Positions 1 to 64,000 of a stretch of DNA of 64,000 nucleotides are shown here, one piece after another. Origin of the DNA: Hyphomonadaceae bacterium. GTDB lineage: Bacteria; Pseudomonadota; Alphaproteobacteria; Caulobacterales; Aquidulcibacteraceae. Positions within the stretch are counted from its first letter, which is position 1, and each line of letters starts with the position of its first letter. Location of the stretch: the NCBI GenBank assembly GCA_041398325.1, contig JAWKUX010000014.1, positions 20,596-84,595 on the forward strand. Direction: 5' to 3'. Position numbers and translations under genes: made by a program. Under the pieces are notes generated by a model, which worked only from the letters and a program-made list of their open reading frames with translations, did no database searches and was not told where the DNA came from.

Positions 1-775
1 CGCCTCGATCACATGGCGCCAGTGGCTGCAAATGGTCGATGGGCTCGACTATCAGGAGAGCAGCGCAAACACCATCGAGGCCGGAAACGCGCGCATGCTG
101 TTCGGCGACGGCCGTCGCGACGTCATTCGCTGGGCCGCTGCCCGGCCGTTGATCCACGATCCTGGCACGCGCTGGAACTACACTTCGGCTGGCACGATGC
201 TGATTTCTGACGCACTGACGCGCGTTATCGTTCCGGATCCGCGCGATGCAAACGACCGCCGCGCGCGTATGCGTGCGTGGATGAACACGTCGCTGTTCGA
301 TCGTATCGGCATCCGCCCCGTCGTTGAGTTCGATCCGCAGGGCACATTCTACGGCAGCTCGCTCTATTGGATGACAGCGCGTGACTACGCGCGCTTCGGC
401 TATCTCTATCTCCGCGATGGCGTCTGGAACGGCGAGCGTGTGCTGCCTGAAGGTTGGGTCGATTTCGCCCGCACGCCGGGGCCCGACACGAGTACGGACG
501 TTTACGGCGCGCAATGGTGGTTGACGCCGCCCACCGGCACAGGCCGACCCGATCGCTCGCTGATTGTGAATCCTGACCTCCGCGATGCGTTTTCAGCGCA
601 GGGCTACGAAGGGCAGATCATTGTCGTCGTCCCGTCAAAGGATCTCGTCATGGTGCGGCTTGGCCGCTTTGACGGCGGCGCCGAAGCATGGAATGCGATG
701 GGTGACTGGGCGGGGCGCTTCATCGGCGCCTTCGGCGACCGCCCACAGCAACAGGGAGACGGCAATGTCCGATGA
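1..775 (+). CDS. Serine hydrolase, beta-lactamase-related family (C-terminal part; 5' end outside window)
   Basis: ORF 32..775 translation resembles the C-terminal region of PF00144-type beta-lactamase/esterase proteins. The reading frame is open to the window start. Confidence 0.5.
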   Translation, partial: ASITWRQWLQMVDGLDYQESSANTIEAGNARMLFGDGRRDVIRWAAARPLIHDPGTRWNYTSAGTMLISDALTRVIVPDPRDANDRRARMRAWMNTSLFDRIGIRPVVEFDPQGTFYGSSLYWMTARDYARFGYLYLRDGVWNGERVLPEGWVDFARTPGPDTSTDVYGAQWWLTPPTGTGRPDRSLIVNPDLRDAFSAQGYEGQIIVVVPSKDLVMVRLGRFDGGAEAWNAMGDWAGRFIGAFGDRPQQQGDGNVR

Positions 776-1049
776 TGGCCGCGATGTGAAGCTCGCTTGC
801 GCGAAGATGCTGAAGGATGCTGGCTACAAGTATCTCTCGGCGGAGCTTGAGTTCGGTTCGCTTTCCGGCTTGGCCAAGGATGAGCCGTTCTTCCTGCTGT
901 GCGGCCGGGATCGCTTGGCCCCAACCGCAATCAAATCGTGGATCGAAGCCGCGCGTATCTCAAACGTGCCCGATCACAAACTCGAACGCGCGCACGAGAC
1001 GATTGAAGCCATCGAAGGCTGGCCGGGTGAGCGGCACTATCCCGACTAG
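765..1049 (+). CDS. Hypothetical protein (94 aa)
   Basis: Internal ATG at 765 (MSDDGRDVKL...) preceded by AGGGAG. Overlaps the previous stop. Codon usage is consistent with the neighbourhood. Confidence 0.45.
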   Translation: MSDDGRDVKLACAKMLKDAGYKYLSAELEFGSLSGLAKDEPFFLLCGRDRLAPTAIKSWIEAARISNVPDHKLERAHETIEAIEGWPGERHYPD

Positions 1050-1061
1050 AGTTAGCGCGCG

Positions 1062-1481
1062 TTAGTGATACACGTCGCGCAGAGAAGCGTGGACGCGGTC
1101 GAGGTCTCTATAGAGATTGGACCGCACATCCGCATGGCGGCCACGTAGAGCCGTCGCGGCGAAAGCTGAGAGCTCGTGCGCCGCGTCGTGTTCGCCTTGG
1201 TGCAGTGCGAGCGTTGCAACCGCATTGGCGCGATCGGCAAGCTTGCCGGCGCCTTGGCCTTGAGCATCGAGAATACGCATGCGGAGTTGACGCAGCGCCG
1301 TGTTCAGCGGCGGCGGGTGGCCCGCATAGTCATAACGGCGGCGTTCGCGGATGCGCATGCCGCCAGGCTTGCGCCGGCGGTCAGGCCCGAAATAGCTATC
1401 GTGATCGACCCACAACATCTCACTCACATTGCCGCATTTTGCGGCTGGCGCTTTCTGCGTGGGCGGATCGTAGCGGAACAT
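1062..1481 (-). CDS. Hypothetical protein (139 aa)
   Basis: ATG-initiated sub-ORF (MFRYDPPTQK...) of the long 1062..2216 minus ORF. Lies downstream of GNAT/gluQ on the same strand. Confidence 0.4.
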   Translation of the reverse strand: MFRYDPPTQKAPAAKCGNVSEMLWVDHDSYFGPDRRRKPGGMRIRERRRYDYAGHPPPLNTALRQLRMRILDAQGQGAGKLADRANAVATLALHQGEHDAAHELSAFAATALRGRHADVRSNLYRDLDRVHASLRDVYH

Positions 1482-1540
1482 GCTTAGAGAAACGTGTTCG
1501 CAACCGCAAAATTCTACGCGCCGTGGTGAACGCGAATTAG

Positions 1541-2044
1541 CTATGTGAGGCGCCAAAATTCGTCTGCGCCCTCGGTGAAAGCGTGGCGAAAACCGAGCCG
1601 CTGCACGACGGCTTTCGATGCGTCGTTCTGAATGTCGATTGTGGCTTTGAACGCCAGAGCGCCTCGCATTCGCAGATGATCCATCATCGCCCGAACAGCT
1701 TCGGTGGCGTAGCCGCGGCCCCAAGCGCGTGGATCGAAGATGTAGCCTACCGAAGCGGCGTGGTGTTGGTCGACAGTGGCTTCGATAGTGCCGAGCGGAG
1801 CGCCGTCGTCGCGTCGCCAGACCGTCCAATTGAGCCATTGGTCCAGCCGGTTTGGCGCAGTTTCCTGCATCACGCGCGCGAACCGGGTCTCCACATCGGC
1901 GACGCTCGCCGGTGTCTTGTGGGGGACGTAGCGGTACATTTCGGGATGTCGCAGCGCTTCGAACATCGCTGCCGCGTCTTCGACGCGCGTGCGCCGCAGT
2001 TCGAGGCGCTGCGTGAAGAGCGGTTCGCGCGCGACGTCGAGCAT
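1541..2044 (-). CDS. GNAT family N-acetyltransferase (RimJ/RimL-like)
   Basis: 167 aa with an acetyl-CoA binding-like motif region (QRLGFRHAF...). Its start ATG overlaps the gluQ stop (ATGA). Confidence 0.8.
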   Translation of the reverse strand: MLDVAREPLFTQRLELRRTRVEDAAAMFEALRHPEMYRYVPHKTPASVADVETRFARVMQETAPNRLDQWLNWTVWRRDDGAPLGTIEATVDQHHAASVGYIFDPRAWGRGYATEAVRAMMDHLRMRGALAFKATIDIQNDASKAVVQRLGFRHAFTEGADEFWRLT

Positions 2045-2874
2045 CAGAGACCAAGCATGGTGCGCACGTCCGCGGAGGTCTTGCCGCTTTCACGGAGCGC
2101 GCGAAGCGTGGTCGCTTGGTCGCGCTTGGCGAGGCGCTTGCCGTCTTCACCAAGGATGAGGCGGTGGTGGCGATAGACGGGCTGCGGCAGGTCAAGCAAC
2201 TTCTGCAGCAGCACATGCAGGTGCGCCGCCTCGCGCAGATCTTCGCCGCGCACGACGTGCGTCACGCCTTGTAGCGCATCGTCCCACACCGATGCGAGGT
2301 GATAGCTCGTGCCGAAATCCTTGCGCGCAAGCACGACATCGCCGTGGCGTTCCGGCTCTGCTCGTACCGGGCCAGTCTCATCTTCGAATACGAGGGCGAA
2401 GTAGCTTGGCCCAAGCGCGGCGCGAGCCTTCTTCAACGAGAGCCGCCAAGCGTAAGGCTCGCCCGCCCTGAGCTTCGCCGCTTCTTCCTCAGGCGGCAGC
2501 GCTTCGCCGCGAAACGCTTCTTCAGCCTCGCCATGCGGCGCAGACGCGATGGCTTCGGCGATTTCCTTGCGCGTTCGGAAGCAGCGGTAGACGAGCTGGC
2601 GATCAATCAGGCCTTGCAGCGCACTCTCGTAGTCGGCCATGTGCTCGGATTGCCGGCGCACAGGTTCTTCCCAGCTTATGCCCAGCCACGTGAGGTCTTC
2701 GTAGATTGCGGACTCGAACTCCGATCGCGCGCGGCCTTGATCGATGTCTTCGATACGCAACACAAAGCGGCCGCCCGCCGCTTGCGCGGCATCGAACGCC
2801 GTCAGCGCCGAGAAGGCGTGGCCGAGGTGCAGGTGGCCTGTGGGCGAGGGCGCGAAGCGGGTGACGAAACTCAT
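2044..2874 (-). CDS. gluQ: Glutamyl-Q tRNA(Asp) synthetase
   Basis: Starts MSFVTRFAPSPTGHLHLGHA (HIGH motif). Truncated GluRS-like catalytic domain of ~276 aa. ATG verified at 2872-2874. Confidence 0.9.
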   Translation of the reverse strand: MSFVTRFAPSPTGHLHLGHAFSALTAFDAAQAAGGRFVLRIEDIDQGRARSEFESAIYEDLTWLGISWEEPVRRQSEHMADYESALQGLIDRQLVYRCFRTRKEIAEAIASAPHGEAEEAFRGEALPPEEEAAKLRAGEPYAWRLSLKKARAALGPSYFALVFEDETGPVRAEPERHGDVVLARKDFGTSYHLASVWDDALQGVTHVVRGEDLREAAHLHVLLQKLLDLPQPVYRHHRLILGEDGKRLAKRDQATTLRALRESGKTSADVRTMLGL

Positions 2875-2922
2875 GTGGGTCAAGGCTACCGTTCGCGCGT
2901 GCGAGCCGCTACCTAGCGCTTC

Positions 2923-3600
2923 ATGACGGTGTTTCTCGATGGTCCCCGGATGCCGCCCAAGCGCGGTGGCAAGCCGGATTCGCTGGTGATTTTCCTGCAC
3001 GGCTACGGCTCGAACGGCGCAGATCTCATTTCGCTTGCGCCGTATTGGGCTGACTTGCTGCCGGGGACGGCGTTCGTTGCGCCGAACGCAATCGAGCCGG
3101 TCGCGATGGCGCCGGGCGGCTATCAGTGGTTTCCGATTTCGAGTCTCGATCCGCACATGATGGAGCAGGGCGTCAGAGGCGCTGCGCAATCGGTGGATCG
3201 CTTCATCGATCGCGAGCTGGAGAAATACGGCCTGACGCCAGATCGATTGGCGCTCGTTGGCTTCAGCCAGGGCACAATGATGGCGCTGCATGTCGGCTTG
3301 CGCCGGGAGAGTCAGATCGCCGGCATTCTTGGCTTTTCCGGCGTGCTCGTCGGGGCGCGCACTCTGAAGGAGCAGATGCGCTCCAAACCGCCGGTTCTGC
3401 TTATCCACGGCGATCGTGATCCAACCATTCCGGTCCCGGCGCTATTCGACTCGGCGGAAGCGTTGGCGACCGCCGATCACGGCGCCCAGTGGCACATCTC
3501 GTACGGAATACCGCATTCGATTGGCCCAGATGGGCTTGAACTGGGTGGCGAGTTCCTCGCCATGTACTTGAAAACTAAGGGGCTCGTCGGCGGCAGCTGA
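2923..3600 (+). CDS. Phospholipase/carboxylesterase family alpha/beta hydrolase
   Basis: 225 aa with GFSQG nucleophile elbow and LHGYGSNG oxyanion region. ATG at 2923. Confidence 0.8.
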   Translation: MTVFLDGPRMPPKRGGKPDSLVIFLHGYGSNGADLISLAPYWADLLPGTAFVAPNAIEPVAMAPGGYQWFPISSLDPHMMEQGVRGAAQSVDRFIDRELEKYGLTPDRLALVGFSQGTMMALHVGLRRESQIAGILGFSGVLVGARTLKEQMRSKPPVLLIHGDRDPTIPVPALFDSAEALATADHGAQWHISYGIPHSIGPDGLELGGEFLAMYLKTKGLVGGS

Positions 3601-3776
3601 GGATTTTCGGCCACGTGGCCGGAGTGTCACGAACCTGTCGCCGCAAATCAGGTAATGCTTGTTCGCGTCGGGCTAGGCCCATGTGCTATAGTGCGACGCA
3701 GAAGGAGAGACGTCTTCAGTCCACTGAACGTGATCCGCCACCAAGTCCTTGAGCGGCTGCACTGGAGCGGCCGCCA

Positions 3777-4337
3777 ATGAACGTTTCCAGCGCCCCTATC
3801 GCGGGTTTTCCGGCGCTGGTGCTCAACGCCGATTTCCGCCCGCTGTCGTATTATCCGTTGTCGTTGTGGCCGTGGCAGGAAGCGGTGAAGGCCGTCTTCC
3901 TTGAACGCGTCGATGTGGTCGCGCACTACGATCACGTGATCCATTCGCCATCGATGGAAATGCGGCTGCCGAGCGTGATCTCGCTGCGCGACTTCGTGCA
4001 CCAGGATCGCCCTCCGGCGTTCACACGCTTCAATGTCTTCCTGCGCGACGGCTTCTCTTGCCAGTATTGCGGATCGCCGGACGATCTGACGTTCGACCAC
4101 GTGCTGCCGCGCTCGAAGGGCGGGCGGACGACGTGGGAGAACATCGTCACCGCGTGTGCTCCGTGCAATCTGCGCAAGGGCGGCAAATACGTGCAGCACT
4201 CCGGCATGCGTCCGTTCCGGCGTCCGCGCCGGCCGACGATGCATGAGCTGCAACATGTTGGCCGCCGCTTCCCGCCTCACCACCTGCACGAAAGCTGGAT
4301 GGATTACCTGTATTGGGACGTCGAGTTGGACGCCTAG
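3777..4337 (+). CDS. HNH endonuclease
   Basis: CQYCGSPDDLTFDHVLPRSKGGRTTWENIVTACAPCNLRKGG = HNH motif. 186 aa. Confidence 0.85.
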   Translation: MNVSSAPIAGFPALVLNADFRPLSYYPLSLWPWQEAVKAVFLERVDVVAHYDHVIHSPSMEMRLPSVISLRDFVHQDRPPAFTRFNVFLRDGFSCQYCGSPDDLTFDHVLPRSKGGRTTWENIVTACAPCNLRKGGKYVQHSGMRPFRRPRRPTMHELQHVGRRFPPHHLHESWMDYLYWDVELDA

Positions 4338-4343
4338 CGCTGC

Positions 4344-4544
4344 TCAGCGCAGCGCGGTGTCGCGTTCCATCCGCACCCCGTCGGGCGTAGCGCAGAAGCC
4401 ATTGCCGATCTGCTCCAGACGAGCGCCGACCGCGAACTCAAGCTTGGCTCGCGCGGTGTAGACGGTGGCGCGTATCGGTGGGTCGATGGTGGCGCCCACG
4501 ACCCAAGCGGCGGCGGCGATTGCGAGTGCTTGTGCGACGCTCAT
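4344..4544 (-). CDS. Hypothetical small protein (66 aa)
   Basis: ORF-only evidence. Lies downstream of the flp pilin gene on the same strand. Confidence 0.3.
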   Translation of the reverse strand: MSVAQALAIAAAAWVVGATIDPPIRATVYTARAKLEFAVGARLEQIGNGFCATPDGVRMERDTALR

Positions 4545-4622
4545 ATCCCTGGCTCCCTCGGCCAGGGTGTCTAGTGCCCGTTCTTTGCGCCTGTTCGTCG
4601 GCGCTGAAACAAAGCTGAAATG

Positions 4623-4781
4623 TTAGCCGAGGCTGGCAGCCGCTTCGTTGAAGGTGCCGTCCAGGGACTGGCCGACAGCGCCGACGGCGCCGATGATCAC
4701 CAGACCGATGAGCGAAGCAATGAGGGCGTATTCGATCGCGGTCGCGCCGCGCTCGTCGCGGAGAAAGCGGAGGAGGGTCAT
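4623..4781 (-). CDS. Flp/Fap family type IVb pilin
   Basis: 52 aa: MTLLRFLRDERGATAIEYALIASLIGLVIIGAVGAVG... This is the classic Flp motif (G-ATAIEY-LI). The start ATG overlaps the mutT stop (ATGA). Confidence 0.75.
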   Translation of the reverse strand: MTLLRFLRDERGATAIEYALIASLIGLVIIGAVGAVGQSLDGTFNEAAASLG

Positions 4782-5218
4782 GCGGCGTTCCGTTCGATCA
4801 GGCGGTTGACAAGAACCACATCGGCCGGCGGCATCTCGTGCGTGCGCAGCTCCTGCGGTTGAATCCATTTTGCGGCTTGAGCGGAATTGGGGTCGAGTTT
4901 CATTACGCCCTGCCACTTGGTCGCGACATAGAGCGGCATCAGAAGATGGAAATCCGGATACGCGTGTGAAGCAAACGCGAACGGATCGAGAGCATCGGGC
5001 TCTACCAGCAAATCCAGCTCCTCTTTCAGCTCCCGAACGAGTGCCTGCTCGGGCGCCTCTCCCAATTCGACCTTGCCGCCGGGAAATTCCCAGAGGCCGC
5101 CGAGTTGCTTGTGCGAGGGCCGCTGCGTGATCAGCACACGGCCCGATGAATCCAGCAACGCGGCAGCTGCAACCAAGAGCAGGCGCCGCGATGAGGGGGC
5201 ACTATCGCTGGTTTGCAT
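4778..5218 (-). CDS. mutT: NUDIX hydrolase (MutT-like 8-oxo-dGTP diphosphatase)
   Basis: Nudix box GGKVELGEAPEQALVRELKEELDL. 146 aa. Confidence 0.85.
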   Translation of the reverse strand: MQTSDSAPSSRRLLLVAAAALLDSSGRVLITQRPSHKQLGGLWEFPGGKVELGEAPEQALVRELKEELDLLVEPDALDPFAFASHAYPDFHLLMPLYVATKWQGVMKLDPNSAQAAKWIQPQELRTHEMPPADVVLVNRLIERNAA

Positions 5219-5322
5219 GAATATCCGGTGAGAAGAGGTGGTTGATGTGCGTTAAGCACAACAACTCCTTGCGCCGTTGGCAAGCCTTCTTCGTGCGGTG
5301 TCGTCTGCAGACTGGCCGGCGC

Positions 5323-5898
5323 TCATCCCGCCGCGTCGTAGGCCTTCTTCACGTAAGCGATGAGCTTGTCGTCGATCTCGTCGGCGCTTGTGAGCGGGAC
5401 GATGTATTGGCACATGCCGCCGGGCGGGACAGGCTTTACGCGCGTGTCTTTGATGTCGTCCTTGAGGTTCAGGCCCAGCTCGAAACGGTCGTTGGTCTTC
5501 GGCCCAAGCATCGCGAATTGCTTCTTGCGGCGCAGCGAAACGTAACCCTTCTTCGGCGCGATCTCGTGGTCGCCGAATTTCGAAATCGCTTTCATCAGCT
5601 TCTCGTGGATAGGGCGCAGGTGCTCTTTCTTACCGCTGTAGATCTCGGCCAGCACGTCGTTCGTACTCGCTCCGGCGGCCTTCGCGGCGCTGGCGCCATC
5701 TGACTTGAGCGCGGTGTGCGTGAGCGTGTTCGCGTCGCCATGGCCGAGGCCGTAGGTCTCCATCAGCCAAGCGCGGATTTCGCCGTGCTTGGAGAACCCG
5801 GATTTCTTGATGGCGGCGGTGAGCTGGGTCAGCGACTTGCCTGTCTTCTTCTCGATGTTGGCGAGCTGCGTGGCGAGCGCTTTGTCCATGTCGGCCAT
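5323..5898 (-). CDS. DUF4287/DUF5655 domain protein
   Basis: Start MADMDKALATQLANIEKKTGKSL with a GGGGAAG RBS. Family call from sequence memory. Confidence 0.55.
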   Translation of the reverse strand: MADMDKALATQLANIEKKTGKSLTQLTAAIKKSGFSKHGEIRAWLMETYGLGHGDANTLTHTALKSDGASAAKAAGASTNDVLAEIYSGKKEHLRPIHEKLMKAISKFGDHEIAPKKGYVSLRRKKQFAMLGPKTNDRFELGLNLKDDIKDTRVKPVPPGGMCQYIVPLTSADEIDDKLIAYVKKAYDAAG

Positions 5899-6008
5899 TT
5901 GAGCTTCCCCTTCGGGCTGACTATGACTTGTTTGAACGATCAATCAAGAGTAAAGCGATAACGGTGCTGGCTTCATCGGAGTGATCGGAGATCGCACCGT
6001 TGAGTGTC

Positions 6009-6876
6009 TCAGCGATCGCCTACTATGGCTCGGATTGCGGCGGCGACCTCCGCGGCGGCAGTGATCGGCGTCCAGTGTCCGTGGTTGCCGAGCACGTCGA
6101 GCGAGGTCGCGCCTTCGAACGCGGCCGCCCAACGCGACGGGATGTAGGGATCGTTGCGGCCCCACACGACACGCACGGGTCGCTGCGCGATCAGGCGCGC
6201 CCGCATTTCGTCGACGCCATCGAAGAATGCGGGCGCCAGCATTTCGCGGAACAACCGCAACGTCGATCGCTTCGACTTTCCGTCGAGCGCGAACTCGCGG
6301 CGCATGCGATCAAGATCTGCCGCCGGAAGCTCGGGCGAGGCTCGCCCGAATGCGCGAGCGAACAGGCCGCCGCCAAACAGGCCGATCGCCGCCATCCCCA
6401 TGTTCGCACGCAGCCTGCCCATGGTCCCGTCGCTCGCCCACGTTCTGGCCACGGAAACCACGAAATCCTTCGAACGCGACCGTGTTGGTCACGACGATCC
6501 CACGCACGCGTACAAGGCGCTCGGCCGCCCAGGGCACTCCGATGATCCCGCCTATGTCATGCACGACGAGCACCACAGGCTCGCGCACGTTGAGCGCATC
6601 GAGGACCGCGTCAACGAACGCGACGAGGTTGGAGCGCGCGAACGAGAACGCCGCGTCAGGTTCGTCACAAGCGCCGAGTCCGGGAAGGTCAGGGGCGATT
6701 GTTCGATATCCCGGACCAAGCCGCTCGATCACCCCGTGCCATTCCGTTGCGCTGTCAGGGCTGCCGTGCAGCAGCAGCACAGGTACATCGTCGGCGCGGC
6801 CGCCCGCGAGCGCGCTGTCGAGGACGCGGGTGCGCAGCCCCACGCCGGGAAGGGAGACGTGGCGCTCATGTATCAA
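6009..6876 (-). pseudogene. Alpha/beta hydrolase fold protein, interrupted by a frameshift near 6440-6470
   Basis: The N-terminal half (ORF 6310..6876: HGSPDS..., VVHDIGG nucleophile region) and the C-terminal half (ORF 6009..6461) are in different frames. A single-nucleotide indel is implied. Confidence 0.55.
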
Positions 6877-6893
6877 TGCTCTCGTCCTTTTAC

Positions 6894-6910
6894 ATACATA
6901 CCGTATGTAT
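6894..6910. promoter_or_regulatory. Perfect 8-1-8 palindrome ATACATAC-C-GTATGTAT in the divergent hydrolase/TetR intergenic region (candidate TetR operator)
   Basis: Seen directly. Lies ~30 bp upstream of the TetR GTG start and just upstream of the hydrolase start. Confidence 0.35.
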
Positions 6911-6939
6911 ATTTATTGACCGAAGGAGTCGTCAAGAGC

Positions 6940-7551
6940 GTGCCAGCCCGTTATATGGGGCGCGTGGCTCGGCGCACGCAGCAAGAAGCAGACGCGACTC
7001 GCCGTGCCCTCCTGAAGGCGGGCCGGGCGCTGTTCGCGCGCGAAGGCTTCGACGCCGTGTCCGCCGACGCGATCGCGGCCGAGGCTGGGGTCACGCGCGG
7101 CGCACTACACCACCACTTCGAGGGCAAGCCCGGTCTGTTCCGCGCCGTGCTTGAGGAGACGATGGCCGAAGTTGCGTCGCGGCTTGTTGCGGCGACTGAG
7201 GGCGCCCACGATCCACTGGATGCCCTTGAGCGCGGCCTGCTCGCATTCCTCGAGACTGTTCCAAAGCCCACATACCTTCGCATCCTGCTCGTCGATGGAC
7301 CCGCCGTGCTCGGTTGGCACGAGTGGCGAGCGATCGATCTACGCCACGGCCTCGGCCTCGTGCGCGGCGCTCTCCAGGCTGCCGCTCATGCCGGCCGCCT
7401 GCGGGTCTCGGACGTCGAGGCAACGAGCCACATCCTCGCCGGCGCGCTCGTTGACGCCGCTATGCTCATTGCCGCTCACCCCCGCGACCGACGCCTCCGC
7501 GCCGACGTTGCTCAGACCATCAGCGCTTTGCTTCGCGGCTTGAGCCGCTGA
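6940..7551 (+). CDS. TetR/AcrR family transcriptional regulator
   Basis: N-terminal HTH (RRALLKAGRALFAREGFDAVSADAIAAEAGVTRGALHHHF). GTG start at 6940 with GAAGGAG 11 nt upstream. Confidence 0.8.
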   Translation: MPARYMGRVARRTQQEADATRRALLKAGRALFAREGFDAVSADAIAAEAGVTRGALHHHFEGKPGLFRAVLEETMAEVASRLVAATEGAHDPLDALERGLLAFLETVPKPTYLRILLVDGPAVLGWHEWRAIDLRHGLGLVRGALQAAAHAGRLRVSDVEATSHILAGALVDAAMLIAAHPRDRRLRADVAQTISALLRGLSR

Positions 7552-8118
7552 TCGTCCTCCAACCCCCTGGTTGAAAGCCAGTTGGTCTAGCTCAGATAGT
7601 CGCGTTGAACTCGGTTCCGCGCGGCCGAGGAGGAGGCATGCGTCATCCTTGTTGCGCTTGCGCGCCAAAAGTGGAGGGCGGGACGCGATGGCTCTCGTCT
7701 GACAAGTTGCGCCATTGCTGGCGCATGAGCGACGCGAACCATCGCGTCCCGTGATTGGCTTACAGCGGCTCGGCACGTGGAGGTTTTTCACTCCCTTGGC
7801 GCGATCGCCGACGGCGTGCGGGTCGTGCGCTGATTTGCACGGCCCCGGTGTTTCTTCCCGCGCTTTTGGTTTCCCGCGGGCTTCTGCTCTTCTGCGCCTA
7901 TGCATCGGAGCTTCACGCTCAATCACCTCACTCTCGCATCGGTAGATCAGCGGCCGACTGCCCTCCAGCGGAGTGATGGGCGCAAGTGTAAGGGCGTTGC
8001 GGAGGTGTGGGATAGATTTTTGCGGAAGCGCGGATTTTTAAGGCGCGGAGGGCGGCGGAGGCGGGGATAGGCGTCCGCTTTTCGCCGATAGGCGACATCC
8101 AACACTAAGCTTGTACGT

Positions 8119-8997
8119 TCACTCGAGCGGAGGTGCGATGTCGTTGGTTGGAACGGACCTAAGCGTCAAGCCGCCAAGCCGTTTGGCGCGGACGTACTCG
8201 CGAGGAGTTAGACCGGTCATGCTTCGAAATTCCCTCGTCGCATGCGGCTGATCTGCATAGGCGACTGGTGTTTCGGCGTGGGGATCTGCCTCCCACGGCA
8301 TATCGTGAAGCTGGCGTATTGTGCGATCGACCCGAACAGCACGCTGGTAGACCTTCGGCGCCACACCGTAGAGATCAGCAAACACGCGGCGATATTGACG
8401 CGATGATAGATTCGCGGCCGCCGCAGCGCGTGAAACTGCTCCGCTCTCAACCGTCGCCAAGATATCGAGCGTCGGTGCAAGCGGGTCAGGTTCAGATTCT
8501 TGAAAGAACGCGCGCAGGACAATCGCTGCACGAGTACGCCAAGCTTCAAATGTTTCACTTGCCCTGGGCTCAAGTGTTTCGGCCAGCACAGGCTGCACTT
8601 CTCGAAGGTCCAAGACGCCATCCACGAGCTGCGACGCGGGGCGCTGGCTAATCCGCCTCAGGCCGGCGGCGGACAATCCGACCGCAAATGCCTTGATCCG
8701 CCCGGCGGCGAAACCATAACACCAGTGATATCTTGGGCCCCATAAAGCTATGCGCGGCAGGCGCTTCCATCCAGCATCAGGGCTGGCCTCTCGCAGCCAA
8801 TAGGACTGATCTAACATGATCTGAATCGAAAATCTGACCTCGGGAAGGACACGAACAACTTGTGGCCCTGGATCTTCGTCGCGATGCACGAAGCCAAACA
8901 AATTGCCCGCGAGCTCGGCGGGGGGATGGCTCAGAACCAGCGCACCTCGCGCAATGTCCGATTTCTTCAAGCCCGTACGCGTAGGGTCGGCTACCAT
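8119..8997 (-). CDS. AraC family transcriptional regulator
   Basis: C-terminal AraC HTH (SSRQYRRVFADLYGVAPKVYQRAVR...EFRSMTGLTPREYVR). Start assigned to the ATG at 8995-8997 to avoid overlap with the divergent gene. Confidence 0.7.
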   Translation of the reverse strand: MVADPTRTGLKKSDIARGALVLSHPPAELAGNLFGFVHRDEDPGPQVVRVLPEVRFSIQIMLDQSYWLREASPDAGWKRLPRIALWGPRYHWCYGFAAGRIKAFAVGLSAAGLRRISQRPASQLVDGVLDLREVQPVLAETLEPRASETFEAWRTRAAIVLRAFFQESEPDPLAPTLDILATVESGAVSRAAAAANLSSRQYRRVFADLYGVAPKVYQRAVRVDRTIRQLHDMPWEADPHAETPVAYADQPHATREFRSMTGLTPREYVRAKRLGGLTLRSVPTNDIAPPLE

Positions 8998-9083
8998 TGG
9001 CAGGAGCTTGCAAGCCGGGAGGACATCAGATTCATAGCGAACAATCGTCCCAGCTGTCTCGATGGCAGGCGAGCGCCACCGCT

Positions 9084-9877
9084 GTGGCCGTTTCCGCCGC
9101 ACTGGCCTATTCGACCGTCAGCGGAGATTTACTGGCGCCCCTGGTCAGGGTCGAGCCTCTTCGCGCCGTTCCGTACCTGGGCTCAGCGCTCATCTCGCTC
9201 GGAGACGCGTTTGCTTTGGTTGTCCTCGTCGCGCTCGCCGCAGGAAGATCGCCACGATTGGCGATTAGCCAAGCGGGCCTGCAGGCCTCAATTAGCAAGC
9301 CGGCTCTGTGGGCGCTTATTTGGCTGGTCCCTGCAATTGCAGTTGGGATGGCGTTCGCGAAAATTGCGACTGACGTGCACCCTTCCGACATCGCGTGGGC
9401 GGGCGTCGGTGGCCCGATCGCGGAGGAATTTGTCTATCGTGGACTGGCGCTGGGCGTCCTTATTCGCTGGTGCGGTTGGCCAATCTGGTTGGCGTGCATC
9501 TGGCCGGCTGTCTTCTTTGGCGCTGCCCATTTCGCCCAGGGAGAAGATTGGGGCAGCGTCGCTGGCATCGTGGCAATCACAGGCTTGGGTGGAGTTCTTT
9601 TCGGCTGGCTGTTTGTGCGATGGCGCTTCAACGCTGGCCGGCAATCCTCTTGCACGTCGGCCTGAATACAATCTGGCTGTTGTTCGACCTTGGGGAAAAC
9701 GCGCTCGGCGGTTGGCTCGGAAACGTCCTGCGTTTGACCGTCATCGCTATTGCGGTCGGAGCGACGTTTTGGCTGGCGCCCGCGCGCGGGCCAAGGCCGC
9801 CAGCTAGGCAAATTCCAGTTCTCGCGTGCATCGCAAGGAGTGGCATCAGTCTGCAATGGGCCAGAAACGGCCCTTAG
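9084..9877 (+). pseudogene. CPBP family intramembrane metalloprotease (CAAX protease-like), frameshifted near 9628-9635
   Basis: EEFVYRG (motif 1) and FFGAAHF (motif 2) are in the 8997 frame. The HVGLN region (motif 3) is in the 9395 frame. A 1-nt indel is implied. Start uncertain (GTG 9084). Confidence 0.5.
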
Positions 9878-11109
9878 CTCCGATAGTCGCCGTTGATTTC
9901 GACGTAGCGTTTGGTGAGGTCGCAGGTGAACATTTTGGCGCGGCCTTGGCCGGGGCCGACGGTGACGCTGATTTCTAGTTCGTCGCCTTTCATGTAGGCG
10001 CTCATCGCGGCTTCGTCGTAGTCGTCGGAGATCATGCCGTTGCGGGCGGCGTGAAGCGTGCCGAAGCGGACGCCGATCATCTCGCGCTTCACTGGCTGAT
10101 CGCTGCGGCCGATGGCCATGACGATGCGGCCCCAGTTCGCGTCTTCACCGGCGATGGCGGTCTTCACCAGCGGGCTTTCGCAGATGGTGCGGGCGATGGC
10201 TTTCGCGGAGGCGTCGTTGGCGGCGCCTTCGACATTGACGGTGACGAGCTTTGTTGCGCCTTCGCCGTCGCGCACAATCTGGATGGCGAGATCGACCAGC
10301 ACTTTGCTGAGCGCGGCGCGGAAATCGCTGAGGCGCTCGTCGTTGGCGTCCGGGATCGGTGGCACGTTTGATTGGCCGGTGGCGAAGAGCAGCACGCAAT
10401 CGTTGGTGGAGCGGTCGCCGTCGACGGTGATTGAGTTGAAGCTGGTTTCGGTTTCTTGGCGCAGCAGCGTCTTCAGGATCGGTGCGGATAGGGCGGCGTC
10501 GGTGAAGACGAAGGCGAGCATGGTGGCCATGTCGGGCGCGATCATGCCGGAGCCTTTGGCGATGCCGGCGATGCGCACTTCGACGTCGCCGATCTTGCAG
10601 GTGGCGCCTGAGCCTTTGGGGAAGGTGTCCGTCGTCATGATCGCGGCGGCGGCTTCGGGCCAGCTCACCGGCGCGAGCGTCATGCCGGGAAGTGCTGCGG
10701 CGATCTTTGAATCATCCAGCACCACGCCGATCACGCCAGTGGAGGCCGAGAGCATTTCGCGCGGTTCGACTTCGAGCTTTTCGGCGGCGGCTTCGAGCGA
10801 ACGTTTGCAGGCGGCGTCGCCAGCGGGGCCGGTGAAGGAATTGGCGCAGCCGGCGTTGACGAGCAGCCCGCGTGAGCCGCCGCGCGTGGCGGAGAGCGCT
10901 TGCTTGCACCAATCGGTTGGCGCGGAGCCGACGGCGTTTGAGGTGAAGACGCCCGCGGCCTTCGTGCCCTTGGCGCAGCGGATCAGCAGCAGATCGGGGC
11001 GCTCGTGCTTGTAGAAGCCGGCGCGACCGATCGCGGCTTCGATGCCGGCGATCTCGGGCAGATCGGGAAAGTGCGCGGGCGCGAGCGGGCTGATTTTGTC
11101 AGGCTTCAT
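9874..11109 (-). CDS. argJ: Bifunctional glutamate N-acetyltransferase/amino-acid acetyltransferase
   Basis: ATML autoprocessing site (GMIAPDMATMLAFVFTDA) and ArgJ family signature. ATG verified at 11107-11109. Confidence 0.9.
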   Translation of the reverse strand: MKPDKISPLAPAHFPDLPEIAGIEAAIGRAGFYKHERPDLLLIRCAKGTKAAGVFTSNAVGSAPTDWCKQALSATRGGSRGLLVNAGCANSFTGPAGDAACKRSLEAAAEKLEVEPREMLSASTGVIGVVLDDSKIAAALPGMTLAPVSWPEAAAAIMTTDTFPKGSGATCKIGDVEVRIAGIAKGSGMIAPDMATMLAFVFTDAALSAPILKTLLRQETETSFNSITVDGDRSTNDCVLLFATGQSNVPPIPDANDERLSDFRAALSKVLVDLAIQIVRDGEGATKLVTVNVEGAANDASAKAIARTICESPLVKTAIAGEDANWGRIVMAIGRSDQPVKREMIGVRFGTLHAARNGMISDDYDEAAMSAYMKGDELEISVTVGPGQGRAKMFTCDLTKRYVEINGDYRS

Positions 11110-11368
11110 GCTGTTGCCTGTAGTGCGTGGCGTCGTGCTTCGACAAGCTCGGCCTGACGACCAATTTGCATGGGATGCGCTAAGAAGAGTGTGTGCCACC
11201 CTCCGGCGTCAGCCTGAGCTAGTCGAAGGCGGAAGGCAGGCGCACGGTGACCCGATGCCTTCCGAGTGGGCGGAGGTGCAAAGATTGGCGCACTTGAAGA
11301 GCGGTGCTTGGCGTCGCCCTTCGACAGGCTCAGGGTGACGCCATCTTCGCCGTCCCAGCAAACGCCAA

Positions 11369-11600
11369 TTATTCCGTGCCGCCAGTTGTTTCCTGCTGCG
11401 CCGGTTGCGCGGCGGGCTGTTGCGCTGGCGGGCGCTGCTGCTGAGCTGGCGGGCTCTGCGCCGGGGCCGGTGACTGCATCGGGTTTGGCGGCGCGCCGCC
11501 GCCGCCCATCGGGAACGGGAAGGGCGGTGCATTCGCATCCGGTGTCGGCGTGGTGGGCGCTGTTGGCGTCGGCTCGGCGTCTTCTGGCGCCGTGACTTCG
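11369..11600. repeat. Low-complexity Pro/Gln/Ala-rich coding repeat (C-terminal tail of the PPIase)
   Basis: ...PTPTAPTTPTPDANAPPFPFPMGGGGAPPNPMQSPAPAQSPPAQQQRPPAQQPAAQPAQQ. Confidence 0.6.
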
Positions 11601-12463
11601 CCGGCCGGCTCCATGCCTTCTTCAGGCTGACGCAGACGCTCGATGCGCGCATCACGCTGCAGGCGCTCTTCGAGCTGCATCACCTCTTGGTAGCGCAGCC
11701 AGTTGATGATTTGCGGCCGCAACGTTTCCAGGCTTTGCACGCCAACGGCACGGCGGTCCAGCAGTTGGAAGATGTGCCAGTGACCTTCGATCTCGATCGG
11801 GCCGATCAAGTTGCCGATGGTGGTGCTCTCGACTTCCTGGCGCATGGTGGTGGTGAGGTCGCTGATCGAGCTGAAGCCCAGATCGCCGCCGTCACCGCTG
11901 GTGTTTTGCTCGAAAGCGATCACTTCAAATCGTTCGCCCTGATCCAGCCGTCTTTTGGCCTGATCGGCGGCTTCCCGTGTTGGGAACACGATGTGACGCA
12001 GATGGACTTCCTCGCCCTGACCCAGCCGGCTCGCATTGTCGCGGTAGAGACGCTCGATGGCTTCGGGGTCGGTCGCGCGCGCGTCAATCTCTTCGTAGAT
12101 CGAGGCAGCGAGCACGCGTTCGCGGGCGTTTTCGATCTGGCGGCGCACGTCGGCGCGGCGATCAATGCCGCGGGCCTCGGCCTCCATAGCGAAGAGGCGC
12201 ATCTGGATGAGTTCTTCGAGCGCCAGATAGAAGGGGTCGGAATTGGCGTCCAAATCCTCGGTTTCGCGCAGCCAGCCGCGCGCTACGGCATAGGTGCGGA
12301 CGTCTTCGATATAGATGGGCCGGCCGTTCACGGTGGCCGCGACGATGGGGTCAGCGCCGCCTTGGTTGTCGCCGCTCGAGTCGCGTCCCAATCCGCAGCC
12401 GACCAAAGTCAGTGCCGCGGCGAAAAGAACCGCCGGAAGAATGGGCCGCTTCAGGGTTGCCAT
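11369..12463 (-). CDS. Peptidyl-prolyl cis-trans isomerase, parvulin (PpiC) domain, SurA-like lipoprotein with Pro/Gln/Ala-rich C-terminal tail
   Basis: Lipoprotein signal (LTLVGCG) and a PpiC domain region (HLRHIVF...GGDLGF). The C-terminal ~90 aa are low-complexity P/Q/A. Confidence 0.8.
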   Translation of the reverse strand: MATLKRPILPAVLFAAALTLVGCGLGRDSSGDNQGGADPIVAATVNGRPIYIEDVRTYAVARGWLRETEDLDANSDPFYLALEELIQMRLFAMEAEARGIDRRADVRRQIENARERVLAASIYEEIDARATDPEAIERLYRDNASRLGQGEEVHLRHIVFPTREAADQAKRRLDQGERFEVIAFEQNTSGDGGDLGFSSISDLTTTMRQEVESTTIGNLIGPIEIEGHWHIFQLLDRRAVGVQSLETLRPQIINWLRYQEVMQLEERLQRDARIERLRQPEEGMEPAGEVTAPEDAEPTPTAPTTPTPDANAPPFPFPMGGGGAPPNPMQSPAPAQSPPAQQQRPPAQQPAAQPAQQETTGGTE

Positions 12464-12696
12464 GCGTTCTGCTTTCCCGACAAAGGCGCGTGCAAAGAGT
12501 GCGCCCACGAACACGTTCTGTGGGCCGCATTGACACGCCCAGAGGCCGCTCTTAAGTCTCGAAAGCGCACGTGTCGAGGGTGTTTTCGCACGCGAGCGCG
12601 CGTCAGTGGGACGATAAAAAGCCAATTAACTCAAAGCGCTAGACGCTCCTCTCCGCGCCCACTGCCAAGCGGCGCCTTAACCATTAGAACGTGCAA

Positions 12697-15402
12697 ATGC
12701 TGAACCTCGCCAAGCAGATTTTCGGCTCCGTCAACGAGCGCAAGGTGCGCCACTTGAAGCCGATGGTTCAGCGCATCAATGCGCTGGAGCCCACCTTCGA
12801 GGCACTCTCGGACGAAGCTCTCCGAAATAAGACAAGCGAGTATCGCCACCGCCTGGCCCGGGGCGGCAAGATTGATGAAGTGCTGCCTGAAGCGTTCGCG
12901 ACTGTCCGCGAGGCCGGAAAACGCGTGCTCGGCATGCGCCACTTCGACGTGCAGTTGATGGGCGGCATGATGCTGCACCAGGGCAAGATCGCCGAAATGC
13001 GCACAGGCGAGGGCAAGACGCTGGTCGCGACCCTGCCGACCTACCTGAACGCGCTTGAGAGCCGCGGCGTCCACGTCATCACCGTCAACGACTACCTCGC
13101 CAAGCGCGACAGCGAGTGGATGGGCCAAGTCTATCGCTTCCTCGGCCTCAGCGTCGGCGTCATCGTTCACGGGCTTTACGACAACGAGCGCCGCCAGGCG
13201 TACGCGGCGGACGTCACCTACGGCACGAACAACGAGTTTGGCTTCGACTATCTGCGCGACAACATGAAGTACTCGCTGGGCGAGATGGTTCAGCGCGGCC
13301 ACCGGTACGCGATCGTCGACGAAGTCGACTCGATCCTGATTGACGAAGCGCGCACGCCGCTCATCATCTCGGGCCCAACCGAGGACCGCAGCGAGTTCTA
13401 CAAGTCGGTCGATGCGATCATCCCGCTGCTGCGGCCTGAGCACTTCGAGCATGACGAGAAGCAACGTTCGGTGACGTTCACAGAGGCGGGCTCGGAGCGC
13501 ATCGAGGAAATGCTGGTCGAGCGTGGCCTGCTGCAGGGCTCGCTCTACGAGCCCGCGAACATCACCATCGTCCACCATGCCAACCAGGCGCTGCGCGCGC
13601 ACAAGCTGTTCACGCGCGACAAGGACTACATCGTCAAAGACACCGAAGTTGTTCTGATCGACGAATTCACCGGTCGCATGATGGCTGGCCGTCGTTTGTC
13701 GGAAGGTCTGCACCAGGCGATCGAAGCCAAGGAAGGCGTGCAGATCCAGCCCGAGAACCAGACGCTCGCGTCGATCACGTTCCAGAACTACTTCCGCCTC
13801 TACGACAAACTCGGCGGCATGACCGGTACGGCGTCGACCGAAGCCGCCGAATTCGGCGACATCTATAAGCTCGATGTCGTTGAGGTGCCGACCAACCGTC
13901 CCGTGAAGCGCGAGGACGCGGACGATGAAGTTTATCGGACGGCGCGCGAAAAATACAAAGCCGTCATAGCCGACATTGAAGAGACGCACCGTCGCCAGCA
14001 ACCGGTGCTCGTCGGCACGGTGTCGATCGAGAAGTCGGAATTCCTCTCGAATATGCTGAAGCAGCGCGGCATCCCGCACCAGGTGCTGAACGCGCGCTAC
14101 CACGAGCAAGAAGCGCAGATCGTTGCGCAAGCCGGCGTGCCGGGCGCGGTGACGATCGCCACAAACATGGCTGGCCGCGGCACCGACATTCAACTCGGCG
14201 GCAACGTCGACATGCGTTTGAAGGCGGCGCTGAAGGGCGATGAGACGCCTGACCAGATTGCGCAGCTGAAGCGCCAGATCACGGTCGACATCGAGCAGAA
14301 GAAACGCGTCGCGCTGGAAGCGGGCGGCCTTTACGTGCTCGGCACCGAGCGCCACGAAAGCCGCCGCATTGATAACCAGCTGCGCGGCCGTACCGGCCGT
14401 CAGGGCGACCCTGGCAAGTCGAAATTCTACATCTGCCTTGAGGACGATTTGCTGCGCATCTTCGCGGCCGAGCGTCTGGACGCCATCATGCGCAGCCTCG
14501 GTATCCAAGAGGGTGAGGCGATCATTCACCCGTGGATGAACAAGGCGCTCGAAACGTCGCAACGCCGCGTCGAACAGCGCAACTTCGAAATCCGCAAGAA
14601 CCTGCTGAAGTACGACGACGTTATCAACGATCAGCGCAAGGCGATCTTCGAGCAGCGCATCGAGTTCATGCGCACCGCCGATGTCGCGCCGATCGTGAAG
14701 GATATGCGCCACGACGTGGTCGAAAAGCTCGTTTGGCGGCACATGCCAGAGAAGGCGTATCCGGAGCAATGGAATACGCCGGAGCTGATGACGGAAGCGG
14801 AAGAGATTTTCGGCTTCACCACGCCGGTTGATGCATGGGCGCGCGAAGAAGGTATTGCGCAGCAAGAGATCATTGAGCGCCTGACGCGCGAAGTGGATCA
14901 AGCATACGCGCAGAAGGCTGCGATGCTCGGGCCGGAGCGCCTGCGCGCGGTTGAGAAGCAGGTCCTGCTCAGCGTCGTCGACATGCGTTGGCGCGAGCAC
15001 TTGTCGTTCCTGGATCACCTGCGTTCGGTCATCCATTTGCGTGGCTACGCGCAGCGCGATCCGCTGAACGAGTTCAAGACCGAAGCGTTCACGCTATTTG
15101 AGCGTATGCTCCTGGACCTGCGCACGACGATCACGCGAATGTTGCTGCGTCTGCAAATCGGCCAGGCCGACGAAGCAGCGCTGGCGCCGCGCGCGCCGAC
15201 GCAGACCTACGAGGAGCACCGCAACTTCGATACTGGCGAAAACGAAATGGCGCGCCGCGAGGACATTCCATCGCTCGCGCCGGACGGTTTCGACCGGAAC
15301 AATCCGACGACGTGGGGCAAGGTCTCGCGCAACGCGCCGTGTCCGTGCGGCTCAGGCAAGAAGTTCAAGTATTGCCACGGCCAAGAGGCCGCGACCGCTT
15401 AG
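12697..15402 (+). CDS. secA: Preprotein translocase ATPase SecA
   Basis: [17 protein letters not shown]..., Walker A (MRTGEGKT), C-terminal zinc finger ([14 protein letters not shown]). ATG at 12697; the track ORF begins at GTG 12691. Confidence 0.95.
15369..15401. repeat. 33-bp direct repeat copy 1 (secA 3' end, attL-like)
   Basis: gtattgccacggccaagaggccgcgaccgctta is identical to 17111..17143. Confidence 0.75.
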
Positions 15403-15427
15403 GGGCCACGATTTAAAAGACATTTAA

Positions 15428-15472
15428 CGGTTGTCCGACACAGTCTGACGATGTCAGACAGTGTCGGACAAC
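15428..15472. other. 45-bp near-perfect palindrome (21-bp arms, 3-nt loop, one mismatch) immediately downstream of secA/attL
   Basis: ggttgtccgacacagtctgac-gat-gtcagacagtgtcggacaacc, with no following T-run. Confidence 0.45.
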
Positions 15473-15525
15473 CAGTGAGGATCCCAAAATGAGTCTTCCG
15501 AATCTGCCTCAGCCGCGCCCTGTCG

Positions 15526-16992
15526 TCATTCCGCGTCGGAAACGGACATCGTAATTTCCGAAACGTCGAAGTAACGGCGCCAACCCGCCTCCAGCCGCCA
15601 CTCCAAGCACGCATTAGCGGCCATTGCCTCGGTTTGGGGCGCCACTCCGACTGACGCGACGCATTTTTCGATGCCTCTACGTATGGCCTCGCGTGTCGAG
15701 CCAAAAACAATTTCAAGAAGTCCTTCGGCGTCCATCAAGGCTGATGCGATGTTGGGCAGAGTCTTGATCTTGGGGTCGCTTAAGCACTCGCGGCATTCAT
15801 GCTCGATCTTGCTCCGCTTGGACTCACTCGCCGTTGGTAAGAGTAGCTCCATGTCGAGCAGATGGCTCATTCGATTGAAGCGCACGTACGCCAAGTCGCT
15901 TTGTGCGAGGCTTGCGGCTTTGGGGTCCGCAAGCGGCGCGCTCAGATCGCGAATTAATTGGTCCGAGAAGTGGATTGCCTTTCGCAAGTCGCCAGCGACG
16001 TAGAATGTGAACGGGATTTGGAGTGTTAGCCGCTTCTTTTCGTTGGTCCAGGGCTCATCCCGCAGCAGGCGCACGAACCGCTCAGCGTGTATGCCGATGA
16101 ATTTTGACAGATCGCCAAGTCTACGCCCGCTTCCGGCCCGTGTTGCTAGCAGCCAGGCATGCTTCACGTCATCAACGTGTTGATCTCCAAGGGCGGCTAC
16201 CTCCTCCATTAGCTTCTCTATTCGTCCGCTTCCGATCGTCTCGGTCTCTGCTTGTTTGCGCAACGCATCAATCTTCTTCCAGAGTTTGGTGATCTTTCGG
16301 TTCTTGAGATCCAACAGTGGCTCGATGTCCGCCGAAGACTCCGTGAAGAACTGTTCGCAACTCGCGTCGAACGCTCGCGTCTCGAGCATGTGACGCGACC
16401 AAATCATGTTGCGCACAGAAATGCTCTGTTGCTCGATGCCATCCAATGTCATTCCCACGGCAGTGACAAGGCGGGGAATTCTGGAGTTGAGGTTGCCTCC
16501 GGGCTTGTAGGTAAGGTCATGCATCTTCGACGCCCAGGCGTCATGGAGCACGGTCTTGACTTGTACCTCACATAGGAAGTCATCATTTGATGCGAAGGTT
16601 TGGTGAGTTGCGTAGTAACCTTCGATTTTTGGCTCTGCTTGCGCGACGGCGCGCACCCCAATGCGTCGTAGATCAGACTCAAGGACACGTAGAACGTCGA
16701 GTGGCTGATCCGGATATTGCACGACAATCGTGAGTCCTACGATATCGTGGAGCCGTTTTATTTTCCCGTCATCGAGCGGAAGTTGATCGTACAGTTTGTC
16801 AAAGATCTTTGAGGCGTCTTTGATCTCCGAATCGTTCTGCTTTTCCTTTCGGGAGTAGATGCGATAAATGTAATTGGCCCCCATTTGCCGTTTCAGGTTC
16901 TTGGCTGTCGTTCTGATTTTGTCGAGGAGATCTTCGTAGCTTCTAGTGTGACGATGCAAGAATGCTTCGATGATCATAAGATCGTTGGACAT
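15526..16992 (-). CDS. RelA/SpoT-like (p)ppGpp-synthetase-fold nucleotidyltransferase fused to a ~290-aa unknown C-terminal domain (candidate toxSAS/CapRel-like)
   Basis: Motifs DIVGLTIVV, GYYATHQTF and EVQVKTVLHDAWASKMHDLTYK match the Rel synthetase signatures (GYRSLH, EIQIRTxxMxxWAExxHxxYK). Low-GC codon usage. 488 aa. Confidence 0.6.
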   Translation of the reverse strand: MSNDLMIIEAFLHRHTRSYEDLLDKIRTTAKNLKRQMGANYIYRIYSRKEKQNDSEIKDASKIFDKLYDQLPLDDGKIKRLHDIVGLTIVVQYPDQPLDVLRVLESDLRRIGVRAVAQAEPKIEGYYATHQTFASNDDFLCEVQVKTVLHDAWASKMHDLTYKPGGNLNSRIPRLVTAVGMTLDGIEQQSISVRNMIWSRHMLETRAFDASCEQFFTESSADIEPLLDLKNRKITKLWKKIDALRKQAETETIGSGRIEKLMEEVAALGDQHVDDVKHAWLLATRAGSGRRLGDLSKFIGIHAERFVRLLRDEPWTNEKKRLTLQIPFTFYVAGDLRKAIHFSDQLIRDLSAPLADPKAASLAQSDLAYVRFNRMSHLLDMELLLPTASESKRSKIEHECRECLSDPKIKTLPNIASALMDAEGLLEIVFGSTREAIRRGIEKCVASVGVAPQTEAMAANACLEWRLEAGWRRYFDVSEITMSVSDAE

Positions 16993-17110
16993 GGCTCGCG
17001 CCTAGCCTTCCTTTGGGTGTTTCCGGGCACACTATTGAAGCTTGCTGTTTTGTACAGCTTTGGTGTGCGGGAGCGGCGCTGGGGATCGCTTTCCTGTTTC
17101 GAGAGCCTTC

Positions 17111-17143
17111 GTATTGCCACGGCCAAGAGGCCGCGACCGCTTA
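17111..17143. repeat. 33-bp direct repeat copy 2 (attR-like)
   Basis: Identical to 15369..15401. Its last 3 nt (TTA) form the stop codon of the convergent gene 17141..17977. Confidence 0.75.
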
Positions 17144-17977
17144 ACGCCGCGAGGGCTGGAAGGTGAGCGGCTGATCCGTTGGGATCGCGCTTGTGATCCG
17201 GTAGGTCAGCGCGCCATCGGCTAACGATTGCAGCTCGATCTGCGCGCCATTGAAGGCGAGCGTGCGCGGCATGTTGGCCGCTTGCACAGAGTCGCGCTGA
17301 TCGCTGATCGCCACGGCAGCGTCGCCTTCGCGTGAGCGCAGATCAACAATTGCTGTTTCGCCAACAATGCGCGCTGTGAGTTCGAGTTCAACCGGCGCAA
17401 TACGGTGTGTTTGCAGAGGCGTGTATGGCGCCGGAGAGGGGATGGGGCTGACCGAGATCGTCACTGCGCCGCCGCTGATATGCGGCGTGGCCGGCGTTTC
17501 CCAGGCGCCGCTGACGGCGCGCGTTGGTGTGACATTGAGCTGAATGAAGGCCAGGTGGTCGAAAACGCGATCGCCATTGCCATCGGCAAGGCACGCGCGC
17601 GTGATGAGCGGCGGGCGGATGGGGCTGTAGGTCGTTGTCTCCCTCTGCACAGCGCAGAAGAGACGAAGGTCGCGTCGCTGCACGAGCAGAAGCGGAAAGA
17701 GTTCCGTCCCTGGCGCGATCGCTAGCGAGATCGAAGCGTTGCCCACCGGGATCGATCCTGCGACCGGCGCATCAACGCGGACGACGCCGATGACGTTCGC
17801 TTGCTGCGTCAGCAGAGCGGTTGTTCCAGTTGCTGTTTGCGGTTCGGTGCTGATTTCGACGGGCTGCGGCGCCAGAACTGGCGTGGCGGCGTCGCTCACC
17901 GTTTGCGGCGGCGTCGTTTGCGCCATGAGTAGTGGCGCGAGCAGCAGCGTGGCCAGTCCTGGCATGCGGCGTTTCAT
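17141..17977 (-). CDS. Secreted hypothetical protein (signal peptide)
   Basis: MKRRMPGLATLLLAPLLMAQ signal peptide with GGAG upstream. Thr/Pro-rich mature protein. Confidence 0.55.
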   Translation of the reverse strand: MKRRMPGLATLLLAPLLMAQTTPPQTVSDAATPVLAPQPVEISTEPQTATGTTALLTQQANVIGVVRVDAPVAGSIPVGNASISLAIAPGTELFPLLLVQRRDLRLFCAVQRETTTYSPIRPPLITRACLADGNGDRVFDHLAFIQLNVTPTRAVSGAWETPATPHISGGAVTISVSPIPSPAPYTPLQTHRIAPVELELTARIVGETAIVDLRSREGDAAVAISDQRDSVQAANMPRTLAFNGAQIELQSLADGALTYRITSAIPTDQPLTFQPSRR

Positions 17978-19380
17978 TGGGCGCCTGCGAGCTCCGTTAG
18001 CAGCACATGCCACTGCGTGAGGCCATTGTAGAAGCTGTCCACGGGCACGCGCTCATTGAGCCCATGGGCGAAATCGTCGTTGTCACTGATGAAGATGGCG
18101 CCAACGCCGTAGGTCGGGATGCCGGCGGCGCGGAAGAAGATGCCGTCGGTTGCGCCAGCCGACATGTAGGGAGACATAACGGCATTCGGGTAGTTGACGT
18201 GCACTGCGCGTGCGGTGGCTTGCATCACGTCGGGACGCAATGGCGAAGCGTCGCTCGAGTTAGACGGCCCGAGTTGCGTGACCTCGACCTTGTTGCCGGC
18301 GATGGCGCGAAGTTCAGCCAGCACATCATTCACAGCGACGCCTGGGAAGATACGGCAGTTTACGGTGGCGCTCGCGCTCTGCGGCAGGGCGTTTTCGGCG
18401 TGGCCGCCGGCCAACATGGTGGCGACACAGGTGGTGCGCATCATCGCGGAAAGCGAAACGTTGCGCGACAGCGTGCGCGCGGCGACGCGATCACCGGGGT
18501 TTTCTGCAAAGCGGCGAAGTGCTGCGCCCTCAGCGCCCGGAAACGCGCGCGCGGCGTTGCGGAAGCTCTCGATCGTGGTTTCGTTCCACATGATCGGGAA
18601 CTGGAAAGCGCGCAGCCGGGCAAGCGCATCGCCGAGATCGTAGATGGCGTTGTCTTCGCGCGGCTGCGAGGAGTGGCCGCCGGGATTGCGCGCTGTGAAG
18701 GTAAAGCTGGCGTAGGTCTTCTCTGCTGTCTGCAGGACGTAGGCGATGCCGCGATTGTTGCCGTCGAGTTGGCCGCCGCCAGCGTCGGAGTTGAGCGCAT
18801 ACTCAGCGTTGCCGAGCAGGTCGCGATGATTGGCGAGCAAGGCTTCAGTCGTTGCGCCGGTGGTTTCTTCGTCACCCGAGAACCAGATGATGAGATCGCG
18901 CGTGGGCACGAAGCCTTCGGCGCGGAGCGTCAGGAAGGTCGAGGTGAGTTGAGCAATGCCGCCCTTGTTGTCGATTGTGCCGCGGCCAAAGAAGAAGCCG
19001 CGCTCCTCAATGAGCGTGAACGGATCGCGCTCCCAGTCGGTACGCAGCGCGGGTACCACGTCCATGTGCGCGAGCAGCAAGATAGGACGGCCGCCTGAGC
19101 CGTTACCGCGATAGCGGACGAGCAGGCCCGCTGTGCCATTGAGCGGTAGGACGTGAACGTCTTCGGCAGCAAATCCCGCGTTGCGAAAGAGGCCTGCGAG
19201 ATAGTCGGCCATGGCAGGGGTCTGGCCGCCATCGACGGACGTGTCGAAGGCGATGACGCGTTGGTAGATGTCGCGCGCTTGCCCGCGCTGCGCCTCGCTC
19301 GGCGCTTGTGCCGAAGCCGCGCTGCCCAAGCCGCAGAAAAAGACGGCGCTCAGCAGCAGCGCCCGAACCCAATCGCCCAT
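17974..19380 (-). CDS. M20/M25/M40 family metallopeptidase (signal peptide)
   Basis: LLLAHMDVVP, FGRGTIDNKGG and GDEETG metal-binding motifs. N-terminal signal peptide. Confidence 0.85.
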   Translation of the reverse strand: MGDWVRALLLSAVFFCGLGSAASAQAPSEAQRGQARDIYQRVIAFDTSVDGGQTPAMADYLAGLFRNAGFAAEDVHVLPLNGTAGLLVRYRGNGSGGRPILLLAHMDVVPALRTDWERDPFTLIEERGFFFGRGTIDNKGGIAQLTSTFLTLRAEGFVPTRDLIIWFSGDEETTGATTEALLANHRDLLGNAEYALNSDAGGGQLDGNNRGIAYVLQTAEKTYASFTFTARNPGGHSSQPREDNAIYDLGDALARLRAFQFPIMWNETTIESFRNAARAFPGAEGAALRRFAENPGDRVAARTLSRNVSLSAMMRTTCVATMLAGGHAENALPQSASATVNCRIFPGVAVNDVLAELRAIAGNKVEVTQLGPSNSSDASPLRPDVMQATARAVHVNYPNAVMSPYMSAGATDGIFFRAAGIPTYGVGAIFISDNDDFAHGLNERVPVDSFYNGLTQWHVLLTELAGAQ

Positions 19381-19457
19381 GAGAATCCCCAATCGTTCCG
19401 GGCATCGTGGCCCGAGGGTTAGCGCTTTGGCAAGGGATTGGGCGCAGGGCTAGGGTG

Positions 19458-20699
19458 ATGTCACTTGCGCATGCGCCCGCCAGCACCGCCGCGCCCACTT
19501 TTGCGCGCTGGGAGCCTGTGGCCGCGACTTTGTGCTTGGTGCAATTCTCTGAACCTTTGTTTGCCGCGATTGCACAGAGTCAGGGGCTGACCGATCCGCC
19601 TGGCTATGCGCGCGTATTCTTCGTGCCGGTGTATGCATTCCTGGCCTGGGTGATGTGGCGCGATCGCGCGCAGGCGATGGCGACAGCGCGCGCCGTGCCG
19701 TTGCTGATGGGATTGCTCGCGCTTGCTGCACTCTCGACGCTGTGGTCGATCGATAGCGCGGCAACGCTGCGGCGCTCGGTGTGGCTCGCGCTGACGATGG
19801 CGTTCGGGCTCTATCTTGCTTGGCGCCATGATTGGAAATCGTTGCTCAACATTCTCGCGGGTGGCTTCGTCGTCCTGATTGCTGGTTCGTTTGTGCTCGG
19901 CGTGCTCGCGCCCAACATTGGCCGCATGACATTCGAGCACCCCGGTGCGTGGTCGGGCCTGTGGACGCATAAGAATACGCTCGGCGGCGTCATGGCGCTT
20001 GGCGTTGCGATCTGTACGGCGGCCGCGATCGCTACGCCGGAGCGGCGCAAGCTCTGGCTTGGCTGCGCGTTGGCGGCGTTTCTGCTGGTGCTGTTGTCAA
20101 TGTCTAAGACAGCACTGATCGCTTCGGTGCTTGGTCTTGGCGTCATGTGTTTCTGTGCGCTCGTGCGTCAAGGGCCGATTCATACGATCAGCGCGAGCGC
20201 GTTTGTTGGCGTGTTCTTGGTGGCAGGGGTTGGGGCGATCGTGCTGGCGCCCGATCTGGTTGTCGTCGCGCTCGGGCGCGATCTCACGCTAACAGGGCGC
20301 ACGGATATTTGGAACGCTGCCGCACGCTTCGTCGAAGCCAAACCGTGGCTGGGCTACGGCTACTATGCGTTCTGGCTGCCGGACAACGGGCCTGCGTATT
20401 GGGTGCGCGAGGCGGTGGCTTGGCAGGTTGCGTCTGCGCACTCAAGCTGGCTTGAACTCGCGCTTGGCATGGGCCGCGTTGGCGTCGCTCTGTTCGCGCT
20501 TCAACTCTTGGCGACGTTCTCGCGCGGCATGGGCGTGGTGATGCAACGCCACTCCGGGCTCTGGGCGCCGGCATTTCTGGCGACGTTCGCGCTTTACACG
20601 TTGAGCGAGAGCCACGCGCTGCAGGCCAACAACATCTTCTGGATCGTCTATGTAGCGGTCGCCGCGCGACTCACGCTTGATGCGAGACAACACGCATGA
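19458..20699 (+). CDS. O-antigen ligase (Wzy_C) family membrane protein
   Basis: Polytopic membrane protein with an SAHSSWLELALGMG motif region. Start uncertain (GTG 19407 or ATG 19458). Confidence 0.65.
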   Translation: MSLAHAPASTAAPTFARWEPVAATLCLVQFSEPLFAAIAQSQGLTDPPGYARVFFVPVYAFLAWVMWRDRAQAMATARAVPLLMGLLALAALSTLWSIDSAATLRRSVWLALTMAFGLYLAWRHDWKSLLNILAGGFVVLIAGSFVLGVLAPNIGRMTFEHPGAWSGLWTHKNTLGGVMALGVAICTAAAIATPERRKLWLGCALAAFLLVLLSMSKTALIASVLGLGVMCFCALVRQGPIHTISASAFVGVFLVAGVGAIVLAPDLVVVALGRDLTLTGRTDIWNAAARFVEAKPWLGYGYYAFWLPDNGPAYWVREAVAWQVASAHSSWLELALGMGRVGVALFALQLLATFSRGMGVVMQRHSGLWAPAFLATFALYTLSESHALQANNIFWIVYVAVAARLTLDARQHA

Positions 20700-21193
20700 C
20701 GGCTATTCTCATTCTCGGTGTCGACCCTGGCCTCAATCGTTGCGGTTGGGGTTTGATCTTAAGCGAAGGCTCGCGTCTCAGTCACGTCGCGCACGGCGTC
20801 ATCAAGCCGCCGCAGCAACAGCAGCTCGCGTCGCGTCTGCATGATGTGTTCGAAGGCTTGAGCGCGGTGATTGAACAATTCCAGCCGCACGAAGCAGCGG
20901 TCGAAGAGACTTTCGTCAATTCCAACGCGCGCGCGGCGCTGGCGCTTGGACAGGCGCGCGGCGTTGCGCTCGCGGCTGCCGCACGGCGGGGGCTCGCTGT
21001 CGCTGAATACGCGCCGACGACGATCAAAAAGGCGGTGGTAGGATCGGGCGCGGCGGACAAGACCCAGATCGCGTTCATGGTCCGCCGCTTGCTGCCCACC
21101 GCCGGTGATGTCACCGCGGACGCCGCTGATGCGTTGGGCGTCGCGCTCTGCCACGCCGCTCACGGTGGCTTCAAACGACGCGCGGGGGCGTAG
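20696..21193 (+). CDS. ruvC: Crossover junction endodeoxyribonuclease RuvC
   Basis: ILGVDPGLNRCGWG start and catalytic D/E residues. ATGA overlap with the upstream gene. Confidence 0.9.
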   Translation: MTAILILGVDPGLNRCGWGLILSEGSRLSHVAHGVIKPPQQQQLASRLHDVFEGLSAVIEQFQPHEAAVEETFVNSNARAALALGQARGVALAAAARRGLAVAEYAPTTIKKAVVGSGAADKTQIAFMVRRLLPTAGDVTADAADALGVALCHAAHGGFKRRAGA

Positions 21194-21217
21194 CGCGGTG
21201 GTGAAGCGCTTTGAGCG

Positions 21218-23266
21218 CTACCAGATGGTGACGCGCTGATCTGGCGGCAGATAAAGCGCATCCCCTGGCTGTACGTTGAACGCTTCGTACCACGCATCCA
21301 TGTTGCGGGCGGGACCGTTGATGCGGTAGCGCGCCGGTGAGTGCGGGCCAGTCATCACTTGATTGCGTAGCGATTGCTCGCGCTGAAGCTGCTTGCGGTG
21401 CTGGGCGCGTCCCATGAAGAAACGCTGCAGGCCGGTTGTACCTTCCAGCACTGGCGGTTCGGCGCCGTTCAGCGAAATGCGATACGCGTGCAGCGCCACT
21501 TGCAAGCCGCCGCAATCGCCGATGTTCTCGCCGAGCGAGAGGCGGCCGTTTAGGTGAAGTCCTGGCAGCGGTTCGAATTGCGAGTATTGATCAGCGAGGC
21601 GATCAGTCACTTCGCGGAAGCGGCGCACGTCATCTTCATTCCACCAGTCGCGCAACACGCCGTGCGCATCGGACTTGGCGCCTTGGTCGTCGAAGCCGTG
21701 ACCCATTTCGTGGCCGATGACGCCACCAATAGCGCCATAGTTCACGGCTGGATCGGCGTTTGGGTCAAACAGCGGCGGCTGCAAATAGCCGGCGGGGAAG
21801 ACGATCTCGTTGAACGGCGGGTTGTAATAGGCGTTCACAGAATGCGGGTTCATGAACCACTCTTCGCGATCGCTCGGGCGGCCGAGGCGGTTCAGATCGT
21901 TCTGCCAATCCCAAATCGCGAAGCGTTTCTGGTTGCCGAAAGCGTCGCCAGCGCGGACTTCAAAGCCGGAATAGTCTTTCCAGCGATCCGGGTAACCGAT
22001 CTTCGGACGGAAAGTCGCTAGCTTTTCGCGCGCGCGCACTTTGGTTTCGGCGCTCATCCATTGCGATTGATCGATGCGCTCGCCGTAGGCGCGGCGCATG
22101 TTTTCCACTAGCTCCAACGCCTGCGCTTTGGTCTCTGGCGGGAAGTGACGTTGCACGTAGAGTTCGCCAATGGCTTCGCCCAGCGTGCCGTTGACGGATT
22201 GGATTGCGCGCTGCCAACGGTCGCGTTGACGCTGCTGGCCGCTGAGTTGGCGGCCGTAGAAATCGAAATTGGCGTCGTCGATGGCGCGCGGCAGCACGGA
22301 CGCACGCGCGCGCACGTAGTGCCAGGTGATATAATCTTTCCACGTCACGACCGGCGTTGCGAGAACAAGTTCGGCAAGCGGCGCCATCGCGCTCAGTTCG
22401 GCGACAACGACTTCTTCCTGGTTCGAAAGTCCGCGTGCGTCGAAGTACGCATCCCAGGGAAAATTCGGCGCAAGCGCTCGGACCTGCGCGCGCGTCAGCA
22501 GATTGTAGGTGCGCTCGCGTTCGCGGCGATCGGCAACAGGCCAATGCAGGTCGGCGATGCGGCGCTCTAGCGCCATAATGCCGGCCGCTTTCGCCGCGTC
22601 GCTGCTTTGGCCGACGCGGCCAAGCATATCGGCGCACGCAGCTTCGTAGCCGGTGCGCAGCTCGGGAAATTGACGATCATCGCGGCGATAATATTCGCGC
22701 TCCGGCAGGCCGAGGCCGCCGTGGGTCATCTGCGGCAGGTAGCGGTCGGGGTTGCGCTCATCGAGACCGATATAGATCGCGATCGGGAAGGAGACGCCGT
22801 TGCCCGGCGTGCCGACAAAACGAACGACGTCTTCGTGTGAGCTGAGCGCTGCGATTTGCGCCAGTGCGGGTTGGACTGGCTCAAGCCCACGCGCGTCGAT
22901 CGCGTCTTGATCAAGATAGGCGTTGTAATAGTCGGCGATCTTTTGACGGTTCGAACCAGGCGCACCGCCGCTCGCGGCAGCTTCTTCGATAATCGCGCGC
23001 ACGTCATGCTCGGCTTTCACCGTGAGGATGTCGTTGGTGCCCCACGATGTGCGGTCGTCCGGAATAGTGTTCGCGTTCAACCACGCGCCATTCACGTATT
23101 GGAAGAAGTCGTCGCCCGGCCTCACGCTAGGATCGACCGCAGTCATGTCGATGCCGAAGGCGCCGATGGCGGCGCGCCCTCCCGGCGTCGAGCCGCCGCC
23201 GGTGCCAGTGGCGCAGCCCGCGAGCAGCGCGAGCGAAGATGTTGTGACGGCGCGGCGTGTGAACAT
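21218..23266 (-). CDS. M13 family metallopeptidase (PepO/neprilysin-like), lipoprotein
   Basis: HEMGHGFDDQG (HExxH), NAYY, and lipobox LLAGCATG. 682 aa. Confidence 0.9.
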   Translation of the reverse strand: MFTRRAVTTSSLALLAGCATGTGGGSTPGGRAAIGAFGIDMTAVDPSVRPGDDFFQYVNGAWLNANTIPDDRTSWGTNDILTVKAEHDVRAIIEEAAASGGAPGSNRQKIADYYNAYLDQDAIDARGLEPVQPALAQIAALSSHEDVVRFVGTPGNGVSFPIAIYIGLDERNPDRYLPQMTHGGLGLPEREYYRRDDRQFPELRTGYEAACADMLGRVGQSSDAAKAAGIMALERRIADLHWPVADRRERERTYNLLTRAQVRALAPNFPWDAYFDARGLSNQEEVVVAELSAMAPLAELVLATPVVTWKDYITWHYVRARASVLPRAIDDANFDFYGRQLSGQQRQRDRWQRAIQSVNGTLGEAIGELYVQRHFPPETKAQALELVENMRRAYGERIDQSQWMSAETKVRAREKLATFRPKIGYPDRWKDYSGFEVRAGDAFGNQKRFAIWDWQNDLNRLGRPSDREEWFMNPHSVNAYYNPPFNEIVFPAGYLQPPLFDPNADPAVNYGAIGGVIGHEMGHGFDDQGAKSDAHGVLRDWWNEDDVRRFREVTDRLADQYSQFEPLPGLHLNGRLSLGENIGDCGGLQVALHAYRISLNGAEPPVLEGTTGLQRFFMGRAQHRKQLQREQSLRNQVMTGPHSPARYRINGPARNMDAWYEAFNVQPGDALYLPPDQRVTIW

Positions 23267-23402
23267 GGTCGTAAGCTCCCCTGAAACTTGGCCCTGTTTG
23301 CCTTAGGGGCGCTGTTCCGGCCAGCCGCCTCAATGGCCTTGAGACGAGCCGACACGAAGACGCGCCGCTTGCGCGTTTTCCCCGGCAAGGCAAAGTCGGC
23401 CC

Positions 23403-24605
23403 ATGATCCGTCGCCCGATGCTGATGCTTCTGGTCTTAGCAGCCTGCGCGTCGCCGTCTGCGGTCGCGCCGCCGCCGATTGCCGTGACGGCGGCCTATGA
23501 CGAGCGCTCCCTCTGTGCCGAGGCGCCGGCGGAGAGTCCAATTTGCGTAGATGATGTCAGCGATATCGATGAGACGACCGCGCGAGTCGTCCTTGGCGAC
23601 CAAGAGCTGGTCGTGCGCCGCGAAGGCGATCGTCTCACGGCGTTCGCGCGCGTGGCTGCCGAGAGCGCCAGCCTTTGTTGTTCGCTGCAGGGAGAGATGA
23701 CGCGGATTGCCGAAACGGATCTCTTCGTCGCCCGCTATCGGCTCGCGCGGCTGGATGAGGCTGTACTTACGTTCGTTCCGTCGACCTGGCTTCGCAACCA
23801 ACGTGAATTTCGTATGGAAGACCAGCCGCGTTGGATTGGTCCGAACGCGCCCCCGCCACCGCCGGTTGTCACTGAGCTTCGTGGGCAACGCTTCGAGCGC
23901 ACGTTGTGGAGCGAGTATTTGGGGGAGACGCGGCGTCTCTATTTCTATTTGCCGCCGGGACATGATCGCACGCGCACCTATCCAGTCGTCTTTATGGCGG
24001 ACGGTGCGAGCGTGATGGTCTTGGCGCCGATGTTCGAACGGCTAATTGACGACGGCAAGATCGCGCCGGTGATTTTCGCGGGCGCAGCCTCGGGGCGGGA
24101 AGCCATTGTCGAGGATCGGTCGAGCCTCGGCATCAGTGACATCCGAGCGGCTGACTATCTGCCGGGGCGTGAAGAACGCATTCCGCGCTTCGAGCAACAT
24201 CTTCGCTTCTTCTCGGAGGAGTTGGTCGACTATGCAAGCCGCGAGTTTGGCGGCGCGCGTGATCCAGCGCAGCGCGTCGTGACCGGTTTTTCCAATGGCG
24301 GGTCGTTTAGTCTCTTCGCCGCGCTGCGGCGGCCCGATGTGTTCGGCATTTCGATGCCGTTATCACCGAGTTGGCGGGCGTTGCCAGAAGAGGATCTCTC
24401 GCGGCCACTGCGTGCGCGGTTCTTGATGTCTGCGGGGCCTTACGAAATCGGGCGTCAACGGCGCGCAAGCCAGTATGCCGAAACGCTCCGCTCGCGTGGG
24501 TTCGATGTGACGATGCAGACGCCAGCCATGGGCCATGACCGGGATCAGGAAGCGGCGATGCTGGCCCAGTACTTGCCGATGGTGTTCCCGCCGGCCTTGC
24601 GTTAG
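23403..24605 (+). CDS. Esterase family alpha/beta hydrolase (enterochelin-esterase/esterase D-like), lipoprotein
   Basis: YPVVFMADG and GFSNGG motifs. Lipobox LLVLAACASP. Confidence 0.7.
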   Translation: MIRRPMLMLLVLAACASPSAVAPPPIAVTAAYDERSLCAEAPAESPICVDDVSDIDETTARVVLGDQELVVRREGDRLTAFARVAAESASLCCSLQGEMTRIAETDLFVARYRLARLDEAVLTFVPSTWLRNQREFRMEDQPRWIGPNAPPPPPVVTELRGQRFERTLWSEYLGETRRLYFYLPPGHDRTRTYPVVFMADGASVMVLAPMFERLIDDGKIAPVIFAGAASGREAIVEDRSSLGISDIRAADYLPGREERIPRFEQHLRFFSEELVDYASREFGGARDPAQRVVTGFSNGGSFSLFAALRRPDVFGISMPLSPSWRALPEEDLSRPLRARFLMSAGPYEIGRQRRASQYAETLRSRGFDVTMQTPAMGHDRDQEAAMLAQYLPMVFPPALR

Positions 24606-25774
24606 GCGCGCGCAATCAGGCCGTAGGAGAGCAGGGTGGAGACCATGGCTTCGGGTTTTTCGCCGCCAATGTCGTCCAGCGAAAACGCTTGGCCGGTCAA
24701 CGCCCGCTCAAGCGCTAGACGCTGATCTGGCGCGAATTTGAGTTCGCCGCCAGCGCAGATAAGGATGATGTCATCGCCATCCTCCGCGACACGCGAAGGC
24801 GTACGTGGCTGGGCTTTGAAACGATCTCCTGGTGCGATGCCGTCGATGTCGCGCACGGCAAAGCGATTGTGCGCTGGCCGCGAGCGAATGAAGGTGTCCA
24901 CCATCAGATCCAGCGCGGGGTCTAGCTTCACGTCGTCGACCAGGCCCTGCATCAGTGTTCTCAGGTGCGCGCGCGCTTTCTCGCGATCGAAATCGCCACG
25001 CGCGAAACCAGGTGGCAAACTACGGCGCAACTCGGGTGAGCGCAGCGCCGCCTCCGATACGGCCTCGAGCATCAGATCGGCCCACGTGCGAGCGATAATG
25101 CCGACCGTGATGTGAAGCGAGGGCTTGTCGCCAGAGGTCTGCGCGTCGTGCATCAGGCCGCGCGGTACGTATGCGCAGTCGCCGGGCTTCAGCACGAACT
25201 CCTGGCGCAGCGCGCCTGGCTCATACTTGCCGGCTTCGAAGCCTTCGCCTCGGAATGGTGTCGAGATCGGCATGTCGTAGAGACGCCAAGCCTTCTCACC
25301 TTCCACCTGAATCACAAGCACGTCGTGATTGTCGTAATGGGTGCGGAAGCCCTGCGCGTTCGGAGGCGTGAGGTAGATGTTGGTCTGCACGTGTGAAGAA
25401 AACACGTGCTCCAAGCCGCGACACAGCCGCGCCAGCGCGGGATCGAACTGGTGCGCCTGGTTCAGGATGATGGTCGAGCCGCGGCGATAGTGATCAGCGA
25501 CGGCGCCCCGATCGATGAAGCTGGCTTCGTCGACGTAGGAATCTGAATCGACCTGCGAGGCCGCATTCGCGAGCGCCAGTTGGCCTTCGCGCAGATCTAG
25601 CGTGGTGACGATCCGATCGATATCATCCAGCGAGATGAGGCCAGCAAAGCGGTCTGGCGCATCGTGATGCACCACTAGCGCTTCGCGCTCGTAGATGCGC
25701 GAAAAGAACTCGTCTTCCCGCCCGGCCCCTATGAGGTAGCCGAGCGGATCGACGAGCCACGGCTCGTGAGACAT
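24602..25774 (-). CDS. Cupin-4/JmjC domain protein (Fe(II)/2OG oxygenase-like, ROX/YcfD-like)
   Basis: HYDNHDVLVIQVEGEKAW (HxD...H facial triad region) and GDCAYVPRGLMH. Confidence 0.65.
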   Translation of the reverse strand: MSHEPWLVDPLGYLIGAGREDEFFSRIYEREALVVHHDAPDRFAGLISLDDIDRIVTTLDLREGQLALANAASQVDSDSYVDEASFIDRGAVADHYRRGSTIILNQAHQFDPALARLCRGLEHVFSSHVQTNIYLTPPNAQGFRTHYDNHDVLVIQVEGEKAWRLYDMPISTPFRGEGFEAGKYEPGALRQEFVLKPGDCAYVPRGLMHDAQTSGDKPSLHITVGIIARTWADLMLEAVSEAALRSPELRRSLPPGFARGDFDREKARAHLRTLMQGLVDDVKLDPALDLMVDTFIRSRPAHNRFAVRDIDGIAPGDRFKAQPRTPSRVAEDGDDIILICAGGELKFAPDQRLALERALTGQAFSLDDIGGEKPEAMVSTLLSYGLIARA

Positions 25775-25782
25775 GAACTAAC

Positions 25783-26196
25783 TTACCAGTTGCGGCGCGG
25801 GCCGCGTCCGTAGCCGCCGCGGTCGGCGGCATTGCCGCTGTCGCCATCGGTGACGCCGCTTGCGGTGCGGCGCGTTGCGCCACGGCCATTGCCCGCATTG
25901 TCGGCGTTGCCGCCGGAATCGGTGTCGGTGAGACCAGTCCGGCCGCGGCCATTGGTGTTGCCGCCGAGGCCGTAACCTGCGCGGTCGGCGCCGTTGCCGC
26001 TGTCGCTGTCGGTCAGGCCGGTGCGACCGTAGCCGCCGCGGTCAGCATAGCTGCCGCTGTCGTTGTCGGTGCGGCCGGTGTAGTTCTGGGCTTCGGCTTT
26101 GCCGGTGATCATGGCCGTGGCGCCGCCAGCGATTAGCGCGCCCCCCGCGATGCGGGTCATAAAAGAACGGCGGTTGAGTTTCTTCTTGTCGGACAT
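25783..26196 (-). CDS. Tat-signal Gly/Asp-rich tandem-repeat secreted protein
   Basis: MSDKKKLNRRSFMTRIAGGALIAGGATA twin-arginine signal. At least 4 repeats of G-x-TD-x-DSG-x-x-AD-x-x-GYG. GGGGGG RBS before the ATG. Confidence 0.55.
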   Translation of the reverse strand: MSDKKKLNRRSFMTRIAGGALIAGGATAMITGKAEAQNYTGRTDNDSGSYADRGGYGRTGLTDSDSGNGADRAGYGLGGNTNGRGRTGLTDTDSGGNADNAGNGRGATRRTASGVTDGDSGNAADRGGYGRGPRRNW

Positions 26197-26389
26197 GAAC
26201 CCCCCGGATCGACTTGCTGCCAGTGCTCGCAGCCATTGTCCTCGCACAGAATCAGTAACACGCGTTCGGGGCGTTCGTCAGCGTGAGAATGGTTCGCAAG
26301 AGGTCCCGCATTCGTGGGGATGGTACGGCGGTCATGAGCTTCCCGGTGTCCGCCGAATCTCACGATGATGGCGGCAGCAAGAGGTCAGA

Positions 26390-27010
26390 ATGATCGGGTC
26401 TTTGAGTGGTGTCGTGGCGGCAGTGGGTGAGGACACCGCACTGATCGATGTGGGCGGCGTCGGGTACGTCGTGCAGTCGGGTGGGCGCACGCTGGCGCGG
26501 CTGCAGGTTGGCGGACCGGCGCGGCTTTATGTCGAGACGCATGTGCGCGAGGATGCGATCAAGCTGTTCGGCTTCGCCTCCGAGGAAGAACGCGCCTGGT
26601 TCGCGCACCTGCAAACTATTCCAGGCGTCGGCGCCAAGGTGGCGCTGGGCATTCTCGACGCGATGCCGCCGGAAGCGCTGGCTGACGCGATTGCACTGCA
26701 AGACAAAGCTGCGTTCGCACGCGCCAACGGTGTGGGTCCGAAGCTTGCCGCGCGCTTGGCGACGGAACTGACAGGCAAGGGCGGGCCTAAGGGTTTCATC
26801 GGTCTGGGCGCGCCGGCGCCACGGGCCGCGAACGCGCCATCGGCTGTCTCCGGAACCGGCGCCCGCGCTGAGGCGGTCTCGGCGCTGGTGAACCTCGGCA
26901 TCGACCAATCGAGCGCCGCGCGCGCGGTGGCTTCGGCCGCCAAACAGTTCGAAGCGGATGCGCCGGCGCCGGAACTGATCCGCGCCGCGCTGAAGGAGGT
27001 CAGCCGCTAG
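26390..27010 (+). CDS. ruvA: Holliday junction DNA helicase RuvA
   Basis: MIGSLSGVV...HLQTIPGVGAKVALGILD helix-hairpin-helix motifs. AAGAGG RBS. Confidence 0.9.
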   Translation: MIGSLSGVVAAVGEDTALIDVGGVGYVVQSGGRTLARLQVGGPARLYVETHVREDAIKLFGFASEEERAWFAHLQTIPGVGAKVALGILDAMPPEALADAIALQDKAAFARANGVGPKLAARLATELTGKGGPKGFIGLGAPAPRAANAPSAVSGTGARAEAVSALVNLGIDQSSAARAVASAAKQFEADAPAPELIRAALKEVSR

Positions 27011-27060
27011 TGTAAGGAACGCGTCCCGGCCGGCCGTCTAAGGCTGAAAAGGGAGCGTTC

Positions 27061-27537
27061 GTGGGCGAAGAACAATTCCAGGCATTGGTTAGGGAGCACA
27101 TCGGCGTGCTCCATCGCGTTGCCCGCGGCTTCGCGACTGGCGCGGATCAGCAAGATTTGCTGCAGGAAATGCTGATTGCGGTCTGGCGCGCGGCGCCGGC
27201 GTTTCGCGGCGAAAGTGCGCCGAGCACTTTCATCTTCCGCGTCGCGCACAATCGCGCGCTGACTTGGCGGCGCGGCGAGGTGCGCCGGCGGCGGCGCGAT
27301 GATGAATATCAACGCCTGCACGTCGAAGAGGTTAGCGGCGAAGATCCGCTGCTGGAGCAACTCTACGCCGCCATTCGCCAGCTTGAGCCGCTTGATCGCT
27401 CGCTCGTGCTCTTGTCGCTTGAGGGCCAGAGCTACGCCGAGATCGCCGCGCTGCACGGGCTTTCGGAAACCAATGTCGGCGCGCGGCTTTCGCGGGCGCG
27501 CCAGAAACTCACACAACTCACGGAGCAGGCGTCATGA
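27061..27537 (+). CDS. ECF-type RNA polymerase sigma-70 family factor
   Basis: Region 2 (FIFRVAHNRALTWRR) and region 4 HTH (LEGQSYAEIAALHGLSETNVGARLSRARQKL). GTG start with GGGAG RBS. Confidence 0.8.
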   Translation: MGEEQFQALVREHIGVLHRVARGFATGADQQDLLQEMLIAVWRAAPAFRGESAPSTFIFRVAHNRALTWRRGEVRRRRRDDEYQRLHVEEVSGEDPLLEQLYAAIRQLEPLDRSLVLLSLEGQSYAEIAALHGLSETNVGARLSRARQKLTQLTEQAS

Positions 27538-28133
27538 ATTATGAAGCATTGCAAGCGGCTTGGGCGTCGAGCGGTAATAATCCGAGTGCTGCGGCCAGCG
27601 CCTACGTCATGGCTGAAGCGCAAGCGGAGCTTTCGCAGCGCGCATCGAACTTGCGGCGGATGTTGGTGTTTGCCGGTGTGATGCTGACGATTCCGCTGGC
27701 GCTGATGGGCGTCGATATATTCACCGGCCAGGTGGATGCGATCGATCTCAGCCGCGAGTGGGGGCTCGTTCCGTTTGCTCTGATCCCGTTCATCGCGCTG
27801 TTTGTGATCGCGCAGCGGGCCGCGCCTAAGGCGCCGCCAAGTGGCTCGTTGCTGCAAACGTTCCGCGCGCTGCGGGCTGATAATGCGGCGGCGCGGCTGC
27901 GTATCTTCATCATCGGTGGCGCGATGCTGGTGTTTGCGCCGTTGCTCTTGGTGCTGCTCAACCAGATTGTCGCTACCGGCAAAATGGCGTCGCACGAGAT
28001 GCAAAGCGCGGCGCTTGTGCTGGGCGGGGCGCTGGCGCTCAGCGCGGGCTGGATGGGTGTGAAGTATGTCACCCAGCTCGCACCCGAGCGCCGCCACCTC
28101 GATGCGCTGATCGCGCAGTACGAGACGACCTAG
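27534..28133 (+). CDS. Putative membrane anti-sigma factor
   Basis: ATGA overlap with the sigma factor stop. Cytoplasmic N-terminus plus 3-4 TM helices. Confidence 0.5.
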   Translation: MNYEALQAAWASSGNNPSAAASAYVMAEAQAELSQRASNLRRMLVFAGVMLTIPLALMGVDIFTGQVDAIDLSREWGLVPFALIPFIALFVIAQRAAPKAPPSGSLLQTFRALRADNAAARLRIFIIGGAMLVFAPLLLVLLNQIVATGKMASHEMQSAALVLGGALALSAGWMGVKYVTQLAPERRHLDALIAQYETT

Positions 28134-28495
28134 GTCGTCTGGTATCCGAACATCGGCCGCATCTCGCAGACGCCCTCCCATTCGGGCCAGTGTGTGCGGT
28201 GCAGCTCCATGAAGCTTTCGAGCGAAGCGAGTGCTTCTTCGCGCGTGGCGAACTCGAAGATGGCGAAGCCGCCGAGCACTTCCTTGGTTTCGGTGAAGGG
28301 GCCGTCAGTCAGCTTGAGTTTGCCGCGCCGGGATTCCATGCGGGTGCTGCCCATAGCGGTGGGCATGAGTCCGCCGCGCGCAATCATCCGGCCCGCAGCC
28401 ATCTCTTGTTCGGTGAGCTTTTCGATCTCATCGATCATGCGCTGCGGCGGCACGAGGCCAGCTTCGGGGCCGGACGTGAGAAACATGTAGCGCAA
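28130..28495 (-). CDS. YciI-like/DGPF domain protein
   Basis: LTDGPFTETKEVLGGFAIFE (DGPF motif). TTG start with AAGGA RBS (alternative ATG 28486). Confidence 0.7.
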   Translation of the reverse strand: MRYMFLTSGPEAGLVPPQRMIDEIEKLTEQEMAAGRMIARGGLMPTAMGSTRMESRRGKLKLTDGPFTETKEVLGGFAIFEFATREEALASLESFMELHRTHWPEWEGVCEMRPMFGYQTT

Positions 28496-28636
28496 GGGTG
28501 ATCCTTTCAGGCTTGGCCGTGGGCGGCGCTGACCGGAGGACGAAAGCGTGTATCAAAAGCCGACGTTTCATTTCTGGACTTATCCACAGGCGTCGCTTGG
28601 AACAATCCGGAAACCCGAATCGAGCTAGGACAACGC

Positions 28637-29665
28637 ATGGCCGAAGCAGAACGCATCGTCACCGCTGACCGCATGCCCGGGGAGGGCGCTGACCGTGCGC
28701 TCCGTCCGCAGGGGTTCGACGAGTTCGTCGGCCAGCCGCACGCCAAGGCCAATCTCAAAGTGTTCGTGGACGCGGCGCGCAATCGCGGCGAGGCGATGGA
28801 CCACGTCCTGCTGTTCGGCCCGCCGGGCCTCGGCAAGACGACGCTCTCGCAGATCGTGGCGCGCGAATTGGGTGTCGGTTTTCGCTCGACCAGCGGGCCG
28901 GTGATTGCGCGCGCCGGCGATCTCGCCGCGCTGCTGACCAATCTCGAACCTCGCGACGTGCTCTTCATCGACGAGATCCACCGCCTCGCGCCGCAAGTGG
29001 AGGAGATCCTCTATCCGGCGATGGAGGACTATCACCTCGACATCATCATCGGCGAAGGTCCAAGCGCGCGCAGCGTGCGAATTGATCTGGCGCCGTTCAC
29101 ACTGATTGGCGCGACAACTCGTGCGGGCATGCTGTCGACGCCGCTCCGCGATCGTTTTGGCATTCCTGTGCGGCTAGAATTTTACGGGCCGGACGAATTG
29201 CTCGGCATCGTGACGCGCGGCGCTGCCAAACTCGGCGCGCCGATCACGCCGGAAGGCGCGATGGAAATCGCCAAGCGCGCGCGCGGCACGCCGCGTGTTG
29301 CTGTGCGTCTGCTCCGACGGGTTCGTGACTTTGCTGGCGAGAGCGTCATTGATGCGAAAGTGGCGGATGCGGCGCTGAAGCGTCTCGATGTCGATAGCGA
29401 CGGGCTGGATCTGTTGGATCGGCGCTATTTGCATGCGCTGGTTGAGACGTATTCAGGCGGGCCAGTCGGCGTTGAAACGCTGGCCGCGGCGCTCGCCGAA
29501 GCGCGCGATGCGCTGGAAGACGTGATCGAGCCTTACTTGATGCAGCAAGGCTTCGTTATGCGCACACCGCGCGGGCGCGTCGCCGCGCCGAAGGCCTATG
29601 AGCGCCTGGGCAAAAAGCCGCCGAGTGCTCCGCCGTCGAGTGGGAGCTTGTTCGGGGAGAAGTGA
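28637..29665 (+). CDS. ruvB: Holliday junction branch migration ATPase RuvB
   Basis: Walker [11 protein letters not shown], Walker [10 protein letters not shown], sensor/arginine finger regions. Confidence 0.95.
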
Positions 29666-30468
29666 TGCCCTCGCCAACGGTCAACAACTATCTCGATCAG
29701 GTTCGATTCCGAGCCCAGAACGCGGAAGCGGAGTTTGAAACGGCCGTCAAGTCGTTGCACGGTAGCCAAGCGGCAAAGGGGCTGCTGCGTTCGGGCGCAA
29801 CGATCAAGAAATCCTTGGATTTGCTTGCGGCCGATTTCGATAGACTTACTGATGAGTTGCTAGCGTACTTAGCTAAGACGCTTTCACGCACTGAGCTCGA
29901 TCGCTCTGAATTGCTAGGCCTGACAGCGCAAATACTACAGTCATCCAAGGCCGCATTCTCGGCACTGATACGGCCCGCGCTGCTTCGTTCATTTGCTCCG
30001 TCGAAAAGCATTGATGCCGTGATTGACGCCGGTATCGCTTCGGTGGGTCAGCGGCTGACGCTACGTCTCCAAGAATTCGCCTTCGGCCTAGATGATCACA
30101 CTCCAACATCGAAGGATTTTGCCGTGACCAACAACATCAACATCGGCTCCAACTTCGGTAATGTTCAGCAAGGCACGCGCGATTCATCTCAGACCATGAC
30201 GGTCTCGCTAGATGCCGGCGCGATCAAGGTTGCGCTTGAGCAATTTGATGTCGCGTTGGCAGGCCTCCCTGAAAGTGAGCGCGCGAAGATGATGCCCGAT
30301 CTGATTGCCTTGAGGGCTCAAGCTTCCAAGCCCTCATTGTCCGAGAGCGTTGTCAAAGAGATCGGTAAGAGTCTGAGAGGAGTGGCCGAAGGCATCGCGG
30401 GTAACTTGGCTACTCCAGCCTTTGTGACCGCGTGTGCGGCGTTGTGGTCGGCGCTGGGGATTGGCTGA
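29662..30468 (+). CDS. Hypothetical protein P1 (268 aa, low GC), paralogous C-terminal motif with P2
   Basis: ATGA overlap with the ruvB stop. GC ~52%. Motif [27 protein letters not shown]. Confidence 0.55.
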
Positions 30469-30471
30469 GCT

Positions 30472-31071
30472 ATGGTCGCTTCAGTCTACCATCGCTTAGC
30501 TGCGGACGTCTTTGCGGACGCAGATCGATTGGATCGCGAATACATCACGCGATGGTTCATGGCGTTCGCATCGAAAAAGCCACTCGAAATCGAACATCCT
30601 CGTACCGGCCGGTTTCATGTCGGAGGTTTCGCTTTCGGCGGTGACCTAGTTATTCGGTATGACCAATTCACGCGGACCATCATCGATGATTTTGTCGAGC
30701 GTCATCTTCGCGCTTGCGAGGATGGCCTCGAGGCCGTGCCCGATGCAAAGTTGGGTGCAGCGGTCCCAGAGTTTGCGGGGATGATTTTCTCTGCTGCAAC
30801 TCGACTGTCGGATCGGCAGGGCAAGTTGAAGCGCAGATTGTTGCGTGGATCCGGATCAGACTGGGCGCCTCTCTTTGAGCATGGCATGGACAGCATGATG
30901 TCCCGACTTGCGACGAAGGTCGATGAACTCAGGGTACTACGCGGCGCGGCAGGCGTCTCCAACACCGTGGTGATCGGGGCCAATTTTGGTGCCGTCCAGG
31001 TCGGAACGGTTGCTTCAAGCCAAACGCAGCGGACCATCACTCACGATCCGGCAGACCTCGGCGAGAATTGA
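30472..31071 (+). CDS. Hypothetical protein P2 (199 aa, low GC), shares C-terminal motif with P1
   Basis: Begins 4 nt after the P1 stop. Motif TVVIGANFGAVQVGTVASSQTQRTITHD. Confidence 0.55.
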   Translation: MVASVYHRLAADVFADADRLDREYITRWFMAFASKKPLEIEHPRTGRFHVGGFAFGGDLVIRYDQFTRTIIDDFVERHLRACEDGLEAVPDAKLGAAVPEFAGMIFSAATRLSDRQGKLKRRLLRGSGSDWAPLFEHGMDSMMSRLATKVDELRVLRGAAGVSNTVVIGANFGAVQVGTVASSQTQRTITHDPADLGEN

Positions 31072-31312
31072 AGTCGGGCGCGCGAGGCTCGCGTATCAGA
31101 CGCACGCCATTCGCCTGTCCCGTGTGCCGCCTTTCGCGCGCGCGATCTGCCTTGCAGTGTTTCGTTATAACGGCGCTGGCGCGGTTTTCGTGTCCGATTT
31201 TCGAACGAAATCGGCGCGTCATCTCTCAAACTCCAGCGACGCGCGCCTACATCGAATCTGTAGGCCGGCTGCCAGTGTTTGAGGTTTGGCAATGGCGAGA
31301 GGGAAAGGCTAG

Positions 31313-32689
31313 ATGTCCGAATTGCTCGACGTCGTCTCAGGCGCGTCATTGCTCACGATCATCGGCGCGCTGATTGCGCTGTTCGTTATTGTCTCGATCC
31401 TGCTGCGCGTGGTGGTGCCCACCAACATGGTGCACACCGTTCAATCGAGGCGCAAGACCACCTCCTACGGCGCGGGGCAGAAGGCCGGAAACGTCTATTA
31501 TAATTGGCCGAGCTGGGTGCCGCTCATCGGCATCACGCGCATCATTCTGCCGGTCAACAACTTCGAACTCTCGCTGACGGGCTACGAGGCCTACGACAAA
31601 GATCGTGTGCCGTTCCGGCTCGATCTCACCGCGTTTTTCCGCATTGCGGACACTAACGTTGCCGCAGCTCGCATCGCCAACATGAAAGAGCTTGTGGCGC
31701 AGCTGCACTTCATCGTGCAGGGCGCGGCGCGGAAAATTCTGGCGACGCACGACATCCACCAGATCATGGTCGATCGCGCGACGTTCGGTGCGCAGTTCAC
31801 GCAAGAAGTTGCGACGGAATTGGCGAACTGGGGCGTCGAGCCGGTCAAGAACATGGAACTCATGGATGTACGCGATGCCGAGGGCTCACGCGTCATCGCT
31901 GACATCATGGCGATGAAGGCGTCAAACATCCAGATGACGAGCCGCATCGAAGTCGCAAACAACATGCGAGCGGCGCAGACGGCGGAAATCGCCGCGCGCC
32001 AGGAAGTCGAAGTGCGTGAGCAAGAAGCGCAGCAGGTCGTGGGCCAGCGCACCGCCGAGAAAGACAAGCAGGTCGGCATCGCCACCGAAAAGGCCGCGCA
32101 AGAAGTGCAGGCGGAAGCCGCGGTCACCCGCGAGCGCGAAATGCAAGTCGTCCGCGTCGCGACCATGCGCCAAGCCGAGATCACCAAAGACCAGCAAGTC
32201 GTCGCGGCCACGCAAGATAAGGAAACCACGATCCTGCGCGCCGATGGCGACCTTCAAGCCACCAAACTTTCGGCCGAGGGCATCCGTGTTGAGGGCAACG
32301 CCAAGGCCGACGCCGAGAAGGCGCTGCAGCTGGCGCCGGTCGCAGCGCAGATCGAGCTCGCGCGTGAGATTGGTCAGAACGAGGGTTACCAAGCCTATCT
32401 GGTCTCGATCCGCGGCGTCGAAGCCTACACGCAAGTGGGCGTCGAACAGGCGAAGGCGATCGCAGAAGCGGACGTGAAGGTGATCGCCAACACCGGCGAC
32501 ACCGTGCAGGGCGTGCGCGACGCGATGGGGCTCATTTCCCCACGCGGTGGCACCGCGATCGGCGGCATGCTCGAAGCGCTGAAAAACACGCCAGAAGGCG
32601 CGGCGCTGCTCGAACGCATTCTCCGCAGGGAAGCAGCTGCCGCGGCGACGTCCCCAAGTGCGCCTGCGGCATCGGGTGATAACGTCTAG
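31313..32689 (+). CDS. SPFH/band-7 (flotillin-like) protein
   Basis: N-terminal TM helix, SPFH domain and a long Ala/Glu/Gln coiled-coil (flotillin/YqiK-like). GAGGGAAAGG RBS. Confidence 0.85.
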   Translation: MSELLDVVSGASLLTIIGALIALFVIVSILLRVVVPTNMVHTVQSRRKTTSYGAGQKAGNVYYNWPSWVPLIGITRIILPVNNFELSLTGYEAYDKDRVPFRLDLTAFFRIADTNVAAARIANMKELVAQLHFIVQGAARKILATHDIHQIMVDRATFGAQFTQEVATELANWGVEPVKNMELMDVRDAEGSRVIADIMAMKASNIQMTSRIEVANNMRAAQTAEIAARQEVEVREQEAQQVVGQRTAEKDKQVGIATEKAAQEVQAEAAVTREREMQVVRVATMRQAEITKDQQVVAATQDKETTILRADGDLQATKLSAEGIRVEGNAKADAEKALQLAPVAAQIELAREIGQNEGYQAYLVSIRGVEAYTQVGVEQAKAIAEADVKVIANTGDTVQGVRDAMGLISPRGGTAIGGMLEALKNTPEGAALLERILRREAAAAATSPSAPAASGDNV

Positions 32690-33271
32690 CTAGCGTTCCA
32701 ACCCGGCGATGAGCAGGTCGATCAACGCATCGAGTTGCTTCAGATCGGTGGCGCCTGCGTCGAGCGCCACCATCGCTGGGTGGTGGAAGCGCGACGTGGC
32801 GTGCAGCAAGAGGCCGGCGCTCTTCTCAGCATCAGCAATGCGCCACGCGCTTTCGCGCACACCGTCTCGCAGGATCTCTGCTACCTCTTCGAGCAGATGC
32901 GCAACGTGGGCGGCGACGACGGTATGAGCGTCGTCGGTGATCGAGCGGTAGACGGCGAAGAGCTCTGGGTCTTCGAGCACCTTCTTGCGCTTGATCTCTG
33001 CGAGCGTGCGCAGCCAAGCCTTCAACCGCTTCGGCGCCGGTGTTTTCTTGTCCGCCGTTATCTTTGAGAGCGGCGCCATCACGTTGGCAAGCCAGCGTTC
33101 GGCCACCGCATCGAAGAGGGCGGTCTTGGAGGCGAAGTGTTTGTAGACGTTGGAGTGGCTCATATCGAGGGCGCGCGCGACGTCCACGACACCCGTCTTG
33201 GCGGGGCCGTGGCGTCGCAGCGTTTCGACGGTGGCGTCGAGAATGCGGTCTCTGATTGAATCAGTGCTCAC
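32690..33271 (-). CDS. TetR/AcrR family transcriptional regulator
   Basis: HTH: KTGVVDVARALDMSHSNVYKHFASK. GTG start inferred (RVSTDSIRDRILDAT). Confidence 0.7.
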   Translation of the reverse strand: MSTDSIRDRILDATVETLRRHGPAKTGVVDVARALDMSHSNVYKHFASKTALFDAVAERWLANVMAPLSKITADKKTPAPKRLKAWLRTLAEIKRKKVLEDPELFAVYRSITDDAHTVVAAHVAHLLEEVAEILRDGVRESAWRIADAEKSAGLLLHATSRFHHPAMVALDAGATDLKQLDALIDLLIAGLER

Positions 33272-33290
33272 GCGCGGAGTGATGCCTCCC

Positions 33291-34280
33291 TCATCGTTCG
33301 CTGTCGAGCATCGCCATCTGCTCGACGGCGTAACGTGCGCCAGCGACGGCTTCTGGTGGGGCGGATGCGTCGATGCGCTTGAGGTCCTCTGGCGAGAGCG
33401 TGACCGTAGCCGCGCCAAGCGCCTCGGCCAGGCGTTCGCGCTTGCGGGCGCCGATCAACGGCACAATGTCGTCGCCGCGCGAGGCAACCCAGGCGATCGC
33501 CAGCTGTGCGACGGTGCAGTTTTTTTCATCCGAGATCGTCTTGAGCGCGCGGACGAGCTCGAGGTTCTTGTTGAGATTGTCGCCCTGGAAGCGGGGCGAG
33601 TGGGCGCGGAAGCCGCTGATCGAACCGCCACCGAGGGCGCTTTCGCTGATCAGACCGCGTGAAAGCACGCCGTAGGCGGTGACGCCGATGCCGAGTTCGC
33701 GCAGCACCGGTAGAATTTCGCGCTCAACGCCGCGGGTGATCATCGCGTACTCGATCTGCAGGTCGACGATTGGATGGACGGTGTGAGCGCGGCGGATGTT
33801 ATCGGCGCCAGCTTCGGAGAGCCCGATATGACGGACGTATCCTTCCTTTACGAGGTCGGCGATGGCGCCAATAGTGTCTTCGATCGGGACGAGCGGTGAG
33901 ACGCGGGCGGGGCGGTAGATATCGATGTAATCGGCGCCGAGGCGCTTCAGCGAATAGGCGATGGCGGTCTTGGTGGCGGCGGGGTCGGAGGCGAACCCAA
34001 GGAAATCGCCGTTGGGGCCGCGCTGGGCGCCGTACTTCACGCTGAGCAGGTACTTGTCGCGGTTCACACCTTTGAGCGCCTCGCGCAGCAGCATCTCATT
34101 GTGGCCCATGCCGTAGAAGTCGCCTGTGTCGATCAGCGTGACGCCTGCTTCGATCGCGGCGTGAACGGTGGCGATGGATTCCTGTTGGTCAGCAGGACCA
34201 TAGAAGTCCGACATACCCATGGCCCCGAGGCCGATGGCTGAGACGGTGGGGCCAGTTTTTCCGAGACGGCGTGTGCGCAT
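33291..34280 (-). CDS. Aldo/keto reductase
   Basis: [24 protein letters not shown] and AKR signature regions. AAGGAG RBS. Confidence 0.85.
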
Positions 34281-34328
34281 GTGTGTGCTCCTTGCTGAGG
34301 AGCCATATCGCGCCTGAAGTAACAAAAG

Positions 34329-34733
34329 TCAATTCCTGTTACTTGTAGCATGTTCTTGTTGCAGCATTTGCCCGAGCTTCTTCGGCGCCACCGCAATGTA
34401 GCTCTGCCGCAGCCAGCCTTTCAGGGTGTCCATTTCGGCCAGGATGTTGTCCTCGGGCCCGAAGTGCGCCGTCACCCAATTGTGTTGCTTGAACCAGCCG
34501 CGCGCGGGGCGGACGAAGGGGAGCTCTTCGGCCATCTCCGCCGAGATCGGCAGCTTCATGATGATGGTGAGCGCGTCGAGGGGCTCGGCCTTGGCGCCGA
34601 ACACCGCGAACATCTTCTTGCGCATGTATAGCCCGCGCGCCGGCGTCCAGGCTGGGCCGGCGCTTGTCGAGGGAAAGGTGAGACCAAGCTTCGTAAGCTC
34701 GGCTTCGGCGTGCTCGTGCGGTGTTTGCGGCAT
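34329..34733 (-). CDS. MmcQ/YjbR family protein
   Basis: 134 aa. Family assignment from sequence memory (KKMFAVFG...). Confidence 0.5.
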   Translation of the reverse strand: MPQTPHEHAEAELTKLGLTFPSTSAGPAWTPARGLYMRKKMFAVFGAKAEPLDALTIIMKLPISAEMAEELPFVRPARGWFKQHNWVTAHFGPEDNILAEMDTLKGWLRQSYIAVAPKKLGQMLQQEHATSNRN

Positions 34734-35023
34734 TGCGAGAGTTTAGCACTGTCGCGCGCGTCCCGCGCCTAGTGGTGATCGGCGACGCGGATCTTGTCTT
34801 TGCGGCGGTTCATTGCCCGCGCAACCTTCATGGTGTCCGAGGTGGCGTCGGCGACGAATGTCAGGGCGATGGCTGAGACAGCGATGATGGCGGCGAGTTC
34901 GAGCATTATTGGCCTTCGCTAGCGGAATTCTTGAGGATCGCAACGGCCTGCCCGCGTGAAAGGTTCCCAAAATGACGTGGCGGCAGTGGTGCGGATCGGA
35001 AAAATCTGAGACATGCCAATGTC

Positions 35024-35818
35024 ATGTCTTCATTGCGCGCGGTTTTGGAAACGCTCATCCCGGAGGGCGATGCCTTTGTCATCGATGCACCGGAAGACTG
35101 GTCGCAGGGGCGCACGCTCTATGGTGGCATGACCGCGGCGCTGGCCTTTGAGGTGGTGCGGCGCACCCAGACGGGGCTTGGGCCGCTGCGTTCCGCGCAG
35201 CTGACATTTATCGGTCCCGCGTCGGGGCGCTTGCGCTTCACGTCGACGCTTCTGCGTCGCGGGAAGTCTTCGGCGCTCATCGCGGCCGAGTGCTTCAACG
35301 AAGATGGGGCGGCGGCGCGGGCTGTGTTCGTGTTTGGCACCGTGCGCGAGAGCAAGGTCTCGCACAGCTTTCTTCCGATGCCCAGTGTGCCTGCGCCAGG
35401 CGACGTCCCAGGCTTCCGCAAGGAAGGCGGCAACACACGGCGTGGCTTCTGGAACAACTTCGAAACGCGCTTGGCTGCGGGCGGACGTCTCTTCGATACG
35501 AGCGCCGAGCGCCCGGAGTTTTGGACGTGGACCCGTTTCCTAGACACCGGCGGCGCTGATCCGACGACGGCGCTGCTGGCGATCGCCGATTGTTTGCCGC
35601 CGGCGGCAATGGTGTTGTTTCCGGAGCCTGCGCCAATCAGCACGATGACGTGGATGGTCGACATCGCGCACGTGCCGGAGAGCCTCGATGGCTGGCATCT
35701 GCTGTGGGCGTCGAGTGAGCATGCTGGCGAGGGCTACTCGCTGCAGAACATGGCGATGTGGAGTAGCGGCGGCGATCTCATTGCCACCGGCCGCCAAATG
35801 GTGGCGATCTTCGCTTAA
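35024..35818 (+). CDS. Thioesterase-like superfamily protein (TesB/4HBT_3-like)
   Basis: 264 aa. Double hot-dog-like organisation. ATG at 35024. Confidence 0.65.
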   Translation: MSSLRAVLETLIPEGDAFVIDAPEDWSQGRTLYGGMTAALAFEVVRRTQTGLGPLRSAQLTFIGPASGRLRFTSTLLRRGKSSALIAAECFNEDGAAARAVFVFGTVRESKVSHSFLPMPSVPAPGDVPGFRKEGGNTRRGFWNNFETRLAAGGRLFDTSAERPEFWTWTRFLDTGGADPTTALLAIADCLPPAAMVLFPEPAPISTMTWMVDIAHVPESLDGWHLLWASSEHAGEGYSLQNMAMWSSGGDLIATGRQMVAIFA

Positions 35819-36546
35819 GTGTAGCGCTTGCTTGTCCGCTGTTCTCCGATATCAGGCGCTTGTGTCTCAGCGCCAGCATAGCCGGTGAGTCGGTCGGCGA
35901 CGAACGAATTGCTTTGGCGTTCCTGGCCGAACGTTGATGTCGGACCGTGACCGGGGACGAACGCGATATCTTCGCCAAGCGGCCAGAGTTTGCTGGTGAT
36001 TGAGTTGATGAGATCGCCGTGATTGCCACGCGGAAAGTCGGTGCGGCCTATTGAGCCGGCGAACAAAACGTCGCCAACGAAAGCAATCTTCAGCTCCGCG
36101 TTGTGAATGACAACGTGGCCGGGCGTGTGCCCCGGCGTATGCGCGATACCGAACCTCACGCCTTCGAAGTCGAGGGTCTCGCCATCCTCGAGGTAACGAT
36201 CCGGCGTCACGTTGCGCAGACCGGCGATGTTGTAGCGCTTTGCGCCTTCTTCGATGAGATCGAGCCAGAACTGGTCGTCGCGATGCGGGCCCTCTACGGC
36301 GACGCCGGTGCGTTCACGCAGTTCAGCCGCCGCGCCGGCATGATCAAAGTGGCCGTGGGTCAGCCAGATGCGCGTGAGGGTGAGGCCGAAATGCTCAAGC
36401 GCGCCGAGTAGGCGATCAATGTCGCCGCCCGGATCGACGAAAGCTGCATTCTTCGTCGTCTCATTCCAGATGAGCGAGCAATTCTGCTGCAGTGGCGTCA
36501 CCGGGATGATGCGGACTTGTAGCTTCGGCTGATCTTCGCTCACCAC
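35815..36546 (-). CDS. MBL-fold metallo-hydrolase (GloB-like)
   Basis: THGHFDHAG metal-binding motif and HTPGHTPGH. GTG start overlapping the SDR stop. Confidence 0.8.
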   Translation of the reverse strand: MVSEDQPKLQVRIIPVTPLQQNCSLIWNETTKNAAFVDPGGDIDRLLGALEHFGLTLTRIWLTHGHFDHAGAAAELRERTGVAVEGPHRDDQFWLDLIEEGAKRYNIAGLRNVTPDRYLEDGETLDFEGVRFGIAHTPGHTPGHVVIHNAELKIAFVGDVLFAGSIGRTDFPRGNHGDLINSITSKLWPLGEDIAFVPGHGPTSTFGQERQSNSFVADRLTGYAGAETQAPDIGEQRTSKRYT

Positions 36547-37202
36547 GGCAACTCCTCGCCGGTGCCTGCGTGCGTAAAGCGGCCGCTGCTTTCGAGCTTC
36601 AGCGCATCCATGCGCTGAATGATGCCGCGTACGGAATCTTCGGCCGGGATGCCGTTTCGTCCCGTCATTTCGGTTGCCACCATGCCGGGATGGAAGAGAC
36701 CCACAGCGATCCCACGGCTCTTCAGATCGCGCGCGAGTGACATGCCCGCGGCGTTCACCGCCGCTTTCGACATACGGTAGCCGTAATAACCGCCTGAGCC
36801 ATTGTCCGTGATTGAGCCCATGCGACTCGTGATGATGACCACCTTCGAACCTTCGCTGAGCAGGGGCAGCAACGCGGTTGTTACGCGCAGCGGACCGAGC
36901 GCGTTCACATCGAGCTGCTGCGCGATCGACGTGAAGTCCATGCCGGCGAGGTTCTCCATGCGCAGAATGCCGGCATTGTTGATGATGGTATCAAGCGATG
37001 CGCCGTTCAGGCGTCGGGCGAGGTCCGCGACGGACTCGCCGCTGCTCACTTCGATGCCGGACTCCACGCGCACGCCGAGCTCGTCGAGCTCTGGCGACGG
37101 CTTGCGGCATGCCGCAATCACATCATCGCCGCGCGCCTTCAGCTGACGCGCGAGTTCCAGGCCGATGCCGCGGTTCGCGCCGGTGATGAGGATGGTCGCC
37201 AT
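36540..37202 (-). CDS. SDR family oxidoreductase
   Basis: TGANRGIG Rossmann motif and catalytic YxxxK region (YRMSKAAV). Confidence 0.85.
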   Translation of the reverse strand: MATILITGANRGIGLELARQLKARGDDVIAACRKPSPELDELGVRVESGIEVSSGESVADLARRLNGASLDTIINNAGILRMENLAGMDFTSIAQQLDVNALGPLRVTTALLPLLSEGSKVVIITSRMGSITDNGSGGYYGYRMSKAAVNAAGMSLARDLKSRGIAVGLFHPGMVATEMTGRNGIPAEDSVRGIIQRMDALKLESSGRFTHAGTGEELPW

Positions 37203-37286
37203 GTCTCGCACTCCTTGGCGCGATACATAGCGTGAGATGCGCAAATGAAAACGGCCCCGGCGTCAACTGAGGCCGTTGCTGTTTGG

Positions 37287-37724
37287 TCAGCCGAGTTTGC
37301 CGCTCTCGACATAGCTCTTCATGCTGGAAAGGATGCGCGGCCAGCCGTTGGAGATGCCTGGCAGCACCTTGCTGTCCGGCGGGAAGCCTTCGTGGATGAT
37401 AGTGAACTTGGTGCCGAGCTCGTGCTCTTCCAGTTCATAGGTCACACGCGACGGCTTCTCGTCAATGCCTTCGGGTTTCAGATCGAAGGTCATCACCAGC
37501 CGGTTCGGTGGATCAACTTCCAGCACTTCGCCGTCATGGCTGAGCTTCGTTTGATCATCTGGGTACATGAACTCGACGCGCGAGCCGACCATCCAGTCCG
37601 ATTTCACGAAGCGCTTCCAAAATGTCTTTGTGTGTTCGCCCGTCGTGATTGCGGTCCATACCTTCTGTTTCGGCGCGCCGATATAGATGACATAGACGAA
37701 TTCAGGTTTGCTCATTTGTCCCAC
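37287..37724 (-). CDS. SRPBCC family protein (AHSA1/activator of Hsp90 ATPase-like)
   Basis: 145 aa. Typical partner of ArsR regulators. Confidence 0.7.
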   Translation of the reverse strand: MGQMSKPEFVYVIYIGAPKQKVWTAITTGEHTKTFWKRFVKSDWMVGSRVEFMYPDDQTKLSHDGEVLEVDPPNRLVMTFDLKPEGIDEKPSRVTYELEEHELGTKFTIIHEGFPPDSKVLPGISNGWPRILSSMKSYVESGKLG

Positions 37725-37790
37725 CCGTCGATGTCATGATCCGGCGCCCTGTCAGCGACCAGGTCGGGCGGGACAATCCGTTCGTCGCCG

Positions 37791-38129
37791 TCATTCACCA
37801 TTTTCGCTCTCCAACGCCTTCTTCAAGTCGAACAACGCTTCGAGGCGTCCTCGCTCGTATTTGGAGATCCAGCGTTTGCCGATCTCATGGATGGGCGCCG
37901 GGTTGAGGTAGTGCAGCTTCTCGCGGCCGCGCTTCACGCTCGCTACGAGATTGGCGCTTTCCAAAATCCCCAGGTGCTTGGTGACAGCCTGGCGGGTCAT
38001 GCCGCGGCCTTCGCAAAGTTCGCCAAGCGTCTGCCCGTTGCGCGCGAAAAGCGTGTCGAGCAGGGCGCGGCGGCTTTTGTCGGCCAGGGCGCGGAAAACG
38101 CCGTCGACGGCCTCGTCTTCGGTGTCCAC
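37791..38129 (-). CDS. ArsR/SmtB family transcriptional regulator
   Basis: LADKSRRALLDTL...LGELCEG..MTRQAVTKHLGILESANLV winged HTH. Confidence 0.8.
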   Translation of the reverse strand: MDTEDEAVDGVFRALADKSRRALLDTLFARNGQTLGELCEGRGMTRQAVTKHLGILESANLVASVKRGREKLHYLNPAPIHEIGKRWISKYERGRLEALFDLKKALESENGE

Positions 38130-38294
38130 GCATTCTTATAGGCAACCAAAAGGTTGCATGTCAACGCCTGCCGCACGGGGAATGGGCTAAGGCATGCCGT
38201 ATTGGATGGGCAAAGTGGCTCCGCGCCGGGTGATAATGCCGGCCAAGAGGTAGGCCGTGACGGGACGGATGGTAACGCTGGAGCCGCATCGGCG

Positions 38295-39620
38295 ATGACG
38301 AGAAAGCACGTCATCGTTATTGGCGGCGGCTTCTCCGGTGTTGCCGCGGCTGCTGCGGTGGTGCGCCGCGAGAACGCCCCGCGGGTGACGCTGATCGAAC
38401 GCTCGAAGTTTGGCGTCGGTCTGGCCTATCGAACGAGAGATCCCGCGCATTTGCTCAACGTCCGCGCCTCGAACATGAGCGCCTATGCGGACAAGCCGCA
38501 TGACTTTGCTGACTGGCTGAAAGGCAAGACCGGCGCGGAGCCAGACGCATTTGCTTCCCGGAAGCGGTACGGCGCCTACACCCAGAGCGTGCTGAAGCGC
38601 GCTGAACGCCGGGCGTTGTTCAGTGGCTTGAAGCGTGTGCGCGGCGAGGCAGTTGCTTGCCGTGCCGGCTCGGGCTGGTGGCATGTGACGCTCGACTCCG
38701 GGAAGGAGATTGAAGCCAACGGCGTTGTGCTCGCGCTCGGCAATCAGCCGACGGCTATGCCGGCGGTGTTTGCGAATGCCGGCGTGCCGGTGATCGATGC
38801 TTGGGATCAGAAAGCCCTAGATAAGATTAGCCGCGGCGACGTGCTGTTGCTTGGGGCGGGGCTCACTATGATCGACGTGGCGCTGACATTGTCGGCGCGG
38901 ACGAAGACGCAGACAATCTATGCATTGTCGCGCCGGGGGCAGGCGCCGCGAATGCACCTCGATTCACCGAAACCGCCGCCTGCCACGCCGATCGCCTTGC
39001 CGCCAAATCTCAGTGACGCGCTGCATGCTTTCCGCGCGGAAGTCCGCGCCATGGCCGAGCGCGGCGAGCCGTGGCAGCTCGCGGTTGATCGCATGCGCAG
39101 CGCAACGCCAGCGATGTGGCGGGCCCTGCCGCTTGAGGAGCAGCGCCGGTTCTTGCGGCATTTGCGTGTGTGGTGGGACGTTCATCGCCATCGCACAGCG
39201 CCCGAAATTGCCGAACGCGCAGAGGCATTGCGGCGCGAGGGCAAGCTCCGTGTGTTGGCCGGAGAAGTGGCCGCCGTCGAAAAGAAGGGGCGCTCGATTG
39301 AGCTCTATCATCGCCAGCGCGGCAGCTTGGCGCGCCACCGCCTAGAGGTGGCGGCGATCGTCAACTGCACTGGGGCCAAACTCGATCTCACTTGCTCAAG
39401 CGATCCGCTGATCCAGCAAATGCTGACAGAGGGCCTGGCGCGCGCGCATCCGACAGGGCTTGGTCTAGACCTCGACGCTGATGCGCGCGTTCTCGATGCG
39501 CGCGGGAAGGTCCAGGGCAGCCTCTATGCGCTCGGGCCGATCACGGTTGGTTCGTTCTGGGAGTCCACTGCCGTGCCGGAAATCCGCGCTCGCGCCGCCG
39601 CGATTGCGGCGCTGCTGTAA
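38295..39620 (+). CDS. FAD/NAD(P)-binding oxidoreductase (FAD-NAD(P)-binding domain family)
   Basis: VIVIGGGFSG dinucleotide-binding motif. ATG at 38295. Confidence 0.7.
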   Translation: MTRKHVIVIGGGFSGVAAAAAVVRRENAPRVTLIERSKFGVGLAYRTRDPAHLLNVRASNMSAYADKPHDFADWLKGKTGAEPDAFASRKRYGAYTQSVLKRAERRALFSGLKRVRGEAVACRAGSGWWHVTLDSGKEIEANGVVLALGNQPTAMPAVFANAGVPVIDAWDQKALDKISRGDVLLLGAGLTMIDVALTLSARTKTQTIYALSRRGQAPRMHLDSPKPPPATPIALPPNLSDALHAFRAEVRAMAERGEPWQLAVDRMRSATPAMWRALPLEEQRRFLRHLRVWWDVHRHRTAPEIAERAEALRREGKLRVLAGEVAAVEKKGRSIELYHRQRGSLARHRLEVAAIVNCTGAKLDLTCSSDPLIQQMLTEGLARAHPTGLGLDLDADARVLDARGKVQGSLYALGPITVGSFWESTAVPEIRARAAAIAALL

Positions 39621-39638
39621 CGTGGTAACGCTGCGGTC

Positions 39639-40100
39639 ATGAGTGAGGACGTTCCCAATGCTGGCCGCTTCGAAGGCCGCACCCATCACCTGCCGGTGCG
39701 TGTCTACTACGAAGACACCGACTTCAGCGGCATCGTGTACCATGCGAATTATCTGCGCTTCTTCGAGCGCGGGCGGAGCGACTTCCTTCGCGTCGCGGGC
39801 ATTCACCATAACGAACTCGCTGCCGCCGCCGATCCGACGGCGTTTGCTGTCAACAAGATGGAAATCGAGTTCCTGAAGGCGGCGCGGATCGACGATGCGT
39901 TGCTGGTGAAAACCGCCTTCGAAACAATGCGGGGACCTCGCATTTTCATCTCGCAAGCGCTCGAAAAGGCGGGCGAAATACTGGTGACGGCGAAGGTCCA
40001 GGTCTGTTGCATATCGCTCACGGGACGGGCCAAGAAGCCGCCAGCGGTGCTTTTGGAACGGCTTAAACCATTTCTAGAGCCCTCCGCGTCCAGCTTTTGA
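39639..40100 (+). CDS. ybgC: Tol-Pal-associated acyl-CoA thioesterase YbgC (4HBT)
   Basis: YYEDTDFSGIVYHANYLRFFERGR hot-dog fold motif. Position immediately 5' of tolQ. Confidence 0.85.
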   Translation: MSEDVPNAGRFEGRTHHLPVRVYYEDTDFSGIVYHANYLRFFERGRSDFLRVAGIHHNELAAAADPTAFAVNKMEIEFLKAARIDDALLVKTAFETMRGPRIFISQALEKAGEILVTAKVQVCCISLTGRAKKPPAVLLERLKPFLEPSASSF

Positions 40101-40170
40101 CAAACTCATACGGCTCTAAACCGTGTGGGGAACGCGGCTGAAACGACACGCCGCGCAAGCGGGAGCGAGC

Positions 40171-40860
40171 ATGGAATCCGCAGCAGAGCAGATCACAGTT
40201 TGGACGCTGTTCCTTCAGGCCGATCCGGTCGTGAAGGGCGTCATGCTGATCCTGGCGGTGGCCTCGATCTGGTCGTGGGCTATCGCGGTCGATAAGTGGC
40301 TGCAGTTCGGCGAACTCGAACAGAACGCGCGCAAGTTCGAGCGCGAGTTCTGGTCCGGTCGTTCGCTCGACGAGATGGAAGAGCGCGGCGGCGATCGTCC
40401 GCGCGACGCGCTCGCGCGTGTCTATGCCGCGGCCTCGCGCGAATGGCGCGAAGCACGTCGCACAGGCACGGGCGGCGACAACGCGCAGCTTATGCTCGAT
40501 CGCGTCGATCGATTGATGCAAGCGCAGATCTCGCGCGAGCTTGGCCGCGCCTCGCGAAATTTGGGCGTGCTCGCCTCCGTCGGCGCTTCGGCGCCGTTCA
40601 TCGGCCTCTTCGGCACGGTGTGGGGCATCATGAATGCCTTCACCAACATCGCCGCTCAACAGCAAACCAATCTCGCTGTCGTCGCGCCCGGCATCGCCGA
40701 GGCGCTCTTCGCGACGGCGCTTGGCTTGGTCGCTGCTATCCCGGCGGTCATCTTCTACAACAAGTTCACTGGCGACCTTGATCGCTTCGGCGATCGCCTG
40801 GACACCTTCAGCGATGAAGTCGCCGCGCGGCTCTCGCGCCGCTTGAGCGAGCGCGGCTGA
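40171..40860 (+). CDS. tolQ: Tol-Pal system protein TolQ (MotA/TolQ/ExbB channel)
   Basis: ATG at 40171 with GGGAG RBS. Three TM helices. Operon context. Confidence 0.9.
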
Positions 40861-41339
40861 TGGCCGGAGGCATGGCTGCTTCCTCAAAGCGCGGCGGACG
40901 CGGACGTAGAGGCGCCCGCAAATCGCGGCTGAGTGAAATCAACGTCACGCCGTTCGTGGACGTGATGTTGGTGCTGCTGATCGTGTTCATGGTCACTGCG
41001 CCGTTGTTGACGGTCAGCATCCCGATCGAGCTCCCGCGTACGGACGCAAAGCAATCTCCGTCGGAGACCGAGCCGCTTTCCATCACTGTGCTTGCTGATG
41101 GCTCGGTGTTCCTGCAGGAAACAAAGGTCGAAATCGAAGAATTGGTGCCGCGTCTGCGCGCCATCTCTCGGGAAGGCTACGACCGCAGCATCTACATCCG
41201 GGGCGACGCTAACGCCAATTATGGCGTCATGGCGGATGTCCTGGCGCGCGTGAGCTCGGGCGGTTTTCGCAAAATTCAACTGGTCACCGATACGCGCGAG
41301 GGGCCGCGCAGGTCTGACACTCAACGGCGCGAGCAGTAG
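40860..41339 (+). CDS. tolR: Tol-Pal system protein TolR (ExbD/TolR)
   Basis: INVTPFVDVMLVLLIVFMVTAP TM helix. ATGA-type overlap with tolQ. Confidence 0.9.
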   Translation: MAGGMAASSKRGGRGRRGARKSRLSEINVTPFVDVMLVLLIVFMVTAPLLTVSIPIELPRTDAKQSPSETEPLSITVLADGSVFLQETKVEIEELVPRLRAISREGYDRSIYIRGDANANYGVMADVLARVSSGGFRKIQLVTDTREGPRRSDTQRREQ

Positions 41340-42059
41340 ATGCGCGCCGGGGTCGCCGTTTCCATCGTAGGGCATATCGGCTTCGTCATGCTGACGATGT
41401 TGGCCTGGGAAACGCGAACCACGCTCGCGCCGACGATCGGCTCGATCGTACCGATCGAGATCGTCGATGTCGCCGACGAGTCAAACGTGCGTGCGCTGGC
41501 GATTGAGGCGCCGGACGAAGATCCCGCACCTTCCGAAGAAACGCCTTCGGAGGAGGTGTCAGAACCCACGCCGGCGCCAGAGCCGACGCCGACGCGCCAA
41601 CGTCAGAACAATGACAGCTTCGATCTGGCGGCCGTGTCTGGTCTCTTGGACAAGCAGCGTGAACCTGGCCGCGAGCGCAACGAAGGGCAGCGTTCGGATC
41701 GCAATCAGCGCGGGGCAGGGCTCGGCACCGAACAGCGCGTGGCGATGGAAGATCGTGTGCGCACTTTGACACAGCGCCACTTGCAGCGCTGCTGGCGGAT
41801 GCCGCTGGACCAACCTGATCCTGAGCGTCTCATCGTCGTCCTTGAGTTTGATCTCGATCGCAACGGCAACCTTCGCGGTCCGCCACGCGTTATCAGCCCC
41901 ACGAACTACACCTTCGATCCACCGATGCGTGTCGCCGTCGAGAGCGCGCAGCGGGCGGTGACCACCTGCGATCCCTATCCGTTCCCAACCGATCCGGTTG
42001 TCGGCGAGCACTACGACACCTGGGCCCGGCTCCGTTTCAGATTTATCCCACGCACCTGA
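41340..42059 (+). CDS. tolA: Cell envelope integrity protein TolA
   Basis: N-terminal TM helix, Pro/Glu-rich linker and a C-terminal TolA-like domain. Operon position. Confidence 0.7.
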   Translation: MRAGVAVSIVGHIGFVMLTMLAWETRTTLAPTIGSIVPIEIVDVADESNVRALAIEAPDEDPAPSEETPSEEVSEPTPAPEPTPTRQRQNNDSFDLAAVSGLLDKQREPGRERNEGQRSDRNQRGAGLGTEQRVAMEDRVRTLTQRHLQRCWRMPLDQPDPERLIVVLEFDLDRNGNLRGPPRVISPTNYTFDPPMRVAVESAQRAVTTCDPYPFPTDPVVGEHYDTWARLRFRFIPRT

Positions 42060-42080
42060 GCACCCAGAGGCAAGAAGCCC

Positions 42081-43412
42081 ATGCGCCTGATGAAATCCTT
42101 CCTCGCCACTTTGGCAGCTCTGCTCGCCGTAGCTTTCGTCGCGACGCCAAGCGTCGCACAGCAGCCTGATCGCGTGCAGGTCGACATCGAGCAGGGTCAC
42201 CTAAACCCGATGCCAATCGCCGTGATCGACTTTCTGGGCGATAGCGCTGCAGCCCAGCAGATTGGCCGCGACATCTCTGGCGTTATCCGCGCTGACCTTG
42301 ATCGCTCAGGCCTCTTCAGGCCGATCGGAACCGATGCGTTCATCGAGCGCATTGAGGCGATGAACATCACGCCGCGCTTTGCCGATTGGAAGATTATCGA
42401 TGCGCAAGCGCTGGGCGTCGGCGAAGTGTTGCCGCAACCCGACGGCCGTATCCTTGTGCGCTTCACGCTGTGGGATGTTTTCGGCGAGCGTCAGATGACG
42501 GCGATCGCGGTGCCGCCGCGCACGCCCGATGGCTGGCGTCGTATTGCTCACCGCATCGCGGATGAAATCTACCAGCAGCTGACAGGTGAGCGCGGTTACT
42601 TCGACACGCAGATTCTGTTCGTCTCAGAGAGCGGCCCACGCACGCGCCGCATCAAGCGCCTGATGATCATGGATCAGGACGGCGCCAATCCGAGCTTCCT
42701 CACCAGCCCGGATGCGATGGTGCTGACGCCGCGCTTTGCGCCGAACACCCGCGTGCTCACCTACATGAGCTACGAGACCGGCGCGCCGCGTGTCTTCCTC
42801 TACAACCTCGCCACAAACCGCCGCGAAGTGCTGGGCGATTTTCCGGGCATGACGTTCGCGCCGCGCTTCCGGCCGGACGGCAATGGCATCGTGTTCACGC
42901 TCGACATGAATGGAAACTCCGAAATCTTCGCGATGGATCTCGGCACCCGGGCGCGCCAGCGGCTGACCAATCATCCCTCGATCGACACCTCTCCCAGCTA
43001 TTCGCCAGACGGTTCCCAGATCGTGTTCAACTCGGATCGCGGCGGCTCTCCGCAGCTCTACGTGATGGCCGCGAACGGTTCGGGCCAGCGCCGCATCAGT
43101 TTCGGCGAAGGCCGCTACTCGACGCCGGTGTGGTCGCCGCGCGGCGATCTCATCGCCTTCACGCGCCAAAACGGCAGCCGCTTCGCGATCGGCGTGATGC
43201 GACCTGACGGGACGGGTGAACGCATTTTAACCGAGAGCTATCTTGATGAATCTCCGACGTGGTCGCCGAATGGACGTGTCATCATGTTCTTCCGAGAGGG
43301 CCGAGGTGAAGGTCCACAACTTTGGTCTGTTGACCTTACCGGGCGAAATTTGCGCCGGATCCCAACGCAAACTGATGCCTCAGACCCGGCTTGGTCGCCC
43401 TTGCTGCCATGA
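42081..43412 (+). CDS. tolB: Tol-Pal system beta-propeller protein TolB
   Basis: Signal peptide and WD40-like beta-propeller repeats (SP..DG..I.F.S.R). Confidence 0.9.
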
Positions 43413-43517
43413 CGGGAACACGATTGTAGGCTAGGAACCTGCTCTGTAAGCTCTGCATTGTTGTACCGGGGGTACGGCGAACGCCGAATGCGCCGCTTCT
43501 AGGGGAGAATTGTCCTA

Positions 43518-44018
43518 ATGCGTAACACCATCCTTGCACTGGCCGCCGTGGCCTCGCTGGCCGCTTGCGCGAGCCGTCCTGAGCCGACGCCGACCGGTCC
43601 GACTGGCCCGACGACGCCGCCTGTCACCACGCCGCAAGGCCCGGCGCCTGGTTCGGTTGAAGATTTCCGCGTATCCGTCGGTGACCGCGTGTTCTTCGGT
43701 TACGATCGCTTTGATCTCTCGGCGGAAGCCCGCTCGGTGCTTGAGCGCCAAGCTGCATGGCTGCGTCAGTATCCGAACGTCCGCATTCTCGTGGCCGGCA
43801 ATTGCGATGAACGCGGCACCCGCGAATACAACCTCGCGCTCGGCGCCCGCCGCGCTGCGGCTGCGCGCGATTACCTCGTGTCGCTCGGCGTCAACGCCAG
43901 CCGCGTCGAAACCGTCTCGTACGGCAAGGAGCGCCCGCTCGACGCCCGCGCCAACGAAGAGGCGTGGAGCGTGAACCGGAACGCACACACCAACATCGTG
44001 AGCGGCGCTGTCTCGTAA
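43518..44018 (+). CDS. pal: Peptidoglycan-associated lipoprotein Pal (OmpA family)
   Basis: Lipobox LAACAS. OmpA-like domain (NCDERGTREYNLALGARRA). Confidence 0.9.
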   Translation: MRNTILALAAVASLAACASRPEPTPTGPTGPTTPPVTTPQGPAPGSVEDFRVSVGDRVFFGYDRFDLSAEARSVLERQAAWLRQYPNVRILVAGNCDERGTREYNLALGARRAAAARDYLVSLGVNASRVETVSYGKERPLDARANEEAWSVNRNAHTNIVSGAVS

Positions 44019-44060
44019 GCGTCAAAATTTGGCCCGAGCGAGTGGACTAGGAAGATTCCC

Positions 44061-44924
44061 ATGACCAAACGTTCGGCCTCTCATCAGGCAACAACCCGGC
44101 TCGCGGCGTTTCTCGCTGCGGCCGGGTTTCTTTTCTCCGCGCCAGCTTTGGCGCAAACGCAATTGCCGCCTCCTGTGCAATATGGCGGCGCCGATGCGCG
44201 GCAGGATCGCATTGAGGAGCTGCAGCAGCAGCTCACCGAAGCGACCGCCGAGAACGAGCGGCTGCAGTACGAACTCAATCAGCGTGACCGCGAGATCCAA
44301 CGTCTGCGTACGATGGTGGGCGAGCTTGCTGGTGTGAACCAGCAACTCTCATCGCCGCCGGCCGATGGCGCGGCTCAACCCGCCCCAAGTGGCCAGCGCA
44401 GCGACAACGGCCCAGCGCCATCGAGCTTAAGCCCATCGCAGCAGGCCAACACCGGCACGTTGGGCACGATACCCGCCGCGGCAGCGACTGCAGCGCCGGA
44501 AACGGCGGCGCCGACCGCGGATGAACTCTACGCTCGCGCCCAGGGCTTCCTCTCCGCTGGCCGTTATCCCGACGCTGAAGTCGCGTTTTCTGAATTCCTC
44601 GAGCGCTATCCGAATGTAGTGCAGACACCGAACGCGCGCTTCTGGTATGCGTTCACTTTGTTGGCGCGAAACAATTATCCCGATGCCGCGCAGAGTTTTA
44701 CTCAGTACCTGCAGCGTACGCCGCAAGGCCCGCGTGCGCCCGAAGCGCAAGTGCGTCTCGGCATGGCGCTCGCTGGGATGGCGCGTGACGGCAACAACGA
44801 CGCGGCCGAGCTGCGTCAAGCTTGCGGCGCGTTCTCTTCGCTTGCCTCGCGCTATCCCAACGCCCCGCGCAACGTCCGCGACCTCGCTGTCCGCGAAGCC
44901 CGCGCCGCGAACTGCGCCAGCTAA
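44061..44924 (+). CDS. cpoB: Tol-Pal system protein YbgF/CpoB (TPR)
   Basis: Signal peptide, coiled-coil (ERLQYELNQRDREIQRL) and a C-terminal TPR. Operon position. Confidence 0.8.
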   Translation: MTKRSASHQATTRLAAFLAAAGFLFSAPALAQTQLPPPVQYGGADARQDRIEELQQQLTEATAENERLQYELNQRDREIQRLRTMVGELAGVNQQLSSPPADGAAQPAPSGQRSDNGPAPSSLSPSQQANTGTLGTIPAAAATAAPETAAPTADELYARAQGFLSAGRYPDAEVAFSEFLERYPNVVQTPNARFWYAFTLLARNNYPDAAQSFTQYLQRTPQGPRAPEAQVRLGMALAGMARDGNNDAAELRQACGAFSSLASRYPNAPRNVRDLAVREARAANCAS

Positions 44925-44933
44925 GATGCCATC

Positions 44934-46169
44934 ATGCTCGATCGGCTGACGATCGAGCGCATGATGGCGTGGACCGGCGGTAAGCCGGTCCTTGTTGCGC
45001 TATCGGGCGGCGGCGATTCCGTTGCGCTGCTTCACCTCTTGAATGCCGAACTCGGTGCGGCGCGATTGCGCGCCGTCGTCGTGGATCATGCGCTGCGCTA
45101 TGGCTCTGCTGATGACGCGAAACGCGCCGCCGGCTTCGCTGAAGCCCTCGATGTCGGCGTCGAAATTCTCACCCTGACCTGGGAGGAGGGGGCAAATCGC
45201 GCGCAGCAAGCCGCGCGTCAGGCGCGGTACAAGGCGATCTGCGAATTCGCCCGCGCCGAAGACCTGAACACGGTCGCCACCGCGCACACAGCCGATGATC
45301 AAGCTGAAACGGTGATCATGCGCGCAGCCAACGGTTCGACTTGGCGTGGGTTGGGTGGGATTGCGCCCTTGGCCTTTGCGCCGCTGTGGCCGGAGGGGCT
45401 GGGCATCGCGCTGGCCCGCCCGCTGCTTGGGACGCGGCGCGAAGAGCTCCGGACCTATCTTCGTGATCGACGTGCGGCGTGGATCGAGGATCCAGCCAAC
45501 CTCAATTCGCGCTTCGAGCGCGTTCGTGTTCGCCAGCGTTTGGCTGAGTTGGAAGCTGATGGCCTTGATCCTTCGCGATTGGTGCGCGTGGCCAAGCGTC
45601 TGCGCGCGCGCGGCGACGCGCTCGACACAGCCGCGCGTGAGTTGATTGCCCACGCCGTTGCGTTTGATCCCGAACCCGAGATCCGCCGCGATGCTTGGCA
45701 TGCGCCGGCTGAGGTTCGCTGCCGCGCTCTCTCGGCGCTCATCACCGCCGCTGCCGGCGCGTCGCGCGAACCGGCATGGACGGAGATGAAGCGCATCGAG
45801 CAGCGCGTGATGTGCCCCGAGCATCGCGGTTCCACCCACGCAGGGGTCGATTTCACCGTAGCAAGGGGTGGTGTCACGCTGCTGCGCGAACTGGGCGCTG
45901 TCGTGGGGCGCTCCGATGGCGCCCCGCCGCTTGCGCCGCTGGCGCTGCCGGAAGGTGAGGAGGTGATTTGGGACGGCCGCGTCGCGATCACGGCGCTGGA
46001 GCCCGGCTGGCGCGCAGTACCGGCGCGAAGCCGCCACCGCCTCGCGTTTGAAAGCGACCAAGCCCGCTTGTCCTACAAGCAATCGAAAGAGCGCTTTCGA
46101 TTGAGGTTTTTGGCGCCACAGCGTGTCGCGCATGCGTTCGCGCCGGATATTAACCGTGCGAAACCATGA
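44934..46169 (+). CDS. tilS: tRNA(Ile)-lysidine synthetase
   Basis: PP-loop VALSGGGDS. Conserved position between tol-pal and ftsH. Confidence 0.85.
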   Translation: MLDRLTIERMMAWTGGKPVLVALSGGGDSVALLHLLNAELGAARLRAVVVDHALRYGSADDAKRAAGFAEALDVGVEILTLTWEEGANRAQQAARQARYKAICEFARAEDLNTVATAHTADDQAETVIMRAANGSTWRGLGGIAPLAFAPLWPEGLGIALARPLLGTRREELRTYLRDRRAAWIEDPANLNSRFERVRVRQRLAELEADGLDPSRLVRVAKRLRARGDALDTAARELIAHAVAFDPEPEIRRDAWHAPAEVRCRALSALITAAAGASREPAWTEMKRIEQRVMCPEHRGSTHAGVDFTVARGGVTLLRELGAVVGRSDGAPPLAPLALPEGEEVIWDGRVAITALEPGWRAVPARSRHRLAFESDQARLSYKQSKERFRLRFLAPQRVAHAFAPDINRAKP

Positions 46170-46321
46170 TTTTCGCGGCATTGCTCCACGAAACGTTCAC
46201 CCGCCCTTGACGCGCCTGATGGCAGTAAGGGGTGTTCAGCGGCGGGCGCGGTCCCTATCTTGCTGAAGAGATTATTACCGCGTCCGGGGCGGACCGCGGA
46301 CCAGAAGGTCGGATCAAAAGA

Positions 46322-48250
<1,929 letters not shown>

Positions 48251-48261
48251 CAACACACGAA

Positions 48262-48292
48262 CCGGCGGCCCAAGGGTCGCCGGTTTTGTTTC
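48262..48292 (+). terminator. Rho-independent terminator after ftsH
   Basis: ccggcggcc-caag-ggtcgccgg hairpin followed by ttttgtttc. Confidence 0.65.
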
Positions 48293-48335
48293 GAGCTTTG
48301 TGCTGTGGTACGCCGTCGAACAGCGGGAGGCGCAC

Positions 48336-48710
48336 ATGCTCGGATCAGCGACCGTCACGGCTTTGGTGGGCACCATGAAGCCGGAGATATCGAAGGCGTT
48401 CTACGGCGACACGCTCGGGCTCAAGTTCATCAGCGACGACGGCTTCGCGCTCGTGTTCGAAGGCAAGAACGCGCGGGTGCGTGTCTCGCGCGTGCCGGGC
48501 GTGACGCCGGCGGCCTACGCGGTGCTCGCTTTCGAGGTTGATGACATCGAGAAGACCGTGGACGGGCTGACGGCCAAGGGCGTCGTCTTCGCCCGCTTCG
48601 GCTTCTTCGTGCAGGACGCCAAGGGCATCTGGAGCGCCCCCGACGGCACGAAGGTCGCTTGGTTCCACGACCCGGACCTGAACCTTCTATCGGTTGTCCA
48701 ACACGCATGA
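48336..48710 (+). CDS. VOC family (glyoxalase/bleomycin-resistance fold) protein
   Basis: 124 aa. GGGAGG RBS. Confidence 0.7.
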   Translation: MLGSATVTALVGTMKPEISKAFYGDTLGLKFISDDGFALVFEGKNARVRVSRVPGVTPAAYAVLAFEVDDIEKTVDGLTAKGVVFARFGFFVQDAKGIWSAPDGTKVAWFHDPDLNLLSVVQHA

Positions 48711-49195
48711 TCCTCCGCGACGCAACGCGGGGTGATGTTGGCTTCATCATGCACACCGAGCGCTTGCCAGGCTACGAGACGGTCGTCGGGCGGTGGAGCG
48801 CCAGTGAACACGAGGCTGAAATGGCGAAGGCCGATAGCCGCTACCTTATCGCGGAGGATGAGGGCGAGCGGGTTGCATTTGCTATTCTGCAAACACTCGA
48901 TGACCCGGGCGGCAACATCTATTTGAAGCGCCTTGCGGTCGCTCGCCAGCGTCAGCGCATTGGGACACGGGCGATGCTGCTGTTGCAGGATTGGGTTTTC
49001 GGTCGGCCTGACACCCATCGCTTCCACCTGCATTTTTCTGCGCAGAACGAACCTGGGCGGTGCCTCTACAACAACACCGGATTTCAGCCTGAAGGCATTG
49101 AGCGGGAAGCGTACAGGTTGGCGGACGGTACGCGGGTGGACAGCGTTCGGGTGTCCATCCTGAGGGCGGAATGGGAGATATCCAGGGTCGTGTGA
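48707..49195 (+). CDS. GNAT family N-acetyltransferase
   Basis: ATGA overlap with the VOC gene. Acetyltransferase core (RLAVARQRQRIGTRAM). Confidence 0.75.
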   Translation: MILRDATRGDVGFIMHTERLPGYETVVGRWSASEHEAEMAKADSRYLIAEDEGERVAFAILQTLDDPGGNIYLKRLAVARQRQRIGTRAMLLLQDWVFGRPDTHRFHLHFSAQNEPGRCLYNNTGFQPEGIEREAYRLADGTRVDSVRVSILRAEWEISRVV

Positions 49196-49357
49196 CGGTT
49201 CGCCCCTTGGCGGGGCGGGGGCGGATCAGCTAGAGCCGGGGCTTAGGTTTCGAATCCGGGGAAGTTCATGGCCGCGCTCATTGCCATCGGCATTTTCATC
49301 GTGGCGATTTTCGTTCTGAATACGATTGAGTTCGGGCGTCCAGACTAATCTGGCGGA

Positions 49358-50005
49358 CTAATCGCGCTTCAGGAGCGCGCCGACGTATTGAGCGCCGCTC
49401 ACCAGCGCCAACGCCGCCGCCGTCCACAACAGGATGCGCGCCGCCCAATCAAGGCCAACGCCTATACTGCCCGGGATTCCGAAGGCGGACTCGAGCAACG
49501 CCACGGATTGAAACGCCAGGAACGCGCCGACGCCCGCCATCTCGGTTGCCGCTTTCCACTTTCCAAGTTGGCTCACCGGTAGTGACTTGCCTCGGGCCGA
49601 GAGGCCTTCGCGCAATCCCGCGACCGCCACGTCGCGGCCGAGGATCAACACCGCCGCCGCCACCAGCATCATCGGCAGCGCAGCATATGCGAGCGCAACA
49701 AGCACACACGTGATCAGAACTTTGTCGGCCGCATGATCGAGCGCGGCGCCGAGCGGCGTTACGGCATTCCATTTGCGCGCCAGATAGCCGTCGAGCCAAT
49801 CGGTCGACGCGGCGAGCAGGAAGAGGATGAGCGCCAGCGCGTAGATGAAGCCTGAGAGCAGTGGGTCGCTATGCAGATCGTTGGAAGCCCATAGAACCAG
49901 TGCAGCAATTGCCGGCCCCATCGCGATGCGAAACACAGTAAGCAGCGTCGGGATCGCGCTCGGCTTCGTGGGTGTCTCAACGCTTGTTGTCGTGGAAGAA
50001 GTCAT
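49358..50005 (-). CDS. pgsA: CDP-diacylglycerol--glycerol-3-phosphate 3-phosphatidyltransferase
   Basis: CDP-alcohol phosphatidyltransferase motif [28 protein letters not shown]. Internal ATG start. Overlaps the uvrC 3' end by ~29 nt. Confidence 0.85.
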
Positions 50006-52094
50006 AGATGCGCTTCGCCAGTTCCTTGTTGACGCCCTCGACGCCTTCCAACTCCGCCAGCGCCGCGCGCGAAACGCCGCGCGCCGAGCCAAAGCGATCA
50101 AGCAGAGCGCGTTTGCGTGCGGGGCCAATGCCGCCGATTTCATCGAGCGGATTCTTGGCGATGCCGGCGCTGCGCTTGCCGCGATGGGCGCCGATGGCGA
50201 AGCGGTGCGCTTCGTCCCGGAGCCGCTGCAGGTAGTAGAGAACCGGGCTCTTTTCGTCGAGCCGAAACGCCGGCTTGCCTGGAATGAAGAAACGCTCACG
50301 GCCTGCGTCGCGGTCCACGCCCTTGGCGATGCCGGCGATGGTGATGCGGTTCTTGAGGCCAAGTTCGTCCAGCGCTTCGAGCGCGGCGTTGAGCTGGCCA
50401 TCGCCGCCGTCGATCAGGACGAGGTCCGGCCAGGCGCCGAATTTTGTTTCGGACGCGTCGCTGTCGCGTTCCTTGGAGAAGTCGACGCCGCCGTCGCTGA
50501 CACGTCCGCCATTGTCCCTCTCCCCTTGTGGGAGAGGGTGGCCGACGAAGTCGGTCGGGTGAGGGGTGCTTGCGCTGCCGTCACCCCTCATCCGATCCTC
50601 GCTGTCGCGAGGATCACCTTCTCCCACAAGGGGAGAAGGACGATCGTCTTCTTCGCGCTCTTGCATCATCCGCGCGAAGCGGCGGCGGATCATCGCTTTC
50701 ATCATGGCGAAGTCGTCGCCGTCGAACTCTTCCGCCTTCATGTTGAACTTGCGGTACTGGTTCTTGGTGAAGCCTTCCGGCCCGGCGACGATCATCGCGC
50801 CAAGCGCGTTTGTGCCTTGGATGTGGCTGTTGTCGTAAACCTCGATCCGTTCGGGCCGCTGCGAAAGGCCGAACACTTCCGCCACGCCATCCAGCAGCTT
50901 GGCGACGCTGCCAGTTTCGGCCATGCGCCGTCCGAGTGCTTCGCGCGCATTGAGTAGGGCGGCGTCAACGATTTCGCGTTTCTCACCGCGCTCCGGCTTG
51001 CGGATCTCGACTTTGCATTCCGCGCGCACGCAGAGTGCTTCCTCGAGCAAGTCTTGATCGGTCGGTTCTATGTTGCTCAGGATGAGCTTGGGCGGCTCTC
51101 GGTCGTCATAGAACTGAGCGACAAACGCCCCGAGAATGTCTTCCGCTGACTCCTCGCCGCCGTGGCGCGGGAAGTAAGCGCGGTTGCCCCAGTTCTGGCC
51201 GGCGCGAAAGAAGAAGACCTGAATGCAGGATTGCCCGCCTTCTACATGAAGCGCGAACACGTCGGCTTCGTCGAACGTGTGCGGATTGATGCCCTGCGAT
51301 GCGCGTACGCTGGCTAACGCGCGGATGCGGTTGCGCAAGCGCGCGGCGTGCTCGAACTCCAGCCTGTCGGAGGCTTCGCGCATTTCGACCGCAAGCCGAT
51401 CCTGTAGCTCAACCGAGCGACCTTCGAGAAAGTCGACGCTATCCTTTACCAGCGCTGCATATTCGGCCTCATTCACCAAGCCGGTGCATGGCGCGGCGCA
51501 GCGTTTGATCTGATAGAGCATGCAGGGCCGTGTGCGGCCGCCAAACGTGGAATCAGAACACGAGCGCAACAGAAAAGCCTTTTGCAGCGTGTTGAGCGTG
51601 CGGTTCACGGCGCCTGCGCTCGCGAAGGGTCCGTAGAACTTGCCCTTAAAGCTCTTAGCGCCGCGATGCTTTTGCAGAACCGGGATTATGTGATCCGTGC
51701 GGATGGCGATGAACGGGAAACTCTTATCGTCCCGCATCAGCACATTGTAGCGCGGCCTGAGCCGCTTGATCATGTTCGTCTCAAGCAACAGAGCTTCCGT
51801 CTCTGTCGCCGTGACGATGATCTCCATCGACACCGTCTGGTGGATCATCCGGTAGATCGCGTTGGTGTGGCCGCGTCCTTGCGCGTACTGGCCGACGCGG
51901 TTCTTCAGGCTCTTGGCCTTGCCCACATAGAGCACCTCGCTGTCGGCCCCGATCATCCGATAAACGCCCGGCTTCATCGGCAGGCGCTTCCACGTATCGC
52001 GGATCGCCTCGATGCCCTTCAGAGCAGGCGTCGGCGCATCTTCCGTGGGCAAGTGCTCCAGCGGAGGCGTGATGGGTTTGTCGGCGCCGCTCAT
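49977..52094 (-). CDS. uvrC: Excinuclease ABC subunit C
   Basis: GIY-YIG N-terminus ([25 protein letters not shown]), UvrBC-interaction region, RNase H-like and (HhH)2 C-terminus. Confidence 0.9.
50515..50640. repeat. 126-bp complex palindromic (MITE/RPE-like) element inserted in-frame in uvrC
   Basis: 26-bp terminal inverted repeats (tccctctccccttgtgggagagggtg / caccttctcccacaaggggagaagga) with nested internal hairpins. Length is 42 codons. Confidence 0.55.
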
Positions 52095-52233
52095 CGAGTC
52101 GTCAGTGTATCGTCACAAATGGGGTTGGGCGCGGGCCTATCCCAGGGAGGAGACCCAAACCCTCTTGGGAACCCGCGGTCCTGCGGCCCTCCGCCCCCTG
52201 GACGGGGGAAGCGGCTCCCGCCACGGTATCCAC

Positions 52234-52584
52234 ATGAAAAATCTCAACCGCGTCGAGGCGCCCCAGGCGGACACCCGCTTTGAAGCGCCCGATCCTGACG
52301 ACTGCAAGACGATGCTCGATGTCCGCGCTGGCGTCGATGAAATCGACCGCATGCTTGTTGCGCTCATCACCCGCCGCCAGGGCTATATGCACGCTGCGGC
52401 CCGAATTAAGCCCAGCCGCGATGTGGTGCGCGACGAAGCCCGCATCAATCAGGTGCTTTCCAATGTGAAGGCCGAGGCGGAGCGCACGGGCCTTTCCTGG
52501 GCCATCGCCGAGCCGGTTTGGCGCGAAATGATGGAACGCTGCATCGCCCACGAATTTGATGTCTGGGACGCCACGCGGGTCTGA
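52234..52584 (+). CDS. Chorismate mutase (AroQ class)
   Basis: IDEIDRMLVALITRRQGYMHAAARIK and RDEARINQVL chorismate mutase type II signature. Confidence 0.75.
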   Translation: MKNLNRVEAPQADTRFEAPDPDDCKTMLDVRAGVDEIDRMLVALITRRQGYMHAAARIKPSRDVVRDEARINQVLSNVKAEAERTGLSWAIAEPVWREMMERCIAHEFDVWDATRV

Positions 52585-52800
52585 GCATCTGCAGCAGCGG
52601 GCTGACGGCTAGTCTGTCTCTGTGTTAACCCAATCTTGGCTGGGAGGGCGTCGTCCGGGTTGGGTGATGACGCAAAAAAATTATCCGCGCGTTCGCGCCA
52701 GGCGCGAGGCAGCGACCTGTCTTGCAAGCATGCATGGCGCGTCGTGGCGAGGATTACGCGTCAATGCTAAGTGCCTGATCTTACGCGCGGGGACTGGCGT

Positions 52801-53826
52801 ATGAGATGGTTTCTTGGGTTGCTGTTGGTGATTGCGCTCGTCCTGGGCGCACTTTTCGCCGTCGGCACGTTTCTACTGCCCAACTCGCTTGAGGTGACTC
52901 GCACGGTGACCGTGGAGCGGCCGCGCGCGGCGGTATTCGCCATGGTGAACGATCTGCGCATCGGCAAGGAATGGTCGCCGTACTACGCCCGCGACCCGGA
53001 TGCAGACTACACGTTCAGCGGCGACTCTGGCGCTGGCCAGACGATGCGCTGGGTCTCGGACGTGCGCGAAGTCGGCTCGGGCCGCATGTCGATCGTGGAT
53101 TCTGTCCACAACGAGGAAGTTCAAAGCATCCTCGAAATGGGGGAGCGCGCGACGCTGAACGCAGACATGATCCTGCGCCGCGTCGAAGGCGGCACGGCCG
53201 TGAACTGGACCGTCACCGCCGAATGCGCCGCAGGCTGGATCAACGTACCGTGCCGCTACATGAACCTCATCCTGCGCGGCGTGGTGCAAAAGGAGCTCGA
53301 TAGCGGCCTGGCGCGCCTGAAGACGCTGGCGGAGCAACTTCCAAACGTCGACTTCGAAGATCTCAATCCGCAATTCGACGAAGTCGCGCCGCAGCCATTC
53401 GTCTATTCCGTCGTCGAGACCGCGCCGAACAACGCGACAGAGATCGAGCGCGCCGAAGCGCTTGGTCTCGATCAAGTCCGCCGCTTCATGGGTGAATATC
53501 AACTGACGCAAGCTGGCCCGTTGACGCGCGTCGTCACAGAACAGAGCGGCGAGCGCATGACCTATCGCGTTGGCTATCCCTACTCGGGTGCGCGACCGCT
53601 GACGGTGGTCGGCGTGCAAGTGGGCGAGACCCCGTCGGGGCAGGTCATGCATGTGCTCGTGCAGGGCGACCGCAACAATGTCGGCGCCGCCTACGCCCAG
53701 ATGGAGGCCTACTTGCAGGCGCACCGGATCGCTAAGCGCGAGGGCGTCTTCCCGTGGCACCGCGTGCACAATGCCGGGACGGACGGGTCGCCGGCGCAGA
53801 TAGAGATCTTCATGCCGCTTCAGTGA
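52801..53826 (+). CDS. Membrane-anchored SRPBCC (polyketide cyclase-like) / GyrI-like small-molecule-binding fusion protein
   Basis: N-terminal TM helix (WFLGLLLVIALVLGALFAV). Domain calls by sequence memory. Confidence 0.5.
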   Translation: MRWFLGLLLVIALVLGALFAVGTFLLPNSLEVTRTVTVERPRAAVFAMVNDLRIGKEWSPYYARDPDADYTFSGDSGAGQTMRWVSDVREVGSGRMSIVDSVHNEEVQSILEMGERATLNADMILRRVEGGTAVNWTVTAECAAGWINVPCRYMNLILRGVVQKELDSGLARLKTLAEQLPNVDFEDLNPQFDEVAPQPFVYSVVETAPNNATEIERAEALGLDQVRRFMGEYQLTQAGPLTRVVTEQSGERMTYRVGYPYSGARPLTVVGVQVGETPSGQVMHVLVQGDRNNVGAAYAQMEAYLQAHRIAKREGVFPWHRVHNAGTDGSPAQIEIFMPLQ

Positions 53827-53849
53827 GCGGGGGTGAGGGACAAACAAAA

Positions 53850-53885
53850 GGCCCGCGGGAGCGATCCCGCGGGCCTTGGTCTTTC
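53850..53885. terminator. Bidirectional hairpin terminator between convergent genes
   Basis: ggcccgcggg-agcgat-cccgcgggcc followed by ttggtctttc. Confidence 0.55.
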
Positions 53886-53899
53886 AGCTACGTCGAAGA

Positions 53900-54604
53900 C
53901 TAGTCGAGAACCTTCAGGTTCACGGCCTTCGGGCCTTTGCCCTTGGTGTCAGGCAGGGTCTGGAAGTTGACCTTTTGGCCTTCAACGAGCTGCGTGAGAC
54001 CGGCGCGCTCCACGGCACTGACGTGGACAAACACGTCCGCACCGCCGCCGTCTGGCGTGATGAAGCCGAAGCCACGCGCGCCGTTGAAGAACTTCACGAC
54101 GCCATCCTGCGGATCGCCGAGCGGTGCGCGCGGGGGACGATCGCCACCGCCGAAACCACCGCCGCCGCCACGGTCGCCGCCACGGAAGCCGCCGCCACCG
54201 CCGCCGCCACGGAATCCACCGCCGCCGCCGCCGTAGCCGCCACCGCCGCCGCCACGATAGCCACCACCACCGCCGCCGCCACGATCGCCGCCGCCGAAGC
54301 CGCCGCCGCCGCCGCGATATCCGCCGCCGCCGTAGCCGCCTCCGCCGCCGCGGTCGCCACCGCCGCCGCCCCGATAGCCGCCGCCACCGCCGCCGCCGCG
54401 GTAGCCACCGCCACCACCGCCGCCGCCGTAGCCACCGCCACCACCGCCGCCGAACCGGTCACCACCGCCGCCGCCGAAGCCACCACCGCCTACGTCACCG
54501 CCGCCAAATTCCTGATGATCACGTTCGCGGCCACGGCCACCGCGCTTTTCTTTCTTGCGGTCGTTGTTGTCGTCGTCACCACCGAAATCGTCGTCGAAAC
54601 TCAT
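53900..54604 (-). CDS. Cold-shock domain protein with long N-terminal Gly/Arg/Tyr-rich (RGG/YGG) low-complexity domain
   Basis: C-terminal [34 protein letters not shown]...GQKVNFQ. N-terminal ~160 aa of [11 protein letters not shown] repeats. Confidence 0.75.
54130..54500. repeat. Tandem GGC/GCC-type triplet repeat tract encoding the poly-Gly/RGG domain
   Basis: Seen directly as gccgccgcc... runs. Confidence 0.7.
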
Positions 54605-54814
54605 TCCACTTGTCCTGATAATAGGCCGAGGCGAACGCCATCGGCCGTGCGCACGCTTCCACGCACGCACGTCACCGCGAATTTCTGCTTTGTTGGAGAG
54701 TAAATCTTCAGCCGCACTCTGCGGAACTTCGCACCACCGCCGGTCAACACGATCGGCTCTTCACACCGCGCTTATGCGCGAGGGGATTCCCCCACGCAAG
54801 CGGCAAGTCCTAGT

Positions 54815-55441
54815 TTACGCGGGATTCATGTCGTTTTGTGGGGCGTTTCGGCGTTCTTGTGACGCCACGATGCGGGAGACGACGTAGGCCCCGATGAGCT
54901 TGGAGGCGATACCCGTCATAATCGTCCCCCAGGCGAAAATGCCGCCTTGGCCGGGGATCTGCGACGCCAGCCAAATGAACACCATTTGGTCGAGCGGCGC
55001 TGAGGCGACGCTGGAAAGCATGATGCGTTGCGAGAGCGGGCGCTTGGAGAAGGTGTAGACGGCCCAGTCTACCGTCTCGCTGATGAGGAACGCCGCTGCG
55101 CTTGCGAACACGACGACGATCCACGACGTCAGCATCGAGAGCACGAGGCCGGTCAGCATAGCGCCCCAAACCCAGTGCTTCATCTCGCGCTGTGCAAAGT
55201 CGCGCACGACGAGCACGAGACCCGTGACAATGGCGAGCGGTTGGAAAGCGCCGCCGCCGAAGGCCTCTGGAATTGGCGCAGTCGGCACCATACCGAACGA
55301 CCAATTGATGAACGGCATCAGCCCGACATAGAGCGCCGCCCAGCGATATCCGGCAAAGAAGAAAGCCGCCATCACCGCCAGGACGACCGGCAGCGCCACC
55401 CACCATTGCTGTGCAAACGCGAACGCGTCTTCGAACGTCAT
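54815..55441 (-). CDS. VUT family transporter (YhhQ-like queuosine precursor transporter)
   Basis: Multi-TM protein matching DUF165/YhhQ by sequence memory. ATG verified at 55439-55441. Confidence 0.7.
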   Translation of the reverse strand: MTFEDAFAFAQQWWVALPVVLAVMAAFFFAGYRWAALYVGLMPFINWSFGMVPTAPIPEAFGGGAFQPLAIVTGLVLVVRDFAQREMKHWVWGAMLTGLVLSMLTSWIVVVFASAAAFLISETVDWAVYTFSKRPLSQRIMLSSVASAPLDQMVFIWLASQIPGQGGIFAWGTIMTGIASKLIGAYVVSRIVASQERRNAPQNDMNPA

Positions 55442-55576
55442 GCCTTGTTCATGCCCTCGTGCGCGCGGATTCGTCCAGCGGCGTGACGGAAGTAACAGCC
55501 TCTCTGCCCCTCCGCTCATACCTTGGGATCATCGCGAAGGCGCGATTGACAACGGTTCGAAGAGGGGAGCACCAAA

Positions 55577-55669
55577 TGGCCAAGTTTTATTGCCTGATCG
55601 CAGCGGCGGCCGTGTTTCTCCCCATTGCAATGGCGACAATGAACCAAGCCGCGATGATCGTCGCTTAGA
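55577..55669 (+). CDS. Small hydrophobic protein (30 aa)
   Basis: MAKFYCLIAAAAVFLPIAMATMNQAAMIVA with a strong GAGGGGAG RBS. Confidence 0.3.
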
Positions 55670-55719
55670 TGCGCGACGCTCGTGGCAAGGGGGAAGGGCG
55701 CGGAGCGATCCGCGCCCTT

Positions 55720-56547
55720 TTAATTCAGGCTCAAGCGCCAGCCGCTTTGGCCTTTTGTCAGCGCTTCGCTCAAGAATGGCAGCGCCTCTTTCAAGGCGTC
55801 GCTCAAACCGTACGGCGGATTGATCAAGAGCACGCTTGAGCCAACCAGCTTTCCTTCCCGCTGCGGCGTCGCCACCCAAAGGTCCGCCCGCAGCGTCTCG
55901 CGATCAGCAAAGCCGCGCACTTCACGATCGGCGTCATCAAGCACCGCGCCGCTCTTCAGTGGCCGCCACCAGAGATAGACGCCATGCGCAAAGCGCTTCA
56001 TCGAAGCGCGCAAGGCCTCCACCGAAACATCCATCTCATCTGTTGTCTCATAGGGCGGATCGATCAGCACTAGCCCGCGTTTCTGCGCAGGCGGCAGCAG
56101 TGCGCCCAGCGCTTCCCAACCATCGCGCTCGTGCACCTGCACGTTGGCTTTGCGGGGCAACGCGCGGCGCAATGATCCAGCGTCTTCCGGATGCAGCTCG
56201 CACGCCATCAGCACATCCTGATCGCGCAAGTTCGTCGTCACCAAAGCCGGTGATCCTGGATACGTCCGCAGTGCGCCATCCGCGTTGATGCCGCGCACCG
56301 CCTCCAGGTAGCGTGCGACCAGCGGCGGCGGATCGGGCCAAGCCCAGAGCCGCTCGATACCGTCGCGCCATTCCGGACTGCGTTCAGCTTCCGAGCCGGC
56401 AAGATCATAAAGCCCGCGCCCCGCATGCGTATCCAGCACCGCGAACCCCGTCTCTTTGCGTTTGAGCGCGTCTAGGCAGTAAAGCAGGACAGCGTGCTTC
56501 AGGACATCGGCATGATTGCCGGCGTGGAAGGCGTGACGATAGTTCAC
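55720..56547 (-). CDS. rlmJ: 23S rRNA (adenine2030-N6)-methyltransferase RlmJ
   Basis: MNYRHAFHAGNHADVLKH start and DPPYE motif. Confidence 0.85.
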   Translation of the reverse strand: MNYRHAFHAGNHADVLKHAVLLYCLDALKRKETGFAVLDTHAGRGLYDLAGSEAERSPEWRDGIERLWAWPDPPPLVARYLEAVRGINADGALRTYPGSPALVTTNLRDQDVLMACELHPEDAGSLRRALPRKANVQVHERDGWEALGALLPPAQKRGLVLIDPPYETTDEMDVSVEALRASMKRFAHGVYLWWRPLKSGAVLDDADREVRGFADRETLRADLWVATPQREGKLVGSSVLLINPPYGLSDALKEALPFLSEALTKGQSGWRLSLN

Positions 56548-56574
56548 GTGAGCGGCTTAGCGGGAGACGGTGAA

Positions 56575-56967
56575 ATGGCAAAGGTTCTCGGCATCGGCGG
56601 CGTGTTCTTCAAGACCAAAGACGCTGCCGCACTGAAGGCGTGGTACCACCGCGTGCTCGGCCTCGAAATACCGGATTGGGGCTGCTTCTTCACACCCGAC
56701 ATGGTCAAAGACAAGCCAGGCTCTGGGACAGCCTTCAGTCCGTTCAAGGCCGACACTGACTACTTCACTCCCTCCGACAAGGAATTCATGTTCAACCTCA
56801 TCGTTGACGACATGGATGGCATGCTCGCCCGCGCACGCGCCGAAGGCGTCGAGCCGGTGAAGACCCAGGATGAAAGTTACGGCCGCTTTGCCCACATCAT
56901 GGATATTGAAGGTCGCAAGATTGAGTTGTGGGAGCCAAAGCCAATGCCGGAGCAGCCGCAAGCATGA
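56575..56967 (+). CDS. VOC family protein
   Basis: 130 aa. GGGAG RBS. Glyoxalase-like fold by sequence memory. Confidence 0.65.
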   Translation: MAKVLGIGGVFFKTKDAAALKAWYHRVLGLEIPDWGCFFTPDMVKDKPGSGTAFSPFKADTDYFTPSDKEFMFNLIVDDMDGMLARARAEGVEPVKTQDESYGRFAHIMDIEGRKIELWEPKPMPEQPQA

Positions 56968-57236
56968 GCGATTTCCGCGATAACGCTGCCGCCCATCGAT
57001 ACGAAATGGATGCGCCAGAGGGGCAGTCCTTCGCCGACTATCGTGATGTCGCCGGCGTTCGGGTGATCTTGCACGTCGAGACACCGGTAGAGGCGCGTGG
57101 ACGCGGCTACGCGGCGAAGCTCATGGCTCACGTGGTCGACGAGGTGCGCGCTTCAAACCGGCGTCTTCGCTCCAGCTGCTCGTATGCAGTCGCTTACTTT
57201 CGCCGCCATCCGGAGGCCTCAGACGTTCACGTCTGA
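56964..57236 (+). CDS. Small GNAT-like acetyltransferase (GNAT_2-type)
   Basis: ATGA overlap with the VOC gene. ~90 aa. Confidence 0.6.
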   Translation: MSDFRDNAAAHRYEMDAPEGQSFADYRDVAGVRVILHVETPVEARGRGYAAKLMAHVVDEVRASNRRLRSSCSYAVAYFRRHPEASDVHV

Positions 57237-58276
57237 GGCGCCGATGCGCCAGTCTCGACTGGGAAGCCTTTCTCGCGCCAGGACTTCATGCCGCCGTCCA
57301 GCGCCAGCACGCGTGTGAAGCCCATGCGTCGCAAAGTGGCGGCCGCAAGCGTCGAGATTTTGCCCACTTCGCAATAGGTCACGATCCGCACCGTAGGGTC
57401 GGGGAAGGCTTCGTTGACGCGCAATTCCAGCTGTCCGCGCGAAAGATGCCGCGCGTTCGGAATGTGGCCCGCCTCGAATTGTTCCTTCTCGCGCACGTCG
57501 AGCACGATCGTGTCGTTCGCGCCGCTCGCAACCCGGTTCTTCACTTCGTCCATCGAGATGAACGGCACTTCCGCCGCCGCCTCACTCAGCAATTGCGCCA
57601 CGCTGGTGCCGCCGCTCATATTGACGCGCAGCGCCTCGTTGAGATGTTCCGGCATCGACGGCGAATGCGCCTGCATCATCGCCACGAACTCTTCGCGCTC
57701 CTTTTTCTGCAGGCGCGGGTTCGAACGTTTCTCCTCCTCGAGTGTCGAGCAGGTGTGGCCCTTGTAATCGTGCGCTGGATAGATGCGCAGGGCAGGATCG
57801 AGTTTCAGCAACTTGTTGAACAAGCTGTCGTAGAGTTGATCTGGATCGCCGGATGGCAAGTCCGTGCGCCCCGTCGCGCCAATCAGCAACGCATCGCCGG
57901 TAAAGACTCGATCGTTCATCACCAAGCTCATCGAATCCTTGGTGTGACCCGGTGTGTGCATCACGGTCAGCCGCAGATTACCGACCTTGATCACGTCGCC
58001 CTCATCAACGCGCATCGTCACGTACGGGGAGGGCGAGAGCTGATGCGCCACCACCGGCGCGCCCAACAGCTGGCCGAGCTGTTTGCTGCCGCTGAAGTGA
58101 TCGGCGTGCGTATGAGTGTCGATCACATAGCGGATGCGCGCGCCGTACTGCGTCGCCAGCGCCTGGTAGCGCGCGATCTGGCGCACCTCGGGGTCGATCA
58201 CCGCCGCCGCACAAGTGTCGCCGCAGGCGATGAAGTATGACTGGCAGCCGCCGGTGGCGACCTGCTCGAAAATCAT
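57227..58276 (-). CDS. MBL-fold persulfide dioxygenase (ETHE1-like) fused to rhodanese domain
   Basis: DTHTHADHFSG metal site and a C-terminal rhodanese (IVTYCEVGKIS). GGGAGGA RBS. Confidence 0.8.
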   Translation of the reverse strand: MIFEQVATGGCQSYFIACGDTCAAAVIDPEVRQIARYQALATQYGARIRYVIDTHTHADHFSGSKQLGQLLGAPVVAHQLSPSPYVTMRVDEGDVIKVGNLRLTVMHTPGHTKDSMSLVMNDRVFTGDALLIGATGRTDLPSGDPDQLYDSLFNKLLKLDPALRIYPAHDYKGHTCSTLEEEKRSNPRLQKKEREEFVAMMQAHSPSMPEHLNEALRVNMSGGTSVAQLLSEAAAEVPFISMDEVKNRVASGANDTIVLDVREKEQFEAGHIPNARHLSRGQLELRVNEAFPDPTVRIVTYCEVGKISTLAAATLRRMGFTRVLALDGGMKSWREKGFPVETGASAPQT

Positions 58277-58346
58277 GCGTTCCTCCCGGGCGTCTGGCAA
58301 AGCACCCTTTGCCTCAGCATGGCGCCCGGGAAGGAAACTGCAACGC

Positions 58347-59021
58347 CTAGCCCTCGCGAGGCGCCTTCGGTTGCGGCACGATCCGAAGATAGGGCTTCAG
58401 CGCCTTCCAGCCGCCTGGAAAGCGGGTCTTGGCTTCGTCGTCCGACACCGCCGGTACGATGATGACGTCCTCGCCGTTCTTCCAGTTCACCGGCGTCGCG
58501 ACCTTGTGGTTCGCGGTGAGTTGGATGGAGTCGACCAGGCGCAGCACCTCATCGAAGTTTCTCCCGGACGACATTGGATATTGCAATGTCGCTTTGATCA
58601 GCTTGTCTGGGCCGATAATGAACACCGTGCGCACGGTGGCGTTCGTCGCCGCCGTGCGTCCCTGGCTCGTCTCGCCGGCATCGCCCGGCAGCATGTCATA
58701 GAGCTTCGCAACATTGAGGTCGCTGTCGCCGATCATCGGATATTGCACGTCGCCGCCAGTCACTTCCTTGATGTCGCCGCGCCAGCGTTCGTGCTCGCCG
58801 ACGGGATCGACCGAAAGTCCTATAATCTTGACGTTGCGTTTTCTAAACTCAGGTTCAAGCTTGGCTAAATACCCAAGCTCTGTCGTGCAGACCGGCGTGA
58901 AATCCTTGGGGTGCGAGAACAGGATCGCGTAGCTATCGCCGATCCACTCGTGAAACTTGATCCGGCCCTGCGTGGTCTCTGCTTCGAAATCGGGTGCTTT
59001 GTCATTGATGCGTAGAGCCAT
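58347..59021 (-). CDS. 1-Cys peroxiredoxin (Prx6-like, AhpC/TSA family)
   Basis: FTPVCTTE peroxidatic cysteine motif. Confidence 0.9.
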   Translation of the reverse strand: MALRINDKAPDFEAETTQGRIKFHEWIGDSYAILFSHPKDFTPVCTTELGYLAKLEPEFRKRNVKIIGLSVDPVGEHERWRGDIKEVTGGDVQYPMIGDSDLNVAKLYDMLPGDAGETSQGRTAATNATVRTVFIIGPDKLIKATLQYPMSSGRNFDEVLRLVDSIQLTANHKVATPVNWKNGEDVIIVPAVSDDEAKTRFPGGWKALKPYLRIVPQPKAPREG

Positions 59022-59159
59022 GGTGAGGCCTCCTCAAACTGAACCGGTCGCGAGCCGGAATAACAGCGAACCGGCATCGAAACGGAGATGGGGCGGCGCA
59101 CAACTTTAGCAAGCGCCGCTTAACGTAAGCTCCGCATCATTTTAGGAGAGCGTCACGCG

Positions 59160-60041
59160 ATGGCGGAGGCGGGCGTGAAGCGTATCCTGAACTGGTTTGG
59201 CGAGAACCCATTGCGGCCGGCGATCGCGTCGATCGTTGCGATCCTGGTTCTGGGTTCGGCGGCCAATATGCTGAGCCCGCCGCAGATGATCCGGAACTGG
59301 TACCCCTACCTGTCGCATACGCCACAAGTGGAGATGACGGATACCGGCTTTACGGTCTCGCCGGTGAGCGATTGGAGCTACGAGTTCAATCGAGAAACAG
59401 ACACGACCTATCTCGACTCCGCTTCCTACGATTTCTATCAGTTGCGCGGCGTTTGGTTCATGCTGGAGCCGCAACCGGGCTCACAACTCGCGGCGCACAC
59501 ATTGCTGTTGTTTGAGTTCGAAGGCGATCGTCTGCTCGGCGTCACCATCGAGGCGCGGCGCGAGGAGGGCGAGGAATACGACGCCATTCGCGGCCAGTTT
59601 AATGCGTTCGAGCTGATCTACATTTGGGCGACTGCGCGCGACCTCCTGGTTCGCCGCGCCACCATGCTCGACCACGAAGTATTCGTTTATCCGGTGAACG
59701 TCAGCGATGAGCAGAACCGCAATTTGCTGCGCAACATTCTCGCCCGCTCGCAATCGCTCTCGCACGCGGCGCGCTACTACAACACCATCGTCTCGAACTG
59801 CACCAATGAGTTGGCCAAGGCGGCAGGCTTCCACTGGGCGCCTGCCTATGTGCTTACCGGCCGTTCCGACGAATATCTCTATCGCCGCGGCATCCTGCCG
59901 GGCGCGACCTTCGAAGAAGCGCACCGCCGCTCAGACATCACCGAGTTCGTGCAAGCGCTGAACCACGCGCCCCGCGAGACATTCGATCGCGCACTGCTTG
60001 CGGAGCTTAGGCGGCGCAACAGCCTCACTTTGACGCCCTGA
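59160..60041 (+). CDS. DUF4105 (Lnb N-terminal-like) domain protein
   Basis: N-terminal TM helix. Family by sequence memory. Confidence 0.55.
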   Translation: MAEAGVKRILNWFGENPLRPAIASIVAILVLGSAANMLSPPQMIRNWYPYLSHTPQVEMTDTGFTVSPVSDWSYEFNRETDTTYLDSASYDFYQLRGVWFMLEPQPGSQLAAHTLLLFEFEGDRLLGVTIEARREEGEEYDAIRGQFNAFELIYIWATARDLLVRRATMLDHEVFVYPVNVSDEQNRNLLRNILARSQSLSHAARYYNTIVSNCTNELAKAAGFHWAPAYVLTGRSDEYLYRRGILPGATFEEAHRRSDITEFVQALNHAPRETFDRALLAELRRRNSLTLTP

Positions 60042-60786
60042 TCAGCGCCTCGCGCTCCGCCGCCGTGATCGCCCGCCACTTGCCTTCGGGCAAATCGCCC
60101 AGCCATAACGGCCCGATCCGCACCCGCAGCAGATCGACAACCTCAAGCTCCACAAGCTCGCACATCCGCCGGACCTGGCGTTTGCGACCTTCAGTGAGGA
60201 TGAAGCGGATCCGCCACGGCTCCACAACGTCGATCTTCGCCGGCTTCAGCTTGCGCCCGTCGAGCTCCAATCCATGCCGCAGCAGCGCAAGCTTGCGATC
60301 ATTGATCTGCCCGCGCACGCCGACGAGATATTCCTTGTCGAGCTTCGACTCTTCGCCAATCGCCGCCTTCGCCAGCACGCCGTCTTCACTCAGCAAAAGC
60401 AGTCCGCGCGAATCTTGATCCAGCCGCCCGAGTGGGGCGAGGCTCGTGCGCGATGTCGGCATCGGATCGGCGCCGCCAACCAAGTTGGCTTTCGTCAGTA
60501 GGCGCGCAGCGGGCGTCTGATCGGCTTCTGGCTGCGATGAAACAAATCCGACCGGCTTATTGATCGCGACACTGATCTTCGCCGGCGCGCCATGTGCATC
60601 GGCGACCTCAATCGTCTGCCCGCGCTCAATCTTTCGTCCCGGCTCGGCGACCACGGCGCCGTCGATGCTCACCAGCCCGTTGGCGATCAGTTCTTCGGCC
60701 TCGCGCCGCGAGCAAACGCCTTCGCCAGCGAGCCACTTATTGACCCGCTGTGGTTCGGCACCGTCATAGGTTTTGCGCCATGCCAT
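60025..60786 (-). CDS. Pseudouridine synthase, RsuA/RluB family
   Basis: S4 domain (VNKWLAGEGVCSRREAEELI) and catalytic GRLDxDSxGLLLL. Confidence 0.85.
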   Translation of the reverse strand: MAWRKTYDGAEPQRVNKWLAGEGVCSRREAEELIANGLVSIDGAVVAEPGRKIERGQTIEVADAHGAPAKISVAINKPVGFVSSQPEADQTPAARLLTKANLVGGADPMPTSRTSLAPLGRLDQDSRGLLLLSEDGVLAKAAIGEESKLDKEYLVGVRGQINDRKLALLRHGLELDGRKLKPAKIDVVEPWRIRFILTEGRKRQVRRMCELVELEVVDLLRVRIGPLWLGDLPEGKWRAITAAEREALIRASK

Positions 60787-60795
60787 CGGCGCTTG

Positions 60796-62232
60796 TTAGC
60801 CGCAGGAGTAACTCAGCTGCAATGCGCGCAGACGCCCAGCCGCCCGCGGCTGGATTTGGTGCTCATCGGGCATGCACGCCAATTGGCGATAAAGCTCAAT
60901 TGACCGCGCTCGCTCCTCTGGCGAACCATCACGCAGCAAGTCGGCGAGGTTGGACATCGATGGCGCATAATTCTGCTGTGCCGCGCGTGTGTAGAGCGAC
61001 TTGGCCTCCGCTTCATTGCGAGGCGTCCCAATGCCATCGCGATAGTGCGTTGCCAGCATATGCAGTGCATCGGGCTGATCTGCTTCGGCCGCGCGCTGGA
61101 GGAAGGGGATTGCCGCGGTTGGATTTTGTGGGCCCGCGGGACTGTCACGCAACCAGCGTGCGTAGAAGTACTGCGCCCGCGGGTCGCCGCGCTCGGCCGC
61201 CGCCAGCCACAAGCGGCCAGCTTCCGCCTGCGAGGCGCGATCAGCCGGCAGGCTCGCCGCATAATCGATCTGCGCCGCCGTAAAGCCAGCATCGGCGGCT
61301 TGCCGCAAGCGGGCATAGGCGGTCGCCTCATCGATGCCCGCGTGTGGCGCGGTCCGCCGCAGTTGCCAGGAGAGGTAGAGCGCCGCCGCATTGTTCTGCG
61401 CGGACGCCAGGTCGCACTGCTCGCGCGCAGCCGTCGGACTCGGTAGCAAGCCGCCCGTGCCGGCCATATGCCCCAGGCATGCCAGGGTCTGCGCGTCAGC
61501 ATCGCCAGCCGCTGCGCGCGCCTCGATCTGTTGGGCCAGCGTTTCATCGATCCGCGCCGCCACCTCGCGCCAAGGCGTACGCTCGAGCGCCGCCGAGGTC
61601 AGCGCGGGCGCTTCCGCCGTCGTCGGTGTTGCCGACGCCTGCGCTTGTGGCGTCGAGAATTGGAACGAGGCCATCGTGAGTTCGCCGGAGCGGACCATGT
61701 TGATCACGCGCCCGGCGCCGAAGCCCACGACAAACAGCGCGCCTACCGCCGCCGCGAACACCGCAAGCGTCTTGAGTTGCTTTTCGCCGCTGGTCTCGCG
61801 CCGCTTCAGCAGTGCCGAACGCACTACCGCCAGCACGCTGGGCAACGCCGCCACGTTTGCTTTCGTTGGCGAGAGCTTGTCGATCTCAACGACCAGCGTC
61901 TGGAACCGGGTCTTGAACGCTGTGCGATCCCGCAAAGCCAGATCCACTCGTGGCGCGGCCCGGAAGGGCGTCGGCGTCGCGTCGGTCAGCAACTCGGCGC
62001 TTACGAGCTTCTTCCGCTCGTGCGCGAGCGCCGCCAGCATCGCCAGCTCCGCCGTCGGCGCCCCGCGCGACCAAAGGCCGATCACGCACTTCGAGTCATC
62101 GACGAGCTTTGCGATCTCGGCTTCGCTCGGCGCGCCGGCTGCGGCGTCGAAGCCCAGGGTCTTCAAAGCCTGCGCAAGACCTCCCGCCTGCGCATCGGCG
62201 TCGGGCGCCGCAGCAATGAAAACTTCCGCCAT
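60796..62232 (-). CDS. TIR-like N-terminal domain / TM helix / Sel1-repeat (TPR-like) protein
   Basis: EVFIAAAPDA...LVDDSKCVIGLWS (TIR-like beta-alpha pattern), TM LAVFAAAVGALFVVGF, Sel1-like repeats (ALHMLATHYRDGIGTPRNEAEAKSLYTRAA). Confidence 0.55.
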   Translation of the reverse strand: MAEVFIAAAPDADAQAGGLAQALKTLGFDAAAGAPSEAEIAKLVDDSKCVIGLWSRGAPTAELAMLAALAHERKKLVSAELLTDATPTPFRAAPRVDLALRDRTAFKTRFQTLVVEIDKLSPTKANVAALPSVLAVVRSALLKRRETSGEKQLKTLAVFAAAVGALFVVGFGAGRVINMVRSGELTMASFQFSTPQAQASATPTTAEAPALTSAALERTPWREVAARIDETLAQQIEARAAAGDADAQTLACLGHMAGTGGLLPSPTAAREQCDLASAQNNAAALYLSWQLRRTAPHAGIDEATAYARLRQAADAGFTAAQIDYAASLPADRASQAEAGRLWLAAAERGDPRAQYFYARWLRDSPAGPQNPTAAIPFLQRAAEADQPDALHMLATHYRDGIGTPRNEAEAKSLYTRAAQQNYAPSMSNLADLLRDGSPEERARSIELYRQLACMPDEHQIQPRAAGRLRALQLSYSCG

Positions 62233-62385
62233 TCGTCTCCCACCTCAGACCAAGTTGAACCGAAGGCAATGCGGCAGCGTCAAGCGCGGACGTGGAACAT
62301 TGCTGTGTCTTAAGTTGGTGACGGTCATGTGAGGAAATTCTCGACGCCGTGTCGGGAAGGAGGGTAGGCGGTTCGTCCTTCCCCT

Positions 62386-62772
62386 ATGAGGCTACATCCG
62401 ATGCTCTATGCGGTGCTTTGCTACAATGACGAAGCCGTTGTCTTCTCCTGGACCAAGGAGGAAGACGCCGCGGTCATGGATCGCCTCGCCAAGGTCCACG
62501 AGAAGTGGGAAGCCCAGGGCAAGCTCAAGCCCTCGATCCGGCTGTTGCCCACCTCGGCCGCCACCACCCTGCGCAAGAAGGACAACGAGGTGTTGGACGG
62601 GCCCTACGCCGAGACCAAGGAGCAATTGCTCGGCTTCTATATCATTGAGGTCCAAGACCTTGAGGAGGGGCTCAAGTTCACCCGCGAATTGGCGGTCGCC
62701 AACCCCGGCGGCGCCTACGAGCTAAGGCCCATCATGATCTACAATACTGGCGCCCCGGTGGAGCCGCGCTGA
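62386..62772 (+). CDS. YciI-like/DGPF domain protein
   Basis: LDGPYAETKEQLLGFYIIE DGPF motif. Confidence 0.75.
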   Translation: MRLHPMLYAVLCYNDEAVVFSWTKEEDAAVMDRLAKVHEKWEAQGKLKPSIRLLPTSAATTLRKKDNEVLDGPYAETKEQLLGFYIIEVQDLEEGLKFTRELAVANPGGAYELRPIMIYNTGAPVEPR

Positions 62773-64000
62773 GTGACGGATCTAGCCTGGATCGACGCGG
62801 CGCTCGTCTCCGCGCGGCCTCAGGCGGTGGCGGCGCTGTTGCGCTATTTCCGTGACCTCGATCTAGCCGAGGAGGCTTATCAGGAAGCCTGCTTGCGGGC
62901 GCTGAAGAACTGGCCGTCGAATGGCCCGCCGCGCGATCCGGCTGCCTGGCTCATCATGGTCGGCCGCAATGCCGCCATCGATGTCACCCGCCGCCGCGCC
63001 AGGCAGGCCGAGCTTCCTGAGGAGGATCAGATTTCTGATCTAAGCGACGTCGAAGCCGAGGTCGTGCGGAAGCTCGATGAAGCCGACTATCGCGACGACG
63101 TGCTGCGGCTGCTCTTCATCTGCTGCCACCCTGACTTGCCCGCGACCCAGCAAATCGCACTTGCGCTCCGCATCGTCTCGGGTCTCACGGTGCCGCAAAT
63201 CGCGCGTGCATTTCTCGTAGGCGAGAGCGCCATGGAGCAGCGCATCACGCGCGCCAAAGCAAAAGTCGCCAGCGCGGGCGTTCCGTTCGAAGCGCCGCAT
63301 GCCGCCGAGCGTAGCAAGCGTCTGGCTTCGGTTGCGGCCATGACCTACCTCGTCTTCAACGAAGGCTATTCCGCCGCCGACCCCGCCAGCGACCGCGCCA
63401 CGTTATGCGACGAAGCTATCCGCCTCGCGCGCTTGTTGCTGCGCATGTATCCGAGTGAGCCGGAGATTATGGGGCTCCTGGCGCTGATGCTGCTCCAGCA
63501 CTCCCGTGTTGCCGCGCGCTTCGATTTAGACGGCAACGTCATCCTGCTCGAAGACCAAGACCGCAGCCATTGGAAGCGCCCCCTGATCCAAGAGGGGCTG
63601 GCGCTGATCGATAAGGCCATGCGCTTGCGCAACCCCGGAACCTATCAAATCCAAGCTGCCATCGCGGGCCTGCATGCGCGCGCGTCCGCGCCAAGCGAGA
63701 CCGATTGGGCCCACATCGACGTGCTCTACCAAGCACTCGAGCGCATGACGCCATCGCCCGTGATTACCCTCAATCGCGCAGTCGCGGTCGCCAAACTGCG
63801 CGGGCCTCAGGCCGCACTTGATCTTATCGGGCCGCTGGCTGAGCGTCTGAGCGGCTACTTCTATTTTCACGGCGCACGCGGCGCGTTCTTGAAGGAACTG
63901 GGCCAAACCGCCGAAGCGCGCGAAGCCTTCAATCAAGCTATCGCGCTTGCAAACACGCCTGCCGAAGCGGCGCACATTCGCCAGCACCTGGACTCGCTCG
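62773..64000 (+). CDS. Sigma-70 family factor with C-terminal TPR-like extension (COG4941-type, DGPF-associated); 3' end outside window
   Basis: Hand translation from GTG 62773. Region 2 (AWLIMVGRNAAIDVTRRR) and region 4 (ALRIVSGLTVPQIARAFLVGESAMEQRITRAKAKV). Overlaps the YciI stop. Confidence 0.7.
   Translation, partial: MTDLAWIDAALVSARPQAVAALLRYFRDLDLAEEAYQEACLRALKNWPSNGPPRDPAAWLIMVGRNAAIDVTRRRARQAELPEEDQISDLSDVEAEVVRKLDEADYRDDVLRLLFICCHPDLPATQQIALALRIVSGLTVPQIARAFLVGESAMEQRITRAKAKVASAGVPFEAPHAAERSKRLASVAAMTYLVFNEGYSAADPASDRATLCDEAIRLARLLLRMYPSEPEIMGLLALMLLQHSRVAARFDLDGNVILLEDQDRSHWKRPLIQEGLALIDKAMRLRNPGTYQIQAAIAGLHARASAPSETDWAHIDVLYQALERMTPSPVITLNRAVAVAKLRGPQAALDLIGPLAERLSGYFYFHGARGAFLKELGQTAEAREAFNQAIALANTPAEAAHIRQHLDSL

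Follow-up and report, generated by a model that had tools for sequence, protein, structure and literature searches.

A 1,709-bp islet with a single gene for a RelA/SpoT homologue sits between secA and its convergent neighbor in a 64,000-nucleotide stretch of Hyphomonadaceae DNA (hereafter, the window), and sequence comparison with relatives identifies it as a real insertion of foreign DNA between the stop codons of the two genes. Our preferred explanation, to which we give about an even chance, is that the gene was gained horizontally, on one occasion, by illegitimate or short-homology insertion into a chromosomal hotspot. The 33-bp direct repeat that flanks the islet would then be secondary, and no dedicated mobile element would be involved. 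Since this repeat is missing in a near-identical sister strain, the islet would represent an ordinary one-off gain in a variable spot rather than a new kind of mobile element, and the repeat, if secondary, is probably not an att site.

Empty sites and composition of the islet

The insertion can be taken as proven because the empty site is present in five related genomes, all of them relatives at the level of separate species. In L002, L004, L093, and L096, secA and the neighbor gene converge directly, their stop codons overlap at TTAA, and the secA tail occurs only once; L094, also without the islet, has a 61-bp spacer between the two genes. The site reads ...AAGTATTGCCACGGCCAAGAGGCGGCGACCGCCTAACGGCG... 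in L002 and L096 and is equivalent in L093 and L004, which corresponds to the left flank of the window joined to the right flank minus the islet. These empty sites bear out the initial annotation, according to which foreign DNA had been placed exactly at the secA stop codon and relatives might show secA directly convergent with its neighbor and only one copy of the tail. The SecA protein sequence is intact after the insertion, and the first base of the islet (G) supplies the last letter of its TAG stop, compared to the ancestral TAA seen in the empty-site relatives. The convergent neighbor gene, for which no Pfam or NCBIfam family was assigned, has a signal-peptide-like N terminus and is itself accessory, being found in the closest relatives only.

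Features of the secA region in the window (positions counted from its first nucleotide)
Feature	Position	Strand	Details
secA	12697..15402	+	901 aa from ATG; NCBI MEZ5958088.1; Pfam SecA_DEAD, P-loop_SecA, SecA_SW, SecA_PP_bind, SEC-C; exact protein in collection
Repeat copy 1	15369..15401	+	Last 33 nt of secA through TA of the stop; codes for (K) + 10 residues
Inserted foreign segment	15402..17110	.	1,709 bp, 53.7% GC; missing from the syntenic site in L002, L004, L093, L096, L094
Near-perfect hairpin	15429..15473	.	21-nt arms, 1 mismatch, 3-nt loop; RNA fold z = -5.1
Cargo gene	15526..16992	-	488-aa RelA/SpoT homologue; NCBI MEZ5958089.1, R3C27_12870; Pfam PF04607
Cargo upstream region, presumed promoter	16993..17110	.	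Non-coding
Polymorphic patch	17103..17137	.	First 27 bp of copy 2 and the 8 bp preceding them; replaced in L001
Repeat copy 2	17111..17143	+	Non-coding save the last 3 nt (TTA), the TAA stop of the convergent (-) gene
Convergent neighbor gene	17141..17977	-	278 aa in Logan, 274 aa in NCBI MEZ5958090.1, longest ORF 290 aa to 18013
M20/M28 peptidase	17974..19392	-	Pfam; conserved right-hand border of the variable slot 3' of secA, retained beside the slot in most relatives

The lower GC content noticed at first was found again, although the figures given for it (~50% against ~65%) were not: the islet measures 53.7% and its flanks 63.0-63.4%, with 48-49% reached at the right end of the islet only. 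For a segment of 1.7 kb, this is about the lowest value in the window, second among 1,246 sliding windows, and GC3 is 0.63 in the cargo gene versus 0.82 in secA. As also annotated, the islet holds one real gene between the repeat copies. The RelA_SpoT open reading frame (ORF) is the sole one with family support and takes up 1,467 of the 1,709 bp, the non-coding total being ~241 bp.

The non-coding DNA includes a near-perfect hairpin, absent from the initial annotation, that is located 27 bp inside the left junction and 53 nt 3' of the cargo stop. It has no repeat in the window or in 102 loci and no Rfam match. The homologous gene at L085 is followed by a hairpin at the equivalent position in a different context, which fits a terminator, and the hairpin of the islet is most likely a terminator or stabilizer of the cargo transcript. 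On the other side of the gene, no sigma-70 consensus was found in the presumed promoter region, and a small stem (17088-17106) lies 4 nt before repeat copy 2. A strong hairpin close to the left junction, this small stem, the TTAA insertion point, and the presence of IS110 and IS605-TnpB genes near a distant Methylobacterium homologue of the cargo could also suit hairpin-dependent mobilization, either of an integron-type cassette, with the hairpin as attC, or of a nonautonomous IS200/IS605-like unit with TTA/TTAA as target. An integron cassette has its attC site, with the core consensus R''(RYYYAAC)...R'(GTTRRRY), at the 3' end of an ORF that lacks a promoter, and IS200/IS605-type single-strand transposases recognize subterminal hairpins and insert beside a short target. 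However, the outer bases of the hairpin, GTTGTCC...GGACAAC, have the opposite polarity to attC cores, and an integron gene cassette was rejected for this reason and for the lack of IntI in the window. TnpA and TnpB are likewise absent from it, neither mechanism makes 33-bp duplications, the hairpin is unique among the sequences searched, and its counterpart at L085 is what a terminator would give. Overall, we regard mobilization through the hairpin as very improbable.

The 33-bp repeat and its variant in a sister strain

The 33-mer (GTATTGCCACGGCCAAGAGGCCGCGACCGCTTA) is present in the window as two exact copies, both on the + strand and without mismatches (0 expected from 100 shuffles), and is the only long exact direct repeat of non-low complexity within the 64 kb. 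It ends at 33 bp, the preceding base being A versus C and the following base G versus A. The perfect flanking repeats reported by the initial annotation are thus real, with copy 1 corresponding to the 3' end of secA, and had been read as attL and attR of a site-specific integration. In its full form, this reading calls for a circular element bearing 33 bp identical to the secA tail, which a site-specific recombinase or a RecA-dependent single crossover over these 33 bp would have integrated, with a machinery acting in trans or since deleted (CIME-like), after which the right junction of the sister strain (L001) would have been rewritten. We consider it possible but unlikely. In its favor, the exact repeat rebuilds the 3' end of a conserved gene, removal of the islet and one copy precisely restores the empty site, the DNA in between is low in GC and foreign, and the 33-mer holds a small imperfect palindrome (CGGCC-AAGA-GGCCG). 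A class of decayed elements that retain attL and attR but not the genes for integration has been described (PMC5704250). A perfect 33-bp copy of the 3' end of a conserved gene is also the exact outcome of Campbell-type or site-specific integration, with a size typical of att identity segments, which counts against the one-off gain that we prefer.

Evidence on the other side comes from L001, a Logan contig from a sister strain that is ~99.6% identical to the window outside a polymorphic patch. The islet is found in L001 too, at an unchanged right-hand position beside the neighbor gene, with 7 single-nucleotide polymorphisms (SNPs) in ~1.64 kb of islet and 8 in ~2.3 kb of flank. Because the relatives are empty, the islet is common to both strains, and SNP density is equal in islet and flank, this comparison shows that the islet was inserted once, in an ancestor shared by the window strain and the SRR11296560 strain. 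At the right junction, L001 carries GGGCGCCTTCGTGAGCGACGTGCCAATGTCTGGTCGTCTGGGAT instead of the 8 bp before copy 2 and the first 27 bp of that copy. This patch of ~44 bp is unrelated to the secA tail, with which it has only the terminal CGCTTA in common, and further small differences cluster just left of the right junction, at 17103-17104. The only other carrier is therefore without copy 2. The 33-mer was not found anywhere in L001, whose contig ends inside the hairpin, so that the secA side lies off the contig and could differ.

The origins of the two alleles were then compared. For the allele specific to the window, the secA tail is a local template that can account for the whole sequence. 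A search of the 64-kb window and of L001 for the L001 patch gave no match of at least 11 nt, nor was an approximate match obtained; the patch is also absent from the 102 loci and bears no homology to the L094 spacer. Its template might lie outside the 64-kb window, and an external source of this kind would be required by true att sites followed by rewriting in L001. Judged by parsimony of sequence origin between the two carriers, the repeat probably arose later, when the secA tail was copied in one lineage only.

In the one-off gain that we favor, a ~1.7-kb low-GC fragment made of a solo small-alarmone-synthetase (SAS)-like RelA/SpoT gene, its upstream region, and a terminator hairpin, without the usual partner gene, would have entered at the TTAA where the stops of secA and the neighbor overlap. 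Host recombination or repair may have made the joint at CGCTTA (8/9 as GAyCGCTTA) through illegitimate or microhomology recombination. In the window lineage, ~44 bp at the right junction would later have been swapped for a copy of the secA tail from 1.7 kb away, presumably through a repair-templated patch or short conversion that the CGCTTA microhomology had primed. Swapping ~44 bp for a 33-bp copy from such a distance is a rare event itself, and this also counts against the one-off reading.

The two right junctions could alternatively result from a double deletion, the repeat then being primary. The ancestor would have had an L001-type patch with the 33-mer adjacent to it, L001 would have lost the 33-mer by slippage between the two CGCTTA hexamers, and the window strain would have lost the patch between GT dinucleotides. 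Both alleles indeed end in CGCTTA/ACGCC and part after ...CCTTCGT, and, as we reason, a simple deletion per lineage would suffice with no outside source of sequence. This history nevertheless needs two independent deletions within the same 80 bp at ~0.4% divergence and leaves the differences at 17103-17104 unaccounted for, and the arrangement postulated for the ancestor was seen in no genome. We consider it improbable.

The window comes from a metagenome-assembled genome, and the repeat length of 33 is a common assembler k value; with an independent contig showing a different right junction, a chimeric join of an empty-site strain and an islet strain via a shared k-mer has to be weighed. At the junction, ...GAGAGCCTTC/GTATTGCC..., the end of the islet and the secA tail have ~2 nt in common, so no de Bruijn path with k of at least 21 could build it from the empty-site and L001-type alleles. 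In addition, L001 independently confirms the islet and its place beside the neighbor gene, which makes an artifact so improbable as to be nearly negligible. Whatever its origin, the 33-bp repeat would now let the islet be lost precisely if its two copies recombined.

Mobility genes and the variable slot downstream of secA

The window holds no integrase, as the initial annotation had stated: no integrase or transposase occurs among its 20 large ORFs, the 64 kb otherwise hold housekeeping genes, and no tRNA was found in them. Neither a recombinase gene nor a remnant of one is present inside the islet. As the data cover 64 kb of the genome, a recombinase or another copy of the 33-mer may lie outside them, a further point against the one-off reading. 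A repeat of the secA tail downstream of the gene was seen in 0 of 87 related secA loci (80 from genomes and 7 from metagenomes), no integrase family recurs beside secA in the related loci or in ~60 further alphaproteobacteria, and the tail motif is absent from IMG/VR, so that use of the same site by related elements or integrases was not found elsewhere. Searches of 5.8 billion clustered proteins and of IMG/VR viral contigs detected no second copy of the element. With the truncated cargo module described below, all of this weighs against true att sites. Neither the assignment of the repeats as attL and attR nor the suggestion of a trans-mobilized islet is upheld, given the lack of copy 2 in L001, of a tail repeat at the 87 related loci, of a recurrent integrase family beside secA, and of any other copy of the element, a cargo without its usual partner gene, and a hotspot that turns over without repeats.

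Two known types of element resemble the islet in part. CIMEs, or cis-mobilizable elements, are decayed ICEs or IMEs with attL and attR but without integration and transfer genes (PMC5704250); like the islet, they can be short, integrase-less, and cargo-only, with direct repeats of which one is the rebuilt 3' end of a conserved gene. However, CIMEs are recognized by att sites in common with known ICE/IME families, whereas neither the 87 related loci nor IMG/VR yielded an element with an integrase that uses the secA tail, and the sister strain lacks the repeat of the islet. SGI1-type islands, which sit at the 3' end of trmE (PMC8409611), also target the 3' end of a housekeeping gene, leave it intact, and are flanked by direct repeats. 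Unlike the islet, they span tens of kilobases, carry their own integrase and excisionase, recur at one site across many genomes, and have the repeat in every carrier.

A further parallel is offered by integrase-free hotspots between conserved core genes, whose content turns over as these adjoining genes recombine (Oliveira et al. 2017, PMC5635113). Among the relatives, the interval from secA to the M20 peptidase ranges from ~40 bp to 4.3 kb and contains unrelated cargo (TIR-TPR, PIN, ParDE, acyltransferase, MFS, DUF1217, and others), never with repeats or integrases. As in those hotspots, different accessory genes are found in almost every relative without mobility genes, and from these gene contents the slot 3' of secA is a general hotspot for accessory genes in the clade, of which the islet would be one further occupant. 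The islet may also have spread later by recombination between homologous copies of the core genes on either side. The hotspot model (PMC5635113) accounts for turnover through double homologous recombination in the flanks, which on its own leaves the 33-bp duplication at the junction unexplained.

The alarmone-synthetase-like cargo protein

The cargo protein scores 48 bits against PF04607 (cut-off 27; residues 57-165), which places it with the SAS class, and matches the PDB profile of 2be3 at 3e-15. Its AlphaFold model (pLDDT 92.8) comprises an N-terminal SAS fold (~1-165), a long helix (171-223), and an all-alpha helical-repeat domain (232-487). The top 26 Foldseek matches in the PDB are all RelQ, RelP, or SAS proteins, with E values from 1e-7 to 5e-5 and TM scores (target) of 0.54-0.78. 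The family counts 56 proteins, the nearest homologue being 41-42% identical, and residues D83, E142, Q144, K146, H150, and Y162-K163 are invariant in a 50-sequence family alignment. These catalytic-motif residues are compatible with pyrophosphokinase activity. Fold, conserved residues, and gene neighborhood together predict that the cargo protein is active as a nucleotide pyrophosphokinase and that its helical-repeat domain is sensor-like, and an effector role in stress or against phage is plausible.

The cargo shares its SAS fold and conserved synthetase residues with RelQ and RelP and with toxSAS and CapRel proteins (FaRel, FaRel2, CapRel; PMC7229694, PMC9712102). Like CapRel, the cargo is one polypeptide with a C-terminal non-catalytic domain and, as for toxSAS, it belongs amid defense- or TA-type genes. 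Its similarity to CapRel is only marginal (PDB 7ztb, E = 0.006), and its C-terminal domain, a 250-aa helical repeat, differs from those of toxSAS and CapRel. A toxSAS module or a CapRel-type fused protein was rejected, as the islet has no second gene and the marginal CapRel match covers the synthetase domain only. PADLOC returned a sole weak match, to the candidate PDC-S33, and no named-system model fits. In four of the five contexts examined (Bradyrhizobium, Stappia, Allosphingosinicella, and Methylobacterium), the homologue is followed by a conserved gene for a ParB_N-like protein of ~115 aa, which is not a known toxSAS antitoxin. This partner was not found in the window, and by comparison with these neighborhoods the cargo looks like a fragment of a larger module. 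The homologues, too, have a GC content below that of their hosts.

Insertion between secA and its convergent neighbour

The window contains exactly two copies of the 33-mer GTATTGCCACGGCCAAGAGGCCGCGACCGCTTA, both on the plus strand, one at the end of secA and the other at the end of the neighbour gene. Their identity breaks off exactly at both ends, no further near-match with up to three mismatches exists within the window, and none is expected by chance; low-complexity sequence aside, it is the sole long exact direct repeat of the window. The perfect repeats that the initial annotation described around an islet at the secA end were thus recovered, and the cargo ORF proved to be the only supported gene between them, as it had stated. 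The islet is indeed lower in GC than its surroundings, being approximately the lowest-GC 1.7-kb stretch within the 64 kb, but the proposed contrast of ~50 versus ~65% was somewhat overstated, the measured values being 53.7% for the islet and 63.0 to 63.4% for the 5-kb flanks. The window comes from a MAG that NCBI lists as Hyphomonadaceae bacterium (locus tags R3C27_12865-12875, proteins MEZ5958088-90), and its relatives are Terricaulis/Vitreimonas-like Caulobacterales.

Features of the secA region, occupants of the slot between secA and the M20 peptidase gene, and contexts of cargo homologues (L numbers denote loci fetched for comparison; other coordinates are those of the window)
Feature	Location	Strand	Description
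secA	ATG start 12697		six Pfam domains; NCBI MEZ5958088.1
Repeat copy 1	15369-15401	+	3′ end of secA; last TA plus next base G gives the TAG stop
Islet	15402-17110		1,709 bp
Hairpin	15429-15473		inside islet
Cargo gene	15526-16992	-	488 aa, RelA_SpoT domain; sole supported gene in the 1,709 bp between copies
Repeat copy 2	17111-17143	+	last 3 bases are the reverse complement of the neighbour gene's TAA stop
Neighbour gene	17141-17977/18013	-	convergent with secA; TAA stop overlaps end of copy 2
M20 peptidase gene	17974-19392	-	conserved right border of slot
Slot occupant	L003:8964-10751		TIR-TPR protein
Slot occupant	L013		TIR-TPR protein (by N-terminal sequence)
Slot occupants	L010:3824-5374; L011:3532-4815		TIR-domain proteins
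Slot occupants	L005:9296-9685; L006:8915-9322		PIN toxins; L005 also DUF3175
Slot occupants	L091:5018-5589		ParE/ParD pair
Slot occupants	L007; L016; L017		acyltransferase; MFS-like protein; DUF1217
Slot without occupant	L008; L009; L024; L027
Cargo homologue contexts (n = 5)	L082:8001-9922; L083:909-2843; L085:8001-10203; L087:8001-9910; L098:6001-8068

The site was compared with 80 genome loci fetched with the SecA C-terminus and 7 metagenome loci carrying a degenerate secA-tail pattern. In four relatives (L002, L004, L093, and L096; SecA 94.6 to 96.2% identical), secA converges directly on a homologue of the neighbour gene, their stops overlap in TTAA, and the tail is present as a single copy. 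The sequence of L002 and L096 amounts to the left flank of the window joined to its right flank, minus the islet and one repeat copy. Because these relatives show the empty site, the outcome that the initial annotation had named as support, the islet is established as an insertion; the proposed arrival of foreign DNA is therefore borne out, but the accompanying view of the repeat as an attL/attR signature is not. The foreign DNA entered once, at the TTAA overlap of the two stop codons, and both genes stayed intact: the first islet base completes a TAG stop for secA, and the CGCTTA of the right junction preserves the TAA of the neighbour gene. Two alleles of this junction later arose in the carrier lineage. 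Since the site can be seen both empty and occupied, and with two alternative right junctions, this is a clean natural example of a single gene spliced between two overlapping stops with neither gene damaged.

The closest relative, L094 (SecA 98% identical at the amino acid level and 91% at the nucleotide level), has a 61-bp spacer in place of the overlapping stops. This spacer (L094:8583-8644) contains CGACCGCG, which also ends the secA tail of L094 itself. It could have been left by an earlier insertion or deletion, but the resemblance is statistically no different from chance.

Origin of the 33-bp repeat

A second carrier of the islet was found in L001, a Logan contig from SRR11296560 that is ~99.6% identical to window positions 15466-19446; 7 SNPs fall within the islet and 8 within the flank. 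As the same islet abuts the same neighbour gene in this sister strain, the insertion is older than the divergence of the two strains. Their right junctions differ: window positions 17103-17137, including the first 27 nt of copy 2, are swapped in L001 for an unrelated ~44-nt patch, the two alleles rejoin between CGCTTA and ACGCC, and the 33-mer is absent from the L001 contig. If the left junction of L001 resembles that of the window, its sole “repeat” is CGCTTA (8/9 as GAyCGCTTA). The contig ends at window position 15466, in the right arm of the hairpin and short of the secA-side junction, which could reflect a coverage drop or strain variation to the left.

Given only two known carriers of the islet, the direction of the junction change is one that we infer. 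What sets the window allele apart duplicates a sequence located 1.7 kb away. The L001 patch shares no word of at least 11 nt with the rest of the window or of L001, has no approximate match and no match in the 102 fetched loci, and is not significantly similar to the secA tail or to the end of the neighbour gene. Since a change from patch to window allele needs local information only, while the reverse needs an unknown external template, the comparison moderately favours the view that the 33-bp repeat arose secondarily. Less probably, the repeat is primary, an att or Campbell duplication of 33 bp that was rewritten later in the sister strain at the price of such a template, or the ancestor carried both pieces, i.e., the patch and the 33-bp copy. 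Small extra differences between the alleles cluster just left of the junction (17103-17104); clustered small differences are often seen at repair joints. Two further candidates were discarded: the 61-bp spacer of L094, which the patch does not resemble, and a diverged copy of either the 3′ end of the neighbour gene or the secA tail at the right end of the islet, where the similarity was not significant relative to shuffles.

The initial annotation had read the repeat as the attL/attR of a site-specific integration, noting that no integrase was present. The latter point is correct: the islet encodes no recombinase and has no room beyond the cargo gene, and the 20 large ORFs of the window are housekeeping genes, including glutamyl/glutaminyl-tRNA synthetase, RuvB, TolB, FtsH, UvrC, and a PP-loop ATPase. 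The att reading itself is disfavoured by the lack of any recombinase remnant, by a site that does not recur, and by the absence of copy 2 from the sister strain. When all loci were scanned for a secA-tail repeat within 6 to 8 kb downstream, using exact words and Smith-Waterman alignment with shuffles, the window reached z = 22 and every other locus stayed at noise level. No integrase family recurs among the first two ORFs 3′ of secA in ~60 more distant alphaproteobacteria, and no second copy of the element was found among 5.8 billion clustered proteins, IMG/VR, and the 102 fetched loci. Viral contigs lack the secA-tail motif, the search for tRNA genes found none, and a literature search returned nothing relevant on secA as an attB site. 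Near-identical strains that differ in the presence of the repeat call for caution in reading direct repeats as att sites. An assembly artefact was ruled out as the origin of the repeat, as no k-mer path could produce the junction.

The slot downstream of secA and a proposed route

In related Caulobacterales, the slot between secA and the M20 peptidase gene appears to be a hotspot for defence- and TA-type genes, and the neighbour gene itself (278/290 aa) is confined to the nearest relatives. Neither an integrase nor a junction repeat was found beside the TIR-TPR, TIR, PIN, and ParE/ParD occupants. The slot matches the integrase-free hotspots of Oliveira et al., who propose that homologous recombination within the core genes on either side drives turnover (PMC5635113). 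The secA tail might instead be a genuine docking site. In this view, a recombinase encoded elsewhere in the genome, by the host or a helper, would insert single-gene cassettes that lack integrases (RelA/SpoT, TIR, PIN, ParDE, and others) at the secA stop and remove them again. The 33-bp repeat would then be the fresh att pair of the latest event, those of older occupants having been lost, and the whole a chromosomal integron-like platform on an essential gene. We regard this as very improbable. If the att reading were right, secA would be a notable new protein-gene target for integrase-less cassettes, and the joint of an excised circle would read ...GAGAGCCTTC + 33-mer + GGGGCCACG...

In structure, the islet resembles both CIMEs, which are att-flanked elements without integration genes (PMC5704250), and islands integrated in the 3′ ends of protein genes. 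Unlike these, it has no recombinase remnant, its site is common to no integrase-bearing element, and its repeat is not kept among carriers. It fits an integrase-free hotspot of horizontal gene transfer, and the evidence favours a familiar process in which accessory or defence-type genes gather without mobility genes in a hotspot beside an essential gene. The fragment, presumably torn from a two-gene module, would have been inserted in this hotspot by illegitimate or short-homology recombination of the host. Later, the window lineage may have acquired a templated copy of the secA tail, either through repair synthesis on that tail, primed at the CGCTTA microhomology and rejoined at GT, or through an imprecise excision that captured the tail and a subsequent homology-based re-entry. 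The 33-bp repeat would now permit precise loss of the islet by recombination.

The cargo family and its partner gene

Domain and fold place the cargo in the RelA/SpoT SAS class, but in no named toxSAS or CapRel family. Its own family is small (56 cluster representatives among the 5.8 billion clustered proteins), is 24 to 42% identical to the window protein outside its own cluster, and has named members exclusively in Alphaproteobacteria. In the confident AlphaFold model built on a 50-sequence alignment (pLDDT 92.8), an alpha/beta domain at the N-terminus is followed by a long helix and then by a domain of 250 residues made up of all-helical repeats. Both Foldseek and a PDB profile search group the alpha/beta domain with RelQ/RelP-type small alarmone synthetases, CapRel being a marginal match, and the synthetase-motif residues are invariant across the alignment. 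Curated libraries returned generic sub-threshold matches (NCBIfam) and a weak match to the candidate PDC-S33 (PADLOC). From its fold, conserved residues, and neighbourhood, the cargo is predicted to be a catalytically active pyrophosphokinase of the SAS type whose helical domain is sensor-like, and a role in stress or against phage is plausible.

A conserved partner gene of ~111 to 124 aa follows the cargo homologue in Bradyrhizobium, Stappia, Allosphingosinicella, and Methylobacterium loci, lying 3′ on the same strand in four of the five contexts. In the four aligned partners, a DGNST motif and positions with W and C are invariant; ParB_N matches one of them weakly (E = 0.0026). The partner is absent from the islet and the entire window, and the pair has no counterpart among PADLOC named systems or NCBIfam. 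Together, the two genes look like an uncharacterised candidate module, an SAS-like enzyme with a helical repeat usually accompanied by a ParB_N-like protein, of possible interest for alarmone-toxin and phage-defence research. Cargo homologues are always below their hosts in GC, the family is absent from viral contigs (IMG/VR), and direct-repeat searches around the Bradyrhizobium, Stappia, and Allosphingosinicella homologues gave just short chance-level matches.

The stretch between the cargo stop and secA is only 123 bp long and contains a strong hairpin. Because a hairpin occupies the equivalent position behind the Stappia homologue, we read it as the putative terminator of the cargo gene. 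Its interpretation as an integron attC or IS200/IS605 element was ruled out by sequence polarity, the uniqueness of the hairpin, and the missing enzymes. No Rfam match, tRNA, or sigma-70-like promoter was found in or near the islet. In Methylobacterium-like contigs (L097-L102; e.g., L097:4143-5039 and 8752-9822), a distant cargo homologue lies between IS110-family transposase and IS605 OrfB/TnpB genes, an arrangement that recurs in many samples.

Other repeats were observed elsewhere in the window. A long run of degenerate 9- to 15-nt GCC/GCCGCC-type repeats (54110-54523; 23 overlapping copies by the repeat finder) lies within ORFs 53876-54703 (+) and 53900-54670 (-) and probably encodes a low-complexity protein segment rich in Gly or Ala/Pro. 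Near the start of a uvrC-like ORF, a 30-nt inverted repeat pair (50511-50540 and 50615-50644; ...TCCCTCTCCCCTTGTGGGAGAGGG...) is 90% complementary, its arms being 74 nt apart. Downstream of a JmjC-domain gene lie four copies of a ~58-nt direct repeat (25801-26077), spaced 57 to 84 nt apart, whose identity to the reference copy is 60 to 81%; they are probably part of repetitive coding or intergenic sequence.

Follow-up and report, generated by a model that had tools for sequence, protein, structure and literature searches.

Alarmone synthetases serve as stress regulators as well as toxin or defence effectors, and the attached regulatory domain and the partner decide which role a given enzyme plays. 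A gene in the window (the whole 64,000-nt stretch of DNA from a Hyphomonadaceae bacterium analysed here) raises this question, as the initial annotation had proposed it as a candidate CapRel-like defence gene, with a synthetase fold joined to a large C-terminal part. We asked what kind of synthetase it encodes, how it came to its chromosomal position, and which role is the most plausible for it.

The synthetase core and its C-terminal domain

The gene and the parts of its product are the following:
15526–16992, minus strand: SAS-TPR gene, an ORF with an ATG start, 488 aa plus stop
16489–16992, minus strand: N-terminal small-alarmone-synthetase (RelA/SpoT synthetase) domain, residues 1–168
16324–16482, minus strand: long connecting helix, residues 171–223 (H171–223 in the AF2 secondary structure)
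15532–16299, minus strand: predicted C-terminal TPR-like all-helical domain, residues 232–487, ending in GWRRYF

The start codon of the window protein matches the starts of its homologues in the family alignment. The three synthetase motifs previously pointed out in this protein are all present (DIVGLTIVV, residues 83–91; GYYATHQTF, 125–133; EVQVKTVLHDAWASKMHDLTYK, 142–163), and the Pfam family RelA_SpoT (PF04607) matched residues 57–165 (E 1.8e-12; 48 bits, where the cut-off is 27), so the motif match is not due to chance. HD hydrolase, TGS, and ACT domains are absent from the window protein, which has the synthetase domain only, as is the rule for the SAS class, and by its sequence it is a member of the RelA/SpoT homologue (RSH) synthetase superfamily. 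The Mg-binding aspartate D83, E142/Q144 of the ExQ motif, the basic triphosphate-binding residues R48/K58/K62, and the G-loop tyrosine Y126 vary little or not at all across 50 sequences and align with those of RelQ. In profile searches, the catalytic domain matched RelQ and RelP with E-values from 3e-15 to 1e-8 and CapRel with 6e-3; RelQ and RelP were its best matches in both sequence and structure, and the domain is of the RelQ/RelP structural type. In a comparison with the family profile, the protein scored 525 bits, with residues 3–481 covered, the scored record being P0001. P0001 is not quite identical to the window protein: the two agree at 487 of 488 positions, with D184E as the sole difference.

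The arginine of the DxxGxR motif stacks on the adenine of the donor ATP (R95 in FaRel2, R116 in CapRel; PMC11782079, PMC9712102). At this position the window protein has T88, invariant in the family alignment, and the donor site of the family reads DxxGxT; threonine was found there in 146 of 152 retrieved proteins, the latter being those in which the motif could be located. As a consequence of this replacement, ATP binding may be unusual, or the activity may need a factor acting in trans.

The C-terminal part had been described as featureless, and by sequence this holds: no Pfam TPR family matched the window protein at E ≤ 1, and consensus TPR proteins gave only sub-threshold matches in the profile search (E 0.05–0.5). 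In contrast, AF2 folds these ~260 residues confidently into a TPR-like superhelix (pLDDT 92.8), and according to this model the domain is an all-helical, TPR-like solenoid. The predicted superhelix and the PF04607 match bear out the architecture initially suggested, a synthetase-fold enzyme with a large fused non-catalytic domain. Conserved residues are found in the connecting helix (E187, Q189, S190, and R194) and at the C-terminal end, where the GWRRYF motif is conserved and W471 is invariant. When the C-terminal domain alone was used as a homology query, four proteins were returned, all of the same family, and local profile scans with the N- and C-terminal domains gave truncated fragments only, so the TPR-like domain was not seen in any other architecture. 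Mean identity within the family is 30% for the TPR-like domain versus 41% for the catalytic one; the variability of the TPR-like domain is only moderate.

The antitoxin domain of CapRel is a β-sheet pseudo-zinc-finger with a YxxY motif (PMC9712102), and the YxxY tyrosines of CapRel-type antitoxins engage the DxxGxR arginine (PMC11782079). Neither a pseudo-zinc-finger nor a conserved YxxY was found in the C-terminal domain of the window protein, in the model or in the alignment. The PADLOC check recommended with the initial annotation (PADLOC-DB v2) gave only a weak match to PDC-S33, a candidate system in PADLOC, with an E-value of 4.4e-5 over residues 57–155 of the catalytic domain, and relatives of the window protein scored similarly weakly. 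Of the CapRel-like proposal, then, the fused architecture and the horizontally acquired islet stand, but the catalytic domain is nearer to RelQ/RelP, the C-terminus is all-helical in the model, and the donor site has Thr88: the window protein is not a CapRel. A CapRel-like way of acting, i.e., autoinhibition lifted by a trigger, is possible.

An insertion at the 3' end of secA

The surroundings of the gene are organised as follows:
12691–15402, plus strand: secA, the target gene with the duplicated 3' end, identified by Pfam (flank, outside the element)
15369–15401, plus strand: left copy of a 33-nt direct repeat, serving as the functional end of secA (codons Y894–A903 plus TA of the stop)
15402–17110, no strand: unique DNA of the insertion (the islet), absent from relatives L036 and L037
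15429–15473, no strand: hairpin with a 21-nt stem, inside the islet, with secA and the SAS-TPR gene converging on it
16993–17110, minus strand: upstream region of the SAS-TPR gene inside the islet, 118 nt, GC ~0.51
17111–17143, plus strand: right repeat copy (33 nt), the final 3 nt of which form the stop codon of gene 17141–18013
17141–18013, minus strand: conserved hypothetical gene, convergent with secA (flank, outside the element)

The description of the locus as a single-gene islet was confirmed by the 33-nt repeat, a dip in GC, and an empty site in two related metagenomic genomes (L036 and L037), in which the two flanks adjoin. The insertion measures 1,742 bp, one repeat copy included, and its site is the overlapping stops of secA and the convergent gene, both of which are intact because the final 33 nt of secA were duplicated in the process. 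The repeat is perfect, with two copies only in the 64-kb window and none in shuffled controls. GC is ~0.46–0.55 within the insertion versus ~0.63 outside, and GC3 is 0.63 in the SAS-TPR gene, 0.82 in secA, and 0.70 in the neighbouring gene, the host ORF list having been pre-filtered at GC3 of at least 0.68 and used for these named flanking genes only. According to the ORF list, the SAS-TPR gene is the sole cargo, with 124 nt of unique DNA on one side and 118 nt on the other. These short flanks, together with a negative profile search for the partner described below, agree with the earlier remark that no antitoxin ORF is adjacent; about half of the homologues have a small neighbour. The flanking genes scanned (8.1–23.3 kb) are ordinary chromosomal genes, and no integrase, recombinase, or transposase was found among them or in the 1.7-kb insert.

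The product of secA matched SecA_DEAD, P-loop_SecA, SecA_SW, SecA_PP_bind, and SEC-C in Pfam, the SEC-C motif spanning residues 880–897. The convergent gene, whose call on the Logan contig L035 gives 278 aa, has no Pfam match and is found with 83–86% identity in L036 and L037, where it adjoins secA. Exact-sequence look-ups of its 278-aa form and of P0001 led to L035 only, and those of SecA with two choices of start and of the convergent gene in its 290-aa form gave no match. Inside the islet, the hairpin (stem 95% complementary, 3-nt loop) is unique within the window and folds as RNA with z = −5 on both strands; it is likely a bidirectional transcription stop, and a clear U-tract was not found at it. 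The islet showed no sigma-70-like promoter, and no Rfam family matched within the window.

The sister contig L035 is continuous across the right junction of the insertion, where its repeat copy has diverged, with 27 of 33 positions matching and 9 extra nt. Between the window and L035, the SAS-TPR gene shows six differences, five synonymous and one D/E, a pattern with P = 0.003 under neutrality; judged from these substitutions, the window copy is under purifying selection without a partner. L035 ends near the hairpin; a reading of this as population heterogeneity was rejected, as the contig ends inside the 45-nt inverted repeat and its right junction is continuous. An inverted repeat of this length would probably interrupt a short-k de Bruijn assembly.

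There are integrative elements that enter a conserved gene at its 3' end and, by duplicating that end, leave the gene whole. The insertion is like them in its repeat, which corresponds to the 3' end of the target gene, in the empty site of relatives, in its foreign composition, and in the distal repeat copy of the sister strain, a diverged version of the same sequence. Unlike them, it has a single cargo gene and neither integrase nor transposase; of the features that define a site-specific integrative element, target-matching end repeats and empty sites are present, and an element-encoded integrase is not. No exact flanking repeat of at least 16 nt was found at any other family locus, which means that the 33-nt duplication does not mark the family as a whole.

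A sporadic family and its ParB/Srx-fold partner

The family comprises ~260 clusters at 50% identity, mainly in Alphaproteobacteria. A search of ~185,000 species genomes detected 30 family loci; the nearest relative is 41% identical. The GC content of the gene was below that of its flanks at 21 of the 21 loci measured, and in the eight genomes examined the gene occupied a different, unrelated chromosomal site in each. Among these contexts, the neighbours were housekeeping genes, one copy was flanked by IS, and no defence island was found in any of the eight. In addition, no relatives were found on viral contigs in IMG/VR, and BFVD gave matches to the catalytic domain and none beyond it. The family is uncharacterised and horizontally mobile, and its mobility and sporadic occurrence are more in keeping with a conflict or selfish module than with a housekeeping enzyme.

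About half of the family members have an adjacent small protein of ParB/Srx fold, present in 11 related genomes and occasionally fused to the synthetase (L026, P0110, P0118, and P0127). This partner is a single domain of ~110–120 aa with four invariant arginines, encoded 100–400 nt from the SAS-TPR gene or even divergently from it. It had no Pfam, PADLOC, or single-sequence PDB match, its fold being recognised by profile and structure prediction. The set used for comparison comprised small nucleotide-binding proteins of this fold, namely SbnI, free serine kinase, sulfiredoxin, and the N-terminal domain of KorB/Noc; with respect to ParB-fold proteins, the GERR arginine box of ParB is replaced in the partner by an invariant DGNST. 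The main text of a 2025 survey of ParB folds mentions no linkage or fusion to a RelA/SpoT synthetase. An HMM built from the partner domain only, without the rest of the L026 fusion protein, found no partner across the 64 kb of the window. The clade within which the window protein nests is one of partner-bearing members, and a partner is present in L001, its nearest relative among the genomes; some ten further members have none within 10 kb.

Proposed role and comparison with known systems

The reading that we prefer, at about an even chance of being right, is that the window protein is an alarmone synthetase gated by its TPR-like domain and works as a mobile module in conflict or stress. The enzyme would move pyrophosphate from ATP onto the 3'-OH of a purine nucleotide, yielding (p)ppGpp and/or (p)ppApp; by analogy with the DsRel SAS-TPR enzyme Tde-SAS, the TPR domain would restrain this activity until it binds a protein or peptide, and the resulting alarmone burst would slow or halt growth. 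That the gene is mobile, sporadic, and located on an islet speaks for a module of the conflict or addiction type (resembling abortive infection or a toxin) more than for a core stress regulator. Where present, the ParB/Srx partner might bind, sequester, or process the nucleotide, or gate the enzyme, and it would be an accessory, since copies without it persist under purifying selection. More tentatively, the SAS-TPR protein and this partner may form an undescribed two-component nucleotide-signalling conflict system, in which the TPR domain would sense an invader or stress protein, the DxxGxT synthetase would make an alarmone-type nucleotide, and the arginine-rich partner would read, sequester, or convert it. 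The window would then hold the minimal, partner-less version, in an integrase-less 1.7-kb cassette targeting the 3' end of secA.

Alternatively, the protein could be a (p)ppGpp synthetase of the DsRel/SAS-TPR type with an accessory role in physiology, tuning the stringent response under a condition that its TPR domain senses and being neither toxin nor defence gene. In sequence and fold the window protein comes closest to RelQ and RelP, which are non-toxic, there is a SAS-TPR precedent in which the TPR merely brakes ppGpp synthesis (PMC10434055), partner-less copies persist, with that of the window under purifying selection, and the neighbours are housekeeping genes. Nevertheless, only 30 loci in ~185,000 genomes, a nearest relative at 41% identity, a GC below the flanks at 21/21 loci, a new chromosomal site in each genome examined, with one copy IS-flanked, and the location of the window gene on an insertion missing from close relatives form a pattern typical of selfish or conflict genes and not of host-integrated regulators, which leaves this explanation rather doubtful.

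A CapRel-like fused toxin-antitoxin, in which the C-terminal antitoxin would double as phage sensor and tRNA 3'-CCA pyrophosphorylation would abort infection, appears unlikely: the profile scores favour RelQ/RelP (3e-15 to 1e-8 versus 6e-3), the C-terminal domain is predicted all-α with neither pseudo-zinc-finger nor conserved YxxY, the very arginine that YxxY engages is a threonine, and no defence-island neighbourhood in the contexts examined, viral-contig relative, BFVD match beyond the catalytic domain, or pointer to tRNA as substrate was found. It seems more improbable still that the window copy is an orphaned remnant, inactive or decaying cargo of a functional unit made of SAS-TPR protein and partner. 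Its place inside the partner-bearing clade next to partner-bearing L001, the lack of a partner anywhere in 64 kb, and D169N and E380D, which deviate at nearly invariant positions, would fit such decay, but the ORF is full-length, with a family-profile score of 525 bits, every invariant residue is retained, the six differences from the sister strain comprise five synonymous changes and one D/E, and about ten other members lack a partner within 10 kb as well.

The family has a RelQ/P-like core in which a canonical donor-site arginine is missing, joined to a large TPR-like domain, and a linked, sometimes fused, ParB/Srx protein, in a unit that moves as one- or two-gene islets. It offers a tractable test of TPR-gated alarmone synthesis in genetic conflicts and of the dealings of a minimal ParB/Srx domain with alarmones, and the window provides a clean natural experiment: the insertion is exact, relatives have the empty site, the partner-less copy is under purifying selection, and the junction repeat comes in two alleles.

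Among known systems, RelQ and RelP (SAS1 and SAS2 of Firmicutes) are single-domain proteins of ~210–230 aa, vertically inherited and non-toxic. The family has in common with them the Syn motifs, the G-loop tyrosine, ExQ, and H..YK, and differs in the threonine that replaces the arginine of their DxxGxR. Bicistronic toxSAS modules (FaRel2/ATfaRel2, PhRel, and FaRel; PMC7229694, PMC11782079) are toxin-antitoxin pairs, which many family members resemble in having a conserved small gene next to the synthetase gene, with occasional fusions, but their antitoxins are of pZFD, Tis1, SAH, or Panacea type and encoded by overlapping genes, whereas the partner of the family has a ParB/Srx fold, lies 100–400 nt away or divergently, and is absent from about half of the members, including that of the window. 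CapRelSJ46 (PDB 7ZTB; PMC9712102) is, like the window protein, a single ORF with a RelA/SpoT-fold N-terminus and a C-terminal regulatory domain on mobile DNA, and the logic of autoinhibition plus trigger is plausible for both by analogy; its C-terminal domain is a pseudo-zinc-finger of ~90 aa whose YxxY stacks on two donor-site arginines (PMC9712102), in contrast to the predicted TPR-like solenoid of ~260 aa without YxxY and the replacement of one of those arginines by threonine, and the two are only marginally similar in sequence (E 6e-3).

The closest known architecture is that of DsRel "SAS-TPR", a single polypeptide in which a linker joins an N-terminal RelQ/RelP-like synthetase domain to a helical domain of TPR type at the C-terminus. 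In the member Tde-SAS of Treponema denticola (TDE1711), the TPR domain lowers the catalytic efficiency of ppGpp synthesis (PMC10434055). Tde-SAS has 410 aa and four canonical, sequence-detectable TPR motifs, whereas the window protein has 488 aa and no Pfam TPR; DsRel is found in spirochaetes and Deltaproteobacteria and is the only synthetase in Treponema, whereas the window family is alphaproteobacterial and sporadic. The islet, the DxxGxT donor site, and the tie of the family to a ParB/Srx partner further separate the two. The family represents a third configuration, beside DsRel with its TPR brake in a housekeeping setting and CapRel with its pseudo-zinc-finger as phage sensor.

A single-gene insertion at the 3' end of secA

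The SAS-TPR gene, encoding a RelA/SpoT synthetase domain followed by a TPR-like C-terminal domain, is the sole cargo of a low-GC islet with the following features:

15369-15401 and 17111-17143: perfect 33-nt direct repeat
15429-15473: hairpin (21-nt stem, 3-nt loop) in the islet, shortly after the secA stop and between the convergent secA and SAS-TPR genes
15526-16992, minus strand: SAS-TPR ORF, ATG start, 488 aa

The window contains no third copy of the repeat with up to 3 mismatches allowed, and shuffled controls yielded none; by our own estimate, its chance expectation is around 3e-11. The left copy corresponds to the end of secA (codons Y894-A903 plus the TA of the stop) and takes in the final Cys-His of the SEC-C zinc motif, whereas the last 3 nt of the right copy form the stop codon for the convergent gene (17141-18013). 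GC content drops from around 0.63 outside to 0.46-0.55 within. In two metagenomic relatives (L036 and L037), with flanks 81-91% identical to the window, secA directly adjoins the convergent gene and the 33-mer is present in single copy, the window flanks overlapping by around 38 nt in L037. Because these relatives represent empty sites, 15402-17110 is an insertion with one gene, confirming the single-gene islet proposed in the initial annotation. Between 8.1 and 23.3 kb, the islet is flanked by ordinary genes of the chromosome (AraC-type regulator, Rce1-like, ArgJ, PpiC, SecA, M20, Wzy_C, RuvC, M13), with no integrase or transposase among them.

Relatives lacking the islet also vary at the secA 3' junction: in L036, 62 nt of unrelated sequence (5849-5910) lie between the secA stop and that of the neighbouring gene, and in L037 both stops overlap. 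The hairpin, which lacks a U-tract, might terminate transcription of both convergent genes or be a site related to recombination.

Only one other assembly, the Logan contig L035 (SRR11296560), carries the islet; it covers window positions 15466-19446, ending inside the hairpin and thus short of the left junction, and shows around 14 differing positions in 3.9 kb outside the junction. The junction repeat is polymorphic between both strains, as the right junction of L035, which corresponds to window 17100-17143, holds a diverged 33-mer, with 27 of 33 positions matching, 9 extra and 2 missing nucleotides, downstream of which the DNA continues identical to the window. Since this change is too large for drift at around 0.4% divergence, a discrete event of recombination or conversion took place in one of the lineages. 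A crossover, in a shared CGCTTA block, between an islet-borne diverged secA-3'-like site and the chromosomal secA end would produce the L035 form, and the perfect repeat of the window would then have arisen through later homogenisation; the events may also have run in the opposite order.

The SAS-TPR genes of both strains differ at six nucleotides, five of them synonymous and one producing D184E (487 of 488 residues identical), with L035 carrying the family-majority Glu. Under neutrality, with 22.9% of possible changes synonymous, at least five of six would be synonymous with P = 0.003; the gene is maintained under purifying selection. Its SNP density (0.41%) equals that of the flank (0.35%), and therefore the islet was already in the common ancestor of both strains.

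A second low-GC islet (29662-31071, GC 0.56) lies between ruvB, which it directly follows, and a Band_7/SPFH gene. Its two ORFs (268 and 199 aa), neither with a Pfam match, show a similar motif near the C-terminus, one copy being NTVVIGANFGAVQVGTVASSQT and the other 22 residues long; the first ORF gave a weak PADLOC match to the candidate PDC-M14B (E 1.6e-4).

Catalytic and C-terminal domains of the SAS-TPR protein

The synthetase fold initially recognised from three motifs (residues 83-91, 125-133, and 142-163) is real, as Pfam RelA_SpoT matches residues 57-165 (E 1.8e-12, 48 bits versus a cut-off of 27); the RelQ (YjbM) and long-RSH models of NCBIfam scored far below threshold. The protein belongs to the RSH synthetase superfamily and falls within the SAS class. 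A 50-sequence family alignment revealed R48, K58, D83, T88, Y126, H130, E142, Q144, K146, H150, and W153 as invariant, together with an HDLxYKP block. With the family profile, SAS structures of the RelQ/RelP type were matched at E values between 3e-15 and 1e-8, and CapRelSJ46 (7ZTB) only at E 6e-3.

Of the 152 retrieved proteins in which the motif could be located, outgroups with different C-termini among them, 146 have Thr in place of the Arg of DxxGxR, a family-wide deviation of the predicted active site. This Arg stacks on the donor ATP adenine (R95 in FaRel2, R116 in CapRel) and is engaged by the YxxY tyrosines of pseudo-zinc-finger (pZFD) antitoxins (PMC11782079; PMC9712102). With Thr invariant at the donor site, ATP may be bound in a different way, or the stacking residue may come from another element, such as the WRRYF helix at the C-terminus or the partner protein described below.

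Outgroup proteins from a Sphingomonas (L025), a Puniceicoccaceae MAG (L027), an Arenimonas (L028), and an alphaproteobacterial MAG (L030) have the signature KT.LHDAW..K.HDL.YK in common; DxxGxT was also present in the first three and was not found in L030. Because these features are shared, the unusual synthetase core reaches beyond the SAS-TPR family and the Alphaproteobacteria. The C-terminal regions of these outgroups (ORFs of 464-589 aa) showed no alignment with the family and no Pfam match.

An AlphaFold2 model on the family alignment (pLDDT 92.8, pTM 0.83) consisted of an alpha/beta domain (1-165), a 53-residue helix (171-223), and an all-helical domain (232-487). The C-terminal half matches TPR-type solenoids, ligand-sensing ones among them (3gw4, 12.1; LGN, 11.1; NprR, 10.4; PlcR and RapH, 10.1; MalT domain III, 9.1), and therefore the 290 aa initially described as featureless are a TPR-like domain. 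Its invariant residues are N373, G424, and W471, the last inside a GWRRYF motif.

Family spread and the ParB/Srx-fold partner

A word-indexed search recovered 56 homologues of 470-500 aa that align over their full length; apart from identical sequences, the closest was 41% identical. An exhaustive profile search yielded 263 representative clusters at E <= 1e-30. Among around 185,000 species (one genome each), only 30 loci were detected, nearly all alphaproteobacterial. The family is mobile: gene GC was 3 to 22 points lower than flank GC in each of the 21 full-length loci, and seven further genomic contexts were all different, mostly housekeeping, with no recognisable defence island among them. 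In one of these, the Methylobacterium copy P0050 has an IS110-family transposase gene on one side and an IS605 OrfB/TnpB-type gene on the other (L038:6143-11822); its record on at least 24 contigs suggests recent spread. IMG/VR contained no relative of the family, and BFVD only matches to the catalytic domain.

A small ParB/Srx-fold partner is genetically linked to the family. In 11 genomes, a conserved ORF of 94-137 aa, counted from the first start codon, adjoins the SAS-TPR gene, mostly 100-400 nt downstream in the same orientation and in one case upstream and divergent. In addition, in-frame fusions to the SAS-TPR N-terminus, of around 600 aa, were found in L026 (9575-11383), P0110, P0118, and P0127, a natural Rosetta-stone link between both genes. 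About ten genomes have no partner within 10 kb, and the whole window has none either, in agreement with the initial observation that no antitoxin ORF is adjacent. In a neighbour-joining tree, the window protein falls inside the partner-bearing clade, beside L001 (partner present) and L002 (partner absent); given this nesting, its partner-less state is the consequence of secondary loss or failed transfer.

Proposed activity and relation to known synthetases

As the catalytic domain is close to RelQ/RelP, the enzyme would transfer pyrophosphate from ATP to a purine nucleotide, although tRNA may be the alternative acceptor, and the partner could have an accessory nucleotide-binding or gating role. 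The distribution and islet context of the family point to a conflict or addiction-type role.

The CapRel-like defence reading of the initial annotation was only partly supported. PADLOC gave one weak match, to the single-gene candidate PDC-S33 (E 4.4e-5), covering the catalytic domain alone. The protein is not a CapRel, because neither the C-terminal fold nor the YxxY motif was found, and the similarity to the CapRelSJ46 catalytic domain is marginal. With DsRel SAS-TPR, the window protein has its architecture in common, whereas the two differ in size, taxonomy, repeat detectability, mobility, and partner.

Follow-up and report, generated by a model that had tools for sequence, protein, structure and literature searches.

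A two-gene module behind ruvB as a candidate split variant of a modular abortive-infection family

What two small, low-GC genes directly behind ruvB encode, and whether their products act together, is the question raised by a locus in the window, that is, the whole 64,000-nucleotide stretch of Hyphomonadaceae DNA analyzed here. Both open reading frames named in the original prediction are real and lie on the plus strand behind ruvB (28637–29665, plus strand; Pfam RuvB_N, AAA_lid_4 and RuvB_C, E down to 3e-79): P1 at 29665–30468, encoding 267 aa from an ATG or 268 aa from a GTG at 29662, and P2 at 30472–31071, encoding 199 aa. The finer geometry required correction. Instead of an ATGA overlap, the ruvB/P1 junction reads GTGATG at 29662–29667, so that the ruvB stop TGA (29663–29665) overlaps P1 by 1 nt if the ATG is used and by 4 nt if the GTG is used, and the P2 ATG follows the P1 stop after a gap of 3 nt rather than 4 nt. 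Neither promoter-like nor terminator-like sites were found between ruvB and P2. The low GC proposed for the pair was confirmed: P1 and P2 have 55.5% and 56.8% GC compared with 62.7% for the window, and GC3 values of 0.61 and 0.60 compared with 0.73–0.80 (about 0.77 overall) in neighboring genes, so the pair is compositionally foreign. No mobile-element boundaries, tRNA genes, ncRNA or defense genes were found beside P1-P2 in the window.

P1 and P2 had been described as paralogs with a common motif near both C-termini. The motif reads as it was quoted, and its likeness in the two proteins is more than chance: pairwise BLASTP returned 17/32 identities (E 2e-6), hhalign of the P1 family against the P2 family aligned 25 columns at 60% identity (E 1.6e-5), and family HMMs match across the two families. 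Paralogy was not sustained, since nothing outside this segment of ~25 residues aligns by BLASTP or hhalign. The placement near the C-terminus holds for P2 (30952–31035, residues 161–188 of 199; GVSNTVVIGANFGAVQVGTVASSQTQRT), where only a C-terminal tail and the stop codon remain (31036–31071), but fails for P1, where the motif is internal (30121–30213, residues 153–183 of 267), with a conserved module of 84 residues behind it. The family pattern is N-x-I-x-I-G-x-x-x-G-x-(I/V)-Q-(Q/V)-G-T-x-x-S-x-Q. AF2 assigns the P1 copy a pLDDT of about 30 and the P2 copy 35–42, and N, Q, G, S and T together make up 61% of the P1 motif against 26% of the remainder of P1. Among 66 diverse P1-family representatives, residues N156, G165, Q168 and Q169 are nearly invariant and the mean top-residue frequency is 0.52 in the motif compared with 0.40 in the N-terminal domain of P1. 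In six P2 homologs, N164, V166, I168, N171, G173–T179, S182 and Q184 are invariant; the tail that follows, unlike the motif, differs in length and sequence. The motif is thus under constraint although AF2 leaves it disordered in both proteins.

P1 consists of three parts. P1N (29665–30108, residues 1–148), the N-terminal domain, is a helical bundle outside any Pfam family; the motif comes next, and the last 84 residues form a C-terminal module, Cmod (30214–30468, residues 184–267 plus the stop codon). Four short helices make up Cmod, modeled by AF2 over residues 184–264 with pLDDT 66–80, and the last one is Ala/Gly-rich and hydrophobic and ends in LGIG. Its Kyte-Doolittle (KD) 19-mer maximum in P1 is 1.64, starting at residue 248, and this helix is the most hydrophobic stretch in 55 of 66 family members; the family median of 1.4 is marginal and lies under that of a classical TM segment. 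P2 begins with P2N (30472–30945, residues 1–158), a helical bundle that includes a beta hairpin and is unrelated to P1N; the motif and the short tail complete the protein. Searches of Pfam, NCBIfam, PHROGs and PDB sequences gave no usable assignment of P1 or P2, and P2N found none in Pfam, PADLOC, PHROGs or PDB.

P1, which had been thought unassignable, can nevertheless be placed: its family, related to known defense-database models, numbers at least 288 clusters at 50% identity, with P1N at the head of most of these P1-matching clusters. P1 itself matches PADLOC PDC-M14B weakly (E 1.6e-4) and PADLOC AbiTi more weakly still (E 0.013; residues 157–251 on profile positions 3–103 of 114). With the same PADLOC models, PDC-M14B was matched by 46/66 P1-family members (best 8e-10) and AbiTi by 8/66 (best 3e-7), and the matches to both run colinearly over the motif and Cmod. 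Cmod is therefore homologous to the C-terminal part of PDC-M14B and to AbiTi. PDC-M14 is a 'phage defence candidate' of PADLOC-DB v2, comprising genes A and B, and a candidate only. The likeness of P1 and these 46 relatives covers the C-terminal 100–120 positions of four PDC-M14B models. For P1 (1.6e-4) and for P0002 and P0003 (7e-5 to 5e-4), it is limited to profile positions of about 130–253 of 261–276; the N-terminal half of the model is left unmatched, and P1N has no similarity to it. PDC-M14A models matched neither P2, its five homologs nor the flotillin-like gene downstream, and no PDC-M14A neighbor was seen. An alternative C-module in P0004 was also compared with Cmod; the alignment was colinear, yet its probability was only 7% and homology was rejected, as was homology of P1N to the AbiTii domain on profile comparison.

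The same parts recur elsewhere in other combinations. Two proteins, P0093 and P0138, carry P2N, a middle domain, the motif and Cmod in one chain; their N-termini are 39–41% identical to P2N (E 2e-30 and 3e-33), and in P0138 a further match, to the N-terminal portion of PDC-M14B, falls on the middle domain. A 285-aa fusion at locus L014 joins a P2N-like domain, the motif and Cmod. In P0117 and at L015–L018, a Pfam AbiTii domain (E 8e-43) is connected through a linker to Cmod, with the motif borne on the linker in L015–L017; AbiTii-Cmod fusions are common on plasmids. Solo genes P0158–P0161 and P0163 fuse P2N to a C-terminal TM helix (KD 1.84–2.43). P2N is thus tied to membrane elements elsewhere; we propose it as the sensor domain of P2.

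Two independent split pairs contain an AbiTii-domain gene, and in each the partners are alike only in the motif, which both proteins carry: a Pseudomonas pair (L017; motif E 6e-4) and a Synechococcus plasmid pair (L082; E 7e-6). PADLOC labels the Pseudomonas proteins AbiTi (6e-4) and AbiTii (6e-50), and an HMM of Cmod built from the P1 family matches the 117-aa AbiTi protein of this pair at 4e-16. Across four pairs, identity between partner motifs is 48–70%. Non-truncated ORFs that carry the motif and lack Cmod were found by domain HMMs only beside a gene with both motif and Cmod (75 loci, L001–L075). The AbiTii protein of L017 had no match in searched viral contigs, and plasmid searches gave no Lactococcus match.

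P1 and P2 are neighbors by sequence in five loci (the window, L001, L007, L008 and L009), and a sixth pair, on a JGI contig, was inferred from gene size and spacing. Wherever the context of a P2 homolog is visible, the two genes are adjacent in constant order and spaced by 1–4 nt, as asked of the pairing in the original prediction. P2 is intact at all six loci, whose genomic contexts differ, with 57–73% identity and 83 invariant columns. P1-P2 is thus a conserved two-gene module; the claim that it is undescribed stands only in part, because the P1 family is related to known defense-database models. Most of the P1 family, by contrast with these pairs, consists of solo genes (~40 metagenomic loci), and P2 is therefore dispensable for the P1 family in general.

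The position behind ruvB is far less constant than the flanking genes. In a relative whose RuvA and RuvB are 95–96% identical, the P1 start codon overlaps the ruvB stop as it does in the window, yet P1N is only 60% identical, the C-module is another one and P2 is absent. Close relatives differ over the whole interval from ruvB to the thioesterase gene, and the post-ruvB slot is a hypervariable foreign locus. The claim that the pair is wedged into a ruvB-ybgC junction is not supported: the nearest thioesterase gene (35024–35818) is 5 kb off, and in the syntenic relative the counterpart, which has 77% identity to the protein of the window, belongs to the 4HBT_3 type. An SPFH/Band_7 (flotillin-like) gene does follow on the same strand, as predicted (31313–32689, plus strand; Pfam Band_7, E 7.5e-11). 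A constant association with it did not materialize. The gene occurs without P2 in relatives L002–L004, with MatE and YjbR genes between it and the post-ruvB gene in L003, where its product is 91% identical; it was not called in the available sequence around the pairs of L001, L007 and the JGI contig; and L008 and L009 are uninformative on this point because their contigs end about 0–0.5 kb after P2. Its GC3 of 0.78 is normal and it has no PADLOC match; we regard it as a usual syntenic neighbor and not as a part of the module.

Elsewhere, one homologous P1-P2 pair adjoins an nSTAND NTPase, a DUF4062 protein, a resolvase and an integrase, and a P1-family gene is a moron within a prophage head module; other family members stand beside core genes (rpoD in L013, mutL in L014). 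Deviant GC3, cassette swapping, defense and mobile neighbors, prophage and plasmids are signatures that suggest a conflict system. From these contexts and the PDC-M14B and AbiTi matches we infer a defense role as the best reading, in keeping with the original suggestion. The possibility that the proteins are fragments of phage structural or tail proteins is excluded, in that no match was obtained in PHROGs and a pattern scan and tblastn returned no relatives in IMG/VR.

The closest described system is AbiT (AbiTi plus AbiTii), a two-gene abortive-infection system of Lactococcus lactis (Bouchard et al. 2002, as cited in PMC13064643), whose mechanism is not known according to the citing article (PMC13064643). 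Against the reference models for AbiT (PADLOC AbiTi and AbiTii, Pfam PF18864 AbiTii), the likenesses are those of layout and module. Both comprise two small, adjacent, co-oriented genes, one of which encodes an AbiTi-like module that opens with the motif and continues into the helical C-module, and the other a ~200-aa protein with a sensor-like domain; no catalytic domain is recognizable. The AbiT-type pair compared here is the Pseudomonas pair, which is AbiT by PADLOC models; its two proteins share the P1/P2-type motif, and its gene order, effector then sensor, is that of the window. The differences lie in the N-terminal domains. P1 has an additional 148-residue domain that AbiTi is without, and the P2 domain is not AbiTii: P2 and its homologs had no match to the Pfam or PADLOC AbiTii models at E <= 1, hhalign of P2N against the AbiTii alignment gave a probability of 0.3%, and an AbiTii-domain (PF18864) protein is absent beside P1. 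Membership in AbiTi, resting on transitive profile matches, thus holds for the module and not for P1 as a whole.

We consider it moderately probable that P1-P2 is a split, two-sensor variant of a modular candidate abortive-infection family, with the motif as the link between P2 as sensor and P1 as effector. The family design is a variable N-terminal sensor-like domain, a conserved N/Q/G-rich motif and an AbiTi/PDC-M14B-like helical C-module; P1 is the full unit (P1N, motif, Cmod), and P2 contributes another sensor-like domain, with the motif alone retained. Under this reading, P1 and P2 would be co-transcribed and translationally coupled behind ruvB, and their flexible motifs would pair, P2 with P1 and P1 with P1. 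A trigger, most likely a phage protein, might be sensed by either N-terminal domain and lead to assembly, which would release the last, hydrophobic helix of Cmod; infection would then be aborted through its action on the membrane. The weak matches of P1 itself, the lack of an AbiTii or PDC-M14A match for P2, the many solo P1-family genes, the marginal hydrophobicity of the last Cmod helix and the absence of mobile-element boundaries, tRNA genes and defense genes beside the pair in the window count against this reading.

Amyloid signaling motifs offer a comparison for the shared motif; they occur on adjacent genes as fungal PP, metazoan RHIM and bacterial BASS3, the last linking Bell-domain effectors to NLR receptors (Dyrka et al., bioRxiv 10.1101/2020.01.06.895854). 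Here too the sole similarity of adjacent genes is a motif of ~25 residues, rich in N/Q/G/S/T, placed on the flexible end of a globular domain and containing a phi-Q-x-G core (VQVG in P2); partner identity of 48–70% compares with the 43–56% reported for BASS pairs (Dyrka et al., bioRxiv 10.1101/2020.01.06.895854), and in both cases the effector domain is small and helical, its terminal helix being hydrophobic. Several features differ, however. P1 and P2 have no NTPase domain and are helical bundles by AF2, with no NLR/STAND receptor here; the orientation is reversed, the sensor motif being C-terminal and the effector motif N-terminal or internal; and the hosts are unicellular Proteobacteria. 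Pfam RHIM and PP had no match at E <= 10. An HMM from 118 BASS3 motifs scored 3.7 bits (E about 4–7), with P2 second of 2120 ORFs, and hhalign against BASS3 gave a probability of 1.7% (P 0.028); BASS3 membership was rejected on these profile tests. The motif thus resembles RHIM/BASS3 motifs in style only, and we consider it unlikely that it is a homotypic, amyloid-like (RHIM/BASS-style) templating element passing a signal from a P2 or AbiTii sensor to an AbiTi-type membrane effector.

The tight operon and apparent translational coupling would also fit a toxin-antitoxin or immunity pair, in which Cmod is toxic and membrane-active and P2 neutralizes it by capping the P1 motif against self-assembly. 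Close relatives keep the N-domain while the C-terminal cassette is swapped along with the downstream gene, much as a polymorphic-toxin tip is with its immunity gene, and a motif common to P1 and P2 is a plausible binding interface. Against this, some 40 P1-family genes encode this Cmod without any P2-like neighbor, and the module is therefore tolerated where no immunity gene is present; the fusion of P2N in cis to motif and Cmod, and to TM helices, is the behavior of a sensor or regulator and not of an antitoxin; and P2 exceeds the putative toxin module in size and sits downstream. We regard such a pair as improbable.

A decaying P2, truncated after the motif from a P2N-motif-Cmod gene, with the motif a leftover and P1 acting alone, could draw on the full-length proteins of this design (P0093, P0138 and L014) and on the mostly solo occurrence of P1-family genes. 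Its probability is smaller still, as a remnant would scarcely remain intact at six loci with nearly the whole motif invariant while the later tail varies, keep its pairing and 1–4 nt spacing with P1 in all of them, or find the motif on both halves again in two independent AbiTii-domain-gene pairs. Very improbable is a housekeeping or stress module working with RuvB in DNA repair or with flotillin in membrane microdomains, outside any conflict system. The start overlapping the ruvB stop in the window and a relative, the SPFH gene downstream on the same strand and the family members beside rpoD and mutL speak for it; deviant GC3, 60% identity against 91–96% in flanking proteins with a cassette replaced between close relatives, homologous pairs in unrelated contexts without ruvB or flotillin, and family members on plasmids and in a prophage speak against it.

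The split two-sensor reading offers an organizing rule in which interchangeable N-terminal domains (P1N, P2N, AbiTii and others) are joined by a disordered motif to one AbiTi-like C-module, the motif being retained on both halves wherever two genes encode the unit. AbiT dates from 2002 and still lacks a mechanism, as does PDC-M14, a candidate listed only in a database; the rule yields a testable hypothesis for sensor-effector communication; the locus also defines two uncharacterized domain families, P1N and P2N. If the motif is neither a homotypic nor an amyloid-like switch, the module would be a modest addition to the catalog of candidate defense systems. If templating were true, it would explain the coupling of AbiT's two proteins and would place prion-like signaling in unicellular Proteobacteria and Cyanobacteria, within small abortive-infection systems that have no NLR, extending amyloid signaling beyond the NLR systems of multicellular bacteria.

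P1 (29665-30468, 267 aa) and P2 (30472-31071, 199 aa), both annotated as 'hypothetical' at NCBI (R3C27_12940 and R3C27_12945), lie in the Hyphomonadaceae MAG between ruvB (28637-29665, 342 aa) and an SPFH/Band_7 flotillin gene (31313-32689, 458 aa). Their low GC content was borne out, with GC3 values of 0.61 and 0.60 against 0.73-0.80 in all neighbours. The junction with ruvB reads GTGATG rather than the ATGA of the original prediction, the ruvB TGA stop overlapping the P1 ATG by 1 base or an upstream GTG by 4; P2 does follow directly behind P1, with 3 nt and not 4 between the P1 stop and the P2 ATG. No repeats, tRNA genes, ncRNAs or promoter-like or terminator-like sites bounding P1-P2 were found in the window. 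The usual arrangement is that ruvA adjoins ruvB; here ECF sigma factor, putative anti-sigma and YCII genes (27061-28495) lie between ruvA (26390-27010) and ruvB, a layout also kept in the close relative L003. On the reverse strand, 25783-26247 encodes 154 aa, in which a Tat-like signal (RRSFMTRIAGGALIAGG) precedes some five repeats rich in Gly and Asp (TD.DSG..AD..GYGR). Also on the reverse strand, at 32690-34325, the longest TetR ORF (start 33418) runs for ~130 nt over the 3' end of an aldo-keto reductase ORF (33291-34325); translation of TetR probably begins downstream of 33418.

AlphaFold2 models from shallow alignments (mean pLDDT 75 each) predict in P1 an N-terminal helical bundle, P1N (residues 6-141, pLDDT 80-96), a disordered stretch carrying the motif (143-180, about 30) and a C-terminal module, Cmod, of four short helices (184-264, 66-80). 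P2 is predicted as a helical bundle with a beta hairpin, P2N (residues 1-159, pLDDT mostly 70-95, 62-95 per 10-residue block), and a disordered motif-bearing tail (161-199, 35-42). The motif is present in both proteins as originally quoted and the similarity is significant (BLASTP 17/32 identities, E 2e-6; family-to-family hhalign, 25 aligned columns, E 1.6e-5). It is near the C-terminus of P2 as proposed, and internal in P1. Since nothing outside it aligns by BLASTP or hhalign, P1 and P2 are not the paralogues they were taken to be. The motif is 55-61% N/Q/G/S/T, against 18-26% elsewhere, and is near-invariant in six P2 homologues, in which the tail after it is variable. In the P1 family it reads N-x-I-x-(I/V)-G-x-M-x-G-G-x-(I/V)-Q-Q-G-(T/S)-x-x-S-x-Q, and across 66 diverse representatives its conservation exceeds that of P1N (top-residue frequency 0.52 versus 0.40). 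The motif is thus strongly constrained although predicted to be disordered.

A word-indexed search returned few close homologues of either protein; an exhaustive phmmer search with P1 as the query, covering 1.84 billion cluster representatives, gave at least 288 clusters at E <= 1e-3, of which 107 reach E <= 1e-10; the hits are mostly of ~267 aa with the same three-part layout of N-domain, motif and Cmod. The Cmod consensus is D..TIKAQLSKP.PS..IL.EAGKSLRN..EG..AG.LTP....AA.ALW.ALGLG. PADLOC models tie Cmod to known entries, as PDC-M14B matches 46 of 66 P1-family members (best 8e-10) and AbiTi 8 of 66 (best 3e-7), colinear over motif plus Cmod in every case. Motif plus Cmod also stands alone in ~115-aa, AbiTi-sized proteins that begin with the motif (P0131, P0146, P0155 and others), and follows other N-domains in P0076 and P0079 and a Pfam AbiTii domain in P0117 (E 8e-43); many ~294-aa plasmid genes in Aeromonas, Vibrio, Pseudomonas and Klebsiella are of the AbiTii-Cmod design. 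Two proteins that end in motif plus Cmod, P0093 and P0138, open with a domain sharing 39-41% identity with P2 (E 2e-30 and 3e-33, respectively), and L014 encodes a shorter P2N-motif-Cmod protein. P2N is found on its own, too, in ~200-aa proteins where a clear C-terminal transmembrane helix directly follows it (KD 1.84-2.43); these genes (P0158-P0161, P0163; L076 2175-2735; L077 921-1526) have unrelated chromosomal contexts. P1N is likewise joined to an alternative, motif-less C-terminal module (P0004, P0011, P0018, P0023). This module, found in L002-L006 (P0004), P0011, P0018, P0023, P0040 and P0051, reads NRYV.I.DNQ ... EIA.FEA.I ... hydrophobic tail; hhalign aligns it colinearly with Cmod, but with a probability of only 7%. 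P0011 has an extra insert of ~110 aa between P1N and this module.

The proposed two-gene module is conserved: homologues of P1 and P2 sit side by side in L007, L008 and L009, and in L001 the contig edge leaves just the 73 C-terminal residues of P1 in view. On a JGI contig, 267-aa and 204-aa genes, matched by size and spacing, are 4 nt apart and lie between genes for a Metallophos-nSTAND NTPase, a DUF4062 protein, a resolvase and an integrase. One solo P1-family gene of a Hyphomicrobiales MAG (L010, 3995-4792, opposite strand) sits inside a prophage head module (369-6893) among TerL, MerR-like, capsid, S78 protease and portal genes. In L003, RuvA, RuvB and Band_7 are 95%, 96.5% and 91% identical to those of the window, and the gene after ruvB (P0004, GC3 also low at 0.60) has a P1N just 60% identical to that of P1 and then a different C-module; it carries no motif, and L003 has no P2. 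DNA similarity ends at about P1 residue 141 and returns just upstream of Band_7. We therefore regard the position behind ruvB as a fast-evolving cassette site, and the flotillin gene, so conserved in a relative without P2, as a core neighbour rather than part of the module.

Among 75 loci (L001-L075) searched with domain HMMs, contig-edge and frameshift truncations excluded, ORFs with the motif and no Cmod occur only beside a motif-plus-Cmod gene. In Pseudomonas L017, a 117-aa AbiTi-like gene (PADLOC AbiTi 6e-4, PDC-M14B 1e-9) precedes a 212-aa AbiTii gene (6e-50), and the sole BLASTP similarity (E 6e-4) is the motif, at the AbiTi-like N-terminus (NNITVGTMENSQVQQDVQHSTQ) and in the AbiTii C-terminal tail (..NTINIHSMENSQIQQANADSDQ). 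At L017 3497-5641 (Pseudomonas sp. NPDC087358) and in L075, a fused AbiTii-motif-Cmod gene is directly upstream of the split pair, placing both versions of one system in tandem; all these genes carry the variant motif SM(E/H)NSQ(I/V)QQ. On Synechococcus sp. PCC 7502 plasmid pSYN7502.01 (L082, 1361-2702), a 212-aa gene upstream of an adjacent AbiTii-domain gene shares with it only the motif (NNFHGNVGAVQNGDRNIAHVTQN / QNFYATVGAVQTGRENTANVNQT, E 7e-6; FHGNVGAVQNGDRN / FYATVGAVQTGREN). P1-P2 is the third independent split case with the motif on both halves. What makes it unusual is that P1, the partner with the effector module, has an N-domain as well.

In our comparison the locus would work like AbiT. 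P2 lacks an AbiTii domain by Pfam, PADLOC and hhalign, and P1-P2 is therefore not a canonical AbiT member; nor is it PADLOC PDC-M14, since only half of the B model is matched and the A protein is absent. P1-P2 is a variant of a known, mechanistically obscure kind of system. Like amyloid signalling motifs (bioRxiv 10.1101/2020.01.06.895854), the P1/P2 motif is common to adjacent genes, disordered and N/Q/G-rich, with a phi-Q-x-G core and a partner identity of 48-70%. A BASS3 HMM built from 118 BASS3 sequences (PMC8086366 supplementary file 38) scored P2 at a non-significant 3.7 bits, second among 2120 ORFs; hhalign of BASS3 with the motif gave a probability of 1.7%, and the Pfam RHIM and PP models did not match. 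By eye, the L082 motif is much like actinobacterial BASS3 (FHGPTAVQTGDHN), with a non-significant BASS3 HMM score. Because these tests of P1/P2 were negative and P1-P2, unlike the amyloid systems, has no NLR partner, an amyloid signalling role is a possibility drawn by analogy, and an unlikely one.

We infer a defence role from AbiTi/PDC-M14B homology, genomic contexts and evolutionary behaviour, and consider it slightly better than an even bet that P1-P2 is a modular sensor-motif-effector abortive-infection candidate. In this model sensing or regulation would fall to P2N and P1N as alternative domains, the motif would be a homotypic association element (P2 to P1, and P1 to P1), and Cmod would be the effector, probably membrane-active via its Ala/Gly-rich hydrophobic last helix. 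Membrane action is suggested by the alternative fusion of P2N to a true transmembrane helix and by a hydrophobic maximum near the Cmod end, within the last 30 residues in 55/66 P1-family members; the last helix itself is only marginally hydrophobic. P1 and P2 might instead be a toxin/immunity pair, which seems improbable; ~40 other P1-family genes are solo, without P2. That the pair should be a non-functional fission remnant appears quite improbable, and a housekeeping role with RuvB or flotillin is very improbable indeed. P1-P2 is a genuine two-gene module, conserved and acquired horizontally. Its main value lies in the rule that the motif persists on each half when a system is split, and in the hypothesis which this rule provides for AbiT-type systems.

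Follow-up and report, generated by a model that had tools for sequence, protein, structure and literature searches.

The uvrC gene of this Hyphomonadaceae bacterium contains, in frame and within its C-terminal endonuclease domain, one copy of a dispersed palindromic repeat. In this element two REP-type hairpins are joined head to head around a structured spacer, which makes it a REP dimer rather than a transposon bounded by terminal inverted repeats. UvrC most likely tolerates it as a selfish or neutral passenger, in a loop that is short in some related bacteria and occupied in others by a palindromic element of the same or a different subfamily.

A palindromic element within the uvrC coding sequence

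The window, the 64,000-nucleotide stretch of DNA analyzed here, codes for a 705-residue UvrC that is 100% identical to the UvrC of "MAG: Hyphomonadaceae bacterium." The gene reads through the element in frame, and this frame is the only one of the three on the sense strand that is free of stop codons. The features, with positions numbered from the first letter of the window, are as follows.

49977-52094, minus strand: uvrC, the host gene, coding for 705 amino acids (open reading frame list; Pfam GIY-YIG, UvrC_RNaseH, UvrC_RNaseH_dom, and HHH)
50433-50657, minus strand: enlarged endonuclease-domain loop in which the element lies, codons 480 to 554 (comparison with PDB 3c65 and 2nrt; AlphaFold)
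50517-50645, minus strand: peptide encoded by the element, codons 484 to 526, 43 residues (translation; missing in the closest orthologues)
50511-50644, no strand assigned: whole palindromic element, a REP head-to-head dimer with a structured spacer (30-nt arms, folding z-scores, and fit to the family consensus)
50516-50538, no strand assigned: REP unit 1, CCCTCTCCC-CTTGT-GGGAGAGGG, a 9-bp stem with a 5-nt loop and TGTC just outside, at 50512-50515
50542-50554, no strand assigned: small variable hairpin CCGAC-GAA-GTCGG (hairpin C; sense strand GGCCGACTTCGTCGGCC)
50555-50595, no strand assigned: central stem, GGGTGAGGGGTG / CACCCCTCATCC, conserved in the family and enclosing a 13-nt loop of variable sequence (inverted-repeat scan; family alignment)
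50594-50615, no strand assigned: second variable hairpin, GATCCTCGC-TGTC-GCGAGGATC (hairpin A; sense strand)
50617-50639, no strand assigned: REP unit 2, CCTTCTCCC-ACAAG-GGGAGAAGG, with CGTC (minus strand) just outside, at 50640-50643

Two 23-nt hairpin units in opposite orientation thus flank a spacer of approximately 74 nt, in which two small, sequence-variable hairpins accompany the conserved central stem (GGATGAGGGG / CCCCTCAYCC). The inverted arms (50511-50540 and 50615-50644) are 90% complementary over 30 nt, and the 24-nt arm core has one inverted partner with two mismatches and no further match in the window, where none is expected (100 shuffles). A preliminary description made from the sequence alone had reported 26-bp terminal inverted repeats with two mismatches; the repeat is borne out by this core and these arms, but each arm (50516-50538 and 50617-50639) is also a perfect 9-bp hairpin in itself. 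The same description was correct about the nested inner inverted repeat (50555-50568/50582-50595; 14 nt, 93%) and about the two small hairpins, CCGAC-GAA-GTCGG at 50542-50554 and a second with stem halves at 50594-50602 and 50607-50615. Folding the element as RNA gives -99.3 kcal/mol (z -11.9) and as DNA -55.8 kcal/mol (z -10.9), with 0 of 200 shuffles folding equally well, and the central claim of a complex palindrome in frame within uvrC (z about -11 to -12, with the 705-residue reading frame running through it) stands. Among the Rfam covariance models no family scores above its gathering threshold for the element, the best scores being generic long-hairpin microRNA precursors (37 bits against a 168-bit threshold) of the kind that any long hairpin typically attracts, and no promoter-like or terminator-like sites were found overlapping the element.

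The site was earlier placed in the variable linker, but comparison with the solved structures 3c65 and 2nrt locates it not between domains but in an expanded loop inside the RNase H-like endonuclease domain, where the loop joins a helix ending in ...RRRY(T/S)(R/K) to a strand with P(D/N)L(I/L)...DGG. The loop spans 75 residues (480 to 554) in the window's UvrC versus about 3 in the solved structures, and the element contributes 43 of the 75. AlphaFold models residues 484 to 553 entirely as coil with a pLDDT of 25 to 31, compared with 70 to 90 for the domain on either side and a mean of only 52 for the whole model, and the loop containing the element is probably disordered with floppy residues. 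The peptide encoded by the element is rich in Pro, Gly, Asp, and Arg, and its GC3 is 0.60 versus 0.81 in the flanking codons. UvrC with the insert presumably retains its function.

The repeat family in Alphaproteobacteria

Scanning one genome per species for two arm cores 70 to 100 nt apart recovers at least 119 loci. Those listed are mostly in Bradyrhizobium, Tardiphaga, Afipia, Rhodopseudomonas, Mesorhizobium, Devosia, Sphingomonas, and Caulobacterales/Hyphomonadaceae MAGs, with several loci per MAG among the matches listed. The element thus has copies in other genomes. In the 64-kb window, a pattern search with three mismatches, blastn-short with a word size of 7, and a perfect-hairpin scan detect no second copy. 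By a codon-position G+C test, 117 of the 119 listed copies (∼98%) are not in frame within genes, and two are in frame in genuine genes.

The aligned copies have a common modular plan, consisting of an arm (CCYTCTCCC-CTTGT-GGGAGARGG), GTG, a variable hairpin, a conserved stem (CGGATGAGGGGT ... ACCCCTCAYCCG) that encloses a variable loop, another variable hairpin, and the inverted arm. The variable hairpin segments keep their fold (median z -3.4 in 174 cases with 142 distinct sequences), their loops being typically of the GAA/TTC type (e.g., GCGAAGC and CTTCGG), and the loop of the central stem is unstructured family-wide. The hairpin CCGAC-GAA-GTCGG has the same sequence in two other uvrC copies (L122 and L126) and in a copy outside uvrC (L105).

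The behavior of the arms defines the unit. At the single polymorphic stem position, self-complementarity within an arm is 97% and agreement between the two arms of a copy is 49%, and the conserved unit is therefore a single REP hairpin, not a long terminal inverted repeat. The four combinations of arm types across the two ends occur in proportions of 34:32:24:18, which reflects random assortment. In approximately 0.95 Mb of sequence, 262 of 268 arms belong to dimers, all of them head-to-head with 80 to 160 nt from start to start, giving 131 dimers in one orientation only; the six arms left unpaired mostly belong to degraded dimers. Exact flanking direct repeats, as a target-site duplication would leave, are at or below chance for k = 2 to 5 at six offsets around 117 copies. 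We also considered whether two half-elements inserted separately around host sequence, an idea that is disfavored because solo arms are essentially absent and the loops are shared between loci of one genome. In the type-A copies of Caulobacterales (those with the window's peptide), NGTC lies outside 6 of the 10 arms. Family-wide, CGTC or TGTC is present at only 5 of 234 arms, with TCCC and TTCC predominating, and the tag is not supported as a feature of the family. A literature search for the arm sequence or the peptides returned nothing relevant, and this family of REP dimers appears to be undescribed in the searchable literature.

Alleles of the uvrC loop and the route of arrival

Among the 120 proteins closest to the window's UvrC (82 to 100% identity), the stretch between RRRFARM.xERxE and a 12-residue segment beyond it is hypervariable. 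Approximately 26 of the 120 alleles have a short linker of 21 to 25 residues, and six have the window's peptide (type A). The remaining alleles have other peptides that are likewise translated palindromes, and the inserted peptides are unrelated between subfamilies; altogether about three quarters of the orthologues have an occupied loop. The other linker peptides are of four types.

Type B: FSLAEK...PHPPPPSPQGRGG
Type C: PPPLAGEV...SSPVNGG
Type D: SPLAGEGWEGG...APQGGGG
Type F: SSSMEEAP...

At the DNA level, eleven linker alleles were folded; all of the long linkers are strongly structured (z -3.9 to -10, the window's linker being at -10), and the two short linkers are unstructured (z +1.1 for that of the window's closest relatives, and +0.3).

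By a protein tree without the linker and by nucleotide identities, the closest relatives of the window's UvrC form a short-linker clade (P0008 is 96.8% identical in amino acids and 88.7% in nucleotides outside the linker), followed by carriers of types B, C, D, and F (93 to 95% amino acid identity), and the other type-A carriers are the farthest (85 to 89%). The insert types are interleaved over this tree, types A, B, C, D, and F start 0 to 6 codons after EREE with the arm read in different frames, and the arms of types B, C, and D are also found at loci other than uvrC, all of which argues for recurrent events rather than one ancient insertion that diverged in place. The alleles thus indicate repeated independent insertion or replacement, together with loss, in a single permissive loop, and a hotspot of this kind, with several subfamilies in one loop, appears to be undescribed in the searchable literature. 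The nearest orthologues lack the element, and the copies in other genomes stay palindromic.

Relative to the short allele P0008, the window has 129 nt (43 codons) in place of 27 nt, for a net gain of 34 codons, and because 27 nt are replaced this is not a clean insertion comparison. The preliminary description had given the insert as exactly 42 codons. The nearest orthologues lack it, and 126 nt is a multiple of three that keeps the frame, but the ends are unsupported by a clean empty site.

The route by which the element came to the window's lineage is a separate matter from its identity. It is possible, although we think it doubtful, that the copy arrived by homologous recombination (short-tract allelic replacement) with a type-A uvrC allele, or was retained while sister lineages deleted theirs, and did not transpose into the loop. 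At the right junction, GGGACAATGGCGGAC, only 1 of 15 positions is different in the distant uvrC copy L122, and in the 20 codons downstream the window and the short allele E24 group with the type-A carriers (0.81 to 0.87) and not with types B, C, D, and F (0.70 to 0.73). Another short allele, E21, matches its nearest relative, a type-B carrier, at 17 of 18 nt of the element's central loop (p<0.001), which is consistent with at least some short alleles being deletion derivatives. The window nonetheless tracks E24 on both sides of the linker with no clear nearest-neighbor switch, and E24 itself has no significant remnant of any element; its candidacy as a visible deletion remnant was rejected, local alignments being no better than those of shuffles (p 0.05 to 0.99). 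A large recombinant tract around the element was likewise rejected, as sliding-window identity gives no nearest-neighbor switch.

We favor a REP-type dimer copy that is carried as a tolerated passenger. The copy would have inserted, or been retained, in the sole stop-free sense frame of a surface loop that was already long and probably disordered, and its translation would add approximately 43 residues to the C-terminal endonuclease domain of UvrC. Spread may occur as whole dimers in a hairpin-dependent manner and without target-site duplication, as proposed for REP/REPIN sequences. The survivors of selection would then be insertions in permissive loops and open frames, which would make the uvrC loop a place of recurrent residence.

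Repair genes, related repeats, and significance

In their structured modules (arms, central stem, and hairpin C; 91 nt), the remaining type-A uvrC copies are 95.6 to 98.9% identical to that of the window, whereas the coding flanks of these alleles are 80 to 83% identical to the window, and their third positions 60 to 66%. Because the modules are 96 to 100% identical while the uvrC flanks are at 80 to 83%, pure neutrality is an inadequate account, and the sequences would require nucleotide-level constraint, homogenization, or recent arrival. The non-uvrC copy L105, which is of the same subfamily and in the same MAG as the uvrC copy L122 and thereby speaks for mobility, is similarly close to the window's modules, and it is identical at 91 of 91 module positions to L126, the uvrC copy of another MAG. 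Since a copy outside uvrC is equally conserved, conservation is a property of the family and not evidence that UvrC needs the peptide; it would come about through sequence-specific maintenance, homogenization, or recent spread.

The two in-frame copies among the 119 listed loci are both in repair genes, coding by Pfam for UvrA (L092) and a UvrD-family helicase (L015), and together with uvrC in the window they are RPE-like in-frame insertions in otherwise intact genes. The UvrA is from the same Hyphomonadaceae/Terricaulis/Viadribacter group as the window, and approximately 10 of its 120 closest relatives have type A, B, C, or D-like peptides at the same position, after residue ∼243; by this comparison the UvrA loop in the window's clade is a further case of the recurrent occupation seen in the uvrC loop. 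Di Nocera, De Gregorio & Rocco (2013, PMC3733652) reported that REPs within genes are strikingly common in those for excinuclease ABC, UvrD, PolI, RecBCD, and DnaE2. Because REPs within uvrA/B/C, uvrD, and polA are described there, this kind of event is known, and the repair-gene bias of intragenic REPs was already noted in 2013 (PMC3733652). Searches with the peptide add little, as the 43-residue low-complexity query has too little power to quantify repair-gene enrichment: phmmer against 1.8 billion representatives gives 2 hits, and a peptide-profile search gives seven short hypothetical open reading frames.

A simple permissive-loop filter does not explain the excess of inserts in uvrA, uvrC, and uvrD. 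One could suppose, although we consider it improbable, that REP-dimer elements are specifically tied to nucleotide-excision-repair genes, with the uvrC, uvrA, and uvrD sites either attracting insertion or keeping inserts under selection because these modulate repair, and not simply holding the survivors of random insertion. If so, either the -99 kcal/mol mRNA structure or the altered protein loop could, for example, weaken a pathway whose targets are hairpin DNA or the elements' own mobility.

An unlikely alternative to the tolerated passenger is a structure with a function in its host genes, an RNA or DNA element selected within excision-repair genes (through uvrC translation, mRNA stability, or protein binding) and maintained rather than just tolerated. 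Such a role would fit the high conservation of the modules between alleles with diverged flanks, the compensatory changes in hairpin A (e.g., GATCTTCGC/GCGAAGATC in L121), the occupation of the uvrC loop in most orthologues and of the UvrA loop in some, the finding that both of the in-frame copies in the unbiased listing are in uvrA and uvrD, and the published repair-gene bias. It fits poorly, however, with the closest relatives, which are without the element, with the holding of the uvrC site by different subfamilies with different sequences, with the position of ∼98% of the listed family members outside genes, with the equal conservation of L105, and with the lack of any promoter or terminator signal in the element.

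The nearest known relatives in architecture are the CGTC REPs, which are mainly alphaproteobacterial head-to-head dimers with conserved 20- to 100-bp spacers and no known transposase, and which include a CGTC-3 dimer in uvrC of Xanthobacter autotrophicus (Xaut_2344) and a CGTC-1 unit in uvrC of Rickettsia conorii (RC0864) (PMC3733652). Both groups have 8- to 9-bp stems, 4- to 5-nt loops, spacers that may hold small stem-loops, and a mostly intergenic location. CGTC REP dimers have their tags on the outside, and in the window's element CGTC and TGTC adjoin the arms at the same place, although such a tag is rare in the present family as a whole (5 of 234 arms). The family also differs from CGTC-1 to -4 in its arm sequence and its peptides (SPLVGEG and PLPQGER, as opposed to the published VIPAKAGI, VIPGLDPGIH, and others), in a stem that starts with C-C-Y where those have A/T pairs at stem positions 1 and 2, and in a more elaborate spacer with a conserved central stem and two hairpins. 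The peptides SPLVGEG, PLPQGER, LSHKGRG, and SPTRGEG are not in the published CGTC table, and there is thus no match to the CGTC-1 to -4 consensus.

The preliminary description had likened the element to Rickettsia palindromic elements (RPEs), and in this it was apt, as a copy of a dispersed palindromic family has landed in frame in uvrC; RPEs are likewise palindromic, lie in frame in functional genes, and add loops to proteins. They differ from the present family in sequence, genome context, and host, here free-living Caulobacterales/Hyphomonadaceae, and many RPEs are intragenic, compared with ∼2% of the copies listed here. RPE-4 and RPE-6 are themselves CGTC REPs (CGTC-4 and CGTC-1, respectively; PMC3733652), although their peptides are different from those of this family.

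Like REPINs, which are RAYT-mobilized GTAG REPs, the present elements have two inverted REP hairpins as a unit, a single hairpin as the conserved module, and no target-site duplication, but they are without the GTAG tag and their spacer is far longer and structured; no RAYT gene is evident in the window. Escherichia coli BIMEs and the Rhizobium-specific intergenic mosaic elements (RIMEs) are also built of modular palindromic units with conserved internal motifs and are intergenic, the RIME comparison being one of architecture alone; the plasmid hits of the present family are in Azospirillum, Neorhizobium, and Methylobacterium, and not in Sinorhizobium.

MITEs, such as the Correia elements of Neisseria and the enterobacterial ERIC sequences, are similar in size, long inverted ends, strong fold, and occasional in-frame insertion. 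Insertion of a MITE duplicates the target site, and its ends resemble those of an IS; in the present family neither trait is seen among the loci examined. The earlier comparison with MITEs does not hold, and a classical MITE, meaning an IS deletion derivative whose terminal inverted repeats are recognized in trans by a DDE transposase and whose insertion leaves target-site duplications, is very unlikely here in spite of the inverted ends, the ∼130-bp length, and the many dispersed copies, since no flanking direct repeats were found at any tested offset in 117 copies, the arms are independent perfect hairpins (97% intra- versus 49% inter-arm complementarity) that assort randomly between the two ends, and no IS with matching ends (CCYTCTCCCCTTGTGGGAGARGG) is present among the fetched loci.

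Through in-frame palindromic repeats of this type, selfish DNA can extend the loops of a protein that nevertheless keeps its function. They also bear on annotation, as such elements yield spurious small open reading frames and odd low-complexity segments in conserved proteins. The clade constitutes a natural allelic series at a codon-scale site of an essential repair enzyme, with empty alleles, alleles of five subfamilies, partly deleted alleles, and composites, and UvrA offers a parallel series. Both the movement of tag-less REP dimers and the concentration of intragenic REPs in DNA-repair genes are therefore testable, and the main value of the finding is in this allelic series as a means of testing REP mobility and the repair-gene bias.

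In-frame copies in excision-repair genes

Among the 119 matches listed in the arm-core scan (one genome per species), only two family members lie in frame within real genes, and both hosts, encoding UvrA and a UvrD-family helicase, are nucleotide-excision-repair genes:

L092:2658-2787, plus strand, in-frame family copy in the UvrA gene
L015:2263-2396, minus strand, in-frame family copy in the UvrD-family helicase gene

The arms of the UvrA insert at L092 are read in the same frames as those of the window uvrC insert (SPLVGEG...HPLPQGER). UvrA provides a second loop with recurrent occupation in the same clade as the window uvrC, with palindrome-derived peptides of type A, B, C, or D-like at one site in about 10 of 120 relatives. 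The orthologues with inserts (P0130, P0134, P0136, P0137, P0144, P0145, P0149, P0159, and P0160) carry them after residue ∼243 of P0130, where the site is flanked by the UvrB-interaction domain on one side and the DNA-binding domain on the other.

We note that a further peptide type (...PPRDREAIPL..DSPAAERP...) adjoins D- or B-type inserts in the UvrC proteins P0042 and P0111 and in UvrA P0159. This suggests composite or nested elements, involving yet another repeat family common to UvrC and UvrA.

Subfamilies and the short uvrC allele

The genome represented by locus L124 has a type-D element inside uvrC and a second element nearby, and several subfamilies can therefore be found together in a single genome, and even in a single neighborhood:

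L124:5286-5416, type-B element ∼1.2 kb downstream of uvrC, between a glyoxalase-family gene and the next gene

The uvrC linker of the short allele E21 (L129, P0098) has GAGCA(A/G)GCGCCTGAGC in common (p<0.001) with that of its closest relative, L128 (P0054, type B), where the match lies in the central loop of the inserted type-B copy. The 'empty' E21 allele may be a two-sided deletion derivative rather than a pristine site.

Other features of the window

Two perfect hairpins with GCGA loops are similar to each other and have the appearance of intrinsic terminators or of a small local repeat. One listed open reading frame is over-extended:

53848-53877, AAGGCCCGCGGGA-GCGA-TCCCGCGGGCCTT
55694-55719, AAGGGCGCGGA-GCGA-TCCGCGCCCTT
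49358-50401, minus strand, over-extended reading frame of the CDP-alcohol phosphatidyltransferase gene downstream of uvrC

The phosphatidyltransferase gene probably starts near the uvrC stop with an overlap of a few tens of bases, as in relatives such as L120, in which the overlap is 29 nt.

Distribution and hairpin loops

Full dimers with the same arms are present on eight viral or proviral IMG/VR contigs (L131-L138), and phage-borne copies therefore exist. A few full dimers are also found in records (L009, L023, L050, L057, L083, L093, L103, and L106) labeled as Gammaproteobacteria (Fluviicoccus, Stagnimonas, and Rudaea) or a Planctomycetales MAG, reflecting either horizontal spread outside Alphaproteobacteria or binning contamination.

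The loops of the variable hairpins of the family very often read GCGAAGC or CGAAG on one strand, with CTTCGG on the opposite strand (e.g., L004, L005, L008, L014, and window 50542-50554). GCGAAGC-type loops form unusually stable DNA mini-hairpins, and CTTCGG corresponds to a UUCG-type RNA tetraloop. These stable-loop motifs hint that a single-stranded form is important.
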